This document shows positions 1-64,000 of a stretch of DNA of 64,000 nucleotides, piece after piece. Position 1 is the stretch's first letter; every line of letters starts with the position of its first letter. The position numbers and the translations under genes are program-made. Source of the DNA: an uncultured Alphaproteobacteria bacterium. GTDB lineage: Bacteria > Pseudomonadota > Alphaproteobacteria > JAJTHO01 > G963706365. The notes beneath the pieces were generated by a model, which searched no databases, was not told where the DNA came from, and saw nothing but the letters and a program-made list of their open reading frames with translations. The stretch lies in NCBI GenBank assembly GCA_963706365.1, contig OY970150.1, positions 293,364-357,363 on the forward strand, in the 5' to 3' direction.

Positions 1-28
1 AGCGCTCTCCCAGCTGAGCTATAGCCCC
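1..28 (-). tRNA. tRNA-Ala, 5' part only (runs off the window edge)
   Basis: Reverse complement reads GGGGCTATAGCTCAGCTGGGAGAGCGCT, the typical tRNA-Ala acceptor 5' strand and D arm; the anticodon is outside the window. Confidence 0.85.
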
Positions 29-172
29 TTTTTAAGGATGTTTTCTTTTAATTAATTTGTGCAAGGCTTGCAACTGTTAATCAAGTGCATTGCAGATATT
101 TATAATACCGGGCTGTTTGCTGGCATAGGCAATTTTTCAGCCGTACTGAATAAGGTTCTCTGTCATGAAACT

Positions 173-1465
173 TTAAACAGAACGATACCTAAAACAATCA
201 ATAGTCTTGCATGATGGGCACACAGCTGTCCATGTTTCGGAAAGATAATCGCAATTGTTGCAATCCCACAGTTTTAGGCTGTCGTGCGCATCGGCGGCGG
301 TTAGCAGGTTTTGTTGATCATCAACAGATACCGCGGCCAACAGCCTCAAAACAGCAGGGTTTTGCTTGTCTTGGTATTTGAGATATTCCTGCACGGCTTC
401 TACATCATCGGCCGCCAAGGAGGCTTGCGCATTAGCAATAGCCATTTGCATTTCGGCTGTTTTAGACAAATTGTTTTTTGACATTTTGCTTAGTCGCTTG
501 CGCCATTGGCTGGCGGTTAGATCCTGTTTTAAAACAGATTGACTGGCTATTAAACTGTGCGTTTCTAAAAGGGCAGGGTGATGGGTTCTAGACCAACTTT
601 TCTCTATCAAGTCTAGTGCTTTCAGCGGTTTGCTGCGGTGCAACGCAATGGCATACTGACTGATTGCTGGAATGTAATCCTGCTCACCACCTTCGGCAAT
701 GCCCCAGGCTTTCTTGGCATATTCTAATGCTGTATTATGGTCATTTGCATTACTGCATTCGCGGCTTCGTTCAATTAGAACAAGCTGTAAAAGCTTATTG
801 CGTTCTTGTTTTTCCAAAGCACGTTGCTTGTTATCTTTTATCAAGGTTTGATGGGCGGCTTGCCAGTGCTCTTGCTCCATTTGGCTGTAAACCAGGGTGC
901 GGGCAATGTTATTATCTTGTGGCTTTAAATCGTAGGCCTGATTAGCCAGCGCATAAGATTTTTCATAGTCACCTTCCCGGCGTGCCTGAGTTAAAAGACT
1001 TTTGGTGCCGACAAAAGCCGTGTCTTGCTGATCTTTCAGTTGATTATAATAACCCTCTGCCTTTGCTTCCTTGCCGGCCATTTGTGCAGCTTGCGCCTTT
1101 AGCATTAGCGTCATTGGTTGATCTAGTAATTTATGGGCGCGTTCGGTTTTCTTTAAGGCCTGCTTTTCATTACCACTAGCGATGGCCAGGAAGCCCTGAT
1201 TGGCAGAATCTAACCCTTTTTCCAAGGTTCTAAGGCGATTGTGACGTTTAATTTTTTTAGGCAGGCTGACAATTTCATCAATGCTGCGCAAGATTAAATA
1301 TAGAACTAAAACAGTAAAAAGTAGGGCAATGATGGCACCGGCAATAGTGGGTTCAATAATATAGCCAAGCCATTCAATGCGAATCTCGCCGGGATTATCG
1401 GCAATCCATACAGACCCAAAAACAACAGCAACCAGTAAAATTAACAGCCAGAAAATACGCAACAT
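173..1465 (-). CDS. hemY: HemY-like heme biosynthesis-associated TPR membrane protein
   Basis: Two N-terminal TM segments around a 'PGEIRIEWLGY' HemY_N-like motif, TPR-like helices, C-terminal CxxC..CPSC; last gene of the hemD-COG4223-hemY cluster. Confidence 0.8.
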   Translation of the reverse strand: MLRIFWLLILLVAVVFGSVWIADNPGEIRIEWLGYIIEPTIAGAIIALLFTVLVLYLILRSIDEIVSLPKKIKRHNRLRTLEKGLDSANQGFLAIASGNEKQALKKTERAHKLLDQPMTLMLKAQAAQMAGKEAKAEGYYNQLKDQQDTAFVGTKSLLTQARREGDYEKSYALANQAYDLKPQDNNIARTLVYSQMEQEHWQAAHQTLIKDNKQRALEKQERNKLLQLVLIERSRECSNANDHNTALEYAKKAWGIAEGGEQDYIPAISQYAIALHRSKPLKALDLIEKSWSRTHHPALLETHSLIASQSVLKQDLTASQWRKRLSKMSKNNLSKTAEMQMAIANAQASLAADDVEAVQEYLKYQDKQNPAVLRLLAAVSVDDQQNLLTAADAHDSLKLWDCNNCDYLSETWTAVCPSCKTIDCFRYRSV

Positions 1466-2550
1466 TAGCGTTCTCCTAATTGGTTATAATTGGCGGAGGA
1501 ATTGTTATTAGCAGATCGCTGCAGAATGTTATTGATGTCATGATGAACCATGCGAAAATCTTCAAAGTGATCGAGCCATTGTTGCAGGGGGGCACCATTT
1601 TCGCCATATTCTTCCACCAATTGCTCAGTTTCGGTTGCAACTTTGCTGTAGTTATTGGTTTCATAAGCCTCCTGCACTTTTTTGATAACAGGGCGATTAT
1701 CGGGCAGGGCATCTGCCTTGCGAATGCGTACCAAGGAATTTAAAGTTTTCTTCACCGCATTTGCTTCCTTGGGAGCCTCCTCCTCTAATTTTTGTTCTGT
1801 TTGTTTTACGGCGGTTACAAAACTCTCAAAATCTACATCAAAACCATTCTCGGCATAGCGTTTTAAAACACTGTAGGTTTCCTGCGGCAGTTGCATGTTC
1901 AAGGGCTCAATCAGGCTGGCGAAAGGTTGCCCTTGTGTGATGTATAGTTGTAACAAGGCTAGGCTAATCGTGCTATTATCAGGGGTTTCAGCTTTGGGAG
2001 CTTGCTGGCTTAAGGTGGTGCTTAGCTGATTGCTGATTTGTTGTTGCAGCTGTTGTAGGTTTGTCTGATTTTGGCTTTGTAAAGCACTGATTTGCTGTTC
2101 CAGCCGTTGTATGCGGTTTTCTTCATCAGACGACATAGCAGGGGAGATACTGGTTATGCTGGGCACATTGGGTATGTTTTGCATTTGTTCCTGCATTTTG
2201 GCAAAGGCGAGATTGAGACCTTGCTGTTGCTGCTGCATCTGACGATTAACATCAGTGCGCAGACCATCAATTCGGCTTTGCAATTCGTTGCTATCCGCTT
2301 CGCTTAATGGCAGTTTTTCCTGTGCTAGCCAATAGCCGCCTACACCTGCACCTGCACCGACAATAACGCCTAGCAAGCCGGTTAACATGGCCGCTTTAAA
2401 ACAGCCTTTTGATTTTACCGGCTTATTCGCTGTTTTGGGCGTATCTTTTCCCGGGGTAAAATTGGTATTAACCGTTTTGGTGGGCACCGCTTTTTCCGGC
2501 ATGTTATCTTTGTTGTTTTCAGAAGATTTATTGTTTATGGTCATATTCAA
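1465..2550 (-). CDS. COG4223/mitofilin-like (HemX-position) coiled-coil membrane protein
   Basis: Single TM helix, Gln-rich coiled coil, 'GQPF' and 'SLVRIRK' motifs; lies between hemD and hemY. Confidence 0.7.
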   Translation of the reverse strand: MNMTINNKSSENNKDNMPEKAVPTKTVNTNFTPGKDTPKTANKPVKSKGCFKAAMLTGLLGVIVGAGAGVGGYWLAQEKLPLSEADSNELQSRIDGLRTDVNRQMQQQQQGLNLAFAKMQEQMQNIPNVPSITSISPAMSSDEENRIQRLEQQISALQSQNQTNLQQLQQQISNQLSTTLSQQAPKAETPDNSTISLALLQLYITQGQPFASLIEPLNMQLPQETYSVLKRYAENGFDVDFESFVTAVKQTEQKLEEEAPKEANAVKKTLNSLVRIRKADALPDNRPVIKKVQEAYETNNYSKVATETEQLVEEYGENGAPLQQWLDHFEDFRMVHHDINNILQRSANNNSSANYNQLGER

Positions 2551-3190
2551 GACAATCTAGAAGCGCATTAATTGTTGGTTTTTCAGCAACCTGAAGGTTG
2601 CAATCTGTTTTGACATGGACACCAAAACGATGCAAGGTGTAAGTTTTGGCAATAGACTCGCTTAGGCAAAAGATAGCTGGGATCGTTTTCTTGCCCTGAA
2701 ATTTTTCATAACGTTCAAGAAATTGTACAGTAAATTTCGCGCCGCGTTGAGAGCATAGCACGATACCCCTAATAGTATTATAAAACTCGAATGCAATTTT
2801 TTGCGGCTTTGCCTCGTATACAATATGTTCTGTTAAATAGGGGTGTTGAATCGCTTGTGTGATATGCTGGCCGCGATAGTAAACCAGTGGTTGATTTTGC
2901 GGCAATTGTTTTAGCAGCTCGCTTACTGTTGCGGCCTCTGAAACATTAAAGCCTGCTTGACGTGCCTTGGCGGCTGTATGGCTGCCCACGCAATATAATG
3001 GATGATTTGTATAGCAATTAATACCCTGTAAAGCCACAGCACTCGTAATAAGCAAATTGCTATGGGCAAGAGGGGCAGGCGGCTTTTCAGTATATTCTAT
3101 TTTTAAAATAGGCTGGCTGATAAAAGGAATTCCCGACTGTTCCAATCGCTGTGCCAACGTGGCAGGATTTGATTGTGTCAGCCATAACAT
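2528..3190 (-). CDS. hemD: Uroporphyrinogen-III synthase
   Basis: 'LLITSAVA', 'YCVGSHTAAKARQAGF' and 'VYEA' HemD motifs; cluster context. Confidence 0.8.
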   Translation of the reverse strand: MLWLTQSNPATLAQRLEQSGIPFISQPILKIEYTEKPPAPLAHSNLLITSAVALQGINCYTNHPLYCVGSHTAAKARQAGFNVSEAATVSELLKQLPQNQPLVYYRGQHITQAIQHPYLTEHIVYEAKPQKIAFEFYNTIRGIVLCSQRGAKFTVQFLERYEKFQGKKTIPAIFCLSESIAKTYTLHRFGVHVKTDCNLQVAEKPTINALLDCLEYDHKQ

Positions 3191-3199
3191 CGCTTTAGT

Positions 3200-4540
3200 A
3201 TGACAATAATGCTGACATTATACAATACGGCGAATCGCCAGAAGCAGGCGTTTAAGCCGCAAGATCCTAACCGCATTACCATGTATGTGTGTGGCCCGAC
3301 GGTTTATAACCATGCGCATATTGGCAACGCCCGGCCAGTGGTTGTTTTTGATACGTTATACCGGCTGTTACAGCATCACTATGGCCAGGAACATGTTGTT
3401 TACGCGCGCAATATTACCGATGTAGATGATAAAATTTTGCAGGCCAGTTTAGAAACCGGGCAAACACCCCGGCAATTAACGGAAAAATATACGCGCATTT
3501 TTCATGACGATATAGCCGCCCTAAACGCGTTGCCTCCCACCATAGAACCGCGTGCCACAGAATCTATTGATGGTATGATTGCCTTGATAGAACAGCTTTT
3601 GGCAAAGAATATGGCTTATCAACAAGATGGTCATGTGTTGTTTGATACAGAAGCTTTTAAAGGCTACGGCAAGCTTTCTGGCCGTATGGACAACAGCGCC
3701 CGCCAGGCTGGGGCGCGGGTTACCATTGAATCCTATAAACGCAACCCGGCAGATTTTGTGCTGTGGAAACCGGCAGATCGGCAAGAGTTGGGCTGGGAAA
3801 GTGCCTATGGCTATGGCCGTCCTGGATGGCATCTGGAATGTTTGGCGATGGTAAAAAAACATCTAGGGGAACAAATAGATATTCACGGCGGCGGCCAAGA
3901 TCTTATTTTTCCGCATCATGAAAACGAGCAAGCACAAAGCTGTGCGGCGCATGGCCATACTTATGTAAACTATTGGTTGCATAATGGGTTTGTCACTGTT
4001 GACGGGCATAAAATGTCTAAATCTCTGGGCAATTTTCTAACAATTAGCCAAGCCAGAGAGCAAGCGCATGGCGAAGCCATCCGTTATCTGTTGTTATCTG
4101 CCCATTACAAGCAGCCAGTTGATTATGCCCCCGCCGCATTGCAAAATGCCCGAAATAATCTGGATAAAATTTATCAATACATTGCTGACGATAATACCGT
4201 TTCACCGACAATGGATGAAACCTATGTTACCCATTTAAATGATGATCTGAACACGCCATTGGCTTTGCAACGATTGCAAGAACTCGTCAAGCTTCAGGCA
4301 GATAAAGCCTTAATCCGAAAAAGTGCCCAGTTGTTGGGGTTATTATACGATAATACTGAAAATTGGTTTCGTTATGGGGTGAATTTAAGTGAAAAAGACA
4401 TTGAGCAAAAAATTGAACAACGCCAACAGGCTAAAAATAAAAAAGATTACGCCACGGCTGATTCTATCCGTAAAGAGTTGGAAGAGCAGGGGATTATTTT
4501 GGAAGATGGCGCCGATACAACAACCTGGCGCCGGCAATAA
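3200..4540 (+). CDS. cysS: Cysteine--tRNA ligase
   Basis: MYVCGPTVY, HIGN, GRPGWHLEC, DIHGGG.DL.FPHHENE, KMSKS. Confidence 0.98.
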   Translation: MTIMLTLYNTANRQKQAFKPQDPNRITMYVCGPTVYNHAHIGNARPVVVFDTLYRLLQHHYGQEHVVYARNITDVDDKILQASLETGQTPRQLTEKYTRIFHDDIAALNALPPTIEPRATESIDGMIALIEQLLAKNMAYQQDGHVLFDTEAFKGYGKLSGRMDNSARQAGARVTIESYKRNPADFVLWKPADRQELGWESAYGYGRPGWHLECLAMVKKHLGEQIDIHGGGQDLIFPHHENEQAQSCAAHGHTYVNYWLHNGFVTVDGHKMSKSLGNFLTISQAREQAHGEAIRYLLLSAHYKQPVDYAPAALQNARNNLDKIYQYIADDNTVSPTMDETYVTHLNDDLNTPLALQRLQELVKLQADKALIRKSAQLLGLLYDNTENWFRYGVNLSEKDIEQKIEQRQQAKNKKDYATADSIRKELEEQGIILEDGADTTTWRRQ

Positions 4541-4641
4541 ATCATTATGCTCCTACATAAGTAGCAAAAACATAAAATATTACCCTCTTTCCCCTTGAAA
4601 TACGATTACATAGCGTCTAATTAAAGCTCTCATTTACTAGT

Positions 4642-4717
4642 GCGCTCTTAGCTCAGTCGGTAGAGCAACTGACTTTTAATCAGTGGGTCACAGGTTCGAA
4701 TCCTGTAGAGCGCACCA
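4642..4717 (+). tRNA. tRNA-Lys(TTT)
   Basis: GCGCTCT/AGAGCGC acceptor stem, anticodon loop CTTTTAA, GGTTCGAATCC T arm, encoded CCA; 76 nt. Confidence 0.97.
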
Positions 4718-4736
4718 TATCTTTTTCTACATCTGT

Positions 4737-6479
4737 CTATCGAGAGCCTTCATACCAATATTTTATGTTTTTATCGCTCAATATTTTTGCGGCAGTGGAT
4801 TGCGCTTCTTGTTGTAAAAGCTGTTGCCAGTCTTCAGCGCTTTTATATTGGATATAGGGATCACTGGAATTATTACTGGCAGATGGGCAGAGAATTTGCT
4901 GAATTACTTGGTTTATTGTGGCTTCCTTGATGGTGATGCCGTCTCTCCATAGCTCGCTCATATTAGGTGATATAGATACACTTGTTCCAGGTTCTCTGAT
5001 TTTAATCGTTAATCCGCTTTCATCTTGTTCAACAGGATTAGTCCACAAAAATGGTCGTCTATATGGTTTATTCCTTTGTTGTTCAGTGCTGAATAAGGTT
5101 TTAATCACATAGTTCATCATTGATGCTTGTAAAAGACCAGTAAACTGAGGTTTTTTGTTTAATTGCTTAAGGGCAATGCTGGGGCTTTTGATATGTAGTG
5201 CGCCAAAGAAGGTTTTTGTAAATTCATGTACCGCTGATTGCTGCTGATCTATTTGATCTTGAGGAATGGGATATGCATTGATACTACCGTCTTTTCGAGT
5301 TATTTCTGATTTGAAAGCCGTATCTAAATCTTGTGCATTTTTATCTACGGCAGCGGCTTTTGCATAAGGTAAGCCATGTAAAATAGTTACATTGTTGTCG
5401 CCATGCGTGATAACAGTTGCAAATTGCCGCCATGTTGGCTGTACAGCTCCTTCTTTTGCTCTAAGCTTTATACTTGGGCAAAATTCTTCAACAGAAATAC
5501 AGCATTGACCAATCTTGTATTCATAATCAGATTTTCTTGTTTCATAAACTTTTCCAATAAACCTCATAATTTGTTCAGCGGCATCTTCGTCTTTTAAGTC
5601 TAGAATTTTTACACCTATGCCTTGTGCTAAAAAATAGTCTTTTAGAACAACAATATGTGTTTCCGGCAATAGTGCTTTCTGCAAAGGTTCAATAAGATTT
5701 TCCCGAATATTTTATATGGTTACATATTGTAAATCGCTTAGGCTTGGAACAGAGAAGGTTATGTAAAGTTCCGCTGCTTTATCTGGGCAGATTTCACTCA
5801 TAAAACCAGCAGTCATACCTTTGTCTTGCATTACGCTGGCTGATAAAAAATGGCTGCAGCGATTAAATGTTGTATAGTCGCCAAAATTAACCAGTATAGA
5901 TTCTTTTGAAACTGATTCAAAGCTAGGTTGTTTGCCAAATCCTAGCACTTCGTAAAGTGCGGTTGCTTGTTCTTTGATATCAACACGGTAGCATTTTTCA
6001 TAACCCGCCTGCCCAGATGAAAATAAATCATTAAATTCTATAATCTTTAAGCCAGCTGGGGTCATATGATAATCAATGCTCATTGCTGCAATAGAGGGGC
6101 TATTATCTCTGTTTAATTCTTCCAATTCTTTTAGTGGGTTATCGTCCATAAACCTTAGTAAGCTGCCATCGTAAAGATGTAAATTAGCACGAGAATTTAA
6201 GCTTATTGACTCTTTGAATTCGCAGCTTTCATAGCTAGGTTTATCCATATAATTTCTGTCATAACATTCAGGTATTAAATTTGCTAAATCGCAGTCCTCA
6301 AGAATGCAATTGTACACATTTAAAAATCCTTCACCGGAAAATGTAACATTTTTAAAAGTGCAGTCATTGAAAGCTGCGCAACTAGTTCTTGTGTTCAAGC
6401 AGTGTATGTTAATAGTACATTGTTCGAAAACATGATCAGAAATATAGTCATCTGATTTGAATGTATAGATTTTATTCAT
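4737..6479 (-). pseudogene. Circularly permuted ATP-grasp-like protein with pentapeptide-like N-terminus, split by one in-frame TAA (5712-5714)
   Basis: ORFs 5712..6512 and 4737..5684 are in the same frame and the gap reads open (VTI*NIRENLIEPLQK). Motifs 'SIDYHMTPAGLKIIEFN', then 'VVLKDYFLAQGIGV', 'VEEFCPS', 'TWRQFATV' occur in permuted ATP-grasp order. Confidence 0.6.
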
Positions 6480-6888
6480 ATACAACAGTATACTAAACCA
6501 GAATCTCAACAACCAGATATAAAAAAGAGGTGATTCACCGCTAGGCTGTTTTTTTGAAGAAAGGCAGGAAAGCGGTGAATCAGGAAGAAGCTATCATAAA
6601 GATATTCGAGAAGAGTTAGTAGAGTTGCCGTCAGAATACTCCTGTATAAAAAGGCGTCACAAATCCAGCCGCCCTACAGACACCTACGCCCGGTTAAACC
6701 TAGACCCCCCGTCCGCCAGTCAATGGAATCAGCCACCAAAGCCATGTTTGATAAGGCTCCAGCATAAACAGCACACCTGCTTAACTTGCACCAGCAAAGA
6801 AACGCCACCCCAACAATCACCCCCTCCCCCCTGTTCCATAAGCAACCCCCTATCATGGAGGCGCTGGCAGTTTTTTAAAATTTTGGGC

Positions 6889-6927
6889 ATAAAGAAAAGG
6901 GAGGAGCGTATTGCTACACTCCTCCCT
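6889..6927 (-). terminator. Intrinsic terminator downstream of the acnB-like gene
   Basis: Minus strand AAGGGAGGAG-loop-CTCCTCCCTT followed by TTCTTT; a second hairpin, TCCGCGCCAC/GTGGTGCGGA, lies at ~6955-6980. Confidence 0.7.
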
Positions 6928-6989
6928 TGTTTTAGGTTTTCAGGCTTTCAGTCGTCCGCGCCACTCGGAGGTGGTGCGGAGGGTGAAAA

Positions 6990-8615
6990 CTAGCTCATTG
7001 CTCGGAAATCAGCGAGAAGCTGCTTATGCTCTTCGTATTCAGCTACGCTAGGGGCGTGGCCAAGAAGAAACGCAGAAGTGTCAAGCAAAGGGTCTGCCAT
7101 GAACGCAAACACTTTACCTGCAGGGCCAACACGGCCTTTGTTGTTGCGGGTAAAATTACCCCACACCACACCTTCTTGCAGCGTATCCTGGTTGCCCATG
7201 CACAAGGAGCATCCTGGCATCTCAATACGCCCATTGCTTGCATGGCGATCTTCCAAGTTGCTAGTGCTATAATCCCACAGGGATAGACCAGCATCCTCAA
7301 AAATGCGATGCATACGATCGATACGGCCTTGCTTACGCAAAGCATTCTCAATCATTACGCTAGAGGGAGCATACCAGATGCAGTCACCACCAATTGTGCG
7401 ACCATCCAACAAGTAGGCCTCAATGAGATCCATACTGTCTTCGTAGTCAGTCAACTGAGCAGTGCAAGACATGATAGCAGCCTGATTTACAAGCAAGTGT
7501 CTAGCTGGAACGATATTAGGAAGTTCGCTCAAACGCACAACGCGATTGTATGAAGAGCCTAACGCACCAGATTCAGTGATGCCATATGCGGTAACCAATG
7601 GTTCGGTATCAGACGATTCTAAATCAATCTCAATGCTATGAGCGTATTCAGCACCTGCGTCCTCAATAGGATTAACAGGGTTGGAAAGCCATACTTCAAG
7701 ACTTTGGATCAGCCAGTTAATACCAGTGTCTCCACGATCTGTGCCGACAAGATCTTGCCAGAAGTCGACAAAACCTTGAACTTCACGCATTGCTATTTCT
7801 AGCGGCGTGAAGATCCACTGTGCTACAGGCCCATATTCACCCATCGCGTTCATCAAAACAAACTTGTCTTCAAGAGACATCTCATCAAGACCATAGATCT
7901 CAACGATTTTCCCCTTCAGGATATTTGTTTTGTTGTACTGATCCATCAGTCCCATTTCTGTCAATTTCTCAACAATCATGAGTTGAAGATCGCGCGGCGC
8001 GAACTTAGACCAGTCGCCATTGAACTGGATACGAACAGACTGTGGCATTGTGTAAGGAATGAATCCAAATGCAGCAGCGAACGCAACCAACAGGCTATCG
8101 CCAGGAATCGCAACACCCAACACATTGCGGGTATGGGAATCCCCACCGATAATCAGCCAACCAAGCGTCGACAACTTTTTAAGCCACGTGTGGATGACGC
8201 CATCCCCACGTTTTAAACCAATACCACCGCGCTCTGTGAAGAACTCAGGCAGTGTTTGGAAGTTTACAAGGTCACTTTTCTTAGGGTAAGCAGACGTGTG
8301 ACACAACGTTTGCAAGGTCACAACAGCCCATTGCACAGCACAAAGAATACGTGATGCGAGGCGTGTGATAGTGCCAGTTGTATCTTGACTTGCAACTAGG
8401 TCAACAGCGAACTCAGCAAAGCTGCCAGGCGCAACACCTTCAACACCAGCCTTAGAACCCATAATCTTTTGAGCGGCTGTGTAGCCGTTTTTAGATTCAA
8501 TAATTCCAGGCAAGCCCCACTCGTAAGTAGGGAGTGAAAGCGCAGCACGAACACTGTCAGTCAGGCTTTTACCAGCAAAGAAACGAGAAGAGCCGCCACC
8601 TTGGAAGTAGATTTC
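6990..8615 (-). pseudogene. acnB: Divergent aconitate hydratase B-like gene, 5'-truncated by IS3
   Basis: SQDTTG, CHTSAYPK, GDGVIHTW, GGDSHTR, PGCSLCMGNQ AcnB motifs. The N-terminal HEAT/swivel part is missing and the first five codons of the listed ORF come from the IS3 end. Confidence 0.8.
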
Positions 8616-8690
8616 TGAGGTGGCCCCCAAAAATTAGACAGTGGAAAGTACTCTAGCGTCCTCTGGCAGAATGCTAGTAAGGAGCAGAAT

Positions 8691-9005
8691 ATGAGTAAGA
8701 ATAAAAAGAAAAGATACAAGCCAGAATTTAAGGCGAGGGTAGCCATGGCAGCTATTCGTGGAGAAAAGACAATTGCGCAACTGTCGAGTGAATACGAGAT
8801 ACATGGGACGTCGATTAACCAGTGGCGTCGTGAATTATTGCAAGGAGCTGCACAGGTCTTTGAACCTGGTGAGAAGCGGCATTCAGACAAGGGTGAGCAG
8901 GAAGTGCTGCTACAACAGCTTTATGCCAAGGTAGGCGAGCTAACGGTGGAACGGGATAGCCCATCGCTGCTAATTTCCTGCTGCGCTGCCGCTTGCAGTC
9001 AATAA
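8691..9005 (+). CDS. IS3 OrfA (HTH), C-terminus replaced by the insert
   Basis: 'YKPEFKARVAMAAIRGEKTIAQL'; after 'ELTVERD' it diverges from copy 2 ('FLSKALKG'). Confidence 0.85.
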   Translation: MSKNKKKRYKPEFKARVAMAAIRGEKTIAQLSSEYEIHGTSINQWRRELLQGAAQVFEPGEKRHSDKGEQEVLLQQLYAKVGELTVERDSPSLLISCCAAACSQ

Positions 9006-9060
9006 GCGACTCAGGGATTTCCCTACAAAACAATTCTCAATTGTTTTGCTTAACGGAAAA
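8958..9060. repeat. 103-bp palindromic insert (MITE/REP-like) inside IS3 orfA
   Basis: Absent from IS3 copy 2; contains the hairpin CAAAACAATT-CTC-AATTGTTTTG. Confidence 0.75.
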
Positions 9061-9098
9061 TTATCAAAAGCGCTCAAAGGCTAGAGAGGGTTGAGCGC

Positions 9099-9974
9099 AT
9101 GAAGATGATAAAAATAGAAACCCCGAATTTGAGCTTATCGGCCAAGTGTCGCTTGCTATCAATCAGCCGTAGCAGCGTTTATTATCAACCAAAACAGATA
9201 CCGGCAGCAGACCTGGCATTACTGCGTTTGATAGACCAACATTTTCTGGAGGATCCAAGCCTTGGCAGTCGCCGCATGACAATGGTTTTACGCCGCCAGG
9301 ACTATGCTATCAATCGCAAGAAAGTACAGCGGCTGATGCGGGATTTGGGTATTGCGGCTATCTACGCAAAGCCTAATACCAGTGCGCCACATCCGGCTCA
9401 TAAGATTTATCCATACCTGCTAAGGGGGCTGGATATCAACAGGGCTAATCAGGTATGGTGCGCGGATATAACCTACATTCCCATGCAGAAAGGCTTTCTG
9501 TATCTGGTGGTGATCATGGACTGGTATAGCCGTAAAGTACTAGCTTGGCGGCTTTCTAATGTGATGGATGCTGACTTTTGTGTAGAGGCTTTACAGGAAG
9601 CCTTAGAGCTTTACGGCCAGCCGGAAATCTTTAACACAGATCAGGGTAGCCAGTTTACCAGTGAGGCGTTTACCAGCACCCTGTTAAACACCAATATCAC
9701 AATATCCATGGATGGACGTGGCAGATATCTGGATAATATTTTTATAGAGCGGCTTTGGCGTTCTGTTAAACACGAATGCATTTATATCCATGCACCTAAC
9801 ACAGGATCCGCCTTAAAACATGTTTTAAGGCAATGGTTTAGCTACTACAATCAAAGACGCTTACACCAAGCTCTGCACTATAAAACACCCAATGAATTTT
9901 ATCTTGCAAGCCGCAACAAAAACACTAACCTAACAAACTACCAAACAATCAGGCCTATGAAATTAGCCGCCTGA
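9099..9974 (+). CDS. IS3 OrfB DDE transposase
   Basis: 'WCADITYI', 'NTDQGSQF', 'DNIFIERLWRSVKHE'. Confidence 0.95.
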   Translation: MKMIKIETPNLSLSAKCRLLSISRSSVYYQPKQIPAADLALLRLIDQHFLEDPSLGSRRMTMVLRRQDYAINRKKVQRLMRDLGIAAIYAKPNTSAPHPAHKIYPYLLRGLDINRANQVWCADITYIPMQKGFLYLVVIMDWYSRKVLAWRLSNVMDADFCVEALQEALELYGQPEIFNTDQGSQFTSEAFTSTLLNTNITISMDGRGRYLDNIFIERLWRSVKHECIYIHAPNTGSALKHVLRQWFSYYNQRRLHQALHYKTPNEFYLASRNKNTNLTNYQTIRPMKLAA

Positions 9975-10052
9975 TTTTAACCAACCGTCAGGGATCCTAG
10001 AGAACGTATCTACTTCCTGACTGTCTAAACGTTTGGGTCCACCTCATTATTT

Positions 10053-10769
10053 ATGGACGGCATTTACTTCAAGATCAGGGAAGAAGGCCGTGTTGTTAGC
10101 AAAGTTATGTACTCGTTGCTGGGCATTGATCAGTCTGGCAAGAAGGATATTCTGGGCTTGTATATGGCTGATTCTGAGGGTGCTAATTTTTGGGCTTCTG
10201 TGTTAGCTGATTTGAAAGCTAGAGGCGTGGAAGACATTCTTATCGCTTGTGTAGACGGGCTAAAAGGTTTGCCGGAAGCGATAGAGTCTATCTACCCTAA
10301 AACCACTGTACAGCTTTGCGTAGTGCATCAAATTAGGCACTCGCTACGCTATGTGGCCAGCAAAGATCAAAAGCTATTCATGGCTGATTTAAAGCCTGTG
10401 TACCAAGCCCCAAGCCTAGATATTGCCGAGCAAAAACTCATGGAACTGGAAGAGAAATGGGGTAAAAAATATCCCATCGTCATCAAGTCCTGGCTCAATA
10501 ACTGGCAGCATTTATCTCAGTATTTTCAATTTGACCCAACGATCAGAAAGCTGATTTACACCACCAATGCTGTCGAGGGATTCCACCGCCAGCTCAGAAA
10601 ATATACTAAAAACAAAGGCGCTTTTACCTCTGAAAATGCCTTGCTAAAACTGGCCTATTGCGCCATACAAAACATCACTAACAAATGGCATAAACAGCCG
10701 TTACAAAATTGGGCGTTAGTTATATCTCAACTTGATATCGCTTTCCCTAAGAGCTTACGCCAAAACTAA
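10053..10769 (+). pseudogene. IS256 (Mutator) transposase fragment
   Basis: Starts at the first catalytic Asp region 'MDGIYFKIR'; N-terminal part missing; last residues supplied by the IS5 end. Confidence 0.85.
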
Positions 10770-11667
10770 GAAGCGAATAAGAAGGAAGAATACATCGCAT
10801 ATAGATTATAGTATGGCTGTGTGAGATATTTTATAAGATGTTGTAAGATAACATATAACTGGGAGTAGACGATGTCGTATAGAACAGATTTAACAGATGA
10901 GGAGTGGGCTCTGATCGCGCATGCTTTTCCGGTATATAAGACGGGGCGTCGCAAAATATATTCAAATCGAGAGATAATGAACGCTATACGTTATCAGCAG
11001 CGCACGGGGTGTCAGTGGGATATGCTGCCGAATGATTTGGTGCCGGAAGCGGTGGTGCGGCATTTTTTCTATGAGTGGCGTGACAATGGCTTGTTTGAAC
11101 GTATACAGGAAAAGCTGCACAGGCAGTTGCGGCGGCTGGAAGGCCGGGAAGAGGAACCGTCACTGGGGATAATTGATGCACAGTCTGTCAAGACGGTGCA
11201 AAAAGGGGGGCGCGCGGGTATGATGCTGGCAAGAAAACTAAGGGTCGAAAACGCCATATAGTTGTTGATATCACCGGCCATCTGATGGCGGCAAGCGTGC
11301 ATAGCGCTGGCGTTCAAGACAGGGACGGCGCCAAACCGCTACTAGCAGAATTGTACAAACAGCCCCGGTTACAGGCTGTTTTGGCCGATGGTGCCTATAG
11401 CGGCAAACTGCAAACATGGTTCTACCGCAAAAGCCGGGGGAAACGCCTGATAGTCGTCAAACGCCCTGATAGCAAAAAGTTTATTGTTATACCAAAACGA
11501 TGGATTGTCGAACGCTTCTTCGGCTGGATCAACTGGCAAAGACGCCTCTCCAAAGATTACGAACATAATCCAGATACCTCCCGCTCTAGACTCTTTATTG
11601 CCGACATTAACCTCCTGTCTAAGCGAATTCTGAAATTATATTCTACTTAGGGTTTTGGCGTAAGCTC
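10751..11667 (+). mobile_element. IS5-family element (two-ORF, frameshift type)
   Basis: Perfect IR GAGCTTACGCCAAAAC / GTTTTGGCGTAAGCTC, flanked by TAA and TTA. Confidence 0.9.
10872..11650 (+). CDS. IS5 transposase expressed via probable -1 frameshift at AAAAAGGGGGG (11200-11210)
   Basis: 'YRTDLTDEEW', 'RTGCQWDMLP', 'IIDAQSVK'; then in the -1 frame 'GYDAGKKTKGRKRH', 'ADGAY', 'RWIVERFFGW'. Confidence 0.85.
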
Positions 11668-11720
11668 TTAGAGGCTAAAACTTGATTTAGCCGCCTGACA
11701 CAGTTCGTGGAACACTCTCC

Positions 11721-11860
11721 AACGATAGTAAGAAAAGTTGTAAGGCACTGGAAAATGACTTGGCTAATATTGAAAGTGAAATGGCTGTTTTATTACCACA
11801 AAAAGATGCCATAGGTAAGAACGTTGCCCTAGGTATTGCGGGCTGGTTTTTAATAGTACT
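11721..11860 (+). pseudogene. Internal fragment of a small membrane/lipoprotein gene
   Basis: Open frame NDSKKSCKALENDLANIESEMAVLLPQKDAIGKNVALGIAGWFLIV beginning right at the IS256 end, with no start codon. Confidence 0.45.
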
Positions 11861-13121
11861 GATTATATGTCATTTGACAGGTTTTCTTTATTTTAAATGC
11901 TAGGATTTATCATCCAAACATTTCGCCTGTTTTCATTTTCTATTATCATATCTCCCTCACACGGAATAAGATAATTGTGTGAGGTAAGAATACTAATGAT
12001 TTTATAGGCAGCTCCGCTCTTTATTTTCATGCGTTGCTGGAAATTAGCCGGAGAGATATAGGGATACTCCCACTTATTTTTAAGCCAGTTTATTGCCCGT
12101 TCTGCCAGTATAATATCTGGATCAGTAAATTTAGCCTCCAAAATTCGTACCGCTTCGTCAATGTAATGATTGCCTAAAACGATGGCTCTTTGCATCATGT
12201 CTTTAGTGATAAAAGTTGCGTTTATATCGTCAAACAATGTTAATACCCCGGCAATTCTAACGGTGTTTTCCATAATCTTACTGGCAAAGGCTGCAATATT
12301 TTCAAATTCACCAAACTGCAATTGCCCTGTTTCTACAGAGTTATAAAAATGTACCAATGCTTCTTCCGCACCCTTGTCCATTTCCAAAGTACGCGGGTTT
12401 AGATCACTGCGTGTACCTTTTTTGATAGGCAGGGGTTTATCAAGGATACTTTTTAGGCATGTATTAAAGGCCTCTAAGGCCGCTGTATCGGGTCTGTAAC
12501 CTGCTTTAACGGTGCGTGTACCTTTCATACTTTCAGGAAATACAGTTAGGTATCGGGAAAGGAAGCCTTGGCCGTCTAGCAGACTGTCACCAAATACCTG
12601 CTGGGCAATAATTGGTTGCATCATTAAGTGAACAGTTAAGCGTTTATCACTAATAAACTCCATGCCATCAGTTGAGCGTGTACGGTCAATCTGGCTTGCA
12701 TCCCATAGCTTTGACATACCCGTAATAGTTTTCAATTTATTGTCTTTATGCATTGCATGGCCGCCAAATAGTGTGCCTGCCTCATCCATAAAAATACCAG
12801 CGGAGGGTTGTGCTTTTGAAAGCTGCTTAAAAATACCCTCAAAGGTAAAATCGTTTGTTAGTAGTTTGGGTTCAAGCGGTGCTGCTGGCACTACTCCTAA
12901 TGCGTCAAGGGCAGCTTCAATATCGTCATCAGATTTTAAAGCCGCTTTTTCTGCCATTTTGTAGGCCGACTGTTTATTGGTATGAGCGCGAGCATCAATT
13001 TTATACTGGGCTTGAAGTTCACGCTCTTTTTCACGCACAGCCTTTAATGTGAGGTGGACCCAATTGACTAGACAGGTAGAAAGTAAAAACGTTCTCTAGT
13101 ATCCCTGACGGTTGGTTAAAA

Positions 13122-13997
13122 TCAGGCGGCTAATTTTGCTGTTCTGATTATTTGGTTGTTTATTAGGTTAGTATTTTTGTTGCGACTTGCAAGATAAAAT
13201 TCATTGGGTGTTTTATAGTGCAGAGCTTGGTGTAAGCGTCTTTGATTGTAGTAGCTAAACCATTGCCTTAAAACATGTTTTAAGGCGGATCCTGTGTTAG
13301 GTGCATGGATATAAATGCATTCGTGTTTAACAGAACGCCAAAGCCGCTCTATAAAAATATTATCCAGATATCTGCCACGTCCATCCATGGATATTGTGAT
13401 ATTGGTGTTTAACAGGGTGCTGGTAAACGCCTCACTGGTAAACTGGCTACCCTGATCTGTGTTAAAGATTTCCGGCTGGCCATAAAGCTCTAAGGCTTCC
13501 TGTAAAGCCTCTACACAAAAGTCAGCATCCATCACATTAGAAAGCCGCCAAGCTAGTACTTTACGGCTATACCAGTCCATGATCACCACCAGATACAGAA
13601 AGCCTTTCTGCATGGGAATGTAGGTTATATCCGCGCACCATACCTGATTAGCCCTGTTGATATCCAGCCCCCTTAGCAGGTATGGATAAATCTTATGAGC
13701 CGGATGTGGCGCACTGGTATTAGGCTTTGCGTAGATAGCCGCAATACCCAAATCCCGCATCAGCCGCTGTACTTTCTTGCGATTGATAGCATAGTCCTGG
13801 CGGCGTAAAACCATTGTCATGCGGCGACTGCCAAGGCTCGGATCCTCCAGAAAACACTGGTCTATTAATCGCAGTAATTTCAAATCTTCTGGGGGTATCG
13901 GTTTGGGCTTGTAATAGACGCTACTACGGCTGATTGACAACAAGCGACACTTGGCCGACAAACTCAATTTTGGCGTTTCTATTTTAATTATCTTCAT
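13122..13997 (-). CDS. IS3 OrfB DDE transposase
   Basis: Core protein sequence identical to 9099..9974. Confidence 0.95.
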   Translation of the reverse strand: MKIIKIETPKLSLSAKCRLLSISRSSVYYKPKPIPPEDLKLLRLIDQCFLEDPSLGSRRMTMVLRRQDYAINRKKVQRLMRDLGIAAIYAKPNTSAPHPAHKIYPYLLRGLDINRANQVWCADITYIPMQKGFLYLVVIMDWYSRKVLAWRLSNVMDADFCVEALQEALELYGQPEIFNTDQGSQFTSEAFTSTLLNTNITISMDGRGRYLDNIFIERLWRSVKHECIYIHAPNTGSALKHVLRQWFSYYNQRRLHQALHYKTPNEFYLASRNKNTNLINNQIIRTAKLAA

Positions 13998-14011
13998 GCG
14001 CTCAACCCTCT

Positions 14012-14305
14012 CTAGCCTTTGAGCGCTTTGGACAAAAAATCCCGCTCCACTGTCAGCTCACCCACCTTGGCATATAGCTGTTGTAGCAGCACTTCCTGCT
14101 CACCCTTGTCTGAATGCCGCTTCTCCCTTGGCTCAAACACCAATGCCGCACCCTGCAATAACTCCCGACGCCACTGGTTGATGGACGTGCTATGAATCCC
14201 ATATTCACTCGATAGCTGCGCGATCGTCTTCTCGCCTCGAATAGCTGCCATAGCCACCCTAGCTTTAAATTCTGGCTTATATCTTTTCTGTTTACTCTTA
14301 CTCAT
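14012..14305 (-). CDS. IS3 OrfA
   Basis: HTH OrfA ending 'ELTVERDFLSKALKG'. Confidence 0.93.
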   Translation of the reverse strand: MSKSKQKRYKPEFKARVAMAAIRGEKTIAQLSSEYGIHSTSINQWRRELLQGAALVFEPREKRHSDKGEQEVLLQQLYAKVGELTVERDFLSKALKG

Positions 14306-14706
14306 ATTCTGCTCCTTACTAGCATTCTGCCAGAGGACGCTAGAGCTCTTTCCACTGTCTAATTTTTGGGGTCCACCTCAATGCTTTACTATCCACGCTA
14401 CTTTTACGTTCTCCACTGGCAGCAATAGTGGCTAGGTATAACGATATAGGTACTGTCTTATCAGCAAATGGAATATAAACGTCTGCATGGCCTTGTACCG
14501 CCAATGAAGTTGCTGCCAATAAATAATGGGCGCATGTAGCTATTGGTGCCATTACAACTTCATGCATATTTTTAACAGCGACACCCAATGTTTCACCTAA
14601 TGCCTCATAAGGATAATCTAACGCTTTCGGCGTTTCTGGCCTTAATGGTATGGGGGCTGAGCGATCATAAGCTATTGTTTCGTTGAATTGGCTATCTAAT
14701 GTGTTA

Positions 14707-15664
14707 TTATCCATTAGACTGCTCCATGAGTAAGTCGTTGAAGTCTTTATTGGGGGGGCGACATAGCAATGCGAACGCTGCGCCCTTCAATATCTAATCG
14801 TTCGGCTAATTTGCGAGCAGCTTTTTTGCCTGCACTATCATTATCAGTAACAATAATAATTTCTCTAGCTAATGATGGTAAAATAGCTTTACTCAAATTA
14901 CCACTGGTTAAAGCAGACCATGTAGCAACACCCGTTAATTGCATATAGCTAAGACAAGTTTCCAGCCCTTCACCTACTGCCATTCTCGTTGCGGGTGGGC
15001 ACAGCTGGACTAATCCACCGTTTAGACTTCGTAACATCATTTTTGGCGATGAAATATTGGCTTTCCCCAATCCATCATGCCTTAAATAAGTGCGGTGCAG
15101 CGCAGTAACCTTATTTGTATTAGAGCAACGCGCAGAGGCTAATAATGCGGGGTAATTCTGTTGTGTAGCAACATAGCGATGGCTGGAGCTGAATTTTAGA
15201 TCGCTTGGTAAGTCAATCGTAATACCGCGTGATTGTAGGTATTTGTCACCTAAGCTATCTTTTATAACCACTGCACTATTTAAAAGCTTATTAACAAAAT
15301 CCAGCCTAGCTTGGTCAGTTGTTTTTGGCGCATTAACTTTAGGAACTTTAGAGTGTTTAGAGTGGGGCATAGGTGAAAAATCACTTTGTTGTGTTAACGC
15401 CAACGCCGCTTGATAGTAGGTTATTTTATGTAAATAAGAATATAGGCTTATAAAATCACCCCCTTTATCACCAATAGCAAAATCTGCCCATTTGCCATTT
15501 TTATTAACGGAAAATGAGCCAATATTATTATCGCGTTTAGTAGGGTTGGTGGCTTTATATTCCACCGCCTCCCAACGGCCATTCGGAAGCCATCGTTTCA
15601 AGTGAATATAAGAAGCACAGGCGATATCATTATTAATCGCCTTAAAATCAAGATGGCTAATCAT
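14707..15664 (-). pseudogene. Toprim primase with a +1 frameshift near the 3' end
   Basis: 'YLQSRGI', 'ALHRTYL', 'VGEGLET', 'TDNDSAG'; deleting one base from the G7 run at 14752-14758 restores the conserved 'KDFNDLL' end. Confidence 0.75.
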
Positions 15665-15869
15665 TTTGACCTCCCTTAAAGCTGGCAATATACGCGTGAA
15701 TATCCTCTGCCCGCCATGCGGTAATATTGGGGCTTAATTTAATAGGTTCAGGAAAAGTACCAGCTTTTACCATATTCCAAAAAGTCGTTTTGCCGTATGG
15801 AATATATCGCTGTACAACGGGTAGGCGTACAAAACCTGTTTTAGGTAGGTTAGTTAAACTATCATTCAT
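15657..15869 (-). CDS. AlpA-family regulator/excisionase
   Basis: 'GFVRLPVV...GKTTFWNMVKAGTFPEPIKLSPNITAWRAEDI'. Confidence 0.92.
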   Translation of the reverse strand: MNDSLTNLPKTGFVRLPVVQRYIPYGKTTFWNMVKAGTFPEPIKLSPNITAWRAEDIHAYIASFKGGQND

Positions 15870-15930
15870 TTGAATTCCTTTGTGTTCGGTTAAACTCAAA
15901 GGATTTTTAGACGCGATAAAATAGCTTGTG

Positions 15931-15962
15931 ACCGAATTCGGTTATGCCAAACCGAATTCGGT
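15931..15962. promoter_or_regulatory. Tandem palindromic operator-like sites ACCGAATTCGGT x2 upstream of alpA
   Basis: Perfect 12-bp palindromes at 15931-15942 and 15951-15962 (20-bp period). Confidence 0.65.
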
Positions 15963-16749
15963 TTATGTTTCAGGGTCAGGCATAGTGATAGAAACATGCT
16001 GAAACGCTAATTTTAGCCACTTTCGTATTGTATCATCACTGATATCAATACCCCAACTGCTGAGAGTATCAGATAACTCTTTAGGTATTGGAGACTTTCT
16101 TGCTTCTGGGTCATAGCCATAACCATCAATTGCCATACCAATTATCAGCTTCATTAAGCTTTCTTTTTCCCTCGTATGTAGTGGTTTGCTAAATTTACGA
16201 TCTTTAATATTAGGATGCCTACTTGAACAAAAAATATAGTTTTCAAGGTCTTCTATTCTTTTCTCAGGTGAATCTTCGGGGTTGCTCACAGGAACATGTA
16301 CAGGCTCCCCCCCTCTTCTTTACTACAGCGTCGAAGGCAGCACCCCATACCTCTTGCTCAGATTCAGAATATTCCTCGTACCAATCGCCATATATATTAA
16401 TACCTCTTTCGCTTAGCCATTTTGCAAGATCCTCTATATTTACGAATGTAGAAGTAGTGACAATACAATCCTCTAAGTTCCTTCGAACTCTAACAGTTTT
16501 TAGGGAGTTTTTGTCAATTCCAAAACATATAGATTTATTCAATTTCTTAATCTCTGACTGTAGAGACTTAACCAAACGGGGGTTTTTGAGTGTGTATTCT
16601 GCCTCATGGTCAGGTAATTGATAGTCAAGGTGACCTTCTAAGCATAAAATCTTTGCTACAAGCTCAGCTGCTTCATCAATATTTAGTTGATATATACCAA
16701 AATCTTTTAGCTCCCAAAACGGGTATTCATCATCTAAATTGTTTTACAT
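15963..16749 (-). pseudogene. Putative regulator with C-terminal HTH-like domain; nonsense at codon 2 and frameshift at C7 run 16307-16313
   Basis: Minus strand ATG TAA AAC AAT TTA... continues open into ORF 16264..16575; removing one G joins it to 15963..16289 ('ISDDTIRKWLK'). Confidence 0.6.
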
Positions 16750-16764
16750 AAAATTCTCTTATTT

Positions 16765-17943
16765 TTATTGCTTGGCCGTATCTAAATAATTTGCCCCATC
16801 CTGCATCATTACAGCGCGCTGATCCAAAAATTGCGCCCTGTCGTATGCTTCACCAAGGGAGTGTGGTTTTTTGTGTGCCAGTTGAAGGTCTGCTACTTCA
16901 TGTGGATAGCCTAACTTCTCTTGTAGCGCTGTTAGGGCTAAGGCTCTAAAGCCGTGGCCTGTCATGGTGCCTTTATAACCCATGCGATATAGGGCAGTGA
17001 GTAGCGTATTCTCACATATGGGCTGCTTTGGTTTGTTCGGACTTGCAAACAACCATTCACGATAGCCGTTTATTACTTGCAGCTGTTCTATAACTTTTAA
17101 AGCCTGTTTTGAAAGGGGAACAGTATGTTTACGGCGCATTTTGCTATACTCAACAGGAACAATCCAAACTTTCTTCTCAAAATCAAATTGGTCTATTTTT
17201 GCATGGCGTAATTCGTGCGTGCGAACAAATGTTAAAAACATCAATTCAAAAGCTAATCTTGTTATTTTAGATAATTGCGCATTTTGTAAATCGTTTAGCA
17301 GTTTTGATATTTGCTGCGGGTCAATGGCTGCGTGATGCTTTACGGGTCTAGTTTTTAAAGCACCTTTAAAGGTTGTGGTAATATCGTAATCTGCACGACC
17401 TGTTTGAATAGCGTATCTAAAAATTTGCCCACAATATTGATTGCAACGCTTTGAAACCTCTAAAGCGCCTCTAGCTTCTATTCTACGCATAACTTCTAAC
17501 AAGATAGGCGAAGTAACATCTCTAATGGGCAGCTTGCCAATTTCAGGGAATATATCGGCTTCTAACCGTGTTAGAATAGTTTTAGCATGTTTAAGTTGCC
17601 ACTCCGGCTGCTTATGTAAATGCCATTCCCTAGCAATGGCTTCAAAAGTGTTTGCACTATTCAATCGCTTTTCACGTTTTTCTTCTTTTTTGGCAGCAGA
17701 AGGGTCAATGTCTTTATCGAGTAATTTTCTGGCGGCAAGACGTTGTTCACGGGCTTCCTTTAATGAGGTTTGGGGGTATGTTCCAAAGGCTAATAGTTTT
17801 TCTACCCCCAAGTGCCTGTATTTATACCGCCAATATTTAGAGCCCTTAGGCGTTATTTGCAGGTAAAGCCCTGCGCCATCGCTTAATTTATAAGGCTTTT
17901 CTCTGGTTTCGGCTGTTTTGCATTGTCTATCATTTAGCTTCAT
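16765..17943 (-). CDS. P4-like tyrosine integrase
   Basis: 'KPYKLSDGAGLYL...GSKYWRYKYR' arm-binding domain, 'TFVRTHE', 'HGFR', 'QLAH', 'AYDR'. Confidence 0.95.
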   Translation of the reverse strand: MKLNDRQCKTAETREKPYKLSDGAGLYLQITPKGSKYWRYKYRHLGVEKLLAFGTYPQTSLKEAREQRLAARKLLDKDIDPSAAKKEEKREKRLNSANTFEAIAREWHLHKQPEWQLKHAKTILTRLEADIFPEIGKLPIRDVTSPILLEVMRRIEARGALEVSKRCNQYCGQIFRYAIQTGRADYDITTTFKGALKTRPVKHHAAIDPQQISKLLNDLQNAQLSKITRLAFELMFLTFVRTHELRHAKIDQFDFEKKVWIVPVEYSKMRRKHTVPLSKQALKVIEQLQVINGYREWLFASPNKPKQPICENTLLTALYRMGYKGTMTGHGFRALALTALQEKLGYPHEVADLQLAHKKPHSLGEAYDRAQFLDQRAVMMQDGANYLDTAKQ

Positions 17944-17992
17944 GGGGGTATCAAAATTGTTTGTTTTCAACAGTACCCCCATAAGTACCCCC
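17941..17992. repeat. Probable arm-type integrase binding repeats (TACCCCC)
   Basis: AGTACCCCC twice in direct orientation plus an inverted GGGGGTA at the integrase start. Confidence 0.55.
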
Positions 17993-18104
17993 TAATTTCT
18001 AGGATTAGAGCGGATACCACTGAACGGCATTAAACAACAGATACAAGGTATACCTTGATTTGTATAGTGTTTTTGGATGGGAATGGACATAACTGTCCTG
18101 TGAA

Positions 18105-18153
18105 ATGGCTCCCCGGGAGGGATTCGAACCCCCGACCAATTGATTAACAGTCA
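18105..18153 (-). repeat. att site: 49-bp duplicate of the tRNA-Asn 3' part
   Basis: Identical to 33319-33367 (ATGGCTCCCCGGGAGGGATTCGAACCCCCGACCAATTGATTAACAGTCA). Confidence 0.96.
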
Positions 18154-18270
18154 CATGGTCTTTGTATTTACTAAGTCTTACATTTCTATATAAAGCTATA
18201 CATAACAAGGGTTTTAGGGCTATAAAGCACCTTGTATGATTTATCAAAATATACCTAATTTCACCTATAT

Positions 18271-18302
18271 TGCGGCACGAATGCGGCACCAGTGCGGCAC
18301 CA
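18271..18302 (+). repeat. TGCGGCAC x3 with 11-bp period (arm-type sites); two more at 33253 and 33264
   Basis: ATGCGGCACCAGTGCGGCACCA occurs at 18281-18302 and 33252-33273. Confidence 0.8.
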
Positions 18303-18333
18303 GATTCTTTTTAGAAAGCGCAGGAATACAGGC

Positions 18334-19485
18334 ATGAGCAATACAATTAACTTTACCAAAGCGGCACTAAAAGCATTGCCATTGCCTAACAGCGGGCGTG
18401 ACTATTATAAGGATACCAAGGAAAAGGGTTTGTCGCTGGCGATTACCAAGGCGGGTACGATTACCTTTTTTGTGCGAAAACGGGTGCAGGGAAAAGACGA
18501 GCGCATTACCATTGGCACGTTTCCTGAATTTAGTATTGAGAATGCCCGTAAGCAGGCGATGAAAGTTAAGGCTGATATTGCCACGGGTATTGACCCTAGC
18601 TTTGAGAAAAAACGCCTGAAAGCTGATATTTTATTTGGCGATATGTTTGCGGAATATTTGGAGAAATACGCCAAGCTGCACAAGCAATCGTGGCAGTATG
18701 ATGAACGCATTATCACACGGCTGGCGGGGCATTTATTTAAACGCAAGGCATCGCAAATCACCCGAACAGATTGGATGCAACTGCATGAGGAAGTGGGCAA
18801 GAATAATGGCGAATATAGTGCAAACCGTCTGATAACCCTTGTTTGTGTGGTGTATAATAAGGCGATTGATTGGGATTGGGCGGGCACGAACCCTGCTAGC
18901 CGTATTAAGAAGTTTAAAGAGAAAAGCCGCGAACGATTTTTGCGAAAGGATGAAGTGGCGGGCTTTTTTCAGGCGTTGGCGTTAGAAGAAAACGAGACGG
19001 CACGGGATTATATTATGGCCTCGCTTTTAACGGGCGCGCGGAAAACCAATGTGCTGGAAATGCGGTGGGATCAAGTTAATTTTAACCTGAAAGAATGGCG
19101 TATTCCCAAAACCAAGAATGGTGAAATGCAAACGGTGCCGTTATCGGATACGTTGATTGCCTTGCTGGAAAAACGGCGGGAAATTTCTGAAAGTGAATTT
19201 GTGTTTGAAGGTACAGGCGCAACGGGGCATTTGGCCGACCCCCGCAAGGCTTGGGGGCGTGTGTTGAAACGAGCGGGCATTGAAGATTTGCGCTTGCATG
19301 ATTTGCGGCGCACATTAGGCAGCTGGATGGCGGCCAATGGCGTGACGACGGCCATTATTGGCAAAACGTTGGCGCACAAAAGTGTGCAGGCGACCAAGGT
19401 TTATGAACGGTTGGATATTGACCCGGTGCGGGAATCTATGATGGTGGCGGAGAAGGCTTTGTTTGAGGTTGGGGGTGTGAATTGA
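18334..19485 (+). CDS. Tyrosine recombinase/integrase
   Basis: Arm-binding N-terminus, 'TGARKTN', 'KTKNG', 'HDLRR', 'LAHKS', 'VYER'. Confidence 0.95.
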   Translation: MSNTINFTKAALKALPLPNSGRDYYKDTKEKGLSLAITKAGTITFFVRKRVQGKDERITIGTFPEFSIENARKQAMKVKADIATGIDPSFEKKRLKADILFGDMFAEYLEKYAKLHKQSWQYDERIITRLAGHLFKRKASQITRTDWMQLHEEVGKNNGEYSANRLITLVCVVYNKAIDWDWAGTNPASRIKKFKEKSRERFLRKDEVAGFFQALALEENETARDYIMASLLTGARKTNVLEMRWDQVNFNLKEWRIPKTKNGEMQTVPLSDTLIALLEKRREISESEFVFEGTGATGHLADPRKAWGRVLKRAGIEDLRLHDLRRTLGSWMAANGVTTAIIGKTLAHKSVQATKVYERLDIDPVRESMMVAEKALFEVGGVN

Positions 19486-19517
19486 CGGGATGAACTTGGC
19501 ATCCTATTAAAGAAGTC

Positions 19518-20330
19518 ATGAAGTATGAAATTGCACAAATTATAACTACTTTTGTAGGATTTGGCGTTCTAGTGTATCAGGTGCACAAAGGTTTTGAGAA
19601 TAGCTTTGCGCTAAAGAACCGAGAAATAAAGGATGCTTACCATAAGGAGCTACACGAGAAAATTGAGATAGCGATAAGCAACCTTCATGAAACCACAAGT
19701 ACTATGTCATCTTGCCTTCTAAGCATCAAAATAGCTTTTGGTAATTATGCAGACATGCAAGCTTCAGGGATTGCTAATCCTATTATGTCAGTTGATAGCT
19801 CAGAACAAGTTAGATTGAAAAGTGCAGAAATGGGCGAAGCCATTTTTCAAGTTTTAGGAACTATTGAAAAATACGAAATAGTGGAGCCAAAACTGAATAT
19901 TTTTAAAATCGCATTCTCGTCATATCATCATGACTATAGTAAAATATTTCATGGTAGATTATACAGAAATTTGCTGCCTGTATTGCCATTCTCTTTAAGT
20001 GATGGCACTTGCAAACCATTCGTCATGCCGAACGAAGAACGTTTAAAAACTTTAATAAAAGATTTAGACGCTGCATATGAAAGTATTTCTAACATTAAGA
20101 TGGTTATCTACGATTTACGCATTGAAATACAGAACTTGCTCCTTTCTGAATTATTTGACAGAAAATTAGAGCTTAGAAAACCGATTGACCCCAAAATTAA
20201 AGTGATTTCAAGTCAAAGTTATGACGAGTTAAATCAGTATTTTGAGAAAGAAACGAATTATGGAAAAAGCAATTCAGATGCGGTGAATAGAGTTTTAGAA
20301 GATTTTATTAAACAAGATACGAACCTTTAA
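19518..20330 (+). CDS. Hypothetical protein with N-terminal TM helix (AT-rich cargo)
   Basis: 270-aa ORF with hydrophobic residues ~5-23; no motif recognised. Confidence 0.75.
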   Translation: MKYEIAQIITTFVGFGVLVYQVHKGFENSFALKNREIKDAYHKELHEKIEIAISNLHETTSTMSSCLLSIKIAFGNYADMQASGIANPIMSVDSSEQVRLKSAEMGEAIFQVLGTIEKYEIVEPKLNIFKIAFSSYHHDYSKIFHGRLYRNLLPVLPFSLSDGTCKPFVMPNEERLKTLIKDLDAAYESISNIKMVIYDLRIEIQNLLLSELFDRKLELRKPIDPKIKVISSQSYDELNQYFEKETNYGKSNSDAVNRVLEDFIKQDTNL

Positions 20331-20380
20331 TAGTAAAAGTAACTATTAAATAAAAACATATTATCCTTTAATAATAAATC

Positions 20381-21562
20381 ATGCTATTAAAGGATATGCG
20401 CAAACAACCACCGCCTAAATTAACAGGCACCTACCACAGCACCACTGCCGCTGGCGAAACGGTAAAAGCGTTTGTACCAAAACCGTTACCCATTGAACCT
20501 GCACTGGATTTAACTGCCTTGCAACCCCGCCTTGAAAAAGCAACGGCGGCATTGGGGCGGTTGGATGGGGTGACGGCATCGTTGCCGAGTGTGGAATTGC
20601 TGATTTATTTTTATATTCGCAAAGAGGCATTGTTATCGTCACAAATTGAAGGCACGCAATCATCGTTTGATGATTTGTTGTTGTATGAAAATAACGCGGT
20701 GCCGTCTGTGCCCATTGATGATGTAGAGGAGGTTTCACATTATGTGGCGGCGTTGAATCATGGCTTGCAGCGGATGCAGGAAGGGTTTCCGTTATCGTTG
20801 CGGTTGATACGAGAAATGCACGGTATTTTATTGCGGGGTGGGCGTGGCAGAACCAAAGCCCCTGGCGAATTTCGCACAAGCCAAAACTGGATTGGCGGCA
20901 CCCGACCAAGTAATGCTATATTTGTGCCGCCTCCGCCAAATAAGGTGATGGACTGCCTATCGAACCTAGAGCATTATCTACATAACGAGCAAGAACCCGC
21001 CCTGCTAAAAGCCGCCATCGCCCATGTGCAATTTGAAACCATTCACCCGTTTTTAGATGGCAACGGGCGTATGGGGCGGTTGTTGATTACGTTGTTATTG
21101 TGTGAACAAGGCTTGCTAAAATCGCCTGTGCTGTATTTAAGTTTGTTTTTAAAACAACATCGCCAAGCCTATTATGAAATGCTGGATGGGGTGCGCTATC
21201 AAGGCGGCAATGGAGAGGGATGGCTTAGGTGGCTAGATTTCTTCTTAGAAGGCGTAGAAAAAACCGCGACCGACGCCGCCCAAAAAGCCACCGCTATTCA
21301 GGCACTCTTTAAAGAAGATGTTGCCAAAATTGAAACGTTGAAACGGGCAAAAACATCGGCAGTGAGATTGTTTGAATATCTACAACGGCGGGCATTATGC
21401 CAAATTCCCAATGCGGCAGCTGATTTAGGTTTGACGCAACCAACAGTCACCGCCGCCCTGCAACATTTGGTAGCACTAGGGATTGCCCAAGAGGCATCGG
21501 GGAAACAACGAGATCGAGTTTTTGTTTATGGGGGGTATGTGGGGTTGTTGGGTGATGGTTAG
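20381..21562 (+). CDS. Fic-family protein
   Basis: Canonical HPFLDGNGRMGR, N-terminal SSQIEG auto-inhibitory motif, C-terminal HTH-like region. Confidence 0.95.
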   Translation: MLLKDMRKQPPPKLTGTYHSTTAAGETVKAFVPKPLPIEPALDLTALQPRLEKATAALGRLDGVTASLPSVELLIYFYIRKEALLSSQIEGTQSSFDDLLLYENNAVPSVPIDDVEEVSHYVAALNHGLQRMQEGFPLSLRLIREMHGILLRGGRGRTKAPGEFRTSQNWIGGTRPSNAIFVPPPPNKVMDCLSNLEHYLHNEQEPALLKAAIAHVQFETIHPFLDGNGRMGRLLITLLLCEQGLLKSPVLYLSLFLKQHRQAYYEMLDGVRYQGGNGEGWLRWLDFFLEGVEKTATDAAQKATAIQALFKEDVAKIETLKRAKTSAVRLFEYLQRRALCQIPNAAADLGLTQPTVTAALQHLVALGIAQEASGKQRDRVFVYGGYVGLLGDG

Positions 21563-22020
21563 AGATGCCGCTTCATTACAAAAGCAACTTTGCCGTATTC
21601 CTCATTTTCTATACCGTGTAAATCATGTGAGATATCAAACGATTTCCCTAACTTACTTGACCATACACCGTTATCTAGCTGCTTGGCGGCATGTGTTGGT
21701 GCTGAACCTAGTGAAAAAATGGCTATTTTTTCAAAATCTTGTTCTAAATCTTCACTGGCACAAAGTTTGTAGCCTAATTTTTCAAAGGCAGCTTGGAAAC
21801 ATGGCAGTGTCTCAACTCTTAAAGATATAGGCCAATAGGCAAAACCATTAATATCAGGCCACCACCACCGTGTTTCATCACCGCCTGCATAGGCAATACA
21901 GTTATAAGATTCATCTTGCGGGCTGGTAATCCTTAAAATACTACGATCAATTTTAGGGTATTTTTGCACCACTAAATTTTTAACACGCTCTATTTGTTCT
22001 GATTGTACCATTCTATCCAT
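21559..22020 (-). CDS. Putative papain-like Cys/His hydrolase (DUF7689-like)
   Basis: 'TSP..ESYNCIAYA', 'WWWP', 'THAAKQ', 'WSSKLG', 'YG'. Confidence 0.65.
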   Translation of the reverse strand: MDRMVQSEQIERVKNLVVQKYPKIDRSILRITSPQDESYNCIAYAGGDETRWWWPDINGFAYWPISLRVETLPCFQAAFEKLGYKLCASEDLEQDFEKIAIFSLGSAPTHAAKQLDNGVWSSKLGKSFDISHDLHGIENEEYGKVAFVMKRHL

Positions 22021-22391
22021 GCGTTACACATAGCCATTATATTCCCGCGATCTTTATCTTGTACAGGATTTTCTTTCGTAATAACGGCTAGTGCCATAAA
22101 TAGTAAATCTGGTTGGTTTTCGATTTCTTCAACAATTAACTTTACGACAGGTTGCCCCATATCAACAATGTCTTTAAAGTATTGGCTTTTCATCATAGCC
22201 GTTGGATTAGAGCTGTAAAGTGTTTCTAAACGCCAATTTTTTACAGCTTCTTGAAAAACGTCAACATAATCTTTTTGTGAAACAGGGTAGTGCACAGCGT
22301 TGGGAGCACTGGAAGAGACAGGTCTGATACTTTTGTAATAGCCTGTTGGTTCTGAGAAATTAATACTGCTCTTTTTCAAGTTGTTCTGCAT
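21990..22391 (-). CDS. Conserved hypothetical helical protein, possible antitoxin/inhibitor
   Basis: 'WRLETLYSS', 'IVDMGQPVVKLI', 'ALAVITKENPV', 'AWIEW'; overlaps both neighbours. Confidence 0.7.
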   Translation of the reverse strand: MQNNLKKSSINFSEPTGYYKSIRPVSSSAPNAVHYPVSQKDYVDVFQEAVKNWRLETLYSSNPTAMMKSQYFKDIVDMGQPVVKLIVEEIENQPDLLFMALAVITKENPVQDKDRGNIMAMCNAWIEWYNQNK

Positions 22392-22707
22392 CTTCTATAA
22401 CCTTTCCTAACCATTTATGTATTGATTTTGCAATATCTAAACGCAGAAAAATATCTGCTTCCATTTCACGTACAATACTGTGGCGTGATGTTACCTGCAC
22501 TAAGTCGCTTAACCTGCCATCATCTGAGACTTCATGAATTTCTCGCTTGGGAATGGCGCCCCTTTCACTGTATAATGAAATATGAACATGACCATTTGGC
22601 GTAACACCACCTACGGCACCATCAGCGCGTAACGAGCGAAATGAAGTGCTTTTGATATAATCAAAAATGACGTTCTGTTTTATCTCTAGCTCATCTTTTT
22701 CTTGCAT
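22360..22707 (-). CDS. Hypothetical protein, DUF3467-like
   Basis: 'FRSLRADGAVGGVTPNGHVHISLYSER', 'REMEADIFLRLDIAKSIHKWL'. Confidence 0.6.
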   Translation of the reverse strand: MQEKDELEIKQNVIFDYIKSTSFRSLRADGAVGGVTPNGHVHISLYSERGAIPKREIHEVSDDGRLSDLVQVTSRHSIVREMEADIFLRLDIAKSIHKWLGKVIEDAEQLEKEQY

Positions 22708-22859
22708 AATCTATATCGCTGTTTTTATTCTACTATAGTTTTTTTGTATTAAACTGCAATATAATAAACATAGCGTAAATATTACATATTTTAAACCGTT
22801 GTAGAAAAAATTTCCCCCAACCCCTCCCCATTTACCAAACTCTATGAGAGTATTTGTAG

Positions 22860-23123
22860 ATGGACACAACTTTACCAACAGAAAATTTGCGGGATGCGTT
22901 GTTGGCGCATTCACCAGCACCGAAAAGCACAACCCTCACCCCCGAAACCACCTTACTAAGCCGCCCTGAAACCGCGGCAATGATAGGCGTAAAGCCTAAT
23001 ACATTAGCGGTATGGGAAAGTAACAAGCGTTATAATCTGCCTGTTACCAAAGTGGGTAGGCTGGCAAAATATCGCCTTTCGGATATTCAGGCGTTCCTAG
23101 AAAACAATGGGGAGGGGGCATAA
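22860..23123 (+). CDS. HTH_17/excisionase-like DNA-binding protein
   Basis: 'LLSRPETAAMIGVKPNTLAVW...KVGRLAKYRLSDIQAFL'. Confidence 0.9.
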   Translation: MDTTLPTENLRDALLAHSPAPKSTTLTPETTLLSRPETAAMIGVKPNTLAVWESNKRYNLPVTKVGRLAKYRLSDIQAFLENNGEGA

Positions 23124-23124
23124 G

Positions 23125-23469
23125 ATGCACAATAGACTTCCTTTTAAAGAAGTGGCCGAACGGGCGACTTCTTATCACACCGCTATTTTAAACCGTTTAT
23201 TACCCGATGGTAAACTGATTGGTGTGGAATTTATGGCACGCAACCCGAACCGTTGCGATGGCAAAACAGGCAGTTTCTCGTTTAACATTAGAACAGGAAA
23301 ATGGGCAGACTTTGCCACCGATGACAAGGGTGGTGATATTATTTCGCTTTATGCTTATCTTGTTGGTTGTTCACAAAAGGATGCTTTATTTGACGTGGCG
23401 AAAATGATTGGCTTTGAGATTCCTGCCTATCGAGAATCATTTAATAAAGGAGGGCATCACTATGCGTAG
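23125..23469 (+). CDS. Stand-alone primase N-terminal (zinc-finger-like) domain protein
   Basis: 'NPNRCDGKTGSFSFNIRTGKWADFATDDKGGDIISLYAYL', homologous to the N-terminus of the element 1 primase. Confidence 0.75.
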   Translation: MHNRLPFKEVAERATSYHTAILNRLLPDGKLIGVEFMARNPNRCDGKTGSFSFNIRTGKWADFATDDKGGDIISLYAYLVGCSQKDALFDVAKMIGFEIPAYRESFNKGGHHYA

Positions 23470-25984
23470 TAACACCCTCGAGAAAATTCAATTTAACGAT
23501 AACATTACAGCCCCTATTACACAAGAAGAACAGCAGTTTGTAGCCGATAAAACTACTGGGAAAACAATAGATAAAGCGGATAAAGAACCCGTCTTTCCTG
23601 TGCCGGATACAGCCTCAAGTATTGATAGCTTTGCTGTAAAAAAATGGGGTGGTAAGCCTGATGTGCTTTATCCTTATCATAATGCTGATGGTGCGGTGAT
23701 GCTGTATATTGCCCGTTGGCACAATGATGGCGATAAGATCATTCGGCCATTGAGCTATTGTAATCTTGGCAATGGCCAGTTTGGCTGGGCTATAAAAGGT
23801 ATGGGCGGTGTAGACAATCGCCCGTTATATCGCCTGCCGGAGATTCTTAACAACCCTGATAAACCCGTATTAATTTGTGAGGGCGAGAAAACGGCGGATT
23901 CTGCGCAACGGCTATTCCCTGATTATATTTGTACTACCCCAATGCAGGGTGCGCAGTCTGCTAATAAAACAGACTGGCAGCCATTACAGGGGCGCAAGAT
24001 TGTTATTGCCCCGGATTGCGATGATGCGGGGATGCAATTTGCTGATACGGTTTATGATCTGGTTACAGCGGAAAGCGTGCAAATGCTGGCCACCTGGAAG
24101 CTGGGTAAAGGTTGTTTTATTAATGGCGACTGGTGCGAGCATACCAATATTGCCGAAAAATATGATTTGGCCGATGCGGAAGAAGATGGCTGGACAGCCG
24201 AGCGTATTAACCGCACCCCCGATTTGCTGGAAGCTTATATCACAACCGAAGCCTTAACAGCAATTACCAAAAACCACGGGGAGCAGTATAGAGTGAATGG
24301 CAGTGGGGTGTATCAATGGTGCGTTGTAGAAAGGGCGAAGGTAAAACAGCCCGCTATTAACGACTGGATTTGGCAATGTTCTTACCTAATTGTAAAGTGC
24401 CGGTGCCGCGATGGAAACAGTGGCAATTGGGGTTATTTAGTTGAACTAATAGATGCCGATGGTAAACGAAAAGAATGCACCTTACCGGCGGATATAATCA
24501 ACGATCCCAAACCGTATATTAAAACCTTGCTGAACTTAGGTTTGAAAATGAAGCCCTATGCCCATGCAACTATTGCCAGCTATATTCAATCCACCACCAC
24601 GAAAAAGCGGGCGACTGATGTTTATAAAGTGGGTTGGCATACCATTGATAACAAGCAGGTTTATGTATTTCCGGGGAAAGTTTATGGAAGCCCGAAAAAC
24701 CCTGTATTGCTCGATATTAAAGGCGGAATACAGCCGGAACCATTTACCGTGAAAGGCAACCTGCAACAGTGGAATGAAACCATCGGCAAATATCTGCCAC
24801 AAAACCATCGTTTAATTGTTGTTTCCTGCATAGGGCTTGCCGCCACTATTTTAGGGCTACAGGAAGAAGCGGAAAACTTTGGTATTCATTTTAAAGGCGG
24901 TTCCAGTATGGGCAAAACCACCGCCTTGCATGTGGCGAAAAGTGTTATGGGCAACAAAATAAACCCGTGGCGCACGACGGATAATGCGGCGGAAGGTTTA
25001 GCTGCGCTGCACCATCACAATTTATTAATGCTAGATGAGCTAAGCCAAGTGGAAGGCCGCGCCGCCGATCAAATGATTTATATGCTGGGTAATGGGCAAG
25101 GCAAAGCGAGAGCCAACCGTAGCGGCGAAGCACGGGGTATTATAGACTTCAAAACCCTATTCTTAAGCACCGGTGAAATTTCTTTATCGGAAAAAATAGC
25201 CGAATGCGGTAAACGCACTAAGGCCGGGCAAGCGGTGCGGATGCTGGAAATTGAAGCGGATGCCGAAACGGGGCACGGTATTTTTAACAGTATACATGAC
25301 CAACCATCAGCAGCGCAGTTATCGGATTACCTAAAGCAACAAGCCACGAAACATAGTGGCGCGGTGCTGGATCATTTTTTGACTAAGCTGTTAAAAAACC
25401 CTGATAATGCATTGTTGTCTATTAAAGCAAAACAGCGGGAATGGCTAGACGATCACTGCGAACCGGATGCCAATGGACAAGTAAAACGTGTTGCTAGAAA
25501 CATGGCGTTGATTGCTGCCACGGGTGAAATAGCCATTGAATGGGGTTGTTTTGCGGCATTGCAACAAGATGCTGCCATGCGTGCCATAGCCGTTCTATTC
25601 TATGACTGGTACAATAGTAATAAAGCCGATGATCCGCAGGAAGTTACTGCTACTATTAAAGCCCTACGACAGTTTTTAGAACAACATGGTAGTAGTAGAT
25701 TTGAAACTTGGGGTGGTGATAGTGAGGAGCCGCACAAAACAATTAATCGCGCAGGTTTTAGAAAGCCCGTAGGTGGTGCTTATCAATACTATTTGTTCAA
25801 AGGCACTTTTAGAACAGAAATTTGCCAAGGCGGTGATCCGGTAGTTATTGCAAGAACACTAGCGGATAAGGGTATTTTTATAAAAGATAAGAAACACAAA
25901 ACCGCCCCATCAACAACTATTCCCAACTATGGCACAGATAGAATGTACCATATCAATCCTGATTTTATGAAAGGTAGTGATTAA
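23462..25984 (+). CDS. Toprim primase-DUF927 helicase fusion
   Basis: 'RPLYRL', 'ICEGEKTAD', 'PDCDDAG', P-loop 'GGSSMGKTT', 'WRTTDNAAEG', 'LDEL', 'LSTGE'; RBS AAGGAGG upstream of ATG 23462. Confidence 0.9.
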   Translation: MRSNTLEKIQFNDNITAPITQEEQQFVADKTTGKTIDKADKEPVFPVPDTASSIDSFAVKKWGGKPDVLYPYHNADGAVMLYIARWHNDGDKIIRPLSYCNLGNGQFGWAIKGMGGVDNRPLYRLPEILNNPDKPVLICEGEKTADSAQRLFPDYICTTPMQGAQSANKTDWQPLQGRKIVIAPDCDDAGMQFADTVYDLVTAESVQMLATWKLGKGCFINGDWCEHTNIAEKYDLADAEEDGWTAERINRTPDLLEAYITTEALTAITKNHGEQYRVNGSGVYQWCVVERAKVKQPAINDWIWQCSYLIVKCRCRDGNSGNWGYLVELIDADGKRKECTLPADIINDPKPYIKTLLNLGLKMKPYAHATIASYIQSTTTKKRATDVYKVGWHTIDNKQVYVFPGKVYGSPKNPVLLDIKGGIQPEPFTVKGNLQQWNETIGKYLPQNHRLIVVSCIGLAATILGLQEEAENFGIHFKGGSSMGKTTALHVAKSVMGNKINPWRTTDNAAEGLAALHHHNLLMLDELSQVEGRAADQMIYMLGNGQGKARANRSGEARGIIDFKTLFLSTGEISLSEKIAECGKRTKAGQAVRMLEIEADAETGHGIFNSIHDQPSAAQLSDYLKQQATKHSGAVLDHFLTKLLKNPDNALLSIKAKQREWLDDHCEPDANGQVKRVARNMALIAATGEIAIEWGCFAALQQDAAMRAIAVLFYDWYNSNKADDPQEVTATIKALRQFLEQHGSSRFETWGGDSEEPHKTINRAGFRKPVGGAYQYYLFKGTFRTEICQGGDPVVIARTLADKGIFIKDKKHKTAPSTTIPNYGTDRMYHINPDFMKGSD

Positions 25985-25986
25985 CA

Positions 25987-26161
25987 GGTGTTCGCGGTGT
26001 TTCGGGTGTTTGGACAAGATAATTATCAAGCAATACAATATGATAATGCCAAACACTTCAAAACACCCTGCCATTACCCAACGTGTTGCAGGTGTTTGTA
26101 TGCAACAAATTGAAAAACAATAATTAATTAAAATCCAAACACCTAAAACACCCCAAACACC
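25987..26161. promoter_or_regulatory. Putative replication origin: inverted iteron arrays
   Basis: GGTGTT at 25987, 25996, 26005 and AACACC at 26138, 26147, 26156 (9-bp period), with extra copies between and an AT-rich core. Confidence 0.7.
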
Positions 26162-26175
26162 GGAAATATAACGAT

Positions 26176-26715
26176 ATGAGTAAGAAAACAAAAACGAATC
26201 ATACCCTAAATGTTTTTAACAAAGACCTCAGCAATGGTATTTTAAACAGCACGCTTACAGCAGCATTGCTTTCAAAAGACTATATGGGCAAATACCATGA
26301 CCCTGGCGTATTTCTCGACCCTATTGCTAAAACCGCCAACAAAGCCAGCGATGGTGATTTAACCGACATGGAAGCCATGCTGGCTAGCCAAGCTATCGCG
26401 TTAGATACCCTATTTTCAAGCCTAGTGCATCGCTCTTGCTCAAACATGGGGCAGTATTTTGATGCTGCCAACGAATATATGAAACTAGCACTAAAGGCAC
26501 AAACGCAATGTAAAACTACTATTGAGAGTCTAGCTAATATTAAGCAATCAAAAATAGTGGTGCAAAATAACATTGCCCAATATCAACAGGTAAATAACGA
26601 TGGTCAAATAACCGCACAACAGCCCAATGCCATCGTCCATAACCCTGCTGAACCTGTAAAAATGGACAATGCGACAAACGAACTATTGGATCATGAAAAA
26701 GTCATTGAAACGTAA
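26176..26715 (+). CDS. Conserved hypothetical protein of integrative elements
   Basis: 'EAMLASQAIALD...LALKAQTQCKTTIESL'; overlaps the next gene. Confidence 0.75.
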   Translation: MSKKTKTNHTLNVFNKDLSNGILNSTLTAALLSKDYMGKYHDPGVFLDPIAKTANKASDGDLTDMEAMLASQAIALDTLFSSLVHRSCSNMGQYFDAANEYMKLALKAQTQCKTTIESLANIKQSKIVVQNNIAQYQQVNNDGQITAQQPNAIVHNPAEPVKMDNATNELLDHEKVIET

Positions 26716-26938
26716 AAGAAAAAAGGATTTTTGCACCCGTAATAAAAACGGAGGGACTCCTGAGCGTAGAAAGCAACAATCAGAACGTATTAAGCATTGG
26801 AAGCCTTGGAAAAGTAGCACGGGGGCGACCACTGAACAGGGTAAAGAAACCTGTAAGATGAATGCATTTAAACATGGGTTTTACGGGGCGGAGATTAAGG
26901 CAATTCAGAAAATTATTGCTGAAATTGAAAAGGGTTAG
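26693..26938 (+). CDS. HGGxSTG-related small basic protein
   Basis: 'WKPWKSSTGATTEQGKETCKMNAFKHG' resembles the STGPxTxEG...NAxKHG motif. Confidence 0.7.
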   Translation: MKKSLKRKRKKDFCTRNKNGGTPERRKQQSERIKHWKPWKSSTGATTEQGKETCKMNAFKHGFYGAEIKAIQKIIAEIEKG

Positions 26939-27079
26939 CGTAGGTACTTTATAGCCATTTTAACTATACGGGTGTTCGAGGTGCGGTGTATTACGATGGC
27001 TAGAGGTTTTTGAATTGGTTAACTGGTTAGTTAAACCACGCTAGCTATTAGAAGTCTTAACCGTTATGGATGAAGCTAT

Positions 27080-30000
27080 ATGACTGTTCTAAAATCTAAT
27101 GCGCCACTGTTTTCTGACATTGTTACAGAAACAGTATTGGAAACACCATTACAAAAACTATTAAACCATTTTCGTAACCATGCCCAAACGGAACGGGAAA
27201 AGGGTACATATTTTGAGGAGCTTATCCTGAAATATTTACAAACGGAACCGCAGTATAAAAACCTTTATCAATCGGTGCAAACCTATGCTCATTGGGCAAA
27301 AGCACAGGGAAAGTCGCAGCAAGATGATGGCATTGATTTGGTTGCTATTACAACAGGTGGCGAAACTCATGCAATACAGTGCAAGCTATATGATCAAGGC
27401 TACACATTACAAAAACGCGACATTGATAGCTTTTTCACAGCCAGCGGCAAAGCCCCGTTTACTAATCGTATCATTGTTAGCACCACAAATAAATGGTCGC
27501 CACACGCGGAAAACGCCTTAATTGACCAAACCCCGCCTGTTACCAAAATTGATTTATTTGCATTGGAAGAAAGTGTTATTGACTGGGCGCAATATCAACC
27601 TGATACCACTGTAAAAACCAAAGCGAAATACCCTCTTAAATGCCATCAAAAACGTGCTTTGAATGCCATAGATAAAGGTTTTGAAACGGCCAATCGTGGC
27701 AAAATGATTATGGCTTGTGGCACGGGGAAAACCTTTACTAGTCTCAAGATTGCTGAACAGCAGGCGGGTGTAGGCAAGAATGTACTATTTTTAGTGCCTA
27801 GCCTTTCCCTATTATCTCAAACCTTAACCGAATGGACACAGCAAAGCGACATCCCTCTAAACAGCTTTGCCGTGTGTTCTGATAATGATGTAGGGAAAAA
27901 GAAAAGTGGGAATGATGACGCCGTGCAAACGCTTATTCATGAATTATCATACCCTGCCACCACCAATGCAGAAAGCCTGTATAAAGCTACACAGAACCGC
28001 AGCCAGCCTAATGCCATGACCGTGGTATTTTCAACCTATCATTCCCTTGCCACTATCCACGAAGCGCAAAAATTAGGGCTTGCTGATTTTGACCTTATCA
28101 TTTGCGATGAAGCCCACCGCACCACGGGCGCAACCTTTAGTGGGGATGACGAAAGCAGCTTTGTGCGTATTCACGATAACGATTATGTTGCAGGGCATAA
28201 ACGGTTGTATATGACCGCAACCCCCCGCATTTATGGCAACGATGCCAAAATAAAAGCCGAGGTGGAAAGCATTGAGTTGTGTTCCATGGACGACCCCGCC
28301 AAATTTGGTAAAACCCTGTTCACCATCAACTTTGCTGAGGCGGTGGAAAAAGGCTTGCTAGTGGATTACAAGGTGCTGGTGTTGGCGGTGGATGAAATGC
28401 ACATCAACCAACGTTTGCAAAAATTATTATCCGATGAAAATAATTCCTTAAAAGTAGATGACGCCGCCCGCATTGTGGGGTGTTGGAAAGCATTGTCTAT
28501 GCAGGGTATTGAGGGCGCAACCCCCATGCAACGGGCGGTGGCGTTTTGTGACAAGATAGAAATCAAAACCCGTGGCAACGTAAGTAGCAAGCAAATTGCC
28601 GCCATGTTCCAAACAGTAGTAGAAGTCTATCAAGAAGCGGAGAACGATAGCACCCAATTAACCTGCGAAGTACAACACGTTGACGGCAGCATGAACGCCA
28701 GCCAAAAGGAAGAAAAACTAGCATGGTTAAGGGCTGAAACCGCTGAGAACACATGCCGTATTGTTAGTAATGTAAAATGTTTATCGGAAGGTGTAGACGT
28801 GCCTACCCTTGATGCAGTGTTATTTCTGACCCCTAAAACTTCACAGGTGGATGTGGTGCAATCAGTGGGGCGCATCATGCGCAATGCCCCGAATAAGGAA
28901 TTGGGGTATGTGATATTACCCGTGGTTATTCCCCACGGCATGGAAGCCCACGACGCCCTTGATAACAACCAGAATTATAAGGTGGTATGGGACGTGCTAA
29001 ATGCCTTGCGTTCCCACGATGAACGCCTGAATGCCAAAATTAACCAAGCCGAATTGGAAGGCAAAAGCATTGCCAATATTGAGGTTATTCCCGTTACCAA
29101 CACCCTGAACCCGAAAATTAAACGCCCATCTGATAAAGACAGCACCCTAAACAGTGCTAGAACAGGCTATGGCATTGGCGAGAAAAACCCCGATGCCCCC
29201 ACCCAGCAATTAGAAATAGAATTTGAAATTGGCGATATTGAACGGGCATTATATGCCAAAATCGTGAAAAAATGCGGGCAGCGGTTATATTGGGAAGATT
29301 GGGCAAAAGACATTGCCAACATCGCCCAAACCCACATTAACCGCATCACCACCATTGTGCAAAACCCTGAAAACACGGTTGAAGCCGCCGCCTTTAACGG
29401 CTTTGCCGGTGAACTGCGAGACGACCTAAACCCCAGCATTTCAGACGATGAAGTGATTGAAATGTTGGCACAGCACCTCATCACCAAACCCGTGTTTGAT
29501 GCGCTGTTTCAACACGATAATTTTGCCGCCAACAACCCCGTTTCCCAAGCCATGCAAGATGTGCTGGATGTGTTGCAAACCCACAATTTGCATAAAGAAG
29601 CCGACACCCTAGAACAATTCTATGAAAGCGTGCGCCGCCGTGTGGCGGGCATTAACACCGCCGAAGGCAAGCAAAAGATTATTGTGCAGTTATACGATAA
29701 ATTTTTCCGTAATGCCTTCCCCCGCCTTACCGAACGCCTTGGCATTGTTTACACCCCTGTTGAGGTGGTGGATTTCATTATTCATTCGGTAAACGACGTA
29801 TTGCAAAATGAATTTGGTGAAACATTAGGCAGCCAAGGCGTGCATATTATTGACCCCTTCACCGGCACCGGCACGTTTATCACCCGCATGTTGCAAAGCG
29901 GCCTCATCACCCCCGAACAACTGCCCCATAAATACGACCACGAAATTCATGCCAACGAAATTGTGTTGCTGGCCTATTACATCGCCGCCATTAATATTGA

Positions 30001-31969
30001 ATCTACTTACCACGCTTTAATGGGAGGGGATTACAAACCCTTCCAAGGCATCTGTTTAACCGATACGTTCCAGTTGTATGAAAAAGACGACATGGTAAGT
30101 GAGCTACTGGTGGATAATTCCGAACGCCGCATGCGCCAAAAGAATTTGGATATTCAGGTGATAATGGGGAATCCGCCCTATTCCGCTGGGCAACAAAGTG
30201 CCAACGATAATGCGGCCAATGTAGATTACCCGTTGCTGAATAAAAGCATTGCGGAGAGTTATGCACGGCATACCAAGGCCACGAATAAGAATGCGCTGTA
30301 TGATAGTTATATACGTGCCATACGTTGGGGCAGCGACCAGTTAAAAAAGGGTGGCGTGTTGGCATATGTTAGTGGCGGCGCATGGGTGGAACGTGCCTTT
30401 GCAACAGGTATTCGCAAATGTTTAAGGGAAGAATTCACCAACCTTTATGTGTTCCATTTGCGGGGCGATGTGCGTAAAAATATGTTAAGTAAGGGCGCAG
30501 CAAAAGAAGGGCAAAACATTTTTGACAGCGGCAGCATGACAGGGATTGCCATTTCAGTATTTGTCAAAAACCCTAACGCTAAAAGCCACGGCAATATTTA
30601 CTTTCACGACATTGGCGATGATTTAACCACCCAACAAAAGAAAGATAAAATTACCGAATTTAAAAGCATTAACGGCATTACAGACGCCAATGCATGGCAA
30701 ACCATCACCCCCGACAAGCATAACGATTGGTTAAACCAGCGAGATAACAGTTTTGAAGCGTTTATCAAAATGGGGGATAAGAAGGATAAACAGGCGGTGG
30801 TGTTGTTTGAGAATTATTCCAATGGCTTAAAAACCCAGCGTGATGCGTGGTGTTACAACTTTTCAAATAAAGGCTTATCTGAAAATATTGGTAGTATGAT
30901 TGATTTTTATAATCAGCAAATTGATGCAGATAAGATTGATAATGATACTACTAAGATTAGTTGGACAAGAGCTTTAAGAAATGATTTTGTTAAAGGAAAA
31001 AAAATTGAACATAATGGTGTTAAAATATCAGCATGTTATAGGCCATTTACAAAACAATGGCTCTATTATGACCGCAGAGTAAACGAAATGGTTTACCAAA
31101 TGCCCCAAATTTTCCCCAGCGACAGTGTGGAAAACAAGGTTATTTGCGTTTCTGGTATTGGCTCAAGAAGTGGATTTTCCAGTTTGATTGTTGATAAAAT
31201 ACCAGATCTTGGCATTATAGAATCAAGCCAATGTTTCCCCCTATACCTCTACACCAAACAATCAAACCAAACAAACAGCCAAGCCGACCTGCTGGCCGAA
31301 ACCCCTGCCCACACCACAAACGGCTATACCCGCACCGATGCCATCACCACCACAGGGTTGCAGCATTTTCAGCAGGGCTATAACGACGATACCATCACCA
31401 AGGAAGATATTTTCTACTACACCTACGGCATCCTCCACAGCCCGCAATACCGCGAAAAATACGCCGATAACCTCTCCAAAGAACTGCCCCGCATTCCCCT
31501 TATCAAGGGCATTGAAAATTTTTGGCAATTTGTAGAAGCAGGGCGCAAACTAGCCAACCTGCACCTAAATTACGAGGTCGCCAAAAAATTCCCCGCCACC
31601 ATCGTGGGCAACCCCGAAACCGATGCCGATTATTATGTCACTAAAATGAAGTTTGCAGGGAGTGGCAAAAACAAAGACAAAACCACCATCATTTACAACG
31701 CGAATATAACAATAACCAATATACCCGAACGGGCATTTGACTACATCGTCAACGGCAAACCCGCCCTAGAATGGGTAATGGAACGCCAAGGGCTAAAAAC
31801 CGACAAAGCCAGCGGCATCGTCAATGACGCCAACCGCTATGCAATAGAAACCGTTGGCAATGCCAAATACTCGCTAGAATTACTATTGCGGATAATTATC
31901 GTGAGTTTGGAGACGCTGGATATTGTGGATAGCTTGCCTAAGGGAGAATACTTAAATGAAGCCAACTAA
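27080..31969 (+). CDS. Type ISP restriction-modification enzyme (LlaBIII/LlaGI-like)
   Basis: Mrr-like nuclease 'GIDLVA...AIQCK', SF2 helicase 'MACGTGKT'/'DEAH', N6-adenine MTase 'DPFTGTG'/'GNPPY', C-terminal TRD 'YRPFTKQW', 'ELPRIP'. Confidence 0.95.
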   Translation: MTVLKSNAPLFSDIVTETVLETPLQKLLNHFRNHAQTEREKGTYFEELILKYLQTEPQYKNLYQSVQTYAHWAKAQGKSQQDDGIDLVAITTGGETHAIQCKLYDQGYTLQKRDIDSFFTASGKAPFTNRIIVSTTNKWSPHAENALIDQTPPVTKIDLFALEESVIDWAQYQPDTTVKTKAKYPLKCHQKRALNAIDKGFETANRGKMIMACGTGKTFTSLKIAEQQAGVGKNVLFLVPSLSLLSQTLTEWTQQSDIPLNSFAVCSDNDVGKKKSGNDDAVQTLIHELSYPATTNAESLYKATQNRSQPNAMTVVFSTYHSLATIHEAQKLGLADFDLIICDEAHRTTGATFSGDDESSFVRIHDNDYVAGHKRLYMTATPRIYGNDAKIKAEVESIELCSMDDPAKFGKTLFTINFAEAVEKGLLVDYKVLVLAVDEMHINQRLQKLLSDENNSLKVDDAARIVGCWKALSMQGIEGATPMQRAVAFCDKIEIKTRGNVSSKQIAAMFQTVVEVYQEAENDSTQLTCEVQHVDGSMNASQKEEKLAWLRAETAENTCRIVSNVKCLSEGVDVPTLDAVLFLTPKTSQVDVVQSVGRIMRNAPNKELGYVILPVVIPHGMEAHDALDNNQNYKVVWDVLNALRSHDERLNAKINQAELEGKSIANIEVIPVTNTLNPKIKRPSDKDSTLNSARTGYGIGEKNPDAPTQQLEIEFEIGDIERALYAKIVKKCGQRLYWEDWAKDIANIAQTHINRITTIVQNPENTVEAAAFNGFAGELRDDLNPSISDDEVIEMLAQHLITKPVFDALFQHDNFAANNPVSQAMQDVLDVLQTHNLHKEADTLEQFYESVRRRVAGINTAEGKQKIIVQLYDKFFRNAFPRLTERLGIVYTPVEVVDFIIHSVNDVLQNEFGETLGSQGVHIIDPFTGTGTFITRMLQSGLITPEQLPHKYDHEIHANEIVLLAYYIAAINIESTYHALMGGDYKPFQGICLTDTFQLYEKDDMVSELLVDNSERRMRQKNLDIQVIMGNPPYSAGQQSANDNAANVDYPLLNKSIAESYARHTKATNKNALYDSYIRAIRWGSDQLKKGGVLAYVSGGAWVERAFATGIRKCLREEFTNLYVFHLRGDVRKNMLSKGAAKEGQNIFDSGSMTGIAISVFVKNPNAKSHGNIYFHDIGDDLTTQQKKDKITEFKSINGITDANAWQTITPDKHNDWLNQRDNSFEAFIKMGDKKDKQAVVLFENYSNGLKTQRDAWCYNFSNKGLSENIGSMIDFYNQQIDADKIDNDTTKISWTRALRNDFVKGKKIEHNGVKISACYRPFTKQWLYYDRRVNEMVYQMPQIFPSDSVENKVICVSGIGSRSGFSSLIVDKIPDLGIIESSQCFPLYLYTKQSNQTNSQADLLAETPAHTTNGYTRTDAITTTGLQHFQQGYNDDTITKEDIFYYTYGILHSPQYREKYADNLSKELPRIPLIKGIENFWQFVEAGRKLANLHLNYEVAKKFPATIVGNPETDADYYVTKMKFAGSGKNKDKTTIIYNANITITNIPERAFDYIVNGKPALEWVMERQGLKTDKASGIVNDANRYAIETVGNAKYSLELLLRIIIVSLETLDIVDSLPKGEYLNEAN

Positions 31970-32894
31970 TGTTTTTATTTCGTACAGCCATAAAGATGCT
32001 GACATATGCGATAAAGTTCATACGCATCTTGAATGCTTAGTAAAAGCAAACCTTGTTAAGATTTATTACGATGAGCATATGTTGGGTGGTGATGAAATAG
32101 ACCCGACTATTAAAGCATATATTGATAATTCATCTTTAGCATTATTTATGATTAGTGCTAACTTTATTGATTCAAAATACTGTTGGAAAATTGAAAGAGA
32201 ATTAATATTAGAGCGCAAAAAGCAAGGTAGGATGCATGTTGTTGGTGTGTTAATCGAGGATTGCCAGTGGCACTTGCCGGAGCTCGGTTTAAAACAATTT
32301 AAAATGCTACCTAAAGATGCTAAAGCAATTACTGGGCGTGACTGGCACAATCAATCAGAGGCTTTATCTGATATGGCTGATGGAATATTAAAAGTCTGTA
32401 GGCAATTGGATAATAAGTTGGAAGATACTAAAGAATTTGTGAATGAATTTGATCAGTGTCAAAGCGACGATAATCCATCCCCTTTTCAAAAATGTATAGA
32501 TCAATTCTTGTTAGAATCAGCAGAGCGCAAAATTTTAGCTGGCGCATTAAAGGATAAATTTCCAGACATAAAAAGCATGGCCTTTGAGGCAGCAAACTAT
32601 GCATTATTATCATTATCTGCTGATCTAAAGCAACGAGAAGAAATTCATACCGCTAATCCTTTAGATACTTTGTATAAAAATATTTATTATACATTAGGGG
32701 AGCAGCTGATTGATATTGTAGAGTATAGGGTGATACCCTCCACCGTAAGGGTACTGAATAACAACTCAACTTTGCTTGAAACCGCCTTTCTTTATATTAG
32801 GAATGAAAAAATAACTAGGTTTTGCTGCAATAAATTGCAACGCGATATTCTGGAGCAGTCTTTAGACCTACTGATTAAAAGAATAACCAGTTAG
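31956..32894 (+). CDS. TIR-domain protein with unknown C-terminal domain
   Basis: 'VFISYSHKD', 'ISANFIDSKYCWKIE', 'LPKDAKAI'. Confidence 0.88.
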   Translation: MKPTNVFISYSHKDADICDKVHTHLECLVKANLVKIYYDEHMLGGDEIDPTIKAYIDNSSLALFMISANFIDSKYCWKIERELILERKKQGRMHVVGVLIEDCQWHLPELGLKQFKMLPKDAKAITGRDWHNQSEALSDMADGILKVCRQLDNKLEDTKEFVNEFDQCQSDDNPSPFQKCIDQFLLESAERKILAGALKDKFPDIKSMAFEAANYALLSLSADLKQREEIHTANPLDTLYKNIYYTLGEQLIDIVEYRVIPSTVRVLNNNSTLLETAFLYIRNEKITRFCCNKLQRDILEQSLDLLIKRITS

Positions 32895-33136
32895 CTTTTA
32901 TTATATTTCTTAGCAAAGTGCTGATCAGCATATGCGATACAATCTTTTTGTATCAGATTGTCCATAGATTCTAGGTTCTGCCTATCTCTTTCTTCTAGCT
33001 GATCTTCGGATAATATTGCAATATTGACAATATCTTCAAGTAAAGACTCTATCTTCAAGATATCTATTGCAGGAACTACATTTTTCAGTTCAGACAGATG
33101 TATTTTTATTACTGTTAAAATGTCCTCGACTTGCAT
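32891..33136 (-). CDS. Small acidic hypothetical protein
   Basis: Open frame from ATG 33136 (MQVEDILTV...); its stop overlaps the TIR gene stop. Confidence 0.45.
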   Translation of the reverse strand: MQVEDILTVIKIHLSELKNVVPAIDILKIESLLEDIVNIAILSEDQLEERDRQNLESMDNLIQKDCIAYADQHFAKKYNKS

Positions 33137-33319
33137 GGGAATAAACCGCTTTCTAATTTTTCCCAATATTAAAAAACAATGCTTAAAAAAGTGATAAAGC
33201 AAAACCAATCACAATAGCGGTACTGTATTATTATAAAGAATACTGACTCAAATGCGGCACCAGTGCGGCACCAAGAATTTTTAAGTTGAACCATAATCAA
33301 CGTAAGTCATTGAAAAATA

Positions 33320-33394
33320 TGGCTCCCCGGGAGGGATTCGAACCCCCGACCAATTGATTAACAGTCAACTGCTCTACCACTGAGCTACCAGGGA
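33320..33394 (-). tRNA. tRNA-Asn(GTT), integration target
   Basis: TCCCTGGTAGCTCAGTGGTAGAGCAGTTGACTGTTAATCAATTGGTCGGGGGTTCGAATCCCTCCCGGGGAGCCA. Confidence 0.97.
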
Positions 33395-33522
33395 ATATGG
33401 TGTGTGGGCTCACAGATATACTTTACCGAAGATTGTTGTCAATTAAAATTCTACTTTATTTTGGATCCTTTTGTCTGAAATCTTTTTCGCTAGGGCGACT
33501 GATGCACCTTTTGCAGAGCTTC

Positions 33523-35406
33523 CTATAAGTTCTTTGCCAATCTTACCAATTTGATAAATTCATTGCGATAACCGTAGGGGTCTTTGCCGCGGGCGGACGT
33601 GGCAAGGTTGATTATGTCATCATGACTGTAATTATTGGTATGATCAGCGCCTTTTAATATTTGGCCAAAGGCGGCAACCGCAGCAGCGAAACGGATATCG
33701 TCACTTACACTGTCGATATCTTTAGTCATTTCAGTAATAGGCTGGCTGATTAGCTGGCTTTTATCACCATCCGGTTTTTTATACCGGATTTTTAGGAAAG
33801 CATATTCTTTACTATCGCTTTTTATCGCTGTTTCGCTGTTTCGTTTATTTTCCTCATAACGTCGTTCACCCAGCAGGCGCGTTTTACTTTCTGTGGGCAC
33901 AATTTCATAGATGGCGGTAACAGCATGCCCCGCGCCCACTTCGCCAGCGTCAATTTTATCGTTTTTGAAATCTTCTTCTTTTAATAGGCGGGTTTCGTAG
34001 CCAATTAAGCGATATTCTGCTACTTTGGCCGGGTTGAATTCTAGCTGAATTTTTACGTCTTTTGCAATGGGGTAAAGGGTACTGTTAATGTCTTCTACGA
34101 ACACTTTTTGTGCTTCTTGCAAGGTGTCAATATAGGCGGCATTGCCATTACCATTTTGTGCAAGCGTTTGCATGATATGATCATTATAGTTGCCTTGGCC
34201 AAAGCCTAGCACAGAAAGGAAAATGCCGCTGTCGCGTTGTGCTTCAATAAACTGTTTTAGTTGATCGGGGTCATTAATACCGACATTAAAATCGCCATCA
34301 GTGGCCAGGATAACACGGTTGTTGCCCTCTTTTTTATAGGATTGTTTGGCTAGTCTATAGGCTTCTTCAATGCCAGCTGCGCCGGCTGTGCCACCGCCTG
34401 ATTGTAAGCCGTCCAAAGCCGCGAGAATTTTTTGCTGTTCTGAAACTTTGGTGGGTTCTAATACGGTGCCGGCATTGCCTGCATAGGTGGCAATGGCGAT
34501 GGTGTCGTTATCGTCTAACTGTTTTAATAACAGTTTAAAGGCATTTTTTAAGAGTGGCAGTTTGTCTTGTGCCTGCATAGAGCCCGAGATGTCTATTAAG
34601 AACACTAGATTACTGGCTGGTTTTTTATCAGATGCCAGCTGGTGCCCCTTAATACCGATATGGAGCAGCTTAGTATCTTTATTCCATGGAGTAGGGTAGA
34701 GGGCTACGGTTGGTTTAAATGGTTTGTCCAGGCTATCGGGCACAGCGTAGTCGTAGTCGAAATAGTTGATCATTTCTTCAACACGCACGGCTTCTGAAGG
34801 GGGGAGTTGGCCTTGGTTAATCATTCTGCGGATAAAGCTGTAACTGCTGGTATCCACATCAATGGAAAAGGTAGAAACGGGGGTTTCGGCGGTGCTTTTT
34901 ACGGCGTTTTCCTGATTTTTCTGGAACCTGTTACCGCTTTGGGATTCTATATAGGGGATACGGTCTAGTTCGGGATTGTAGAAGGTTGTTTGCGGTGCAA
35001 CAAGGGCGTTAGATTCCATCTGCCTAGACATGGCAATGGGAGCTTGCGCTGCGGTTGATTGTTTAGATAGGGGGGCCATCTGTGTGTCTGCCATACTAAG
35101 AGTAGCAGTATCGTTTGCAAGGTATTGGTGGTCGCCTGTATTTGTGATTAAAACAATAGCCAGCAAACTAACGGCAGCGCCGCCAATAATGGGGTAAAGT
35201 TTCTTTTTATTCGGTTTTTTCATGGTGTTGTTTCCTTTCGTTCTATTCATAAGACGATGGAAGACAGAATTTCCCTGGGAATTATTTTTTAAAGCTTCAT
35301 TTTCTATTTGCATGGCCGCATCTATAGCGCGGGCGCGTGTTTCCGGCGAAGGGGTAGGGGGTTTTAGCGATTGTAATTTTTGTAGCTCATTTTCTAGATT
35401 AGTCAT
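33523..35406 (-). CDS. YfbK-like von Willebrand A domain membrane protein
   Basis: 'PVSTFSIDVDTSSY', 'VRVEEMINYF', MIDAS 'DISGSM', 'LATDGDFNVG', 'YRLIGYE'. Confidence 0.92.
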   Translation of the reverse strand: MTNLENELQKLQSLKPPTPSPETRARAIDAAMQIENEALKNNSQGNSVFHRLMNRTKGNNTMKKPNKKKLYPIIGGAAVSLLAIVLITNTGDHQYLANDTATLSMADTQMAPLSKQSTAAQAPIAMSRQMESNALVAPQTTFYNPELDRIPYIESQSGNRFQKNQENAVKSTAETPVSTFSIDVDTSSYSFIRRMINQGQLPPSEAVRVEEMINYFDYDYAVPDSLDKPFKPTVALYPTPWNKDTKLLHIGIKGHQLASDKKPASNLVFLIDISGSMQAQDKLPLLKNAFKLLLKQLDDNDTIAIATYAGNAGTVLEPTKVSEQQKILAALDGLQSGGGTAGAAGIEEAYRLAKQSYKKEGNNRVILATDGDFNVGINDPDQLKQFIEAQRDSGIFLSVLGFGQGNYNDHIMQTLAQNGNGNAAYIDTLQEAQKVFVEDINSTLYPIAKDVKIQLEFNPAKVAEYRLIGYETRLLKEEDFKNDKIDAGEVGAGHAVTAIYEIVPTESKTRLLGERRYEENKRNSETAIKSDSKEYAFLKIRYKKPDGDKSQLISQPITEMTKDIDSVSDDIRFAAAVAAFGQILKGADHTNNYSHDDIINLATSARGKDPYGYRNEFIKLVRLAKNL

Positions 35407-35941
35407 TGGTTTTTCCCTCGCTATCAACATGCCCGAAATGTTGCTTTAGTTGTGTCTTGGCTTCCGCAATATACCAGGAGACCGTTTTTTCAGCACACTG
35501 CATAATTTCCGCAGCCTCAATATGAGTAAAGCCTTCCATGTAAACCAGCAGGGTAGCATCGCGCAAATTATCTGGTAAATTCTTTACCTTTTGCCATATT
35601 TTTTGTACATCGGCCTGCTGGTCTGGCAGGGGGGCATCATCTTCATGTTCCAGCAAGATGGCTTCATTTGGTTTGCGTTGTTTAAAATAATCGTTGCTGG
35701 TGTTAATTACCATTCGATAAAGCCAGCTACTAAATTTCGCCGTATGGTTAAAGGTGTGCAAAGAGCGGCTTAATTTTATACAGCAATCTTGCGCAATATC
35801 CTCGGCATCACTTTGCTTGCCGCACCATTTAAAAGCAACTTTAAATATAAAATCATAATGTTGTTCTAGCAGCTGCCGCAAAGCGGTTCTGTCACCTTGT
35901 TGTGCGGCTATAATCATGGTGGTTTCGCCAGAATTGTTCAT
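35399..35941 (-). CDS. ECF RNA polymerase sigma factor
   Basis: 'DAEDIAQD', 'FSSWLYRMVIN', region 4 'EGFTHIEAAEIM'; overlaps the vWA gene start. Confidence 0.92.
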   Translation of the reverse strand: MNNSGETTMIIAAQQGDRTALRQLLEQHYDFIFKVAFKWCGKQSDAEDIAQDCCIKLSRSLHTFNHTAKFSSWLYRMVINTSNDYFKQRKPNEAILLEHEDDAPLPDQQADVQKIWQKVKNLPDNLRDATLLVYMEGFTHIEAAEIMQCAEKTVSWYIAEAKTQLKQHFGHVDSEGKTND

Positions 35942-35967
35942 AAGGTGTTTACAATAAGACGATGAGA

Positions 35968-36300
35968 CTAAACATTCCCCTGGGAGTTTTGTTCGATTTT
36001 TTGAAAAAAGCAACTTCTTTCCCCTGTGTGGCAGGCGGGGCCTGTTTGATCGACCATTAACAATAAGCAATCAGCATCGCAATCATAATACATTTCTACC
36101 AGCTTTTGAATATTACCAGAGGTTTCGCCCTTAAACCAGAACGATTGCCGCGAGCGTGACCAATAACAAACATGGCCGGTTTGCAACGTTTTTTCAATTG
36201 AATCAGCATTCATCCAAGCCTGCATTAATACCTCCCTAGTATCAAATTGCTGTGCAATGGCAGGGATTAGGTTATCTTGGTTAAATTTCAGGTTTTTCAC
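35968..36300 (-). CDS. hisI: Phosphoribosyl-AMP cyclohydrolase
   Basis: 'YWSRSR', 'KGETSG', 'DCDAD', 'ACHTG..SCF'. Confidence 0.96.
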   Translation of the reverse strand: MKNLKFNQDNLIPAIAQQFDTREVLMQAWMNADSIEKTLQTGHVCYWSRSRQSFWFKGETSGNIQKLVEMYYDCDADCLLLMVDQTGPACHTGERSCFFQKIEQNSQGNV

Positions 36301-36433
36301 CTGTATAGCATGGGGTGTTTTTCTAAAAATGACAATTATGAAAAAGGCATTAATACAGAGTAGTTTGATTTTAGAAATCCAGTATTATAGATGCTTTTCC
36401 CTCTTATCTCAACAACGCCTAGGTTGCTGGCGC

Positions 36434-37156
36434 TTATTTCTCCCCAAATTTGCGACGTTTTTTTGGTTTGTCAGTTACGGCAGAAATAACATTATCGGCC
36501 AGGCGCGAGAATGGCAGACTTTGCATGAATACTTCGCCGGGGCCAACCATTTTGGCCAAAAAGAACCCTTCACCGGCGAAAAGCGGGTTCATGATGCCGG
36601 AAATCATGGAAATAGAATAATCAATATCACCGGCAAAACCGAGCAAACAACCGGTGTCTACCTTTAAAACTTCACCAGGCAGCAACTCCTTATGCACAAT
36701 GGCGCCACCGGCATGTAAAAAGGCAATACCGTCACCTGTTAATTTTTGCAGCACAAAACCCTCGCCACCAAACAAACCCGCCCCGATGCGCCGGGTAAAA
36801 GCGATGCTTATATCTATGCTGGGTTGTGCACAAAGAAAAGAACGCTGTTGGCAATAAAATTTATTGTTATGCATCCGCATATCCAGGGGAATAATTTTAC
36901 CGGGGTAATAGGCGCCGAAGCCTACATAGCTTTTGTCTTTGCCTTCATTGGCAAAAGTAGTCATGAAAAAATTTTCACCAGCAAATTTTCGTTTAAGCCC
37001 TTTCAGCATTCCGCCAGAGATACCAGTATGCATATTCACATCATTGCCCATATAAACCATGGCGCCCGTTTCAGCGCGGATAGTTTCGCCTGGGTCTAGT
37101 GTGATATCAACAACTTCGGTGGATTGGCCGGTAATTTCGTAATACATAAAATGCAT
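36434..37156 (-). CDS. TIGR00266/AIM24-family protein
   Basis: 'LDPGETIRAETGAM', 'GLFGGEGFVLQKL', 'QSLPFSRLA'. Confidence 0.92.
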   Translation of the reverse strand: MHFMYYEITGQSTEVVDITLDPGETIRAETGAMVYMGNDVNMHTGISGGMLKGLKRKFAGENFFMTTFANEGKDKSYVGFGAYYPGKIIPLDMRMHNNKFYCQQRSFLCAQPSIDISIAFTRRIGAGLFGGEGFVLQKLTGDGIAFLHAGGAIVHKELLPGEVLKVDTGCLLGFAGDIDYSISMISGIMNPLFAGEGFFLAKMVGPGEVFMQSLPFSRLADNVISAVTDKPKKRRKFGEK

Positions 37157-37228
37157 TATATATAATTTAAAGCTTTTTTACCAGCTTTAACCATTTCGAA
37201 GCAACTATTGCACTATGATTACAAGAAA

Positions 37229-38932
37229 ATGGTAGATAAATCGTCTAAAGTAGCATCGAAACAAATGCATAATATTCGGCATGAACGTGATCGCTTCGTT
37301 GCCTTTTCCTTTGCTGCGGCTGATATGCTGTTGGAAGTAGAAGGGGATGACGGCACTATAACTTTTGTAAGTGGTGCAGCGCATTCTATTACTGGGCGAA
37401 CCACCGAACAATTAGTAGGTGGTGGTATTTACAGCTTGATGTCGACAGCTGATCGCACCCTTTTACACAAAACAATTACAGAGATCAATAATGGTGGTCG
37501 TATTCGCCATATTCCAATAGAATTTATACAGCCAGATAGCACCACTATACCTGTTTTTATTGGTGCCTGTAAACTGAGCCAAGAAGGCACATTATACTTA
37601 AGCGTTGTTATTATTCATACGAATGTGCGTGGTACTGAAAAACGCAGCAAAACAACAGGTTTATTGGATGTTGACAGTTTTGCAGAAGTGGCTCGTACCA
37701 TGGCGGAAGAAGGCGAATGTAAGTTAACCTTTATTGATATTCCTGAGCTGGAAGCGATCAAGGATAAGTCTGATAAAAAAGCTATTCAAGATTTCTATGG
37801 TGCGATTGGCGCACAGCTAAAGCATCTTTCCAAGAATGGTGATGCAGCCGGCCAAATTACTGACGGGCGATTTGGCATTGTGCATGACAAAAGCTTAAAT
37901 GTTTTGCAGATTCATGAACAGGTAAACTCTATTACCCATGATCTAGATGAAAGCTTGACCGTGGAATCTAATGCCATGGTGCTGGATAAAGAAGGTTTGG
38001 GTTCTGATGATATTGCTCGTGCTATACTCTATTCTATCAATCAATTTGCTGAGCAAGGCTCAGATAAATTTGATATAGTTTCTCTGCATGACAGTATCGA
38101 CGAGTTAATGGAAGACACTGTTTTACGTGTTTCCCAATTTAAAAATACTTTAGAAGCAGACTCTTTTAGCCTAGTTTTTCAACCAATACTTTCATTGAAA
38201 AAAGCGGGTGCTGTACACCACTATGAGGCGCTAAGCCGCTTTAAAGAAGGTCGTAATACGTTTGAAGTGATTAACTTTGCCGAAGCAACAGGCATGATTC
38301 AGGAATTTGACCTGTGTGTTTGTCAACGTGTTTTAGACCATTTGCTGCGCCTTTCCGTTAGTGGTAAACGACCATTAATTGCAGTAAATCTTTCAGCACA
38401 ATCCTTGGAAAGTAGTATCTTTATAAGCTCGCTGCGTGCCATGATGCAGCAGCAACCTATACTGCGTAAAAATATTTTATTTGAGCTAACAGAATCTAGT
38501 CATATCAAGAATTTTGATTTGGCAAATAATGTATTACAAGAACTTAGGCGTGACGGCCATCTGGTTTGTTTAGATGATGTGGGTGCTGGGGCAACATCAT
38601 TCCATTATATTCGGTCATTCTATGTAGACTTTGTGAAAATTGATGGATCCTATATTCGCAAAATGTTGAACAATAGCCGGGATATTGCTTTTGTACGTGC
38701 TATTGCTGATTTAGCCAGAGCATTAGGTTCTTCAACCATTGCAGAAATGGTTGAAACACAGGATGAAGCATCAAGTTTAAAGCAGCTGGGTGTTGATTAT
38801 GGGCAGGGTTGGTTGTTTGGTAAGCCTAGCCCGATTTTTGAAGGACTAGAGAACCAGATGACCGCGCATAATGCTGTGCGTGTAATACCCCCGCAACCCA
38901 AACCAGCAAAGCAAGAAACAAGAGCTAGTTAG
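37229..38932 (+). CDS. PAS + degenerate GGDEF + EAL c-di-GMP phosphodiesterase
   Basis: 'YEALSR', 'VNLS', 'ELTE', 'LDDVGAG', 'KIDG', 'QGW'. Confidence 0.9.
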   Translation: MVDKSSKVASKQMHNIRHERDRFVAFSFAAADMLLEVEGDDGTITFVSGAAHSITGRTTEQLVGGGIYSLMSTADRTLLHKTITEINNGGRIRHIPIEFIQPDSTTIPVFIGACKLSQEGTLYLSVVIIHTNVRGTEKRSKTTGLLDVDSFAEVARTMAEEGECKLTFIDIPELEAIKDKSDKKAIQDFYGAIGAQLKHLSKNGDAAGQITDGRFGIVHDKSLNVLQIHEQVNSITHDLDESLTVESNAMVLDKEGLGSDDIARAILYSINQFAEQGSDKFDIVSLHDSIDELMEDTVLRVSQFKNTLEADSFSLVFQPILSLKKAGAVHHYEALSRFKEGRNTFEVINFAEATGMIQEFDLCVCQRVLDHLLRLSVSGKRPLIAVNLSAQSLESSIFISSLRAMMQQQPILRKNILFELTESSHIKNFDLANNVLQELRRDGHLVCLDDVGAGATSFHYIRSFYVDFVKIDGSYIRKMLNNSRDIAFVRAIADLARALGSSTIAEMVETQDEASSLKQLGVDYGQGWLFGKPSPIFEGLENQMTAHNAVRVIPPQPKPAKQETRAS

Positions 38933-39015
38933 CCACAGGCCAAAAGTATTAACAAAAGATTAAAAAAATCGATGGGGAATGCTAGGGTAGTGCGATAAAA
39001 GAGCAGGGCGGTTCT

Positions 39016-39696
39016 ATGAAATTTTTGATTGGCTTGTTTTATTGCATTGTTTTTGCCTTGTGCACCACGCCTGTGTGGCATTTATTGAACCGTATTACAT
39101 GGGAACGCAAAGGGAGCTTACTAGTTAAAGCAAAGCGTGAAGTTATTCTTTTTCCAATATTTTTACTAAGTATTGTTGGTGTAAGTGGTTATATTTTAAG
39201 TATTTATTATAAAAAAGTGCAATTTTTATATTGTGAAATGTGCCCTAAAAACATTATTTTTCTGGGGCTTGCGTCTGGTGTAGTGTCCATGATTTGGGGC
39301 TATATGGTGGTGCTGCGCAAAAAGCGGCGCTATTTAATTTGGGAAGAACGCAACCGCGAGATGTCTGGCCATATTGATATTAAACCGAAGCCCATAATTA
39401 TGGCTAATATTTATACCTTAAGCGCTGAGAAGAAACTAGAGAAAGAGCTTTCTGAAAAAAACCAAGACGAGTTCCGCGCAAAATTTGCCAAGAAAAAAAT
39501 GGGTAAGCATTTAGAGGCATGGGAGAAAAAGTTTCAGTCTAAAGCCGATAAAATTGTGGAGGAGAAAGAAAAAGCCAAGGAGCTTAAAAAGCAAAAGCGC
39601 AAAGAAGATCGTAAAGAGCAAGCAAGAATAAGAAAAAAAATGTTGGCGGATAAAACTGCAAAAAAGGCAGAAAAAGAAAAGAAGCAAAAGCAGTAA
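39016..39696 (+). CDS. Hypothetical membrane protein with Lys/Glu-rich tail
   Basis: Three hydrophobic segments followed by a charged coiled coil. Confidence 0.7.
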   Translation: MKFLIGLFYCIVFALCTTPVWHLLNRITWERKGSLLVKAKREVILFPIFLLSIVGVSGYILSIYYKKVQFLYCEMCPKNIIFLGLASGVVSMIWGYMVVLRKKRRYLIWEERNREMSGHIDIKPKPIIMANIYTLSAEKKLEKELSEKNQDEFRAKFAKKKMGKHLEAWEKKFQSKADKIVEEKEKAKELKKQKRKEDRKEQARIRKKMLADKTAKKAEKEKKQKQ

Positions 39697-39810
39697 AAAA
39701 GTAGCCATTTTTAGAATACTCATAAACTTATTTACCATAATATATATTCTATAACCTTTATCAGTACGTATTCTGCTTGATATTAGTATGCAAAATTTAC
39801 ATAATCAGAT

Positions 39811-40140
39811 GTGAAAAAATTTCTTATAAAAATTGCTTTCTTTTTACTTGCTAGTCTTTTTATCAGTTCTGCCCTTAGCGTTTCTATGCCTACACGCACT
39901 GGCTTTGATTTTGCTTTCTTTCTGGAAAATTTATCAGCTATTACAATTTTTCCATTCTACGTTATCCAGTTGATATATAATGATTTTAATGCTTTTTATT
40001 TGATTTTACTACTGGTTTATAGCTATCTAGTTTTTAAAATAATCTATAGTTCCATGAGAAAATATGTATTATATTCAACTATTTACATGGGTTTAAATGC
40101 GCTGATGACCCATGGATTTACAAACAATTTTGGTCTGTAG
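39811..40140 (+). CDS. Small hypothetical membrane protein
   Basis: 109-aa hydrophobic ORF filling the intergenic gap. Confidence 0.55.
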   Translation: MKKFLIKIAFFLLASLFISSALSVSMPTRTGFDFAFFLENLSAITIFPFYVIQLIYNDFNAFYLILLLVYSYLVFKIIYSSMRKYVLYSTIYMGLNALMTHGFTNNFGL

Positions 40141-40147
40141 CAAGAGG

Positions 40148-40166
40148 GATATTAAGAATCATTTTC
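40148..40166 (+). promoter_or_regulatory. Fur-box-like site upstream of the iron-binding protein gene
   Basis: GATATTAAGAATCATTTTC matches 15/19 of GATAATGATAATCATTATC; TTGACA follows at 40169-40174. Confidence 0.6.
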
Positions 40167-40197
40167 AGTTGACAGACTGACTTAATTACCATTAGAG

Positions 40198-41184
40198 ATG
40201 AGTATGTCTTTAAGAAAAATCGCCCTGTTAAGTGCTTTTATTGCTGCTCCGGTACTTTCGGAACCCTTAACAATTTACACTGGCCGCCACTATGAAGCGG
40301 ATCGCAAACTTTATGAATTGTTCACGGAAAAAACCGGCATTGAAACAAATGTGGTTGAGGGAAAAGACGATGCCCTGCTTCAGCGTTTAAAATCGACTAA
40401 AGACAAGGCAGATGTTCTGATTACTGTTGATGCCGGGCGGTTGCATAAGGCAAAGATTGAAAATTTATTTCAGTGTGAAAAACAGCCGGAATTAGAAAAA
40501 GTGATTCCTGCTGAATTATCAGACAAAGATGGCTGTTGGTATGGCTTTGCCAAGCGTTCTCGTGTTATTGTCTATAATAAAACAAAAGGCTACCCTGAGG
40601 GTTTGGAAAGTTACGAGAGCATGGCTATGCCATTGTTTAAGAACAGTATTTGTGTTCGGTCGAGTAACAATATCTACAATCAATCTTTGGTTGCCTCTTT
40701 GTTGGCTAGACATGGTCAGCAAACAACACTGGAATTGATCAAAGGTTGGGTTGCAAACTTTGCACGCAAGCCACGCGGCAATGACCGTGACCAAATTGCG
40801 GCAGTGTTAAATAACGAATGTCGTTTAGGTATTGTCAACAGCTACTATATTCCACGGTTTAGTAAGAAAGAATTGAAAAATTTGGGCGTTATCTTTCCAA
40901 ATCAGATGGGACGTGGCGCGCACATTAATGTTAGTGGTGCTGGCATTGTAAAAGGTACGGATCAACCAAAAGAAGCACGCCAGTTCCTAGCATTTTTAGC
41001 TGAACCAGAGGCGCAAAAAATGTTTGCAGAAGGCAATAATGAATACCCTATGTTAAGTACAGTGGCCACACCAGAAAGCCTAAAAATTTATGGCGAATTT
41101 AAAGGTGATGACCTTGATGCCGATACTTTAGGTTCTTTAAATCGTGATGCTGTAAAAATTATGGATATTGCTGGCTGGCGGTAA
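40198..41184 (+). CDS. Fe(3+) ABC transporter substrate-binding protein (FutA/FbpA-like)
   Basis: 'YTGRHY', 'TVDAGRL', 'RSSNNIYNQSL', 'VNSYY', 'NNEYP'. Confidence 0.93.
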   Translation: MSMSLRKIALLSAFIAAPVLSEPLTIYTGRHYEADRKLYELFTEKTGIETNVVEGKDDALLQRLKSTKDKADVLITVDAGRLHKAKIENLFQCEKQPELEKVIPAELSDKDGCWYGFAKRSRVIVYNKTKGYPEGLESYESMAMPLFKNSICVRSSNNIYNQSLVASLLARHGQQTTLELIKGWVANFARKPRGNDRDQIAAVLNNECRLGIVNSYYIPRFSKKELKNLGVIFPNQMGRGAHINVSGAGIVKGTDQPKEARQFLAFLAEPEAQKMFAEGNNEYPMLSTVATPESLKIYGEFKGDDLDADTLGSLNRDAVKIMDIAGWR

Positions 41185-41239
41185 ATATTTCTTACTTCCG
41201 CCTTGTGCCGGAACCTATTGGCATTTAATTTGAAATAGG

Positions 41240-43174
41240 ATGATAAATTATGCTGCTTTTGTAAGCCTAATAGGTTTTATACTGCTTTTAAATGTTGGAG
41301 ATGCTCACGCAGAGTCAACAGCAGCCTATCGACAACACAGTCGTATAGAGTTTTCTATTCCAGATGGTATTAACAGAACAGACAGGGCAATCGGTTATAT
41401 AACCCTAAAATTAGACGAAGGCTGGCACACTTATTGGCGAAACCCGGGCGATGCCGGTTTGCCGCCGGTTTTTAAGATTACCAATAAATCTTTGGCTATA
41501 GATGAAATTATCTACCCGGTTCCCCGTCGTATACCCGAACCGCCTTTGTTGACTTATGGCTATAAAGATAACGTAACGTTTCCTGTAATTATAAAATCAA
41601 AACAACCGCTTGAAAATGATGAACGAACACTTTTGTTAGAAGCGGAATGGCTGGTTTGCAAAGAAATTTGCATACCGGAATCAGCCTTATTAACTTTAGA
41701 AGTGCCCGTCACAGAAAATGCGTTTCAACGCCCTGCCCCTTTTATAACGAATTTTAAAAGCGAAGCTGTTTATAGCCAACAGGGTGACAAGATTGTCATT
41801 GAATTACAAAATGTAGAAAAAGGAACAAAAGCCTATTTTTATCCGTATGCGGTGGGAGGATTTTCTCATCAGCCGATTCAAAAAAATACCTACACCCAAA
41901 ATGCACTGCAAATAGAGCTACCATTAAAAAAGCCTATTGAAGGTTCTGTTCAGGGGGTGCTGCAATTGGGCGATGACTATTATAAAGTAACGGCCAACCC
42001 CGGAATTGTGGAAACTTCCGCAAAGCTTTGGCAGGCAGTCGTATTTGCTTTGCTGGGTGGGCTAGTTTTAAATATCATGCCGTGTGTATTTCCTGTGCTG
42101 GCATTAAAAATTGCCGGGGTTATACGGGGTGAACGGCATATTAGAGAATCTTTGCTTTATACCCTAGGCATTATTAGCACTTTTTTCGTTCTGGCCGCCA
42201 CTTTGATGCTATTGCAACAACAAGCAGGCTGGGGATTTCAGCTGCAACAGCCTGTTTTTGTTGCATTCTTAATGCTGCTATTTGTTGCTATAGCCTTAAA
42301 CTTGTGGGGTGTTTGGCAGGTGCCATCCATGCGTTTTAATCGGCTTGAACGCGCAACTTTAAAAAGTAGTGACTCTAGCCATTTTCTTACGGGTATACTG
42401 GCGGTACTCGTCGCAACTCCTTGCACTGTGCCGTTTATGGGCGCTGCTTTGGGCTATGCTTTCAGCCAACCACCCTTGATAACATTTGTTATTTTTACCG
42501 CTTTGGGAATTGGGCTGGCATTACCTTATATAGTTGTAACATTGCTACCTGCAAAATGGTTGTCAAAAATACCCAAAAGTGGCAATTGGCTTTTGGGTTT
42601 TAAACAACTAATGGCGTTCCCGATGCTGGCGACAGCTATCTGGTTATGCTGGGTATTGGCATCACAAACGGCGGCTTATGGTGTAGTGCGTGGTTTATCA
42701 GCTTGCTTGTTGCTGGGTTTTTTGTTTTGGCTGATGCGCTATAAAGGTTGGTGGTTTATTAAATTAATTGTTGTGGTTGCGTTGTTATGGACAGCAACCT
42801 CTGTGCGTCCCACTGTTTTGAACACTTCTGCACTGGAATTTAGTGAATTTTCTACGCAAGATTTTTCTCGCATGGCAGCAGAACAAAATCGACCAATTTT
42901 TGTAAACGTAACAGCCAGCTGGTGCATTACTTGCCAGCTAAATGAAAAGGCTGTTCTGAGTAGGGCAAAAACTATAGAATTACTTGCTGCGCATAAGGTA
43001 TTGTATATTAAAGCAGATTGGACATTTAAAGACAAGGCCATTACAAAGTATTTAACAAAACTGAATCGTGCCGGTGTGCCCACGTATGTTGTTTACAGGC
43101 CAGGTGAAAAACCAGTAATTTTACCAGAACTGTTGCGCCATAAACAGCTGGCTGATTTATTTAACGGTTCCTAG
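41240..43174 (+). CDS. DsbD/ScsB-family thiol:disulfide interchange protein
   Basis: 'GWHTYWRNPGDAG', 'CKEIC', 'NIMPCVFP', 'ATPCT', thioredoxin 'WCITC'. Confidence 0.93.
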   Translation: MINYAAFVSLIGFILLLNVGDAHAESTAAYRQHSRIEFSIPDGINRTDRAIGYITLKLDEGWHTYWRNPGDAGLPPVFKITNKSLAIDEIIYPVPRRIPEPPLLTYGYKDNVTFPVIIKSKQPLENDERTLLLEAEWLVCKEICIPESALLTLEVPVTENAFQRPAPFITNFKSEAVYSQQGDKIVIELQNVEKGTKAYFYPYAVGGFSHQPIQKNTYTQNALQIELPLKKPIEGSVQGVLQLGDDYYKVTANPGIVETSAKLWQAVVFALLGGLVLNIMPCVFPVLALKIAGVIRGERHIRESLLYTLGIISTFFVLAATLMLLQQQAGWGFQLQQPVFVAFLMLLFVAIALNLWGVWQVPSMRFNRLERATLKSSDSSHFLTGILAVLVATPCTVPFMGAALGYAFSQPPLITFVIFTALGIGLALPYIVVTLLPAKWLSKIPKSGNWLLGFKQLMAFPMLATAIWLCWVLASQTAAYGVVRGLSACLLLGFLFWLMRYKGWWFIKLIVVVALLWTATSVRPTVLNTSALEFSEFSTQDFSRMAAEQNRPIFVNVTASWCITCQLNEKAVLSRAKTIELLAAHKVLYIKADWTFKDKAITKYLTKLNRAGVPTYVVYRPGEKPVILPELLRHKQLADLFNGS

Positions 43175-43236
43175 GAACGCGCAATATTGCCAATATTAAA
43201 TCTGGGCGTTATACAACAACAAAAAAAGCTTTACTT

Positions 43237-43659
43237 ATGAAATACCTTCTTCCTCTCTTATTATTACCACAAACCGTATTGGCACAAGATGCAGCTGATA
43301 GCTTAATCACAAATTCTGCCGTACCTGCCTCTATGGCTCCTAACCCAATGCTGCAAATTGGCATGTGGATATTGATTGGCCTGGTTTTCTATCTATTGTT
43401 GATTCGGCCACAGCAGAAACGCCTGAAAGAGCATCAAAGCCTGATCGCCGGATTACGGCGTGGTGACAAAGTTGTAACCAGTGGTGGCATTGTTGGCACC
43501 GTTCAGCGCGTGTTGGATGATGGCGAATTACTAGTAAAGGTGGCTGATGAAACTGTTATTACTGTTATGCAACAATATGTTACCAGTGTTTTAAACAAGT
43601 CTGAGCCTGTTGTTAAAAAAGGTAGTAAAAAAGAAATTAGCACAGAGACTAAAGACTAA
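43237..43659 (+). CDS. yajC: Preprotein translocase subunit YajC
   Basis: 'LLIRPQQKR', 'GDKVVTSGGIVG'. Confidence 0.96.
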   Translation: MKYLLPLLLLPQTVLAQDAADSLITNSAVPASMAPNPMLQIGMWILIGLVFYLLLIRPQQKRLKEHQSLIAGLRRGDKVVTSGGIVGTVQRVLDDGELLVKVADETVITVMQQYVTSVLNKSEPVVKKGSKKEISTETKD

Positions 43660-45197
43660 TGTCAATCTGGAAAAAAATGCTGGTGATGCTGGTGGTCTTA
43701 TGGGGCATCATTGTTGCAAGCCCAACATTCTTTGGTGATAAACTACCGGAATTTTTCCCAGATAAGACTATTAATTTGGGGCTTGATTTGCAGGGTGGTT
43801 CGCATCTTTTGCTTGAGGTTGACACACAAGTTGTTATTAATGATGCATTGCAGGATGCAAAAACAGGTGTAGCCGCCGCATTAAATAAAAATGGTTTTGC
43901 TGGTGCAAATACAACCATTACAGAAAATGGTTTTCGTTATACTGTTTCAGAGGAAAAACTGGCCGATACGCGCAAGTTGATTCGTAAAACAATTTCGTAT
44001 CAAGGTACATTTGATCGCGAAGAAAATCAGGACTTTTTCATTTTTAGCGATGCAGAGCTGAACAAGCTTCGCACCAATGCCATGCAGCGTACTTTGCAGG
44101 TTATTCGCATGCGGGTAGATGAAACAGGCACTAAAGAACCTAGTATTCAACGCCAGGGTGATAACCGAGTGCTGCTGCAATTACCTGGTGTAGAAGATCC
44201 TGGCAGATTGCAGGAGCTTTTGGGGAAAACAGCACGTTTGACCTTCCATCTGGTTGATGAAAGCATTGGCATTCGCGGCAGCGTTCCCAATCGTGGTGTA
44301 AAAACTTCCTATCAAAACAAAGTTTTACCTTTTCAGGGAGAAGAGAACCGTTATTTGGTTATTAATCGTGTGGCGATGTTGGGTGGGGAAACTTTGACAG
44401 GTGCACAGCAAACATTCCAAGATGCCAGACCGGTTGTTTCCTTTACTTTAAACACCCAGGGCGGCAAAAAATTTGGCCGCATTACAACAGATAATGTAGA
44501 CAAGTTATTTGCTATTGTTCTGGATGATGAAGTGGTAAGTGCCCCCAATATTGCCGGGCCTATTGTTGGCGGCAGTGGTGTTATTAGCGGAAGTTTTTCC
44601 GTGCAGGAAGCACAAGACCTTGCGCTACTACTTCGTTCTGGTGCCTTGCCTGCCCCTATTAAAATTATTGAGGAACGCACTGTTGGGCCTTCTCTGGGGC
44701 AAGACTCTATTGAGGCCGGTACACTCGCTAGTATGATGGGGCTTTTAGCCGTGGTTGTATTAATAATTATTGTCTACAAAGTTATCGGCGTTTTTGCTGC
44801 TTTAGCGTTATTTATTAATTTAATTTTGCTGGTAGCACTGTTGGCAACTTTAGGTGCAACATTAACATTACCGGGAATTGCGGGAATTGTACTAACCATT
44901 GGTATGGCAGTGGATGCAAATGTACTGGTATTTGAACGTATTAAAGAAGAATTGCGCCAAAACAAAAAAGCAATTTCCGCCGTGCGTGATGGTTATGGCC
45001 GTGCGTTCACTACTATTATGGATGCAAATATAACGACGTTAATAGCTGCGGTTATTTTGTTTAGTGTGGGTTCGGGGCCTGTAAAAGGTTTTGCTGTTAC
45101 GCTTGGGTTAGGGATTTTAAGCTCGCTGTTTACGGCCTTGCTGGTAACACAATGGCTAATGTTATCTTATGCTCAATCACAAAATAGAAAAAAATAA
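43659..45197 (+). CDS. secD: Protein translocase subunit SecD
   Basis: 'LGLDLQGG', 'LRSGALPA', 'GMAVDANVLVFERIKEE'. Confidence 0.97.
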   Translation: MSIWKKMLVMLVVLWGIIVASPTFFGDKLPEFFPDKTINLGLDLQGGSHLLLEVDTQVVINDALQDAKTGVAAALNKNGFAGANTTITENGFRYTVSEEKLADTRKLIRKTISYQGTFDREENQDFFIFSDAELNKLRTNAMQRTLQVIRMRVDETGTKEPSIQRQGDNRVLLQLPGVEDPGRLQELLGKTARLTFHLVDESIGIRGSVPNRGVKTSYQNKVLPFQGEENRYLVINRVAMLGGETLTGAQQTFQDARPVVSFTLNTQGGKKFGRITTDNVDKLFAIVLDDEVVSAPNIAGPIVGGSGVISGSFSVQEAQDLALLLRSGALPAPIKIIEERTVGPSLGQDSIEAGTLASMMGLLAVVVLIIIVYKVIGVFAALALFINLILLVALLATLGATLTLPGIAGIVLTIGMAVDANVLVFERIKEELRQNKKAISAVRDGYGRAFTTIMDANITTLIAAVILFSVGSGPVKGFAVTLGLGILSSLFTALLVTQWLMLSYAQSQNRKK

Positions 45198-45205
45198 GAT
45201 AAATT

Positions 45206-46126
45206 ATGTCCTTTTTTGATCGTATTAAACCGCAACGTTCCAGCGTAGATTTTATGGCCTTCAGCCGGCCTGCCATGCTCCTCTCTTTATGCTTGATCAT
45301 TGCCAGTATTGCCTTGCTATCAACACGCGGCTTAAACTTTGGTATTGATTTCCAGGGTGGTTTATTGATGGAAGTTGATACCATTGAACCGGCTGATTTG
45401 ACCCGTTTGCGACAGGCATTAAGCCAGAAGTTACAAAAATCTGTTACCTTGCAAACATTTGGTTCTGAAAACGAAGTGTTGATTCGTGTGCAGGCGGATG
45501 AAACAGACCGTGATAAAGCCATTGAAATAATTCGTGAAGTGTTGCCGGAAAATGCCATAGAACGCCGCAAAGAATATGTGGGTGCCAGTGTGGGGCGTGG
45601 CTTAATTCAACAGGCGATTTGGGCGGTGGCGCTTTCTTTGGCGGCAATGCTTATCTACATCTGGCTACGCTTTGAATGGCAGTTCGGTATTGGTGCCATT
45701 GCTGCGCTTTTCCACGACGTTATCATTACACTTGGCTTCTTCTCCTTGACCTGGTTGGAATTCAACCTGTCAACCATCGCCGCCATTTTAACGATTGTTG
45801 GTTACTCTATTAACGATACAGTTGTGGTTTTTGACCGTGTGCGTGAAAGTTTTCGCAAGTTTAATACCAAAACTTTAGCGCAATTACTAAACATCAGTTT
45901 GAACGAAACACTAAGCCGAACAATATTAACCAGTTGCACTACTTTGGTTGCACTGCTTTGCCTGTTTCTATTCGGCGGTGAAATTATCCGGGGCTTTTCT
46001 GCTGCACTATTATTAGGTGTTATAATTGGCACATGGTCATCTTTATTTATTGCTGTGCCAACTTTGTTGCGGCTGCCTGTAAAATTAACAGATTTTAATA
46101 AACATCGTGAAGAAAAAGTTGTATAA
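45206..46126 (+). CDS. secF: Protein translocase subunit SecF
   Basis: 'GIDFQGG', 'GYSINDTVVVFDRVRE'. Confidence 0.97.
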   Translation: MSFFDRIKPQRSSVDFMAFSRPAMLLSLCLIIASIALLSTRGLNFGIDFQGGLLMEVDTIEPADLTRLRQALSQKLQKSVTLQTFGSENEVLIRVQADETDRDKAIEIIREVLPENAIERRKEYVGASVGRGLIQQAIWAVALSLAAMLIYIWLRFEWQFGIGAIAALFHDVIITLGFFSLTWLEFNLSTIAAILTIVGYSINDTVVVFDRVRESFRKFNTKTLAQLLNISLNETLSRTILTSCTTLVALLCLFLFGGEIIRGFSAALLLGVIIGTWSSLFIAVPTLLRLPVKLTDFNKHREEKVV

Positions 46127-46149
46127 AGCTTTGATTTAAAAACATTGCC

Positions 46150-47856
46150 ATGAACCCTTTTACCATCACACAAAACGCCATTTATGTTGCTGTTCCCGTC
46201 CTTTATGATGATATTGATACCAGTAACATTACGGTTGAGCCGTGCAAAAACCCTGAGCATGGCGATATTGCAACCAATGCGGCCTTGGTTTTAGCAAAAC
46301 CCCTAAAGCAAAACCCTAGGCAAATTGCCACGGCTATTACTGATGAACTTGAAATTCCCATGGCGGAAAAAATAGAGATTGCAGGCGCAGGTTTTATTAA
46401 TATTACCTTCAACAATAGTTATTGGCGCCAGTATTTAACAGAAATTTTGGTTGCGGGGGAAGAATATGGCCTGGATAAACTGGTTAATGGCGAAAAAGTA
46501 AATGTAGAATACGCATCACCCAACCCCACAGGCCCCATGCATGTGGGGCATGCAAGGGGCACGGCTTTCGGTGATGCGTTGGCTAATTTATTAGTTGCTG
46601 TAGGGTACGATGTTACACGCGAATATTATGTAAATGATGCGGGTAACCAAATTGATATATTGGCGAAATCTGTTTACCATCGATACCAGGAATATTTTGG
46701 CATTGACGCCGGTGCCTTGCCAGAAGGCTGTTACCCGGCAGATTATGTTAATGATGCCGCCAAGGCCATTGCTATTAGTGATGGTGATAAATGGCTGAAT
46801 AGCAATGATTGGCTCAATGATTTCAAACTAAAATCCGTTGAAATAATGTTGGATATAATCAAGGAAGATCTGGCACTTTTCGGCGTAAAACACGATGTTT
46901 TTACCTCGGAAGCAAGCCTGGATACCACCCTTGGTATGGCAGCCTTGCAAGATCAGGAGTTGCTTTATAGAGGCACACTGCCCCCACCAAAGGGCAAGGA
47001 AGTGGAAGATTGGCAGCCAGAAGAAATGTTGTTACTGAAAAGCAAACAATTTGGTGATGACGAAGACAGAGCGGTGCAGCGCCCAGATGGCAGCAATACC
47101 TATATTTGCGGTGACATTGCCTATCAGTATGATAAAATCAAACGCGGTTTTAACAACATGATTATTGTATTGGGGGCTGATCATGCGGGGTATGTAAAAC
47201 GTTTGAAAGCTGTGGTAAAAGCCTTGTCCAATAATCGGGCGCAGATTGATGTAAAATTAAATCAACTGGTAACATTAAAACAAAACGGCCAGCCGTTCAA
47301 AATGTCAAAACGCGCAGGTACGTTTATAACAATGCGCGAAATTATTGAATTGGTTGGCTCTGATTCATTGCGTTTCATTATGTTAACACGGCGTAATGAT
47401 GTGCCACTTGAGGTAGATATTGCATTGATAAAAGAGCAACGCCGCGAAAACCCGGTATTTTATGTGCAATATGCCCATGCGCGCATTTGCTCGGTTTTTC
47501 GGCATGCTGATTTAATGGAAATCAGTATTGATGATATCGACCCAAAAGAGATTGATATGCAGGCCATCAATAACCCTAGCGAATTTTCCGTTATCAAGTT
47601 GTTAGCTGATTGGCCACGGCAAGTAAAGCTTGCGGCTTTTCATCATGAACCACATCGTATTGCCTTTTATTTAATCAGCCTGGCAGAGTTATTTCATAGT
47701 TTATGGAACGAAGGCAATAAAAATACTGAATTAAGATTTATTCACCCCGATAACCCGGAATTAACACGCACAAAACTAGCCTTGCTACGCGCTGTTCAAT
47801 TGACATTAGTCAACGGTCTTCATATCTTAGGGGTGAACGCTGTCAAGGAAATGTAA
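46150..47856 (+). CDS. argS: Arginine--tRNA ligase
   Basis: 'EYASPNPTGPMHVGHARG', 'GADHAGY', 'KMSKRAG', 'YVQYAHAR'. Confidence 0.98.
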   Translation: MNPFTITQNAIYVAVPVLYDDIDTSNITVEPCKNPEHGDIATNAALVLAKPLKQNPRQIATAITDELEIPMAEKIEIAGAGFINITFNNSYWRQYLTEILVAGEEYGLDKLVNGEKVNVEYASPNPTGPMHVGHARGTAFGDALANLLVAVGYDVTREYYVNDAGNQIDILAKSVYHRYQEYFGIDAGALPEGCYPADYVNDAAKAIAISDGDKWLNSNDWLNDFKLKSVEIMLDIIKEDLALFGVKHDVFTSEASLDTTLGMAALQDQELLYRGTLPPPKGKEVEDWQPEEMLLLKSKQFGDDEDRAVQRPDGSNTYICGDIAYQYDKIKRGFNNMIIVLGADHAGYVKRLKAVVKALSNNRAQIDVKLNQLVTLKQNGQPFKMSKRAGTFITMREIIELVGSDSLRFIMLTRRNDVPLEVDIALIKEQRRENPVFYVQYAHARICSVFRHADLMEISIDDIDPKEIDMQAINNPSEFSVIKLLADWPRQVKLAAFHHEPHRIAFYLISLAELFHSLWNEGNKNTELRFIHPDNPELTRTKLALLRAVQLTLVNGLHILGVNAVKEM

Positions 47857-47862
47857 AAGCAC

Positions 47863-48705
47863 ATGGTACAACATTTTAAACGCTCTGGACATTCATCCAT
47901 TACCGTTAATGATATTTATGATGATGGGAAAAGCCGCTGGAGCCGCCCTATTCTTTTATTAATAGTGGTTGTGCTGTTTACAGGCATTTTACTATTTAGT
48001 TACAATAAAGGTAAAAACAGTTCTAATGGCACTGTAATTGCCACTATTGAGCCTGAAACTATTTATACCCGAATTAAACCGGAAGATCCGGCTGGTATGG
48101 AAGTGGCGCATCAGGATATGGAAATCTATAGTCGCGTTGATAGCAGCGAGACCGAAGAGGTGACGATGCAAGACGACGATGATGTAGAAGTGCTAGCTGA
48201 TGCAGAAATTGAAGAGGAGGAAAAAGCTTCAGATGAAAAAGTAATTCCTTACCCACCGGCACGTGTGGCAAAAAACACGAGCAGAGGTAGCCGTATTTTA
48301 GCAGGGGCAGAAGAAGCACTAAAAAAAGTGCAGGAAGACGAAACAGCTGCTAAAAAAAATGATGCCCCCACCGAGCAGCAAGCGCAACTAGACCAAAAAG
48401 TGGCTGATATTGTAGATGATCGGAAAGCCATAGAAGCCTCTTTAGTAAACTCTAATCAAGGGCCATTTTTATTGCAACTGGCCTCTTTTGGTTCTGAAAA
48501 TGCCGCACAAGACAGCTGGAATAAAATGAAGCAAACCAATGCTTTCTTGAAAAAACTTAGCCCGCGTATCGAGAAAATTAACATCAGCGGCAAAGGCCAG
48601 TTCCACCGTCTGCAAGCCGGAAGCTGGAGCCAGAAAGATGCTGCCAATGCCGCCTGTGAGCAACTAAAAACTAGTGGCCAGGATTGCATTGTTGTTAAGC
48701 GGTAA
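47863..48705 (+). CDS. SPOR-domain (FtsN-like) cell division protein
   Basis: TM helix, acidic linker, C-terminal 'LQLASF...HRLQAG...ACEQLK..GQDC'; follows argS. Confidence 0.88.
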   Translation: MVQHFKRSGHSSITVNDIYDDGKSRWSRPILLLIVVVLFTGILLFSYNKGKNSSNGTVIATIEPETIYTRIKPEDPAGMEVAHQDMEIYSRVDSSETEEVTMQDDDDVEVLADAEIEEEEKASDEKVIPYPPARVAKNTSRGSRILAGAEEALKKVQEDETAAKKNDAPTEQQAQLDQKVADIVDDRKAIEASLVNSNQGPFLLQLASFGSENAAQDSWNKMKQTNAFLKKLSPRIEKINISGKGQFHRLQAGSWSQKDAANAACEQLKTSGQDCIVVKR

Positions 48706-48749
48706 AACCTTATTGCACTTTAACAATAAATTTTGTCATCCTGAACAAC

Positions 48750-49469
48750 GTGAATGCTTTACCCACTGTTATTTTGGTTCGCCCCCAGCTGGGTGAAAAT
48801 ATTGGCATGGTGGCACGCGCTATGCTTAATTGTGGTGCTACTGCCTTACGTATTGTTTCTCCGCGCGATGGCTGGCCGAATGCCACAGCCTATCCAGCAG
48901 CAGCCGGCGCTGATAAAGTTTTAGATAACGCAATAATTTTTGATAGCGTTGATACAGCGGTTGCTGATCTGAAACAAGTTTATGCCGCAACCGTGCGGCC
49001 AAGGCAGTTGCAAATACCTGTTTATACCCCGGAAGAAGCCGCGATATTGCCGCATGGGAAAACAGGGATTTTGTTTGGCCCCGAAAATAATGGTTTACAC
49101 AATGACGATTTGGCCGCGGCGAATGCAATTATCACAGTGCCGCTAAACCCGGAATTTTGCTCGCTTAATTTATCGCAGGGTGTTTTATTAATATTATATG
49201 CTTTTTCAAAAATAGTCATTCCACCCGAAGTGGAAGCATCTGTTGGCCATAAAATAGATGACATTGCGCATAAGGGTGAAGTGCAACAACTTATTAATAA
49301 TCTAGATGACTACCTGAATAAAAAAAATTACTATCGCCCGCCAGAAAAAAGGGCACATATGCAGCGTAATCTGGCGAACCTTTTTCATAATGCCAGCCTT
49401 TCTTCGCAACAGGTAAAAACCTTGCAGGGTGTTTTTAAAACACTGTACAAAACAGGCGATTCTGCATAA
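48750..49469 (+). CDS. trmJ: TrmJ/LasT-family tRNA methyltransferase
   Basis: 'PQLGENIGMVARAM', 'LFGPENNGL', 'SLNLSQ'. Confidence 0.9.
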   Translation: MNALPTVILVRPQLGENIGMVARAMLNCGATALRIVSPRDGWPNATAYPAAAGADKVLDNAIIFDSVDTAVADLKQVYAATVRPRQLQIPVYTPEEAAILPHGKTGILFGPENNGLHNDDLAAANAIITVPLNPEFCSLNLSQGVLLILYAFSKIVIPPEVEASVGHKIDDIAHKGEVQQLINNLDDYLNKKNYYRPPEKRAHMQRNLANLFHNASLSSQQVKTLQGVFKTLYKTGDSA

Positions 49470-49479
49470 ATACAGGGGC

Positions 49480-52380
49480 ATGCCTGACGAAAAGCCGAAT
49501 TATTCTGATACTATTTTATTGCCGCAAGATGTTTTTCCGCGGCGAGCCGGTTTAAATAAAAAAGAGCCAAAAATTTTAGAAGACTGGCAGGGGCTATACG
49601 AAAAAGCTAGAGCGCAGCGTGCTGATAAAGAAAAGTTTATTCTGCACTGGGGCCCTCCCTTCGCCAATGGCCATATTCATATGGGCACCGCTTTAAATGC
49701 AATTCTTAAAGATATGGTTTGCCGCGGGCAATGGCAGCTGGGCAAGGATACCCCCTTAATCCCCGGTTTTGATTGCCACGGTTTGCCTATTGAATGGAAA
49801 ATAGAGGAAAAGCATCGCAAGAAAAAACGTAAAAAAGAAGATATTCCCGTTGAAGCATTTCGCCAGGAATGTGAAGATTTTGCCCGCGAATGGGTGGGCG
49901 TGCAATCAACAGAATTTGCCAGATTAGGCGTTAATGCTGATTGGAAAAACCCTTATTTAACACTTCACAAACACGCCGAAGCAACCATTGCCCAAGAACT
50001 GCACGGATTCTTGAAAAAAGGGTTGATGTATCGCGGTTCAAAACCTGTGATGTGGAGTATTCCCGAGCAAACAGCCCTGGCCGAGGCTGAGGTGGAGTAT
50101 AAAGATTATACGAGCGACGCTTGTTATGTTGCTTTTCGTGTGGCTTTCGGACTTGAGACTACTGAACACAAGCTAGATGGAAATGTCTATATACCAATAT
50201 GGACTACTACTCCTTGGACTATTCCAGCAAACAGGGCAATTGGATATGGAGAGAATATTAATTATGTTATTGTCCAGGTTGGAAAGCACTTTCCTTCACT
50301 ACAAACTTTTGAATTAGGGGCTACAATTCCAATATTTGCTAGGCATTCAAATACTAATAATTATGTAATACTAGCAAAAGATTTGCACCTAGAATTTTTA
50401 GCAAGTGCAAGTTTTTACGATGCTGCAGATGAAGGACTTAATTCTCTTATTAAAGAGAACACAAATAAATCCATTGTATGGGAGGGTAAGGGTAAAGATT
50501 TAACCAGTATAGTTTGCAAACATCCGTTCAATAGTCATTGCAAAGATAGTAGCTATTTTAATTTTGAAATCCCCCTATTGTCCGGCGATTTTGTCACAAC
50601 TGAACAAGGCACTGGCTTTGTTCATCTGGCGCCCAACCATGGGGAAGATGATTACAACCTTTGTAAAACACATGGTATTTCTTCTGATGAAACTGTTACG
50701 GCAGAAGGAAAATATACAGAAGAAATGCCGTTGTTTGGCGGGCAGCCTTTGTATTATTTTGATAGTAAGGGTAAAGTTAGTAAAAAACATGCCAATCAAT
50801 TGGTATTAGCTGAATTGGAAAAGACTGGAGCTTTATTAGCTCATAAACCATTTCAACACTCTTACCCCCACTCGTGGCGCTCTGGCGCACCGGTTATTTT
50901 CCGCGCTACGCCACAATGGTTTATTAGCATTGACCCCATTCGCGAAAAGGCGATGCAGGCGATTGCTGAAGTGCAGTGGATTCCTGAGCGTGGTGCGGCG
51001 CGTATTGGCAGTATGGTAAAAAACCGCGGCGATTGGTGTATTTCAAGACAACGTTCCTGGGGGGTACCGGTGGCTATTTTTGTGCATAAAGATACCAAGG
51101 AACCATTGGTTGATGAAACAGTTTTAAATCGCATCGTTGAAACCTTTGAAAACGAAGGTGCCAGTAGCTGGTATACAAAGCCAGATAGCTATTTTTTAGG
51201 TGAGGCACATAACGCCGAGGAATACGAAAAAATAACCGATATTGTTGATGTCTGGTTTGAATCAGGCTCAACACACCGTTTTGTTTTAGGAGGCAAACAG
51301 GCTGACATGTATCTGGAAGGTTCCGATCAACATCGTGGCTGGTTCCAATCCAGTTTGCTGGTCGGGGTCGGGGGGCACGATCAGGTGCCCTATAAAAGCG
51401 TGCTAACGCATGGCTTTGTGCTGGATGAAAAAGGCTATAAAATGTCTAAATCGGTAGGTAACGTTATTTCGCCCATGGACATGGCCAATAAATATGGTGC
51501 CGATATCATTCGCCTTTGGGTAGCGATGAGCGACTATACCAATGATGTGCGTATTGGTGACAGTATCTTAAAAGGTGTTAGTGATGTGTATCGTCGCATA
51601 CGTGGAACGTTCTGGTTTCTATTGGGGAATTTAGGGGAAAATAAGGCAGTAATACAACCTAGTATGGACTTATTAGATCAATATATTTTACACCGTCTTA
51701 CTGAAATTGATAGCATTGTTAGTGCGTGTATTGAAAATTTTGACTATTTAAGGCTCACTAACGAATTGCATAACTTTTGTAATAATGAGTTATCTTCGCT
51801 TTATTTTGATATTAATAAAGACAATCTTTATTGTAATGCTACTGATAGCGCGGAACGGCAGGGGTGCTTATATGTGCTGGAACAAATTTATAACTGCCTG
51901 TGTCACTGGTTTGCACCGATTTTGGCGTTTACTACCGAAGAAGCCTGGCTTTTGAGGAATGAAGATAGTGTTCATTTATCCTCTTTACCAACTTTGCCGA
52001 ATGACTGGCACAACACGGCGGTTGTAGCGCAAATACAACATCTGCTAAACATCCGTAAGGTTGTAACCGGTGCACTGGAAAAACAACGCCAGGATAAAGA
52101 AATTGGTTCTTCTTTAGAAGCCAATCCCGTTGTCTATATCACTGATTCAGCGGTTTATGACGCAACAAAAAACGTAAAAATGGCAGATTTTTGTATTGTT
52201 TCAGGTATTAATATGCAAAAGGTTGAAATGTTGCCAGAAAACCTGTTTCAAGTAAAAGAAGTGACTGGAATCGCTGTAGAATTTCAACGTTCCAAACATG
52301 AAAAATGTCAACGCTGCTGGAAATACAGAGCGCCCCAAAACAGCGATCTTTGCCAGCGTTGTGAAAATGTGTTAAATTGA
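49480..52380 (+). CDS. ileS: Isoleucine--tRNA ligase (type 1)
   Basis: 'GPPFANGHIHMG', 'WTTTPWT', 'WCISRQR', 'EGSDQHRGWF', KMSKS, C-terminal CQRC/CQRC zinc finger. Confidence 0.97.
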   Translation: MPDEKPNYSDTILLPQDVFPRRAGLNKKEPKILEDWQGLYEKARAQRADKEKFILHWGPPFANGHIHMGTALNAILKDMVCRGQWQLGKDTPLIPGFDCHGLPIEWKIEEKHRKKKRKKEDIPVEAFRQECEDFAREWVGVQSTEFARLGVNADWKNPYLTLHKHAEATIAQELHGFLKKGLMYRGSKPVMWSIPEQTALAEAEVEYKDYTSDACYVAFRVAFGLETTEHKLDGNVYIPIWTTTPWTIPANRAIGYGENINYVIVQVGKHFPSLQTFELGATIPIFARHSNTNNYVILAKDLHLEFLASASFYDAADEGLNSLIKENTNKSIVWEGKGKDLTSIVCKHPFNSHCKDSSYFNFEIPLLSGDFVTTEQGTGFVHLAPNHGEDDYNLCKTHGISSDETVTAEGKYTEEMPLFGGQPLYYFDSKGKVSKKHANQLVLAELEKTGALLAHKPFQHSYPHSWRSGAPVIFRATPQWFISIDPIREKAMQAIAEVQWIPERGAARIGSMVKNRGDWCISRQRSWGVPVAIFVHKDTKEPLVDETVLNRIVETFENEGASSWYTKPDSYFLGEAHNAEEYEKITDIVDVWFESGSTHRFVLGGKQADMYLEGSDQHRGWFQSSLLVGVGGHDQVPYKSVLTHGFVLDEKGYKMSKSVGNVISPMDMANKYGADIIRLWVAMSDYTNDVRIGDSILKGVSDVYRRIRGTFWFLLGNLGENKAVIQPSMDLLDQYILHRLTEIDSIVSACIENFDYLRLTNELHNFCNNELSSLYFDINKDNLYCNATDSAERQGCLYVLEQIYNCLCHWFAPILAFTTEEAWLLRNEDSVHLSSLPTLPNDWHNTAVVAQIQHLLNIRKVVTGALEKQRQDKEIGSSLEANPVVYITDSAVYDATKNVKMADFCIVSGINMQKVEMLPENLFQVKEVTGIAVEFQRSKHEKCQRCWKYRAPQNSDLCQRCENVLN

Positions 52381-52384
52381 AATT

Positions 52385-53026
52385 GTGTCATTTTTAAATA
52401 AAGAACTAAAATACGATGCCAATATTCGGTTGCGGCCGTTAACAGAAGAAGATAATCCGGCGCATTATCTTTATTTTCCCTTTGCTTATCAGGAAGGTGG
52501 CAAAAGCTATACTGTATTGGCACAAGATGTAGAGCAACTAAAACGCAGTTTTTGGTCGCCTTACAGTTTCCTGATTGCCCCTGCCCTTATTATGGCGGCA
52601 CTGGCTTTATTTATTGGGCGAGGCAACTGGTTTATTATTATTTTGGCGGCGCTAATTGGTTTATATTTGGGGTATAAGTTGTTTGAAACACACCGCCGGC
52701 AGATGGTGAAAATAACCGAAACATTAGAAAAACAGCCCTATATTTTAACCAAAGAACGTTACGACATGGAAATGGCCTTGCAGACAAGTGTCTTTTACTT
52801 GTGGATGAAGCTATTTTTCTGGAGCTTTTTATTGCTGTTTATGTTTACCACCCTGCCTAATGTTGTCTTGGGATACTTAATGCCGTTAATATATTTTGCT
52901 GGTCTAAGTATCGGTATTGTAAAAATTTCTAATACTTGGCGGTTAATAAAACTAAGGAATAAAGCAACCGGTGATGAAGTTGGCGATATTGCCAGCTTGC
53001 CTACTGAAAACAATGTCGCAGCATAG
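52385..53026 (+). CDS. Hypothetical four-TM membrane protein (paralogue 1)
   Basis: Shares 'LYFP[FY]...GGK.Y' and 'TK.RY..E.A.Q.S' with the next ORF. Confidence 0.75.
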   Translation: MSFLNKELKYDANIRLRPLTEEDNPAHYLYFPFAYQEGGKSYTVLAQDVEQLKRSFWSPYSFLIAPALIMAALALFIGRGNWFIIILAALIGLYLGYKLFETHRRQMVKITETLEKQPYILTKERYDMEMALQTSVFYLWMKLFFWSFLLLFMFTTLPNVVLGYLMPLIYFAGLSIGIVKISNTWRLIKLRNKATGDEVGDIASLPTENNVAA

Positions 53027-53684
53027 CCGCAAAGCCTATCGTATTCGTATGCGCCCTACTCGCCAGGGGGAATTTTTGTATTTTCCTTATGGCTGGAAAA
53101 AAGGTGGCAAGGGGTACCTGTTGAGCCGTAGCCAGAAACAGCGGCTGGAATACCCTGCCCTGCATAGATATGACACGCCGTTGCTGGTGTTGGCGATTGG
53201 TTCTTGCTTCTTGCCGTTTGTTATCGGGCTAATAGGTATTATACCGATGCTGGGGTTTACTGCCCTTTGGTATTATTTAATTCAACGCAGGCAGGAAAGA
53301 CGACAACAGCAGCTTTTACAGGAATGGCGCCCTGCCCCGCTTAAAATGACCAAGGCACGTTATCAACTGGAATATGCCAGCCAGTTTTCTTTCAAAATAT
53401 TAACAGTTGTTGGTATAGGCCTGTTTACGCTGGCGTTGATAGCAGTTGTACAAATTGTGCACCATTTATTCACAGGGCAATTCGGCAGTGGTACGGCTTT
53501 GGCGGTTATTATTTTATTCCTAGCAGTAGCTATGCTAACTGCTTTTTTAAAAACCTATACACTGAAAAAAGTTGCCTTCAGAACCAGTGTCATGGCGGGG
53601 GATCCAGCCGATTGCCCTATTCCCGAAGTTGACTGGCGACCGAAGGTAGAAGGTGAAGGTGGTGAGGGTGAGCCTTTAAAGTAG
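53013..53684 (+). CDS. Hypothetical four-TM membrane protein (paralogue 2)
   Basis: Same motifs as the upstream ORF; ATG at 53013 overlaps its end. Confidence 0.75.
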   Translation: MSQHSRKAYRIRMRPTRQGEFLYFPYGWKKGGKGYLLSRSQKQRLEYPALHRYDTPLLVLAIGSCFLPFVIGLIGIIPMLGFTALWYYLIQRRQERRQQQLLQEWRPAPLKMTKARYQLEYASQFSFKILTVVGIGLFTLALIAVVQIVHHLFTGQFGSGTALAVIILFLAVAMLTAFLKTYTLKKVAFRTSVMAGDPADCPIPEVDWRPKVEGEGGEGEPLK

Positions 53685-53698
53685 TGTATAGTGATTCC

Positions 53699-54559
53699 CT
53701 AAACCTCTGCAATATAGGTATAATTGCAAAACTCACAGTTAATAGACACTTTGCCATCTTCCGCAATAGAATCAATTTCATTTTTAGGAATTGTATCTAG
53801 CACTTGCTGAAACTTTGTATCATCGCATCGGCAGGAAACTTGTAAGGGGCGTTGATCTTCTAATATCACGCCTTCCTCATGGAACAGGCGGTATACCAGT
53901 TCAGCCGGCGGTAGGTTCACATCAAGCATTTCTTTTACTGTTAAGGTTTCCGCCAATATTTTTGTGCGATTCCAGTCTTCTAACTCGTCGTTTGCGGCGG
54001 CGGCTTCTGGCATTTTTTGTAGAATGAGGGCGGCCGCTTTGCCTTTATCATGGGCGATTATTGTATGGGCGGGAATTTGTTCGGAATTAGAAAAATAAGC
54101 GGTAATACAATCAGCTAGCGTTTCTTTTTCGAGCGGAACAATACCTTGATACGGCTTTTGCACGCTTCCTTTATGAACGGTAAACGATAGATATCCCTTG
54201 CCAATCAAGTCTTGCAAGCTGGCGTTGGCGGGGATAGTTTCCTCAAACCGGGCATAGCCGCGCACGCCGCCACCATCTTTCTCATCAACGTGGCTGATAA
54301 TATCGCACACCAACATGGGCATCAGGCCATCACCATTTATTTGCAAGGTAAACAGGCCGTCATACTTTAAAAAACTAGCTAATACACTGGTTAAAGCTAA
54401 CGATTCCCCCAATATTTTCCGAATAACGGGGGGGTATTGCCGAAAACCAATAATTTTTTCAATGATATGATCAAGCCGCACAAAGCGACCGCGCACGGGG
54501 GCATTTTTTAGGTAAAAAACCTGTACACTGTCATTGCCGGATTCAATATTTAAAGACAT
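53699..54559 (-). CDS. hslO: Hsp33 redox-regulated chaperone
   Basis: 'VRGRFVRL', 'YQGIVPL', 'YFSNSEQIP', CRC...CEFC. Confidence 0.95.
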   Translation of the reverse strand: MSLNIESGNDSVQVFYLKNAPVRGRFVRLDHIIEKIIGFRQYPPVIRKILGESLALTSVLASFLKYDGLFTLQINGDGLMPMLVCDIISHVDEKDGGGVRGYARFEETIPANASLQDLIGKGYLSFTVHKGSVQKPYQGIVPLEKETLADCITAYFSNSEQIPAHTIIAHDKGKAAALILQKMPEAAAANDELEDWNRTKILAETLTVKEMLDVNLPPAELVYRLFHEEGVILEDQRPLQVSCRCDDTKFQQVLDTIPKNEIDSIAEDGKVSINCEFCNYTYIAEV

Positions 54560-54606
54560 TGCAACAAAACATAGCTTCCTTTGACGGAATTGTAAACGCA
54601 GGCTAA

Positions 54607-54954
<348 letters not shown>

Positions 54955-54969
54955 GTGACTGGTTCTTTG

Positions 54970-55012
54970 AGCCTGTTCATAATCTTTGGGGTAAGCCCTA
55001 AAGCAGGTTCAA
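54970..55012. terminator. Stem-loop between convergent glnB and sulP
   Basis: TTGAGCCTG...CAGGTTCAA outer arms with an inner TTTGGGG-TAAG-CCCTAAA hairpin. Confidence 0.45.
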
Positions 55013-55019
55013 TACTCGT

Positions 55020-56540
55020 TTACCCTACATAGCTTCTATCCATTACAATCTGATAATGCGGGTCGGTGTCTTCATCCTGTTCAATCAGCGTGCCAGCTTT
55101 TTTAAGTAATGTGCGACAATCAGGGCTTAGATGTCTTAGCTTTAGCGTTTTACCAGCCTTTTGATAGCGTTCTGCCAGGGCATCTATGGCATCTAGTGCG
55201 GAATGATCCCAAACCCGGGAGAATTTAAAATCCAGAATAACTGTTTCCGGGTCGTCTTGTGGTTCAAACAAGTTTTTGAATGTATTGATGGAACCAAAAA
55301 ATAATTGACCATGCAGAATGTAAATACGACGATTATCGTCAGAATGGTCTTTATGCACTTCTAAATATAAATGCCGGGCACTTTCCCAGGCAAAAACCAG
55401 TGCAGCGATAACAACACCCACTAAAACGGCAATGGCCAGATCAGCAAAGACAGTGACCACAGAAACCGCAACTAAAACAAATGCATCGCTCTTGCGCATT
55501 TTTCCCAACAAGCGAAAGCTTGTCCATTCAAAGGTAGAAATAACCACCATAAACATCACGCCAATAAGCGCAGCCACTGGTATTAGTTCAATGAGGCCTG
55601 AGCCAAATAGAATAAAGCTTAGCAAAAATAGTGCTGCGGCAATACCGGAAAGCCTGCCCCGGCCACCGGAATTAACGTTAATAATACTTTGACCGATCAT
55701 TGCACAGCCGCCCATGCCGCCAAAGAAACCAGTAACAATATTGGCCAAGCCTTGTGCTCGACACTCTTTACTATTACGACCTTGTGTTTCCGTCATTTCG
55801 TCAACTACGGTAAGAGTTAATAATGACTCAATAAGGCCGATTGCAGCAAGTATCACGGCATAAGGAAAAATAATCCATAAGGTTTCTAAAGTGAGTGGTA
55901 CATAAGGAATGCTAAATTTTGGTAATCCACCGGCAATACTGGCCATATCGCCCACTGTCTTAGTGTTCAGCCCGCCATAAATAACAGCGAGTGAAACAGC
56001 GACAATGGCGACTAAGGCAGAGGGTACTTTTTTTGTTATTTTGGGTAGGAAATGCATAATACCCATGGTTGCGGCAATTAGTGCCAACATGATGGTAAGG
56101 GAGGCATTGTCCATCCATGCGCCGCTGCTGGTTTTAAACTGTTCCAGTTGCGCCAAAAAAATTACAATGGCCAAACCGTTTACAAAACCCAGCATAACAG
56201 GGTAAGGTACCAGTCGAATAAATTTTCCCAGTTTAAAAACCCCGGCCGTATATTGAATGATCCCCATTAAAACGACTGTGGCAAAAAGATATTCAACACC
56301 ATGATCTTTTACCAATGCAACCATCACTACGGCTAGTGCGCCGGTAGCGCCTGAAATCATCCCCGGTCGGCCACCAAAAACAGCGGTAATGAGCCCCACA
56401 AGAAATGCAGCATATAAACCAACTAAGGGTTCAACTTTTGCCACTAAGGCAAATGCCACGGCCTCTGGCACCAAGGCTAAAGCGACAGTAAGGCCTGATA
56501 AAATATCATTTTTTGGGTTTCTTGAAAAATCAGATAACAT
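55020..56540 (-). CDS. SulP-family anion transporter with STAS domain
   Basis: 'GLTVALALVPEAVAF', 'GRPGMISGATGA', 'GGCAMIGQS', 'GQLFFGS'. Confidence 0.95.
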   Translation of the reverse strand: MLSDFSRNPKNDILSGLTVALALVPEAVAFALVAKVEPLVGLYAAFLVGLITAVFGGRPGMISGATGALAVVMVALVKDHGVEYLFATVVLMGIIQYTAGVFKLGKFIRLVPYPVMLGFVNGLAIVIFLAQLEQFKTSSGAWMDNASLTIMLALIAATMGIMHFLPKITKKVPSALVAIVAVSLAVIYGGLNTKTVGDMASIAGGLPKFSIPYVPLTLETLWIIFPYAVILAAIGLIESLLTLTVVDEMTETQGRNSKECRAQGLANIVTGFFGGMGGCAMIGQSIINVNSGGRGRLSGIAAALFLLSFILFGSGLIELIPVAALIGVMFMVVISTFEWTSFRLLGKMRKSDAFVLVAVSVVTVFADLAIAVLVGVVIAALVFAWESARHLYLEVHKDHSDDNRRIYILHGQLFFGSINTFKNLFEPQDDPETVILDFKFSRVWDHSALDAIDALAERYQKAGKTLKLRHLSPDCRTLLKKAGTLIEQDEDTDPHYQIVMDRSYVG

Positions 56541-56795
56541 ACGCCCCTATTACGGTGTATTTTTTGAAGTGCAACCCGTAATTATATGTTTTTATAAAGT
56601 GTTACATGAAGAACCAGTCACTAGAAATAAAATATAGCTAAGTCTGTACATTTATATCAGAATATTATGCCTGGCTTGGCCGTGTTTAAATAATATATAA
56701 TTTAAAAAAATATATTAGTAAATCAATGTTTTGTCGCCCTGAACAACGTGAAAGATCTTTATTTTCAACAACGCCTAGTTCTCTGACTGGCTTAA

Positions 56796-59700
56796 TTAAG
56801 CCTCTTCGAACAGCAATTCAATATCGGCTGCGGTTAGCTGCCCGGCTTCCTTGGCACTTTCGTTGTAAATACCATCAGCAATCGCCTGCTTGCGTTCTTG
56901 CAGGGCTAGAATTTTTTCTTCTACAGTGTCTTTTGCCACCAGTTTATAAACAAATACAGGTTTATCCTGGCCAATTCGGTGGGCACGGTCAGTGGCCTGG
57001 TTTTCGGTGGCGGGGTTCCACCAGGGGTCGTAGTGAATAACCGTGTCGGCGGCAGTTAGGTTTAAACCGGTTCCACCAGCCTTTAAGCTGATCAAAAACA
57101 GGGGCACTTTCCCATCCTGAAATTCCTGAATGGGGGTGGCTCGATCTTTTGTTTGGCCGGTTAGTTTAACATAGCCAATATTTTTCTTTTGCAACCGCAA
57201 CTCAATTAACTTTAGCATTTCTGTAAATTGTGAAAATAACAGAATTTTACGGCCTTCTTCGATTAATTCTGTTAGCATGTCCATTAGCTGTTCCAGCTTT
57301 GCAGATTCAATATTACCTGCCAGTTCTTTATCTTTTAGCAAAGCGGGGGCGCAACAAACTTGGCGTAACTTTAACAATGCTTCCAGCACAACAATATGGC
57401 TGCGGTTAAAACCTTTGCTGGCGATGGCCGATTGCACTTTGTCGTGCATCGCCAGGCGAATGGTTTCGTATAAATCACGCTGTTGCTTTTCCAGTTCGCA
57501 ACGGCGAATAATTTCTGTTTTGGGTGGTAATTCTTTTGCCACTAAATCCTTGGTACGGCGCAGCATAAACGGCTTTAATTTTTGTGCCAAGGCGCGTTGC
57601 CGTTCTTCATCACCGCCTTTTTCAATAGGGTTACGATAAAAACTGTTAAATTCTTTCTGGCTTTTTAAAACGCCGGGCATTAAAAAGTTAAACAGTGACC
57701 ACAATTCACCTAAGTGGTTTTCTAAAGGGGTACCTGATAAACAAAAACGATGCTCGGAACGTAATTGACAGGCAATGGCGTTTACTTTGGATTTACTGTT
57801 TTTTATATACTGCGCTTCATCCAGAATAACTGTGTGATATTCATGGCTTAATAGCTCTTCTTTATCGCGGGGTAACAGGGCATAAGTTGTTAAAACAACG
57901 TCTGCCTTGGTAATGTCGCGGAATCTTTTTTTACGGTTATAACCATGTAATAAAAGAACATTTAAAACCGGGCAAAACTTGGCGGCTTCGTTTTGCCAGT
58001 TAAACATTAATGATGTAGGTGCAATAACCAGAATGGGTTTTGTTAATCGGCCTTCTGCCTTTTCTGTGGCAATGTACGCCAGTGTTTGCAATGTTTTCCC
58101 TAGCCCCATATCATCAGCCAGAATACCAGCCAGGCCGTATTCTTTTAGAAACTGCAACCAGTTTAAACCATCTTGCTGATAATGGCGTAACTCACCTTTC
58201 AAAATATCGGGCACAGGTACTTCTTGTACGCCTTCAAAATTTTGCAATTTTTTACCCAGCTGCGCCAGTTTACTATCCCCAAACCAGCGCATACCCAGGG
58301 CTTCGGAAGCTTGTTGCAGCTCGATAAAATCCGCCGCATCGTAACGGCTTAAGCTTACGTTTCCTTCACTGTTGTAAAGATTTTTCAGCATTTTCAGGAT
58401 GGGGGTAATGCGGTCAACTGGCAAACGGATTAAACGGTTATCTTTAATGGGAACAACCAGATTTTCACGCTCCTCCAAATCTTCAAAAATGTTTTCATTG
58501 CTTTGCAGAATTTTTAGAAGAATGGGTAGTAAGTTTAGGCGTTCGCCATCAATTTCTATGCCCAAAGACATATCAAACCAATGGCCGTTGCTTTCTTCGG
58601 TGTCTAGTTCACCAAACCAGTCGGTATCATCGCTAACCAGTTGGTGCGGGAAATCTGGCTGAATACTGATATGCCAGCCTTCCTGTTTTAAAACAGGTAA
58701 AACATCATCTTGAAATTTAATCCAGGCATCGCGGCTGTTTTCTTCCAACAGGTTTGTATCAACTGGCGCGTCTACCGGAACGTTTTCATCCTGATAATTT
58801 ACTTTTTCCAGGGCAATATCAGGAAAGATAGCATTGGGTAATTGTGCGATGAATATGTTAGAAAAACCAGTTTCTGAAAACAGGTCAAAACCATGTTGTT
58901 GCAATGCGTTAATTGCTCTTTCTTCTGCTTCACGATTAATGCGTCGTACAATGACCTTGCCGTCTTCAAAAACTGTTTGTTCTTCGTCTTGATGAGCGGG
59001 GTCATAGGGCACGAATCGGCTGCCATAGGCAAAGGAAAGATAGGCTAAAGCTTGTTTTTCAGCATTATAAATGAATCTCAAATGGCGCTTGGGCTCTATA
59101 ATACTAGATGAAAGAACAAGTTGTGGAATAGGATTGACCATCCCTTCATGCACCACTTCCAGGCCTTCTGGCTTTGGAATGGTAAAATCTTTTGTATCCA
59201 GTGATTCTAGTTCACCTAAAAAGGTGGGAATTTGCTGTGGCTTTACAGCGGGTCTCGTTAATAAATCATGCAGCAATGGGTGCGGAATTGTTGATTCTGC
59301 TGCCCCTAGTAAATTTTCAACAGGGTCTAAAACATACAGTGTTCCAGATCCAGGTAAGCAAAACAAAGGGGTGTCTTCGGTATCATTCAAATAAAAACTT
59401 TGACAGCCTTGCTCGTCCGTTTCCCATTCCGACACAACGTCAATGGCTGTTTCCGACCATTTTAATGGTTTGTTATTATAGTAAACGCGCTTTGTTTTCA
59501 TTAAGCGCGCAAGAAATTTGCCGTGATCAATAGTTTCAAGGCTTTGTAGTGCCTCGATATTATCGCGCCCACCCAGCATTTTGGCCAACGCAACATCATT
59601 TGTTTTAATAAATTCCGGCGGGTTGTAACGACACAGCATTTCGGGGGTATAATCTGTCGTGGTGGCCGGTTTTTTCAGGGCAACGGCCTGAATGTGTAGT

Positions 59701-59825
59701 TTTAAAAACTTGGGGTTTTGGGCATCAGGCTGGAAGGTGTAACGTATTTCACGATTGTCAGATTTCTGCTGTGCTTTTTTTTGCAATTTTGATTGCAGCC
59801 AATCTTCAGAATAATTCTTTAACAA
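56796..59825 (-). CDS. SNF2-family DEAD/DEAH helicase
   Basis: 'LADDMGLGKT', 'DEAQ', 'SGTPLEN', 'SLKAGGTGLNL', 'QATDRAHRIGQ'. Confidence 0.96.
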   Translation of the reverse strand: MLKNYSEDWLQSKLQKKAQQKSDNREIRYTFQPDAQNPKFLKLHIQAVALKKPATTTDYTPEMLCRYNPPEFIKTNDVALAKMLGGRDNIEALQSLETIDHGKFLARLMKTKRVYYNNKPLKWSETAIDVVSEWETDEQGCQSFYLNDTEDTPLFCLPGSGTLYVLDPVENLLGAAESTIPHPLLHDLLTRPAVKPQQIPTFLGELESLDTKDFTIPKPEGLEVVHEGMVNPIPQLVLSSSIIEPKRHLRFIYNAEKQALAYLSFAYGSRFVPYDPAHQDEEQTVFEDGKVIVRRINREAEERAINALQQHGFDLFSETGFSNIFIAQLPNAIFPDIALEKVNYQDENVPVDAPVDTNLLEENSRDAWIKFQDDVLPVLKQEGWHISIQPDFPHQLVSDDTDWFGELDTEESNGHWFDMSLGIEIDGERLNLLPILLKILQSNENIFEDLEERENLVVPIKDNRLIRLPVDRITPILKMLKNLYNSEGNVSLSRYDAADFIELQQASEALGMRWFGDSKLAQLGKKLQNFEGVQEVPVPDILKGELRHYQQDGLNWLQFLKEYGLAGILADDMGLGKTLQTLAYIATEKAEGRLTKPILVIAPTSLMFNWQNEAAKFCPVLNVLLLHGYNRKKRFRDITKADVVLTTYALLPRDKEELLSHEYHTVILDEAQYIKNSKSKVNAIACQLRSEHRFCLSGTPLENHLGELWSLFNFLMPGVLKSQKEFNSFYRNPIEKGGDEERQRALAQKLKPFMLRRTKDLVAKELPPKTEIIRRCELEKQQRDLYETIRLAMHDKVQSAIASKGFNRSHIVVLEALLKLRQVCCAPALLKDKELAGNIESAKLEQLMDMLTELIEEGRKILLFSQFTEMLKLIELRLQKKNIGYVKLTGQTKDRATPIQEFQDGKVPLFLISLKAGGTGLNLTAADTVIHYDPWWNPATENQATDRAHRIGQDKPVFVYKLVAKDTVEEKILALQERKQAIADGIYNESAKEAGQLTAADIELLFEEA

Positions 59826-59967
59826 ATGCCCTACCTTTGCCTATTGGTTTCAAATATGTCGCATCATCCTAATGGCAAGAAAACAAATTTATTTTTCTAC
59901 CCTACTTTACAAAAAGCGATACAGCATGAGAACATAGCACTATTCCACCATTTTAAAAGAAAAAACT

Positions 59968-61137
59968 ATGCTAAAGAAACTTTTTGGTTCATCGAATGAG
60001 ATTACTGTTAAATATAGTGCCGCTGGTGCCGTGATGGCCGGTAACACATTTTATACCGCTGGCCAGGCACATTGGACACCCCGAGACTACACGCGCCTAT
60101 CCAAGGAAGGCTATGAACAAAACGTTGTTGCTTTTCGTTGTGTGCGGGAAATTGCCGCCAGCGTGGCCGGTATTCCGGTTTTATTATTTCAAGATGGTAA
60201 CGAACTCTCTAAACACCCTATTCTTTCCCTGTTAAAACAGCCGAACCCGGTCAATAGTTCCAGCAGTTTTATAGAAACCATTATAAGCCAGCTGTTAATT
60301 GCCGGTAATGCCTATGTTGAAATGGTTTGTAATGATGATGGCAAGCCAGTGGAATTATGGGCGTTGCGTCCTGATCGTATGAAAGTAGTGCCCGGTAAAC
60401 ACGGGTTGCCAGCGGCGTATGAATATAGTGTTGGAACAAAATCAAAGCGGTGGAATTGTGATGCTGTTAGTGGCCAATCGCCGATTTTGCATTTCAAATA
60501 TTTCCACCCTAGTGATGATTGGTATGGCATGGGGCCATTGGAGGCCTGTTCTCATGCCATTGATCAATACAACACAGCAGAGCATTGGAACCAGGCATTA
60601 CTACAAAATGGTTGTCGGCCTTCCGGTGCCTTAACCGTAGAGGGCGTTTCTGGTGAGCCTTTAACCCTTTCTGAAGAGCAGTTCAATCGTTTAAAAAAGC
60701 AGTTGGAAAACCAGTATAGCGGTGCGGCTAATGCCGGAAAACCTATTTTACTGGAGGGCGGCTTAAAGTGGACAGAGATGATGTTATCCCCCAAAGATAT
60801 GGATTATATCAATGTTAAAAATTCAGCAGCGCGTGAAATTGCCTTGGCGTTTGGCTACCCGCCAATGTTATTGGGGTTACCTGGCGACAATACCTATACC
60901 AATCAAAAAGAAGCCCGCCTTGCCTTATATGAACAAACGGTGCTGCCTCTAATCAGGCAATTCCTTACCGGGCTGGAAGGCTGGTTGCTGCCGTGTTTTG
61001 CTGACAACTTAAAATTATCTTACGATGAGGATGCCATTAGTGCATTGCATCCTAGAAGAGAATTGTTATGGAATCGCATTAAAGATGCCGATTTTTTAAC
61101 CAACGCTGAAAAGCGTGCTGCTGTTGGTTATGATTGA
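59968..61137 (+). CDS. HK97-family phage portal protein (GTA-like, orphan)
   Basis: 'GNAYVE', 'LRPDRM', 'WNQALLQNGCRPSGAL', 'LLEGGLKW', 'PPMLLGLPGDNTY', 'EKRAAVGY'. Confidence 0.92.
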   Translation: MLKKLFGSSNEITVKYSAAGAVMAGNTFYTAGQAHWTPRDYTRLSKEGYEQNVVAFRCVREIAASVAGIPVLLFQDGNELSKHPILSLLKQPNPVNSSSSFIETIISQLLIAGNAYVEMVCNDDGKPVELWALRPDRMKVVPGKHGLPAAYEYSVGTKSKRWNCDAVSGQSPILHFKYFHPSDDWYGMGPLEACSHAIDQYNTAEHWNQALLQNGCRPSGALTVEGVSGEPLTLSEEQFNRLKKQLENQYSGAANAGKPILLEGGLKWTEMMLSPKDMDYINVKNSAAREIALAFGYPPMLLGLPGDNTYTNQKEARLALYEQTVLPLIRQFLTGLEGWLLPCFADNLKLSYDEDAISALHPRRELLWNRIKDADFLTNAEKRAAVGYD

Positions 61138-61190
61138 CAAAAAATATTTCTTATTATGCGCCGGCAAAAATAATCTTATAACAATGGTGC

Positions 61191-63005
61191 ATGCTAGAGC
61201 ATATTTTATTTTTACCGCTGATTGCCGCCGTCATGCAATCAGCATTGGGGGGAAGGCGTTCAGCTTGCTTAACTGTAATTAGTTTAATACTTTGCTTTTC
61301 AATTTTAACTTATTGTTTTTTAATTGGAAATAAGGGAGTAGAACTTGTTTTAATGCATAGCCATCCGGCAATGCCTAACGCGTTTAAATTTGGCGCGGTT
61401 TGGGGAAATCATGAGGGATCCATGCTGTTGTGGATTTTATTGCTGGCGCTACCCTCCCCTTTTTTTAAAACAACCGAAGCAAGACAGGTATCAGGTTGGC
61501 TAATAACTGGTGCCTTGATTTTTCTTTATTTTACAGCCAATCCTTTTTTACCAGCCTTAGGCAATGAATTCCAAAAACAATTTAATGGTTTAAACCCGCT
61601 ATTACAGGATATTGCCTTGATGGTGCATCCGCCCGTTTTGTATGTGGGCTATACATTGGCTGCTGTACCATTTTGCTATCTTGTGGGGTATTATTTATTG
61701 GCAGATAAACCCATTAGTAAAGACGGTGCATCAGGCTATATCGAGGCTAATAAAACCTTATCAAAATATAGCCGTAATTATACACAGGCCGCGTGGTCTT
61801 TTTTAACCGTTGGCATTGTTTTAGGCAGTTGGTGGGCTTATCGAGAATTAGGCTGGGGGGGCTGGTGGTTTTGGGATCCGGTTGAAAATGCTTCGCTGAT
61901 TCCTTGGTTATTATTAACGGCCTTGATGCATAGCAACATCAGCACTGCCAAATTTAATCTGTTTCCTGTGTGGACATCTTTATTAACTGTTTTAGCTTTT
62001 AGCAGCGCCATTTTTGGCATGTTTATAACACGCAGCGGCTTGTTAGTATCCGTTCATGCCTTTGCTAGTGATCCTACGCGTGGAACGGTATTATTCGGAT
62101 ACTTCTGTTTAGTATTTTTCACCGGGCTTTATGCGGTTTATATGCAATGGAAAAGTAAAAATAATACATTAATTCCCCCTGCTGCGTTGGCCTTTACCAG
62201 CCGTGAAAATTTTATCTTATTAAATAATATTTTAATGTTAACCAGTGCATTAATTATATTAATTGCAACACTTTGGCCTTTGTTAGATAAGGAAATTTCT
62301 ATTGGGGCACCGTTTTATAACGAAGCTGTGTTGCCGATCTTTTTACTGGTTTTTCCCTTGATGGCTATTGCTGTTTTGCTGCCTTGGCGAAAGGGGGTAA
62401 ACCTTACAAAATATAAAAAAATGCAGCTGCTAGCCTTAGGCTGTGCGGCTGCATTAGGCGGCATTATGATGCTGTGGCTTCAACCTTTAAAACATCAAAT
62501 AATGGCCATTGCCACTACTGCGGTTTTAATGAGTTTAATTGCATCCCTTTGGTTTGTGCGCCTGAAATCTATATCATTGCTTTTAGGACATGCCGGAATG
62601 GCCGTTAGTGTGCTGGGCATGTTACTTGTGGCGTTGTTCAGCCAGCAGAAAATTATGGCTATGGCTATTGATGATTCCATTGTTGCAAACGTCCAAATAT
62701 TCACGCTGAGAAAAATGGAACAGGGTGCCAAAGATAACTATTTTTATCGACAAGCGACATTTGTTACAGAATCAAAACAACTAAATGTGCAAAACAGGCT
62801 TTACCCGAATAATCAAATGAATACCACAGAAGTGGCTATATTACCCAATTGGTTAAGCCACTATTACCTTGTTTTAGGGGATAGAGAGCAGGATAAATTT
62901 ACTGTGCACCTTTATTATTACCCGGCTATCCGGCTTATTTGGCTGGGGGGGGTGATAATGGCCATTGGCGGCTTGTGGGGTATTGTGTTAAGGTGGCGAA
63001 AATGA
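61191..63005 (+). CDS. ccmF: Cytochrome c biogenesis heme lyase CcmF
   Basis: 'WGNHEGSMLLW', 'HPPVLY', 'WAYRELGWGGWWFWDPVENAS', 'SVHAFA'. Confidence 0.96.
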   Translation: MLEHILFLPLIAAVMQSALGGRRSACLTVISLILCFSILTYCFLIGNKGVELVLMHSHPAMPNAFKFGAVWGNHEGSMLLWILLLALPSPFFKTTEARQVSGWLITGALIFLYFTANPFLPALGNEFQKQFNGLNPLLQDIALMVHPPVLYVGYTLAAVPFCYLVGYYLLADKPISKDGASGYIEANKTLSKYSRNYTQAAWSFLTVGIVLGSWWAYRELGWGGWWFWDPVENASLIPWLLLTALMHSNISTAKFNLFPVWTSLLTVLAFSSAIFGMFITRSGLLVSVHAFASDPTRGTVLFGYFCLVFFTGLYAVYMQWKSKNNTLIPPAALAFTSRENFILLNNILMLTSALIILIATLWPLLDKEISIGAPFYNEAVLPIFLLVFPLMAIAVLLPWRKGVNLTKYKKMQLLALGCAAALGGIMMLWLQPLKHQIMAIATTAVLMSLIASLWFVRLKSISLLLGHAGMAVSVLGMLLVALFSQQKIMAMAIDDSIVANVQIFTLRKMEQGAKDNYFYRQATFVTESKQLNVQNRLYPNNQMNTTEVAILPNWLSHYYLVLGDREQDKFTVHLYYYPAIRLIWLGGVIMAIGGLWGIVLRWRK

Positions 63006-64000
63006 AACATTTTAATACAAGTGATGCTGATTTTGCCACAGATTTTGCCGCATTTTTAGCTATGCGTAATGAGCCGGATGATGATGGTTCATTAAGGCAA
63101 ACAGTGTCTGATATTATTAAAAACGTGAAGACTAATGGCGTTCGTGCCGTTCAGTATTATACACAACAGTTTGATGGTTTTGATTGGAATGGCGCGCCTT
63201 TTTCAGCGGATAGTATTGCAGAACAGGCAGCAAGGTGTGACGCAAAGGTTTATGACGCTTTAAAATTAGCGGCTCAACGCATTCAAACTTTTCACGAAAA
63301 GCAACTGCCGCAAGGTTTTGAACAGCAAGAGCCTGGCATTACGTCTGGTATGCGTTGGAACAGCATTGCGTGTGCTGGTATTTATGTGCCCGGTGGTTTA
63401 GCCAGTTATCCAAGCTCTGTATTAATGAACGCTATTCCGGCTAGGGTAGCAGGCGTAAAACGGTTGGTGATGACGATGCCAACCCCTAATAAACAGGCAA
63501 ATCCGGCTATTTTTGCGGCTGCACAATTGGCAGGTGTTACAGAAATTTATCCTATTGGTGGAGCACAAGCCATCGCCTACTTAACGCATCACATTAAGGT
63601 TGATAAAATTGTTGGCCCTGGCAATGCCTATGTGGCCGAAGCCAAACGGCAGGTTTATGGCATGGTGGGCATAGACAGTATTGCTGGCCCTTCTGAAATT
63701 TTAGTCGTGGCTGATGAAACAGCCAACCCCAAATGGCTGGCATGGGATTTATTATCTCAGGCAGAGCACGATGCTAATGCCCAAAGCATATTAATCTGCA
63801 ACAATAAAAAAATAATAGAAAATACTGAAAAAGAAATAGAAATTATTTTAAAATCTTTGCCAAAACGCGCGATTGCACAGCAGGCAATTAACAATTTTTC
63901 TGCAATGGTTTATGTGGATGATTTGGCCAAAAATGCCCCAACATTGATAGACCAAATTGCCCCAGAGCATTTGGAATTATGTACCAAAAACCCAACGCAG
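63002..64000 (+). CDS. hisD: Histidinol dehydrogenase (partial, runs off the window)
   Basis: Not in the ORF track. The frame from ATG 63002 (MKHFNTSDADF...) contains 'GIYVPGG', 'GPGNAYVAEAKRQV', 'AGPSE', 'SQAEHD', 'APEHLEL'. Confidence 0.96.
   Translation, partial: MKHFNTSDADFATDFAAFLAMRNEPDDDGSLRQTVSDIIKNVKTNGVRAVQYYTQQFDGFDWNGAPFSADSIAEQAARCDAKVYDALKLAAQRIQTFHEKQLPQGFEQQEPGITSGMRWNSIACAGIYVPGGLASYPSSVLMNAIPARVAGVKRLVMTMPTPNKQANPAIFAAAQLAGVTEIYPIGGAQAIAYLTHHIKVDKIVGPGNAYVAEAKRQVYGMVGIDSIAGPSEILVVADETANPKWLAWDLLSQAEHDANAQSILICNNKKIIENTEKEIEIILKSLPKRAIAQQAINNFSAMVYVDDLAKNAPTLIDQIAPEHLELCTKNPTQ

Follow-up and report, generated by a model that had tools for sequence, protein, structure and literature searches.

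Organization of the island

The analysed window, a 64,000-nucleotide stretch of contig OY970150.1 from an uncultured alphaproteobacterium, contains an island that spans positions 18105–33367 (15,263 bp) and is inserted in a tRNA-Asn gene (Table 1). The two ends of the island are identical over exactly 49 bp, which extend from the anticodon loop to the 3′ end of the tRNA (the gene is also given as 33320–33394 on the minus strand). The repeat has two full copies and no third in the whole 1.87-Mb single-contig genome, which bears out the exact att repeats proposed in an earlier sequence-only reading. That reading had overlooked the TGCGGCAC(CA) repeats, which are present inside both island ends. 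The end repeats have an 11-bp period, with three units at the integrase side and two at the tRNA side, and the position of the former, 118–140 bp inside the att core, suggests that they are arm-type sites. The TGCGGCACCA repeat occurs in 13 copies genome-wide, four of them in the island. After excision, the core would lie between the short end repeats, an attP-like arrangement. The tRNA is the sole match of an Rfam scan, and the matches of a sigma-70 promoter scan are at chance level. The flanking vWA gene has no match in 13 other genomes of the host's order, and none of 41 genomes belongs to the same genus or family and could serve for an empty-site comparison.

Table 1. Features of the island, in window coordinates
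Feature	Position	Strand	Evidence
Distal att copy (3′ half of tRNA-Asn, 49 bp)	18105..18153		Exact repeat
Three TGCGGCAC(CA) repeats, 11-bp period; likely integrase arm-type sites	18271..18302	+	Position
Tyrosine integrase with arm-binding domain, inward-reading	18292..19485	+	Pfam PF00589, PF13356; PHROG 1
Cargo, 270 aa, GC 0.34, no significant family match	19518..20330	+	Family searches
SoFic-like Fic protein, intact HPFxxGNGR-type motif	20381..21562	+	PADLOC SoFic E 1.9e-119; Pfam Fic_N, Fic
Three overlapping cargo genes: 115 aa, 133 aa, DUF7689 (153 aa)	21559..22707	-	Pfam PF24738, last one only
Excisionase/AlpA-like HTH protein	22860..23123	+	PHROG 66 E 1e-6; HTH_17 below cut-off
Stand-alone primase N-terminal domain	23107..23469	+	PHROG; comparison with the genome's fused primases
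Toprim-DUF927 primase/helicase (Cch-related)	23408..25984	+	PF06048 E 6e-62; SCCmec Cch1 below cut-off
Inverted iteron array round AT-rich core; predicted origin	25987..26161		Repeat analysis
orf179, unannotated helical-hairpin protein; family marker, predicted homo-oligomer	26176..26715	+	Profile search, structure models
Nucleotide-level conserved signal AACRAACTATTRGA(G), orf179/orf80 junction	26677..26691	+	Codon-use analysis
orf80, small basic WxPW-STG-NA protein	26696..26938	+	Overlaps orf179, +1 frame
Type ISP restriction-modification enzyme, 1629 aa, one open frame	27080..31969	+	Pfam, PADLOC E 0
TIR-domain protein, ThsB-like	31956..32894	+	Pfam, PADLOC
Cargo, 105 aa	32891..33208	-	Weak PADLOC match only
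Two TGCGGCACCA repeats; likely arm-type sites	33253..33273	+	Repeat search
tRNA-Asn(GTT), sole one of the genome; contains proximal att copy 33319-33367	33319..33394	-

The integrase passes the cut-offs for Pfam Phage_integrase and Arm-DNA-bind_3, and its R-H-R-H-Y catalytic residues are complete, in agreement with its earlier identification. The gene at 22860–23123 had been called an excisionase; its matches are weak, with an E-value of 1e-6 to the PHROG excisionase family and an HTH_17 score of 21.8 bits, below the cut-off of 27. The first primase protein, with 120 residues, shares 48–59% identity with the N-terminal part of two fused Toprim primases encoded in the same genome. The identical split is found in five relatives (L013, L015, L016, L094, and L097), and the split primase described in the sequence-only reading is therefore no sequencing break. 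The iterons noted in the same reading comprise eight GGTGTT units arranged in inverted groups within 175 bp; nowhere else in the genome are these units so dense (0.12 expected). The unit is kept in relatives L013, L094, and L097, and L014, L015, L016, and L073 contain other iteron units in a similar inverted layout, which is thus shared with DUF927 relatives.

The domains of the Type ISP enzyme recognized by Pfam are Mrr_cat_2, ResIII, ISP_coupler, and Type_ISP_C. The Fic protein scores below the NCBIfam SoFic cut-off, and a ThsA partner of the TIR-domain protein is absent from the island. The earlier estimate that more than half of the island is defence-like was too high: genes matching defence libraries (SoFic, Type ISP, and TIR) make up 46% of its length, and the figure of 61% is that of all cargo ORFs. 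As had been noted, packaging and conjugation genes are not recognisable, with no capsid, terminase, relaxase, or T4SS family found among the 15 island ORFs in four libraries.

The orf179/orf80 gene pair

The predicted origin is followed by the small genes orf179 and orf80; the latter encodes 89 residues if read from its first start at 26669. Both had been described as conserved in the sequence-only reading. A profile built from seven close matches of orf179 retrieved, at an E-value threshold of 0.001, 5,125 proteins from a set of representatives at 50% identity. The family has no convincing Pfam or PHROG match in 146 aligned members, and a search of the ESM Atlas returned unnamed clusters only. 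Searches with orf179 gave nothing in 50,697 phage records and three matches in 72,556 plasmid records; among 401 genomes from the class of the host, 8 have a match, which is weak in two. No description of the pair was found in the literature, where proteins without names escape word searches; the supplementary lists of HE-PICIs, VEIMEs, tycheposons, and SatelliteFinder may contain it.

Loci with orf179 were collected from genomes (44), viral contigs (26), and metagenomes (59); the set includes many near-identical Stenotrophomonas copies, and the loci are not independent. orf80 adjoins orf179 in 111 of the 121 loci with 800 nt available downstream (38/44 genome, 23/24 viral, and 50/53 metagenome loci) and is in the +1 frame in 105 of these 111. 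The pair is found in Nitrosomonas, Massilia, Stenotrophomonas, and Steroidobacter, and in Polaromonas plasmids. It occurs behind interchangeable replication genes in islands of alpha-, beta-, and gammaproteobacteria as well as in two small plasmids, and the family is therefore not specific to alphaproteobacteria, contrary to the sequence-only reading. The genes located 5′ of the pair encode DUF927, DUF3987, AAA_25, Prim-Pol/D5, DUF3631, DnaB, O-like initiators, or plasmid RepA, so that DUF927 is one of several replication modules; some relatives use DUF3987 and DUF5906. The pair is the constant part, and the upstream replication gene is the variable part. In addition, DUF927 relatives L013, L015, L016, and L017 are without the pair, which indicates that the replication module and the pair assort freely.

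By an integrase profile, such a gene is present in 14 of 21 wide loci from genomes, in 6 of 19 from viral contigs, and in 4 of 10 from metagenomes; in two extended Stenotrophomonas genomes the integrase lies just past the 10-kb flank. Among the 27 loci with a tRNA or tmRNA, a repeat encloses the pair in six, three of which have repeats of 14 bp only, and delimits elements of 5.9 to 13.0 kb. No terminal repeats of circular contigs were found among the 129 loci, many of which are not whole contigs.

No relationship to small terminases (TerS) emerged from Pfam, PHROG, NCBIfam, and PDB sequence searches or from fold searches, which returned nothing specific. None of the 146 orf179 members matches a TerS PHROG, and one of 50 orf80 members does, with an E-value of 0.016. 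A longer family that shares the STGP-NAxKHG motif of orf80 has no TerS match and no similarity to orf179. An obligatory programmed frameshift from orf179 into orf80 was rejected as a general rule, because the 29 of 86 longer orf80 matches that also fit the orf179 profile are mostly single sequences, and the signal described below is immediately followed by a +1-frame stop in at least nine loci.

Signal at the orf179/orf80 junction

The 15-nt signal at the junction of the two genes corresponds to an apparent NELLE motif in orf179 homologues; it is, nevertheless, conserved as DNA, not as protein. In a sample of 43 orf179 genes under 70% identity, from loci with up to 69% GC, Asn168 is encoded by AAC in 39/39, Leu170 by CTA in 34/39, and Leu171 by TTR (TTG or TTA) in 39/39 genes, whereas CTA encodes Leu69 in 4/43. 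In the conserved columns 5′ of the signal, all synonymous codons are in use. The fixed synonymous codons at the signal, set against the free choice upstream, indicate a constraint at the DNA level. The core pattern falls inside the gene in 29 of 42 loci, with a single occurrence elsewhere in 635 kb; with one mismatch allowed, it is found in 93 of 121 loci. The short core has 17 occurrences in the AT-richer host genome and is therefore not unique on its own. A GCGCG-GGAAA box, searched with a strict pattern, is located 13–16 nt 5′ of the signal in 20 of 41 loci, and A-tracts lie between the box and the signal. The C-terminal tail of orf179 homologues is a shadow frame of orf80 and is absent in the orf179 of the island. 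The signal at 26677 was missed in the sequence-only reading.

The possibility that the signal mimics a phage cos or pac site found no support in a viral collection or in BLASTN searches of phages. Ten of the 15 matches in the viral collection are the orf179/orf80 pair itself, and the other five, four of them distinct, are AT-rich and without a packaging gene by eye. The BLASTN search yielded one chance match, and no phage packaging region was found to contain the signal.

At its 3′ end, the signal has GGAG, the Shine-Dalgarno sequence before the orf80 start; since it includes the ribosome-binding site, it may instead serve in translational control, a serious alternative, or as an operator. Such a role is also part of a less likely view of the whole island, according to which it is a tycheposon-like gene shuttle that excises, replicates, and moves passively by vesicles, gene transfer agents (GTA), or generalized transduction, while the pair serves in maintenance or regulation, for example as a toxin–antitoxin or an autoregulated switch, and the signal is the pair's operator or translation-control site. 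The overlap and translational coupling of orf179 and orf80 fit this alternative, as does the occurrence of the pair on small plasmids next to ParA and resolvase genes. Cargo tycheposons have been reported in vesicles (10.1101/2020.12.28.424599), and the host genome contains a GTA-like gene cluster as well as scattered GTA-like genes. However, neither orf179 nor orf80 matches toxin–antitoxin or regulator families, and passive movement leaves unexplained the codirectional ejection and tape-measure genes beside the pair in relatives.

The pair in the analysed island deviates from the family consensus. orf80 has a glycine at a tryptophan position conserved in at least 90% of its family, orf179 has a serine at a proline position conserved in 99%, and the upstream GCGCG-GGAAA box is missing. 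These changes argue against a packaging role in this copy, which is possibly decayed in part, and they qualify its earlier description as intact-looking, which holds in that all ORFs are open. It is improbable that the island is a stranded copy, which can still excise and persists as a defence cassette with a decayed late module. The departures of the pair and a neighbouring island broken by IS elements would agree with such a fate, as would the lack of a complete prophage in the capsid and terminase regions inspected. Nevertheless, the core ORFs are open, the att cores are identical, and the arm repeats and iterons are retained. Furthermore, the assembly contains other apparent indel errors, including a capsid gene in two frames, and single changes in the pair may thus be errors.

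Predicted structures of orf179 and orf80

orf179 is predicted by AlphaFold2 to contain three short helices and a long hairpin, residues 63–131, with pLDDT above 90, and a Gln/Asn-rich tail of low confidence. Fold searches identified generic hairpins only, for example PspA and ESCRT-III, with Z-scores of up to 10.5 that are inside the generic range. Residues 12–145 modelled as four copies reached 0.58, compared with 0.06 for the best control, with contact agreement between runs of at least 76% and pLDDT of at least 65. In a calibration limited to two-copy models, 20 of 30 solved pairs and 1 of 23 single chains attained the mark; these counts apply only roughly to four copies. orf179 is thus predicted to self-associate head-to-tail. 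One face of the hairpin contacts the opposite face of the next copy, and the best contacts are parallel and connect different faces (residue 72 with 109, 104 with 102, and 118 with 117). We read this modelled geometry as that of a ring or filament. Small terminases are rings of parallel hairpins, and other proteins form such rings too. The predicted structure of orf80 consists of two helices round an extended WxPW-STG loop, and a fold search with it gave no match.

Relatives carrying virion genes

Some relatives have P22-type ejection genes beside the pair. An island of Stenotrophomonas starts at tRNA-Met with an integrase, followed by AlpA-like, antirepressor, HNH, and initiator-like genes, and then by three consecutive ejection-protein genes (PHROG 598, 2534, and 26400) directly 5′ of the pair. 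The similarity of the largest of the three to the ejection proteins of Xfas53 and Sf6 is confined to short stretches. The scanned ORFs of this island have no match to a head or terminase family, and its far boundary was not located. In locus L039, a tail chaperone and a tape measure are encoded directly 5′ of the pair, and in L029 tape-measure-like and baseplate hub genes are located 3′ of it. No capsid gene was recognized beside the pair in the relatives with ejection or tape-measure genes, and no relaxase family is present among 139 neighbours of the pair.

Ejection and tape-measure genes would be useful only to DNA travelling in virions, and their position beside the pair therefore favours mobilization by phages. 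They are found in few lineages only and may have been captured independently. The island and its family are real: gene content and relatives both support the earlier view of a capsid-less, relaxase-less integrative element that belongs to a larger family. That it is a satellite rather than an integrative mobilizable element (IME) is suggested by the virion genes of its relatives and the lack of a relaxase among the neighbours scanned, but not by this copy itself.

Comparison with known mobile elements

By its architecture, the island works like a phage-inducible chromosomal island (PICI). PICIs are defined by five components (PMC10085698), two or three of which the island contains: the integrase (PF00589 over cut-off), the primase-replicase (DUF927 and Toprim), and possibly an AlpA/MerR/Stl-type regulator, for which the HTH_17 match is below the cut-off. 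A capsid morphogenesis gene has no match among the 15 ORFs in the four libraries. The small terminase has no profile match, the folds being generic hairpins with model-supported self-association of orf179. The integration site and primase also differ from those of PICMIs, which lie beside fis in Vibrionaceae and have DUF3987 or DUF5906 primases in the description of PMC10803314, whereas the island has tRNA-Asn, DUF927, and the late pair. It is therefore filed in neither group. The PICMIs described there resemble it in their minimal int-AlpA-primase core, variable cargo after the primase, and lack of capsid remodelling.

Gram-negative PICIs, including EcCIMP1, share with the island the integration of the tRNA type, the genes for integrase, AlpA/Xis-like protein, and primase, an origin after the primase, a length of 6–15 kb, and defence cargo (PMC11773190, PMC10085698). 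EcCIMP1, a type with three of the five components, is likewise without capsid and terminase genes; it is described as a helper-transferred PICI with no recognisable terminase (PMC11773190), and its late slot contains DNA-transfer-like genes. Unlike PICIs as characterized in these accounts, the island is without recognisable TerS, capsid-morphogenesis, and Rpp genes, has an unrelated gene pair and a DNA signal in the slot, has int and xis separated by a cargo block, and has no known helper.

Tycheposons and VEIMEs have in common with the island a tRNA-targeting integrase, an excisionase, swappable replication modules, and, as far as described, no conjugation genes (10.1101/2020.12.28.424599; PMC9618062). 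The island matches tycheposons in architecture, with replication module and cargo, and VEIMEs are reported to include alphaproteobacterial, capsid-less elements (PMC9618062). In contrast, the satellite types described among these elements carry a major capsid protein (MCP) or recognisable TerS. The psu-delta-sid genes of P4-like elements, and the capsid, portal, and large terminase of cf-PICIs, have no match in the island. A precedent for the pair is Gpi/GpsA/GpsB and the pac mimic of PLE, in which homologue-less small genes 3′ of the origin, near a short conserved site, redirect packaging; PLE is described as limited to Vibrio cholerae and ICP1 (PMC11417361). Jumbo phages have been described to move tmRNA islands without transfer genes (PMC12595487).

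Proposed mobilization of the island

It is likely that the island spreads by hijacking phage particles, as a PICI-like satellite. Phage mobilization is the most probable route, with a probability of about one half, and would be that of a satellite with integrase, Xis-like protein, primase, and iterons, in which the pair and the signal are predicted to form a packaging-redirection module. We are less sure that the pair is the packaging hook, and propose this tentatively. From the observed boundaries, gene content, family, and DNA-level signal, we infer the following steps. A helper phage would induce the Xis-like protein, and the integrase would recombine the 49-bp cores to form an attP with 2+3 arm sites on its flanks. 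The DUF927 helicase would load at the inverted iterons, and the split primase would start replication. A ring-like oligomer of orf179 and the basic orf80 may then bind the 15-nt signal as a pac-like site and recruit the large terminase of the helper. The Type ISP, TIR, and Fic cargo could repay carriage by blocking other phages.

The position of the pair in the late slot after the primase and origin fits a packaging role, since the packaging genes of Gram-negative PICIs are reported in this slot (PMC10111431, PMC11773190). The constancy of the pair behind varying replication genes also favours a packaging module. The lack of a TerS link argues against the packaging reading; with no match in the phage records, no helper counterpart of either gene or of the signal was identified. 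The occurrence of the pair on two small Polaromonas plasmids, one of which carries a MOBV relaxase, also argues against it. It is a doubtful proposal that the pair and signal are a new packaging-hijack module, made up of a terminase-recruiting ring, a DNA-binding partner, and a pac site unrelated to TerS, which is replicon-independent and marks a very large unrecognized class of proteobacterial phage satellites, including small 'non-mobilisable' plasmids.

Elements with no more than three core components escape current satellite finders, which bears on the question of how most small genomic islands lacking relaxase and capsid genes move. The pair, with its thousands of clusters and no Pfam or phage-collection match, is a specific marker, and with the precise cis site that the signal provides, the question can be addressed in harmless culturable hosts, for example Sphingomonas. 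Should the pair redirect packaging, it would reveal a new mechanism together with a large group of carriers of defence genes.

Outside the island, the host genome contains a relaxase-bearing element, coupling proteins, and VirB4, which argue against the packaging reading and would serve a relaxase-less conjugative hitcher of the iOriT/MGI type. On this view, the signal would act like an oriT, and orf179 and orf80 would assist the relaxosome of a helper ICE or plasmid as accessory proteins. Relaxase-less elements are described as common (10.64898/2026.01.13.699239), but conjugative transfer of this island has a low probability: BLASTN of the island against its own genome gives no match at the relaxase region, the signal sits within a coding overlap, and the relatives with virion genes are without conjugation genes. 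An IME with its own relaxase is likewise not indicated, as the gene is absent from the island and the neighbours examined in relatives. The host is probably an alphaproteobacterium by its own sequence, as ARAGORN called a permuted tmRNA in the genome, which also has the GTA-like cluster. Permuted tmRNAs and GTA-like clusters are alphaproteobacterial traits.

Related islands and the late slot

A second, degraded island lies directly beyond the distal att site of the main, tRNA-Asn-integrated island. Its DUF3987-like gene is split by IS3-type copies, and its far end was looked for and not found. The second island is probably an older tenant of the main island's own tRNA-Asn site. A third island (L018, 10.3 kb), bounded by att sites, is located at tRNA-Met. 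Its integrase and Xis are 45% and 53% identical, respectively, to those of the main island, and cross-talk between the two is possible. The replication genes of L018 are a fused Toprim primase and a DUF3987-like gene. The late slot, which in the main island follows the predicted origin and holds the adjoining small genes orf179 and orf80, contains a different small gene in L018, without the pair. Further unannotated late-slot families, found in three relatives, include a longer protein with the NAxxHG motif of orf80 and another starting with MGGxGSGR; none has a PHROG match.

Coordinates of islands, cargo and other mobile-element genes (G000 C1, host contig; L, loci of relatives)
Feature	Location	Strand	Content
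Second island	window 11893-17982	minus	P4-type integrase, AlpA-like gene, fused Toprim (DUF7146) primase, DUF3987-like gene
Third island	G000 C1:195197-205545
Late-slot families	L013:5790-7159; L094:9573-10112; L046:2411-3058
Operon	window 21559-22707		three overlapping genes, DUF7689 last
Reverse transcriptase	L069:10852-12690
GTA-like cluster	G000 C1:629000-638000		capsid gene in two frames
Large terminase	G000 C1:791758-793107		lone
Relaxase element	G000 C1:1667800-1698500		relaxase, MobC, coupling protein, defence-like cargo
Aconitase-like fragment	window 6990-8630	minus	annotated by eye

Cargo and other settings of the pair

The three-gene operon is a candidate uncharacterised defence or toxin-antitoxin system; the name DUF7689 was not found in the literature searched. 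In the Sphingomonas island L069, the reverse transcriptase, possibly a defence enzyme, is encoded just after the orf179/orf80 pair. Pair-bearing islands in L033 and L034 appear to be inserted within prophages, in both cases shortly after a phrog_874-like gene, and may be helper-embedded satellites. The Type ISP enzyme of L033 is 54% identical to that of the main island. The pair also accompanies RepA, ParA and a resolvase on Polaromonas plasmids L031 and L032 (7.2 and 11.2 kb), and a resolvase on the high-coverage 4.6-kb contig L075. The pair-bearing Polaromonas plasmid pW9NP1 was typed as non-mobilisable. The aconitase-like fragment lies to the left of the islands, interspersed with IS elements, and has a distinct composition.

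Follow-up and report, generated by a model that had tools for sequence, protein, structure and literature searches.

A DUF7689 gene trio on a mobile defence island as a candidate toxin-neutraliser-accessory cassette

Three overlapping genes on a tRNA-Asn island

The window, by which we mean the whole 64-kb stretch of DNA analysed here, carries an island of ~15.2 kb bounded on one side by tRNA-Asn and on the other by a 57-nt direct repeat that copies the 3' part of this tRNA (95% identical to 33319-33375). The ORF listing of the window returned three small minus-strand ORFs within the island (ORF1, ORF2 and ORF3; Table 1), overlapping by 32 and 31 nt and oriented opposite to the flanking genes for the integrase, SoFic, the AlpA-like HTH protein and the DUF927/Toprim primase-helicase, all of which lie on the plus strand. 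GC content of the trio is 0.37-0.40 vs. 0.45-0.49 for SoFic and the primase; the stretch 19500-20500 is even lower (0.33-0.35). These findings agree with the first-pass annotation, which had placed three mutually overlapping ORFs of 115, 133 and 153 residues at the same positions, described them as AT-richer than and opposite to the core genes, and assigned them to a cargo slot of the kind that harbors anti-phage genes. The cargo position among defence genes is supported by the presence on the island of SoFic, of a restriction-modification enzyme of Type ISP and of a TIR protein. SoFic is convergent with ORF3, the gene ends overlapping by 4 nt, and is context outside the cassette.

Table 1. 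Features of the island, with positions in the 64-kb window
Feature	Position	Strand	Description
Left att-like direct repeat	18105..18161	.	Copy of tRNA-Asn 3' part
Integrase	18292-19485	+	Island gene
SoFic	20381..21562	+	Fic-domain defence gene; PADLOC PDLC03963, E 1.9e-119; Pfam Fic_N + Fic
ORF3	21559..22020	-	153 aa; DUF7689, putative papain/NlpC-P60-like cysteine hydrolase; candidate effector/toxin
ORF2	21990..22391	-	133 aa; candidate neutraliser or adaptor
ORF1	22360..22707	-	115 aa; head/accessory gene, large unnamed family
Intergenic, ORF1 / divergent AlpA-like gene	22708..22859	.	Presumed promoter region of the trio (weak assignment)
AlpA-like HTH	22860-23123	+	Island gene, divergent from ORF1
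DUF927/Toprim primase-helicase	23408-25984	+	Island gene
Type ISP restriction-modification enzyme	27080-31969		Island gene
TIR/ThsB-like protein	31956-32894		Island gene
tRNA-Asn with right att-like repeat	33319..33394	-	tRNA call; repeat at 33319-33375

In the region upstream of ORF1, the promoter scan yielded no sigma-70-like match within 22708-22859, and the number of sites in a promoter and terminator scan was no higher than in shuffled sequences; an imperfect 25-nt inverted repeat (76% complementary) spans 22717-22775. Searches of PADLOC-DB v2.0.0, including its PDC candidates, gave no match to the three proteins at E ≤ 0.1, nor to the homologous trio at locus L003 at E ≤ 0.01, and PHROGs and NCBIfam had no match to any of the three. 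Within these databases, the trio matches no named system, in line with the first-pass annotation.

The DUF7689 protein and its upstream partner

The product of ORF3 matches the Pfam family DUF7689 (PF24738) across the entire profile (positions 1-118 of 118), with 126.1 bits and an E-value of 1.5e-36 vs. a curated gathering cut-off of 22.6 bits; a genome-wide profile search repeated this result. Judged by sequence, the trio consists of genuine genes and not chance ORFs because ORF3 reaches 126 bits against PF24738 and because many unrelated genomes contain homologues of ORF1 and ORF2 with this gene order conserved, the latter being a co-occurrence test that the first-pass annotation had proposed. 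The motifs YNC, THAA and WSSKLG were all found in ORF3. All 35 aligned sequences of the family share Y39, N40, C41, H110 and H132, and W120, S122, K123 and G125 are likewise invariant. In the AF2 model (pLDDT 93), C41 opens the helix 41-45, with H110 located within strand 107-114 and H132 within strand 129-132. Two structure comparisons of this model each listed 50 matches, every one of them a papain-like-clan protein, among which were NlpC/P60, CHAP, staphopain, C39, AvrPphB, Josephin and Tae/Tse proteins as well as the toxins 9l5u and CdiA-CT. Of the matches listed, 3h41 ranked first (VIA Z 6.4, rmsd 3.6, 92 residues aligned), with all Z-scores (≤6.4) sitting under the best-match background of 7-8 stated for the comparison tool; the best Foldseek E-value was 0.05. 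Given Z-scores under background, the papain/NlpC-P60-like call relies on the fact that the matches are all of one class, and on the placement of the residues. The papain-like Cys/His protein proposed at the outset is therefore supported computationally by the model, the class of fold matches and the invariant Cys41/His110/His132, and we regard ORF3 as a putative cysteine hydrolase with a predicted papain/NlpC-P60-like fold.

Sequence and profile searches of all three proteins against PDB chains gave best E-values of 0.05-0.6 to unrelated proteins, and literature searches under the names DUF7689 and TIGR04255 (the latter a family considered below) found nothing. Hydrophobic or signal segments are absent from ORF1, ORF2 and ORF3 (maximum KD19 of 0.63 for ORF3), and a secreted or periplasmic cell-wall hydrolase with its immunity protein was rejected on this ground.

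The conserved core of ORF2 comprises approximately residues 46-133, with W53, S61, G79, W125 and W128 invariant in the family alignment, and follows a variable N-terminal stretch of ~45 residues. Homologues from most clades carry a conserved Gly-Tyr-x-Trp-type tail at the C-terminal end, which is missing in the clade of the window's own ORF2. No Pfam family was found for 40 members of the ORF2 family, none of which contains an HTH, RHH, AbrB or Phd domain at E ≤ 0.01, and the window's ORF2 has no Pfam match at E ≤ 0.1. In having no recognisable DNA-binding domain, ORF2 is unlike classical type II antitoxins.

Scanning genome contigs with single sequences found no related locus, but an alignment-based scan did. 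In 79 of the 80 genome loci obtained, drawn from many phyla, DUF7689 is immediately preceded on the same strand by a gene of the ORF2 family, mostly with a gene overlap of 4-40 nt; the sole unpaired locus (L027) ends at a contig edge. The same arrangement is present in 31 of 32 IMG/VR viral contigs with DUF7689. Modelling of the ORF2-ORF3 complex returned ipSAE values of 0.87, 0.88 and 0.89 (best of 3 controls, 0.00), with a partner pLDDT of 76-77 and at least 90% of contacts common to the runs. In calibration, 58 of 80 solved complexes attained the ipSAE mark used, as did 2 of 110 mismatched pairs, and the score denotes model confidence as computed with the alignments made in the present analysis. 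The modelled interface joins residues 40-42 and 109-111 of ORF3 to residues 57-64 and 115-119 of ORF2, placing the loop with the invariant Ser61 on the catalytic Cys/His (C41, H110). These data suggest that ORF2 binds ORF3 and caps its active site, in so far as the model depicts the complex faithfully, and they bear out computationally the early notion that ORF2 is the partner of ORF3. Comparison of the gene orders further indicates that the ORF2-ORF3 pair is the conserved core of the trio, a point that the first-pass annotation had missed.

Exchangeable head genes and the reading of the cassette

ORF1 belongs to an unnamed family with 2,784 cluster representatives at E ≤ 0.001, and has no match in Pfam, PADLOC, NCBIfam or PHROG. 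Its AF2 model (pLDDT 81, pTM 0.54) consists of a six-stranded beta-sheet and a long C-terminal helix, for which the best fold matches listed (COMM domain, Z 4.8; Pur-alpha/PC4, Z 3.3-3.8) offer no clear match; Foldseek against the PDB returned nothing at E ≤ 0.001, and a search of BFVD produced one uncharacterised Siphoviridae protein (E 5.9e-5) with no function indicated. Two of the initial ideas about ORF1 were not supported. A likeness to DUF3467 found little backing, as evidenced by: 1) the PF11950 model matched 0 of 9 ORF1-family members in hmmscan (limit E 10) and nothing anywhere in the genome at E ≤ 10; 2) hhalign of ORF1 vs. 25 DUF3467 sequences gave a probability of 10.8%, covering the last strand and C-terminal helix only; 3) the single lead, a weak one from a language model, was an ESM-Atlas cluster at rank 25 (score 0.85), 11% of whose members carry DUF3467. 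A literature search on DUF3467 found nothing relevant. As to a SecB-type chaperone, no SecB-like fold is present among the 50 best fold matches listed. A basic DNA-binding repressor was also considered and rejected, since ORF1 (pI 5.5) and its family (median pI 5.6) are acidic, and this acidity argues against a role as DNA-binding regulator.

A functional link between ORF1 and ORF2, as initially proposed, is supported by conserved gene order and by one or two ORF1-ORF2 fusions (P0182, and an ORF at locus L186 that holds one X). Of 80 metagenome loci seeded with ORF1, 62 have ORF2 next in line and 58 go on to ORF3; in ~11 other metagenome loci, different downstream pairs lie behind ORF1. The genes upstream of the ORF2-DUF7689 pair are otherwise heterogeneous, except that TIGR04255 heads the pair in 19 of 76 genome loci and in 18 of the 32 viral contigs. 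The same three downstream pairs were found behind both ORF1 and TIGR04255, two families with no discernible relation (hhalign probability 0.3%; nothing by hmmsearch), and no Pfam family was found for the middle and tail proteins of the alternative pairs. Based on these arrangements, ORF1 and TIGR04255 look like interchangeable heads of the same pairs; on the evidence of gene neighborhoods, the head position is exchangeable, with TIGR04255 able to stand in for ORF1, which had also escaped the first-pass annotation. As ~50 of the 80 genome loci showed neither of the two heads, ORF1 appears to be dispensable for the core pair. This combinatorial cassette family extends to at least 592 stretches of a species-representative genome collection and is also found in prophages and in a defence island.

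We surmise, with a probability of about 0.6, that the trio is a single copy of a mobile and widespread toxin-neutraliser-accessory conflict cassette, with the layout of a three-component toxin-antitoxin module. ORF3 would be the effector, a cytoplasmic papain/NlpC-P60-like hydrolase with Cys41 as nucleophile, His110 as base and His132 as third residue. ORF2, encoded just upstream and presumably translationally coupled, would be its dedicated neutraliser, with the Ser61 loop and an Arg-Gly loop over the catalytic Cys/His keeping ORF3 inactive. ORF1 would serve as an accessory head that acts through ORF2, possibly as regulator, stabiliser or trigger sensor, and that may be replaced by a TIGR04255 protein or be missing. 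Upon loss of the element or a phage-derived trigger, we speculate that ORF3, once free, would attack an essential target in the cytoplasm by cleavage or deacylation, resulting in cell arrest. The gene structure, the families and fold class, the invariant residues, the strict pairing, the head swapping, the fusions, the mobility and the copy number are results of this analysis; the binding of ORF2 to ORF3 and the capping of the active site come from a model; the toxicity of ORF3, its trigger and target and the role of ORF1 are what we infer from them for the candidate cassette.

The invariance of the interface residues S61 and G116 of ORF2 is equally compatible with ORF2 being a substrate or an obligate subunit. 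One alternative sees in ORF2 and ORF3 an obligate heteromer with enzymatic activity, or else an enzyme together with its activating subunit, in a non-conflict role such as cytoplasmic amidase, acyltransferase or transglutaminase-type modification, with ORF1 as an auxiliary factor. Top-conserved S61 and G116 at the modelled active-site interface are what one would expect of a site-completing subunit, ORF2 has no DNA-binding domain, and the match lists of ORF3 attest to many non-toxic hydrolases in the NlpC/P60 superfamily. This arrangement is nevertheless unlikely given features that are untypical of housekeeping enzymes: 1) distribution is sporadic, with a DUF7689 match in 1 of 60 relatives searched, besides genome G000 itself; 2) copy number is high, with 14, 8, 7, 4 and 2 DUF7689 matches in five genomes, including large ones, some of the matches being decayed with internal stops, and with three tandem ORF2-DUF7689 pairs at one locus; 3) the pair is found on viral contigs and on an island of defence genes; 4) the whole pair is exchanged behind common head genes.

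We give somewhat less credence still to ORF2 being a substrate or pro-form, whose Ser-Ser loop is cleaved or modified by ORF3 so that processed ORF2, perhaps delivered by ORF1, becomes the active agent or signal. The invariant loop 57-64 does lie in the modelled catalytic cleft in contact with N40 and C41, the Gly-Tyr-x-Trp-type tail is conserved in most ORF2 clades, and a precedent exists in Cpi1, which is reported to neutralise Cpe1 by competitive substrate binding (PMC12136450). Against this, the window's own ORF2 clade is devoid of the Gly-Tyr tail, there is no sign of export or of a downstream receptor, all three proteins having no hydrophobic or signal segment, and behind the same heads both genes give way together to different middle and tail families, for which effector-neutraliser pairs are the simpler fit. 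Least probable of all is that the cassette is the mobile element's own weapon, employed in anti-defence, satellite/prophage competition or superinfection exclusion and not in host protection or addiction, for although DUF7689 occurs on the 32 IMG/VR contigs (31 with ORF2), Uroviricota is the commonest taxon in the best ESM-Atlas cluster for ORF2 and the window's copy resides on an integrase/primase island, for most of the 80 genome loci the setting is an ordinary chromosomal one with housekeeping neighbours, prophages and satellites often bear defence or toxin-antitoxin cargo so that carriage cannot separate these roles, and anti-defence proteins, to our knowledge, rarely consist of a strictly paired enzyme and capping partner.

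Returning to the toxin-neutraliser-accessory cassette, a more general version is conceivable, albeit doubtful in our estimate, in which a large and hitherto unrecognised cassette superfamily of "head - adaptor - effector" type constitutes a new plug-in class of abortive infection, the head sensing phage and acting on the adaptor to free the effector. Its carriers in this scheme, spread over many bacterial phyla, are satellites, prophages and chromosomes, with DUF7689 and ORF2 as one pair. The occurrence of two unrelated heads before the same three pairs speaks for a combinatorial cassette family and carries broader weight than a single trio would. If ORF3 is toxic and neutralised by ORF2, a papain-like cysteine hydrolase would join the short list of enzymatic toxin classes in chromosomal toxin-antitoxin systems, and ORF2 would represent a new antitoxin family that apparently acts by active-site capping. 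The three small soluble proteins, with one presumed catalytic cysteine, also offer an experimental entry to DUF7689, TIGR04255 and two families lacking a Pfam or NCBIfam model.

Comparison with known systems

Judged as a type II toxin-antitoxin system, the trio displays adjacent, co-directional and overlapping small genes but no DNA-binding domain in the candidate antitoxin. Toxin-antitoxin systems of three components whose first gene stands apart, namely omega-epsilon-zeta and PaaR-PaaA-ParE, resemble the trio in layout; their first proteins, omega and PaaR, are small basic DNA-binding repressors. The candidate roles in the trio follow the same order of accessory, neutraliser and toxin, the neutraliser has no DNA-binding domain, and the accessory is separable, although occasionally fused (here in P0182 and the L186 ORF). 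In contrast to omega and PaaR, ORF1 is acidic, with a beta-sheet plus helix fold that has no clear match, and is exchangeable for an unrelated TIGR04255 protein of 250 residues; all three protein families differ as well. Toxin-antitoxin-chaperone (TAC) systems, comprising HigBA and a SecB-like chaperone and invoked as an analogy by the first-pass annotation, are likewise tripartite, with a third protein that would act via the antitoxin. However, the accessory gene is downstream in TAC but upstream here, ORF1 has no SecB-like structure among the 50 fold matches listed, and neither head gene was detected in ~50 of 80 genome loci. The TIGR04255-headed cassettes share with the trio a head followed by two small overlapping genes, but the head in the window is the unrelated ORF1 (hhalign 0.3%). 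One alternative middle protein alone matches a PADLOC candidate, PDC-M32A, and does so weakly (E 0.003); in the literature, PDC-M32 was found merely in a listing of PADLOC results.

With respect to fold, NlpC/P60 endopeptidases with proteinaceous inhibitors, such as LytE-IseA (8i2e) and Tae3-Tai3 (4hz9), supply the best structural matches listed for ORF3, at Z-scores of 5.2-6.4 that are under the tool's background, with no sequence similarity to ORF3. They resemble the pair in their Cys-His-His type arrangement and in inhibition by a partner protein, which for ORF2 is modelled. As peptidoglycan endopeptidases, they act outside the cytoplasm and have signal peptides or secretion partners, whereas hydrophobic or signal segments are absent from both ORF3 and ORF2.

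A further parallel is Cpe1-Cpi1, a papain-like cysteine protease toxin with its immunity protein (PDB 9l5u; described in PMC12136450). In both cases a small papain-like Cys/His enzyme of the bacterial cytoplasm has a dedicated neutraliser, a candidate one for ORF3, encoded by the neighboring gene; the ORF3 model aligns to 9l5u_B over 95 residues (Z 5.4, under the same background; rmsd 3.1), although the two are unrelated in sequence. Cpe1 forms the C-terminal part of polymorphic toxins delivered by T6SS or CDI, whereas DUF7689 is a stand-alone protein of ~145 residues. With polymorphic toxins in mind, a search for longer or fused DUF7689 homologues (269-2000 aa) found none, which is weak evidence, and the partner gene lies upstream and not downstream. 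The upstream location of the candidate neutraliser gene and the presence of a third gene also set the trio apart from Cpe1-Cpi1. Finally, the mode of neutralisation appears to differ: Cpi1 is reported to act by competitive substrate binding with no occlusion of the active site (PMC12136450), but the model sets ORF2 right on top of the catalytic residues of ORF3.

The ORF2-DUF7689 pair

The three overlapping minus-strand genes reported in the first-pass annotation, ORF1, ORF2 and ORF3, were all re-found (see table), with 32-nt and 31-nt overlaps and flanking genes on the plus strand; their AT-richness was likewise borne out, GC being 0.37-0.40 vs. 0.45-0.49 across SoFic (a Fic-domain defence gene) and the primase. 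Since all three proteins are acidic and lack hydrophobic segments (maximal 19-residue Kyte-Doolittle mean ≤ 1.0), we take them to be soluble and cytoplasmic; none shows a signal sequence. Directly before ORF1 begins lies an imperfect 25-nt inverted repeat (76% complementary), which is either a possible operator or a fortuitous product of AT-rich DNA.

ORF3 contains the YNC, THAA and WSSKLG motifs quoted earlier and belongs to Pfam family DUF7689 (E 1.5e-36, 126 bits vs. a cut-off of 22.6). A word-indexed search returned 185 homologues at E ≤ 0.001, nearly all metagenomic 'hypothetical proteins' of ~145 aa, the closest of which, its own database entry set aside, is 60% identical. In a 35-sequence alignment, Y39, N40, C41, H110, W120, S122, K123, G125 and H132 are invariant, and the AlphaFold2 model built from it (pLDDT 93.1, pTM 0.86) has C41 in the opening turn of helix 41-45, with H110 and H132 on strands 107-114 and 129-132, respectively. 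Foldseek against PDB gave weak matches (top, an NlpC/P60 endopeptidase, E 0.05). The 50 best matches listed by VIA-align, and by a second comparison, were all of the papain-like clan: NlpC/P60, CHAP, staphopain, C39, AvrPphB/YopT-like, Josephin, Tae3/Tse1, toxin 9l5u and a CdiA-CT toxin. The top match, 3h41, has Z 6.4 (rmsd 3.6, 92 residues aligned) and toxin 9l5u_B has Z 5.4 (rmsd 3.1, 95 residues), each Z taken singly falling under the tool's own stated background of 7-8. Because the matches are of one class and span residues 29-153, with the invariant Cys and His canonically placed, a putative papain/NlpC-P60-like Cys-His-His hydrolase is a reasonable call from the model.

Scanning the DUF7689 alignment against one genome per species gave at least 592 confirmed stretches, from which 80 loci were retained, spanning Planctomycetota, Cyanobacteriota, Nitrospirota, Acidobacteriota, Chlorobiota, Bacteroidota, CPR bacteria and several proteobacterial groups. 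In 79 of them, the gene immediately preceding DUF7689 is a co-directional member of the ORF2 family (found by tblastn, then by an HMM from the hits), usually with a 4-40 nt overlap, and the sole exception, L027, begins at a contig end; on account of this pairing we regard ORF2-DUF7689 as the conserved unit. ORF2 is also upstream in 31/32 IMG/VR viral contigs with DUF7689. ORF2-family proteins vary at the N-terminus but share a conserved core of ~90 residues, in which W53, S61, G79, W125 and W128 are invariant; a Pfam scan of 40 members gave no meaningful match and no DNA-binding domain.

The genes around the pair are mixed: upstream are housekeeping genes, an IS1-type transposase, HEPN, DUF29 and others, with TIGR04255 as the sole recurrent family, and downstream the largest cluster is 4/74. 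Five genomes reached via the loci hold 14, 8, 7, 4 and 2 DUF7689 matches, and several of these are fragments or have internal stop codons. The Planctomycetaceae genome with 14 matches carries three tandem ORF2-DUF7689 pairs separated by a repeated spacer sequence (locus L010, 4645-7817). Of 60 genomes related to the window's at the level of order or class, one has DUF7689, as a weak match (E 9.8e-10). Toxin-antitoxin and defence modules usually behave in this way, with a sporadic spread, multiple and decaying copies, and mobile carriage.

Complex prediction with alignments for both chains gave ipSAE of 0.87, 0.88 and 0.89 in three runs vs. 0.00 for the best of three controls, with partner pLDDT of 76-77 and at least 90% of contacts common to the runs. 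In calibration, the mark was reached by 58/80 solved complexes and 2/110 mismatched pairs, counts that hold roughly here because our own alignments were used. The confidently modelled interface comprises ORF3 residues 40-42 (N40, C41), 50-62 (a Trp-rich loop), 109-111 (H110) and 123-127, and ORF2 residues 57-64 (invariant S61) and 115-119 (near-invariant G116). The model thus supports ORF2 as the binding partner anticipated in the first-pass annotation, with its most conserved loops predicted to lie over the catalytic residues. The same model fits ORF2 as inhibitor, substrate or subunit alike, and the invariant interface residues would suit an obligate heteromeric ORF2-ORF3 enzyme, which we consider unlikely, or an ORF2 that is processed as substrate, which we hold to be a little less likely again.

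Apparently interchangeable heads

ORF1 had no match in Pfam, NCBIfam, PHROGs or PADLOC. Its proposed DUF3467-like character did not hold up: hmmscan of nine family members (limit E 10) found no DUF3467, a PF11950 search of the window's genome returned nothing at E ≤ 10, and hhalign against 25 DUF3467 proteins from Pseudomonadota genomes gave 10.8% probability (P 0.0028) over an alignment confined to the last strand and C-terminal helix. At rank 25 in the ESM Atlas (score 0.85) is a cluster with DUF3467 on 11% of members, which makes the putative relation a lead and falls short of membership. In the AF2 model (pLDDT 81, pTM 0.54), six strands are accompanied by a long C-terminal helix; structurally it comes closest to a COMM domain (Z 4.8) and to Pur-alpha and PC4 (Z 3.3-3.8), all of them weak matches, and none of those listed is SecB-like.

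ORF1 is not an orphan, since its profile matches 2,784 proteins at E ≤ 0.001 (1,805 at E ≤ 1e-10) among 1.84 billion cluster representatives, mostly of 110-150 aa; in Pseudomonadota the family is rare (2/401 sampled genomes, the window's own included). Among 80 ORF1-seeded metagenome loci, ORF2 directly follows in 62 and DUF7689 is present in 58, the difference being four lost to contig ends. Linkage of ORF1 to ORF2 is also seen in P0182, a 264-aa in-frame ORF1-ORF2 fusion (ORF1 at 4-119; ORF2 match at 161-264, E 1.7e-40). An ORF with one ambiguous base at locus L186 (97-792) is apparently another, and in protein P0215 ORF1 is followed by a C-terminal stretch resembling, by eye, the middle protein of L176. 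Of the 18 loci without ORF2, 5-6 have no downstream room and ~11 have other overlapping pairs, of two recurrent types: 1) a ~200-aa protein bearing a WDGYG-type motif, followed by one of ~133 aa; 2) a relative of ~190-210 aa, followed by a ~145-aa protein whose motif is of AHSEVR type. No Pfam family matches any of them.

The other head is a ~250-aa protein of NCBIfam TIGR04255 ('sporadically distributed'); the last 4 nt of its gene typically overlap the beginning of ORF2. It was found in 19 of 76 upstream neighbours scanned at the DUF7689-seeded genome loci, with ORF1 upstream in 6/80, and on the viral contigs it is upstream in 18 and ORF1 in 3. Profile comparison showed no relation between the two heads (probability 0.3%). 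In a quick ORF3 tree, the window clusters with L002, L003 and L004, all ORF1-bearing (SH-aLRT 96), and the remaining loci with ORF1 are scattered among those with TIGR04255.

TIGR04255 genes occur in 28/301 sampled Pseudomonadota genomes. In 30 such loci, in 26 of which our own TIGR04255 model located the gene, neither ORF2 nor DUF7689 was found (0/30); several different overlapping pairs follow the head instead. The L167-type pair, with an ORF1 head, matches the commonest TIGR04255 pair (middle E 8.8e-22, tail 1.6e-14), and the L181-type pair, also with an ORF1 head, matches the TIGR04255-headed L214 pair (E 1.9e-9, 7.8e-8). Together with ORF2-DUF7689, three distinct middle-tail pairs are therefore found behind both heads, an unanticipated and testable feature.

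Unnamed pairs behind these heads are at L135, L168, L173, L181 and L183, at L166/L167 and at L190-L219; their middle proteins have WDGYG- or WNGHG-type motifs, their tails are ~133 aa, or ~145 aa with an AHSEVR-type motif, and all are without a Pfam family. One alternative middle protein weakly matches PDC-M32A (E 0.003), from a PADLOC candidate defence system.

A defence island at tRNA-Asn

Features in and around the island (window coordinates)
Feature	Position	Strand	Remarks
tRNA-Lys	4642-4717
Second tyrosine integrase	16765-17982	minus	back to back with island integrase
Island	18105-33394		~15.2 kb
57-nt direct repeat	18105-18161; 33319-33375		95% identity; island boundaries
23-nt repeat AATGCGGCACCAGTGCGGCACCA	18269-18302; 33251-33273		close to both island ends
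Tyrosine integrase	18292-19485	plus
ORF, 270 aa	19518-20330		between integrase and SoFic; GC 0.33-0.35
Fic protein, SoFic	20381-21562	plus	PADLOC SoFic model, E 1.9e-119
ORF3	21559-22020	minus	153 aa, ORF listing
ORF2	21990-22391	minus	133 aa, ORF listing
ORF1	22360-22707	minus	115 aa, ORF listing
Inverted repeat	22717-22775
AlpA-like HTH	22860-23123	plus
Toprim/DUF927 primase-helicase	23408-25984	plus
Type ISP (IIG) restriction-modification enzyme	27080-31969		1,629 aa; on island
TIR/ThsB-like protein	31956-32894		on island
tRNA-Asn	33320-33394	minus	3' part is second copy of 57-nt repeat

From its bounding repeats and gene content, the island is a P4-like integrative element that serves as a compact defence island, the trio sharing it with three or more recognised defence genes. 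The 23-nt repeat may be an integrase arm site. The 270-aa ORF, in the most AT-rich stretch, has no significant match in Pfam, PADLOC, NCBIfam or PHROGs and is another uncharacterised cargo gene. The second integrase and the tRNA-Lys suggest an adjacent integrated element (4642-17982), 'element 1' of the first-pass annotation.

A candidate head-adaptor-effector cassette

Taking sequence and model evidence together, we favor, at a probability of about 0.6, a trio made of a toxin-like effector, its neutraliser and an accessory protein. Against this reading, the ORF3 fold Z-scores are modest, the ORF2-ORF3 complex is a model whose invariant ORF2 interface residues fit a subunit or substrate too, ORF2 is without a DNA-binding domain, ORF1 is acidic and without a recognisable fold, and the trio matches no named system. 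Within the toxin-like reading, phage defence rather than plain addiction is a tentative choice, at somewhat below even odds; the SoFic, Type ISP and TIR context fits a defence role by association. That the trio instead serves its element as an anti-defence or competition factor seems the least probable of the alternatives. The outline drawn at the outset (a putative papain-like effector, a predicted binding partner and a third gene linked to them, with all three proteins leaving the PADLOC models of named systems unmatched) has largely stood, with the DUF3467 label falling away. Literature searches on DUF7689 and TIGR04255 found nothing under either name and one on DUF3467 nothing relevant; for PDC-M32, what was found is a listing of PADLOC hits.

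The simplest reading of the trio is a head-adaptor-effector cassette. We surmise that the tail (here DUF7689) would be the enzyme effector; that the middle protein (here ORF2), translationally coupled to the tail and modelled on its active site, would be its dedicated partner; and that the head (ORF1, TIGR04255 or none) would be a general accessory, probably working through the middle protein, as the ORF1-ORF2 fusions suggest. Three-component toxin-antitoxin systems such as omega-epsilon-zeta follow the same logic, as do many modular defence systems, and the trio is a variant on this toxin-antitoxin/defence-cassette theme, drawn from families without assigned function.
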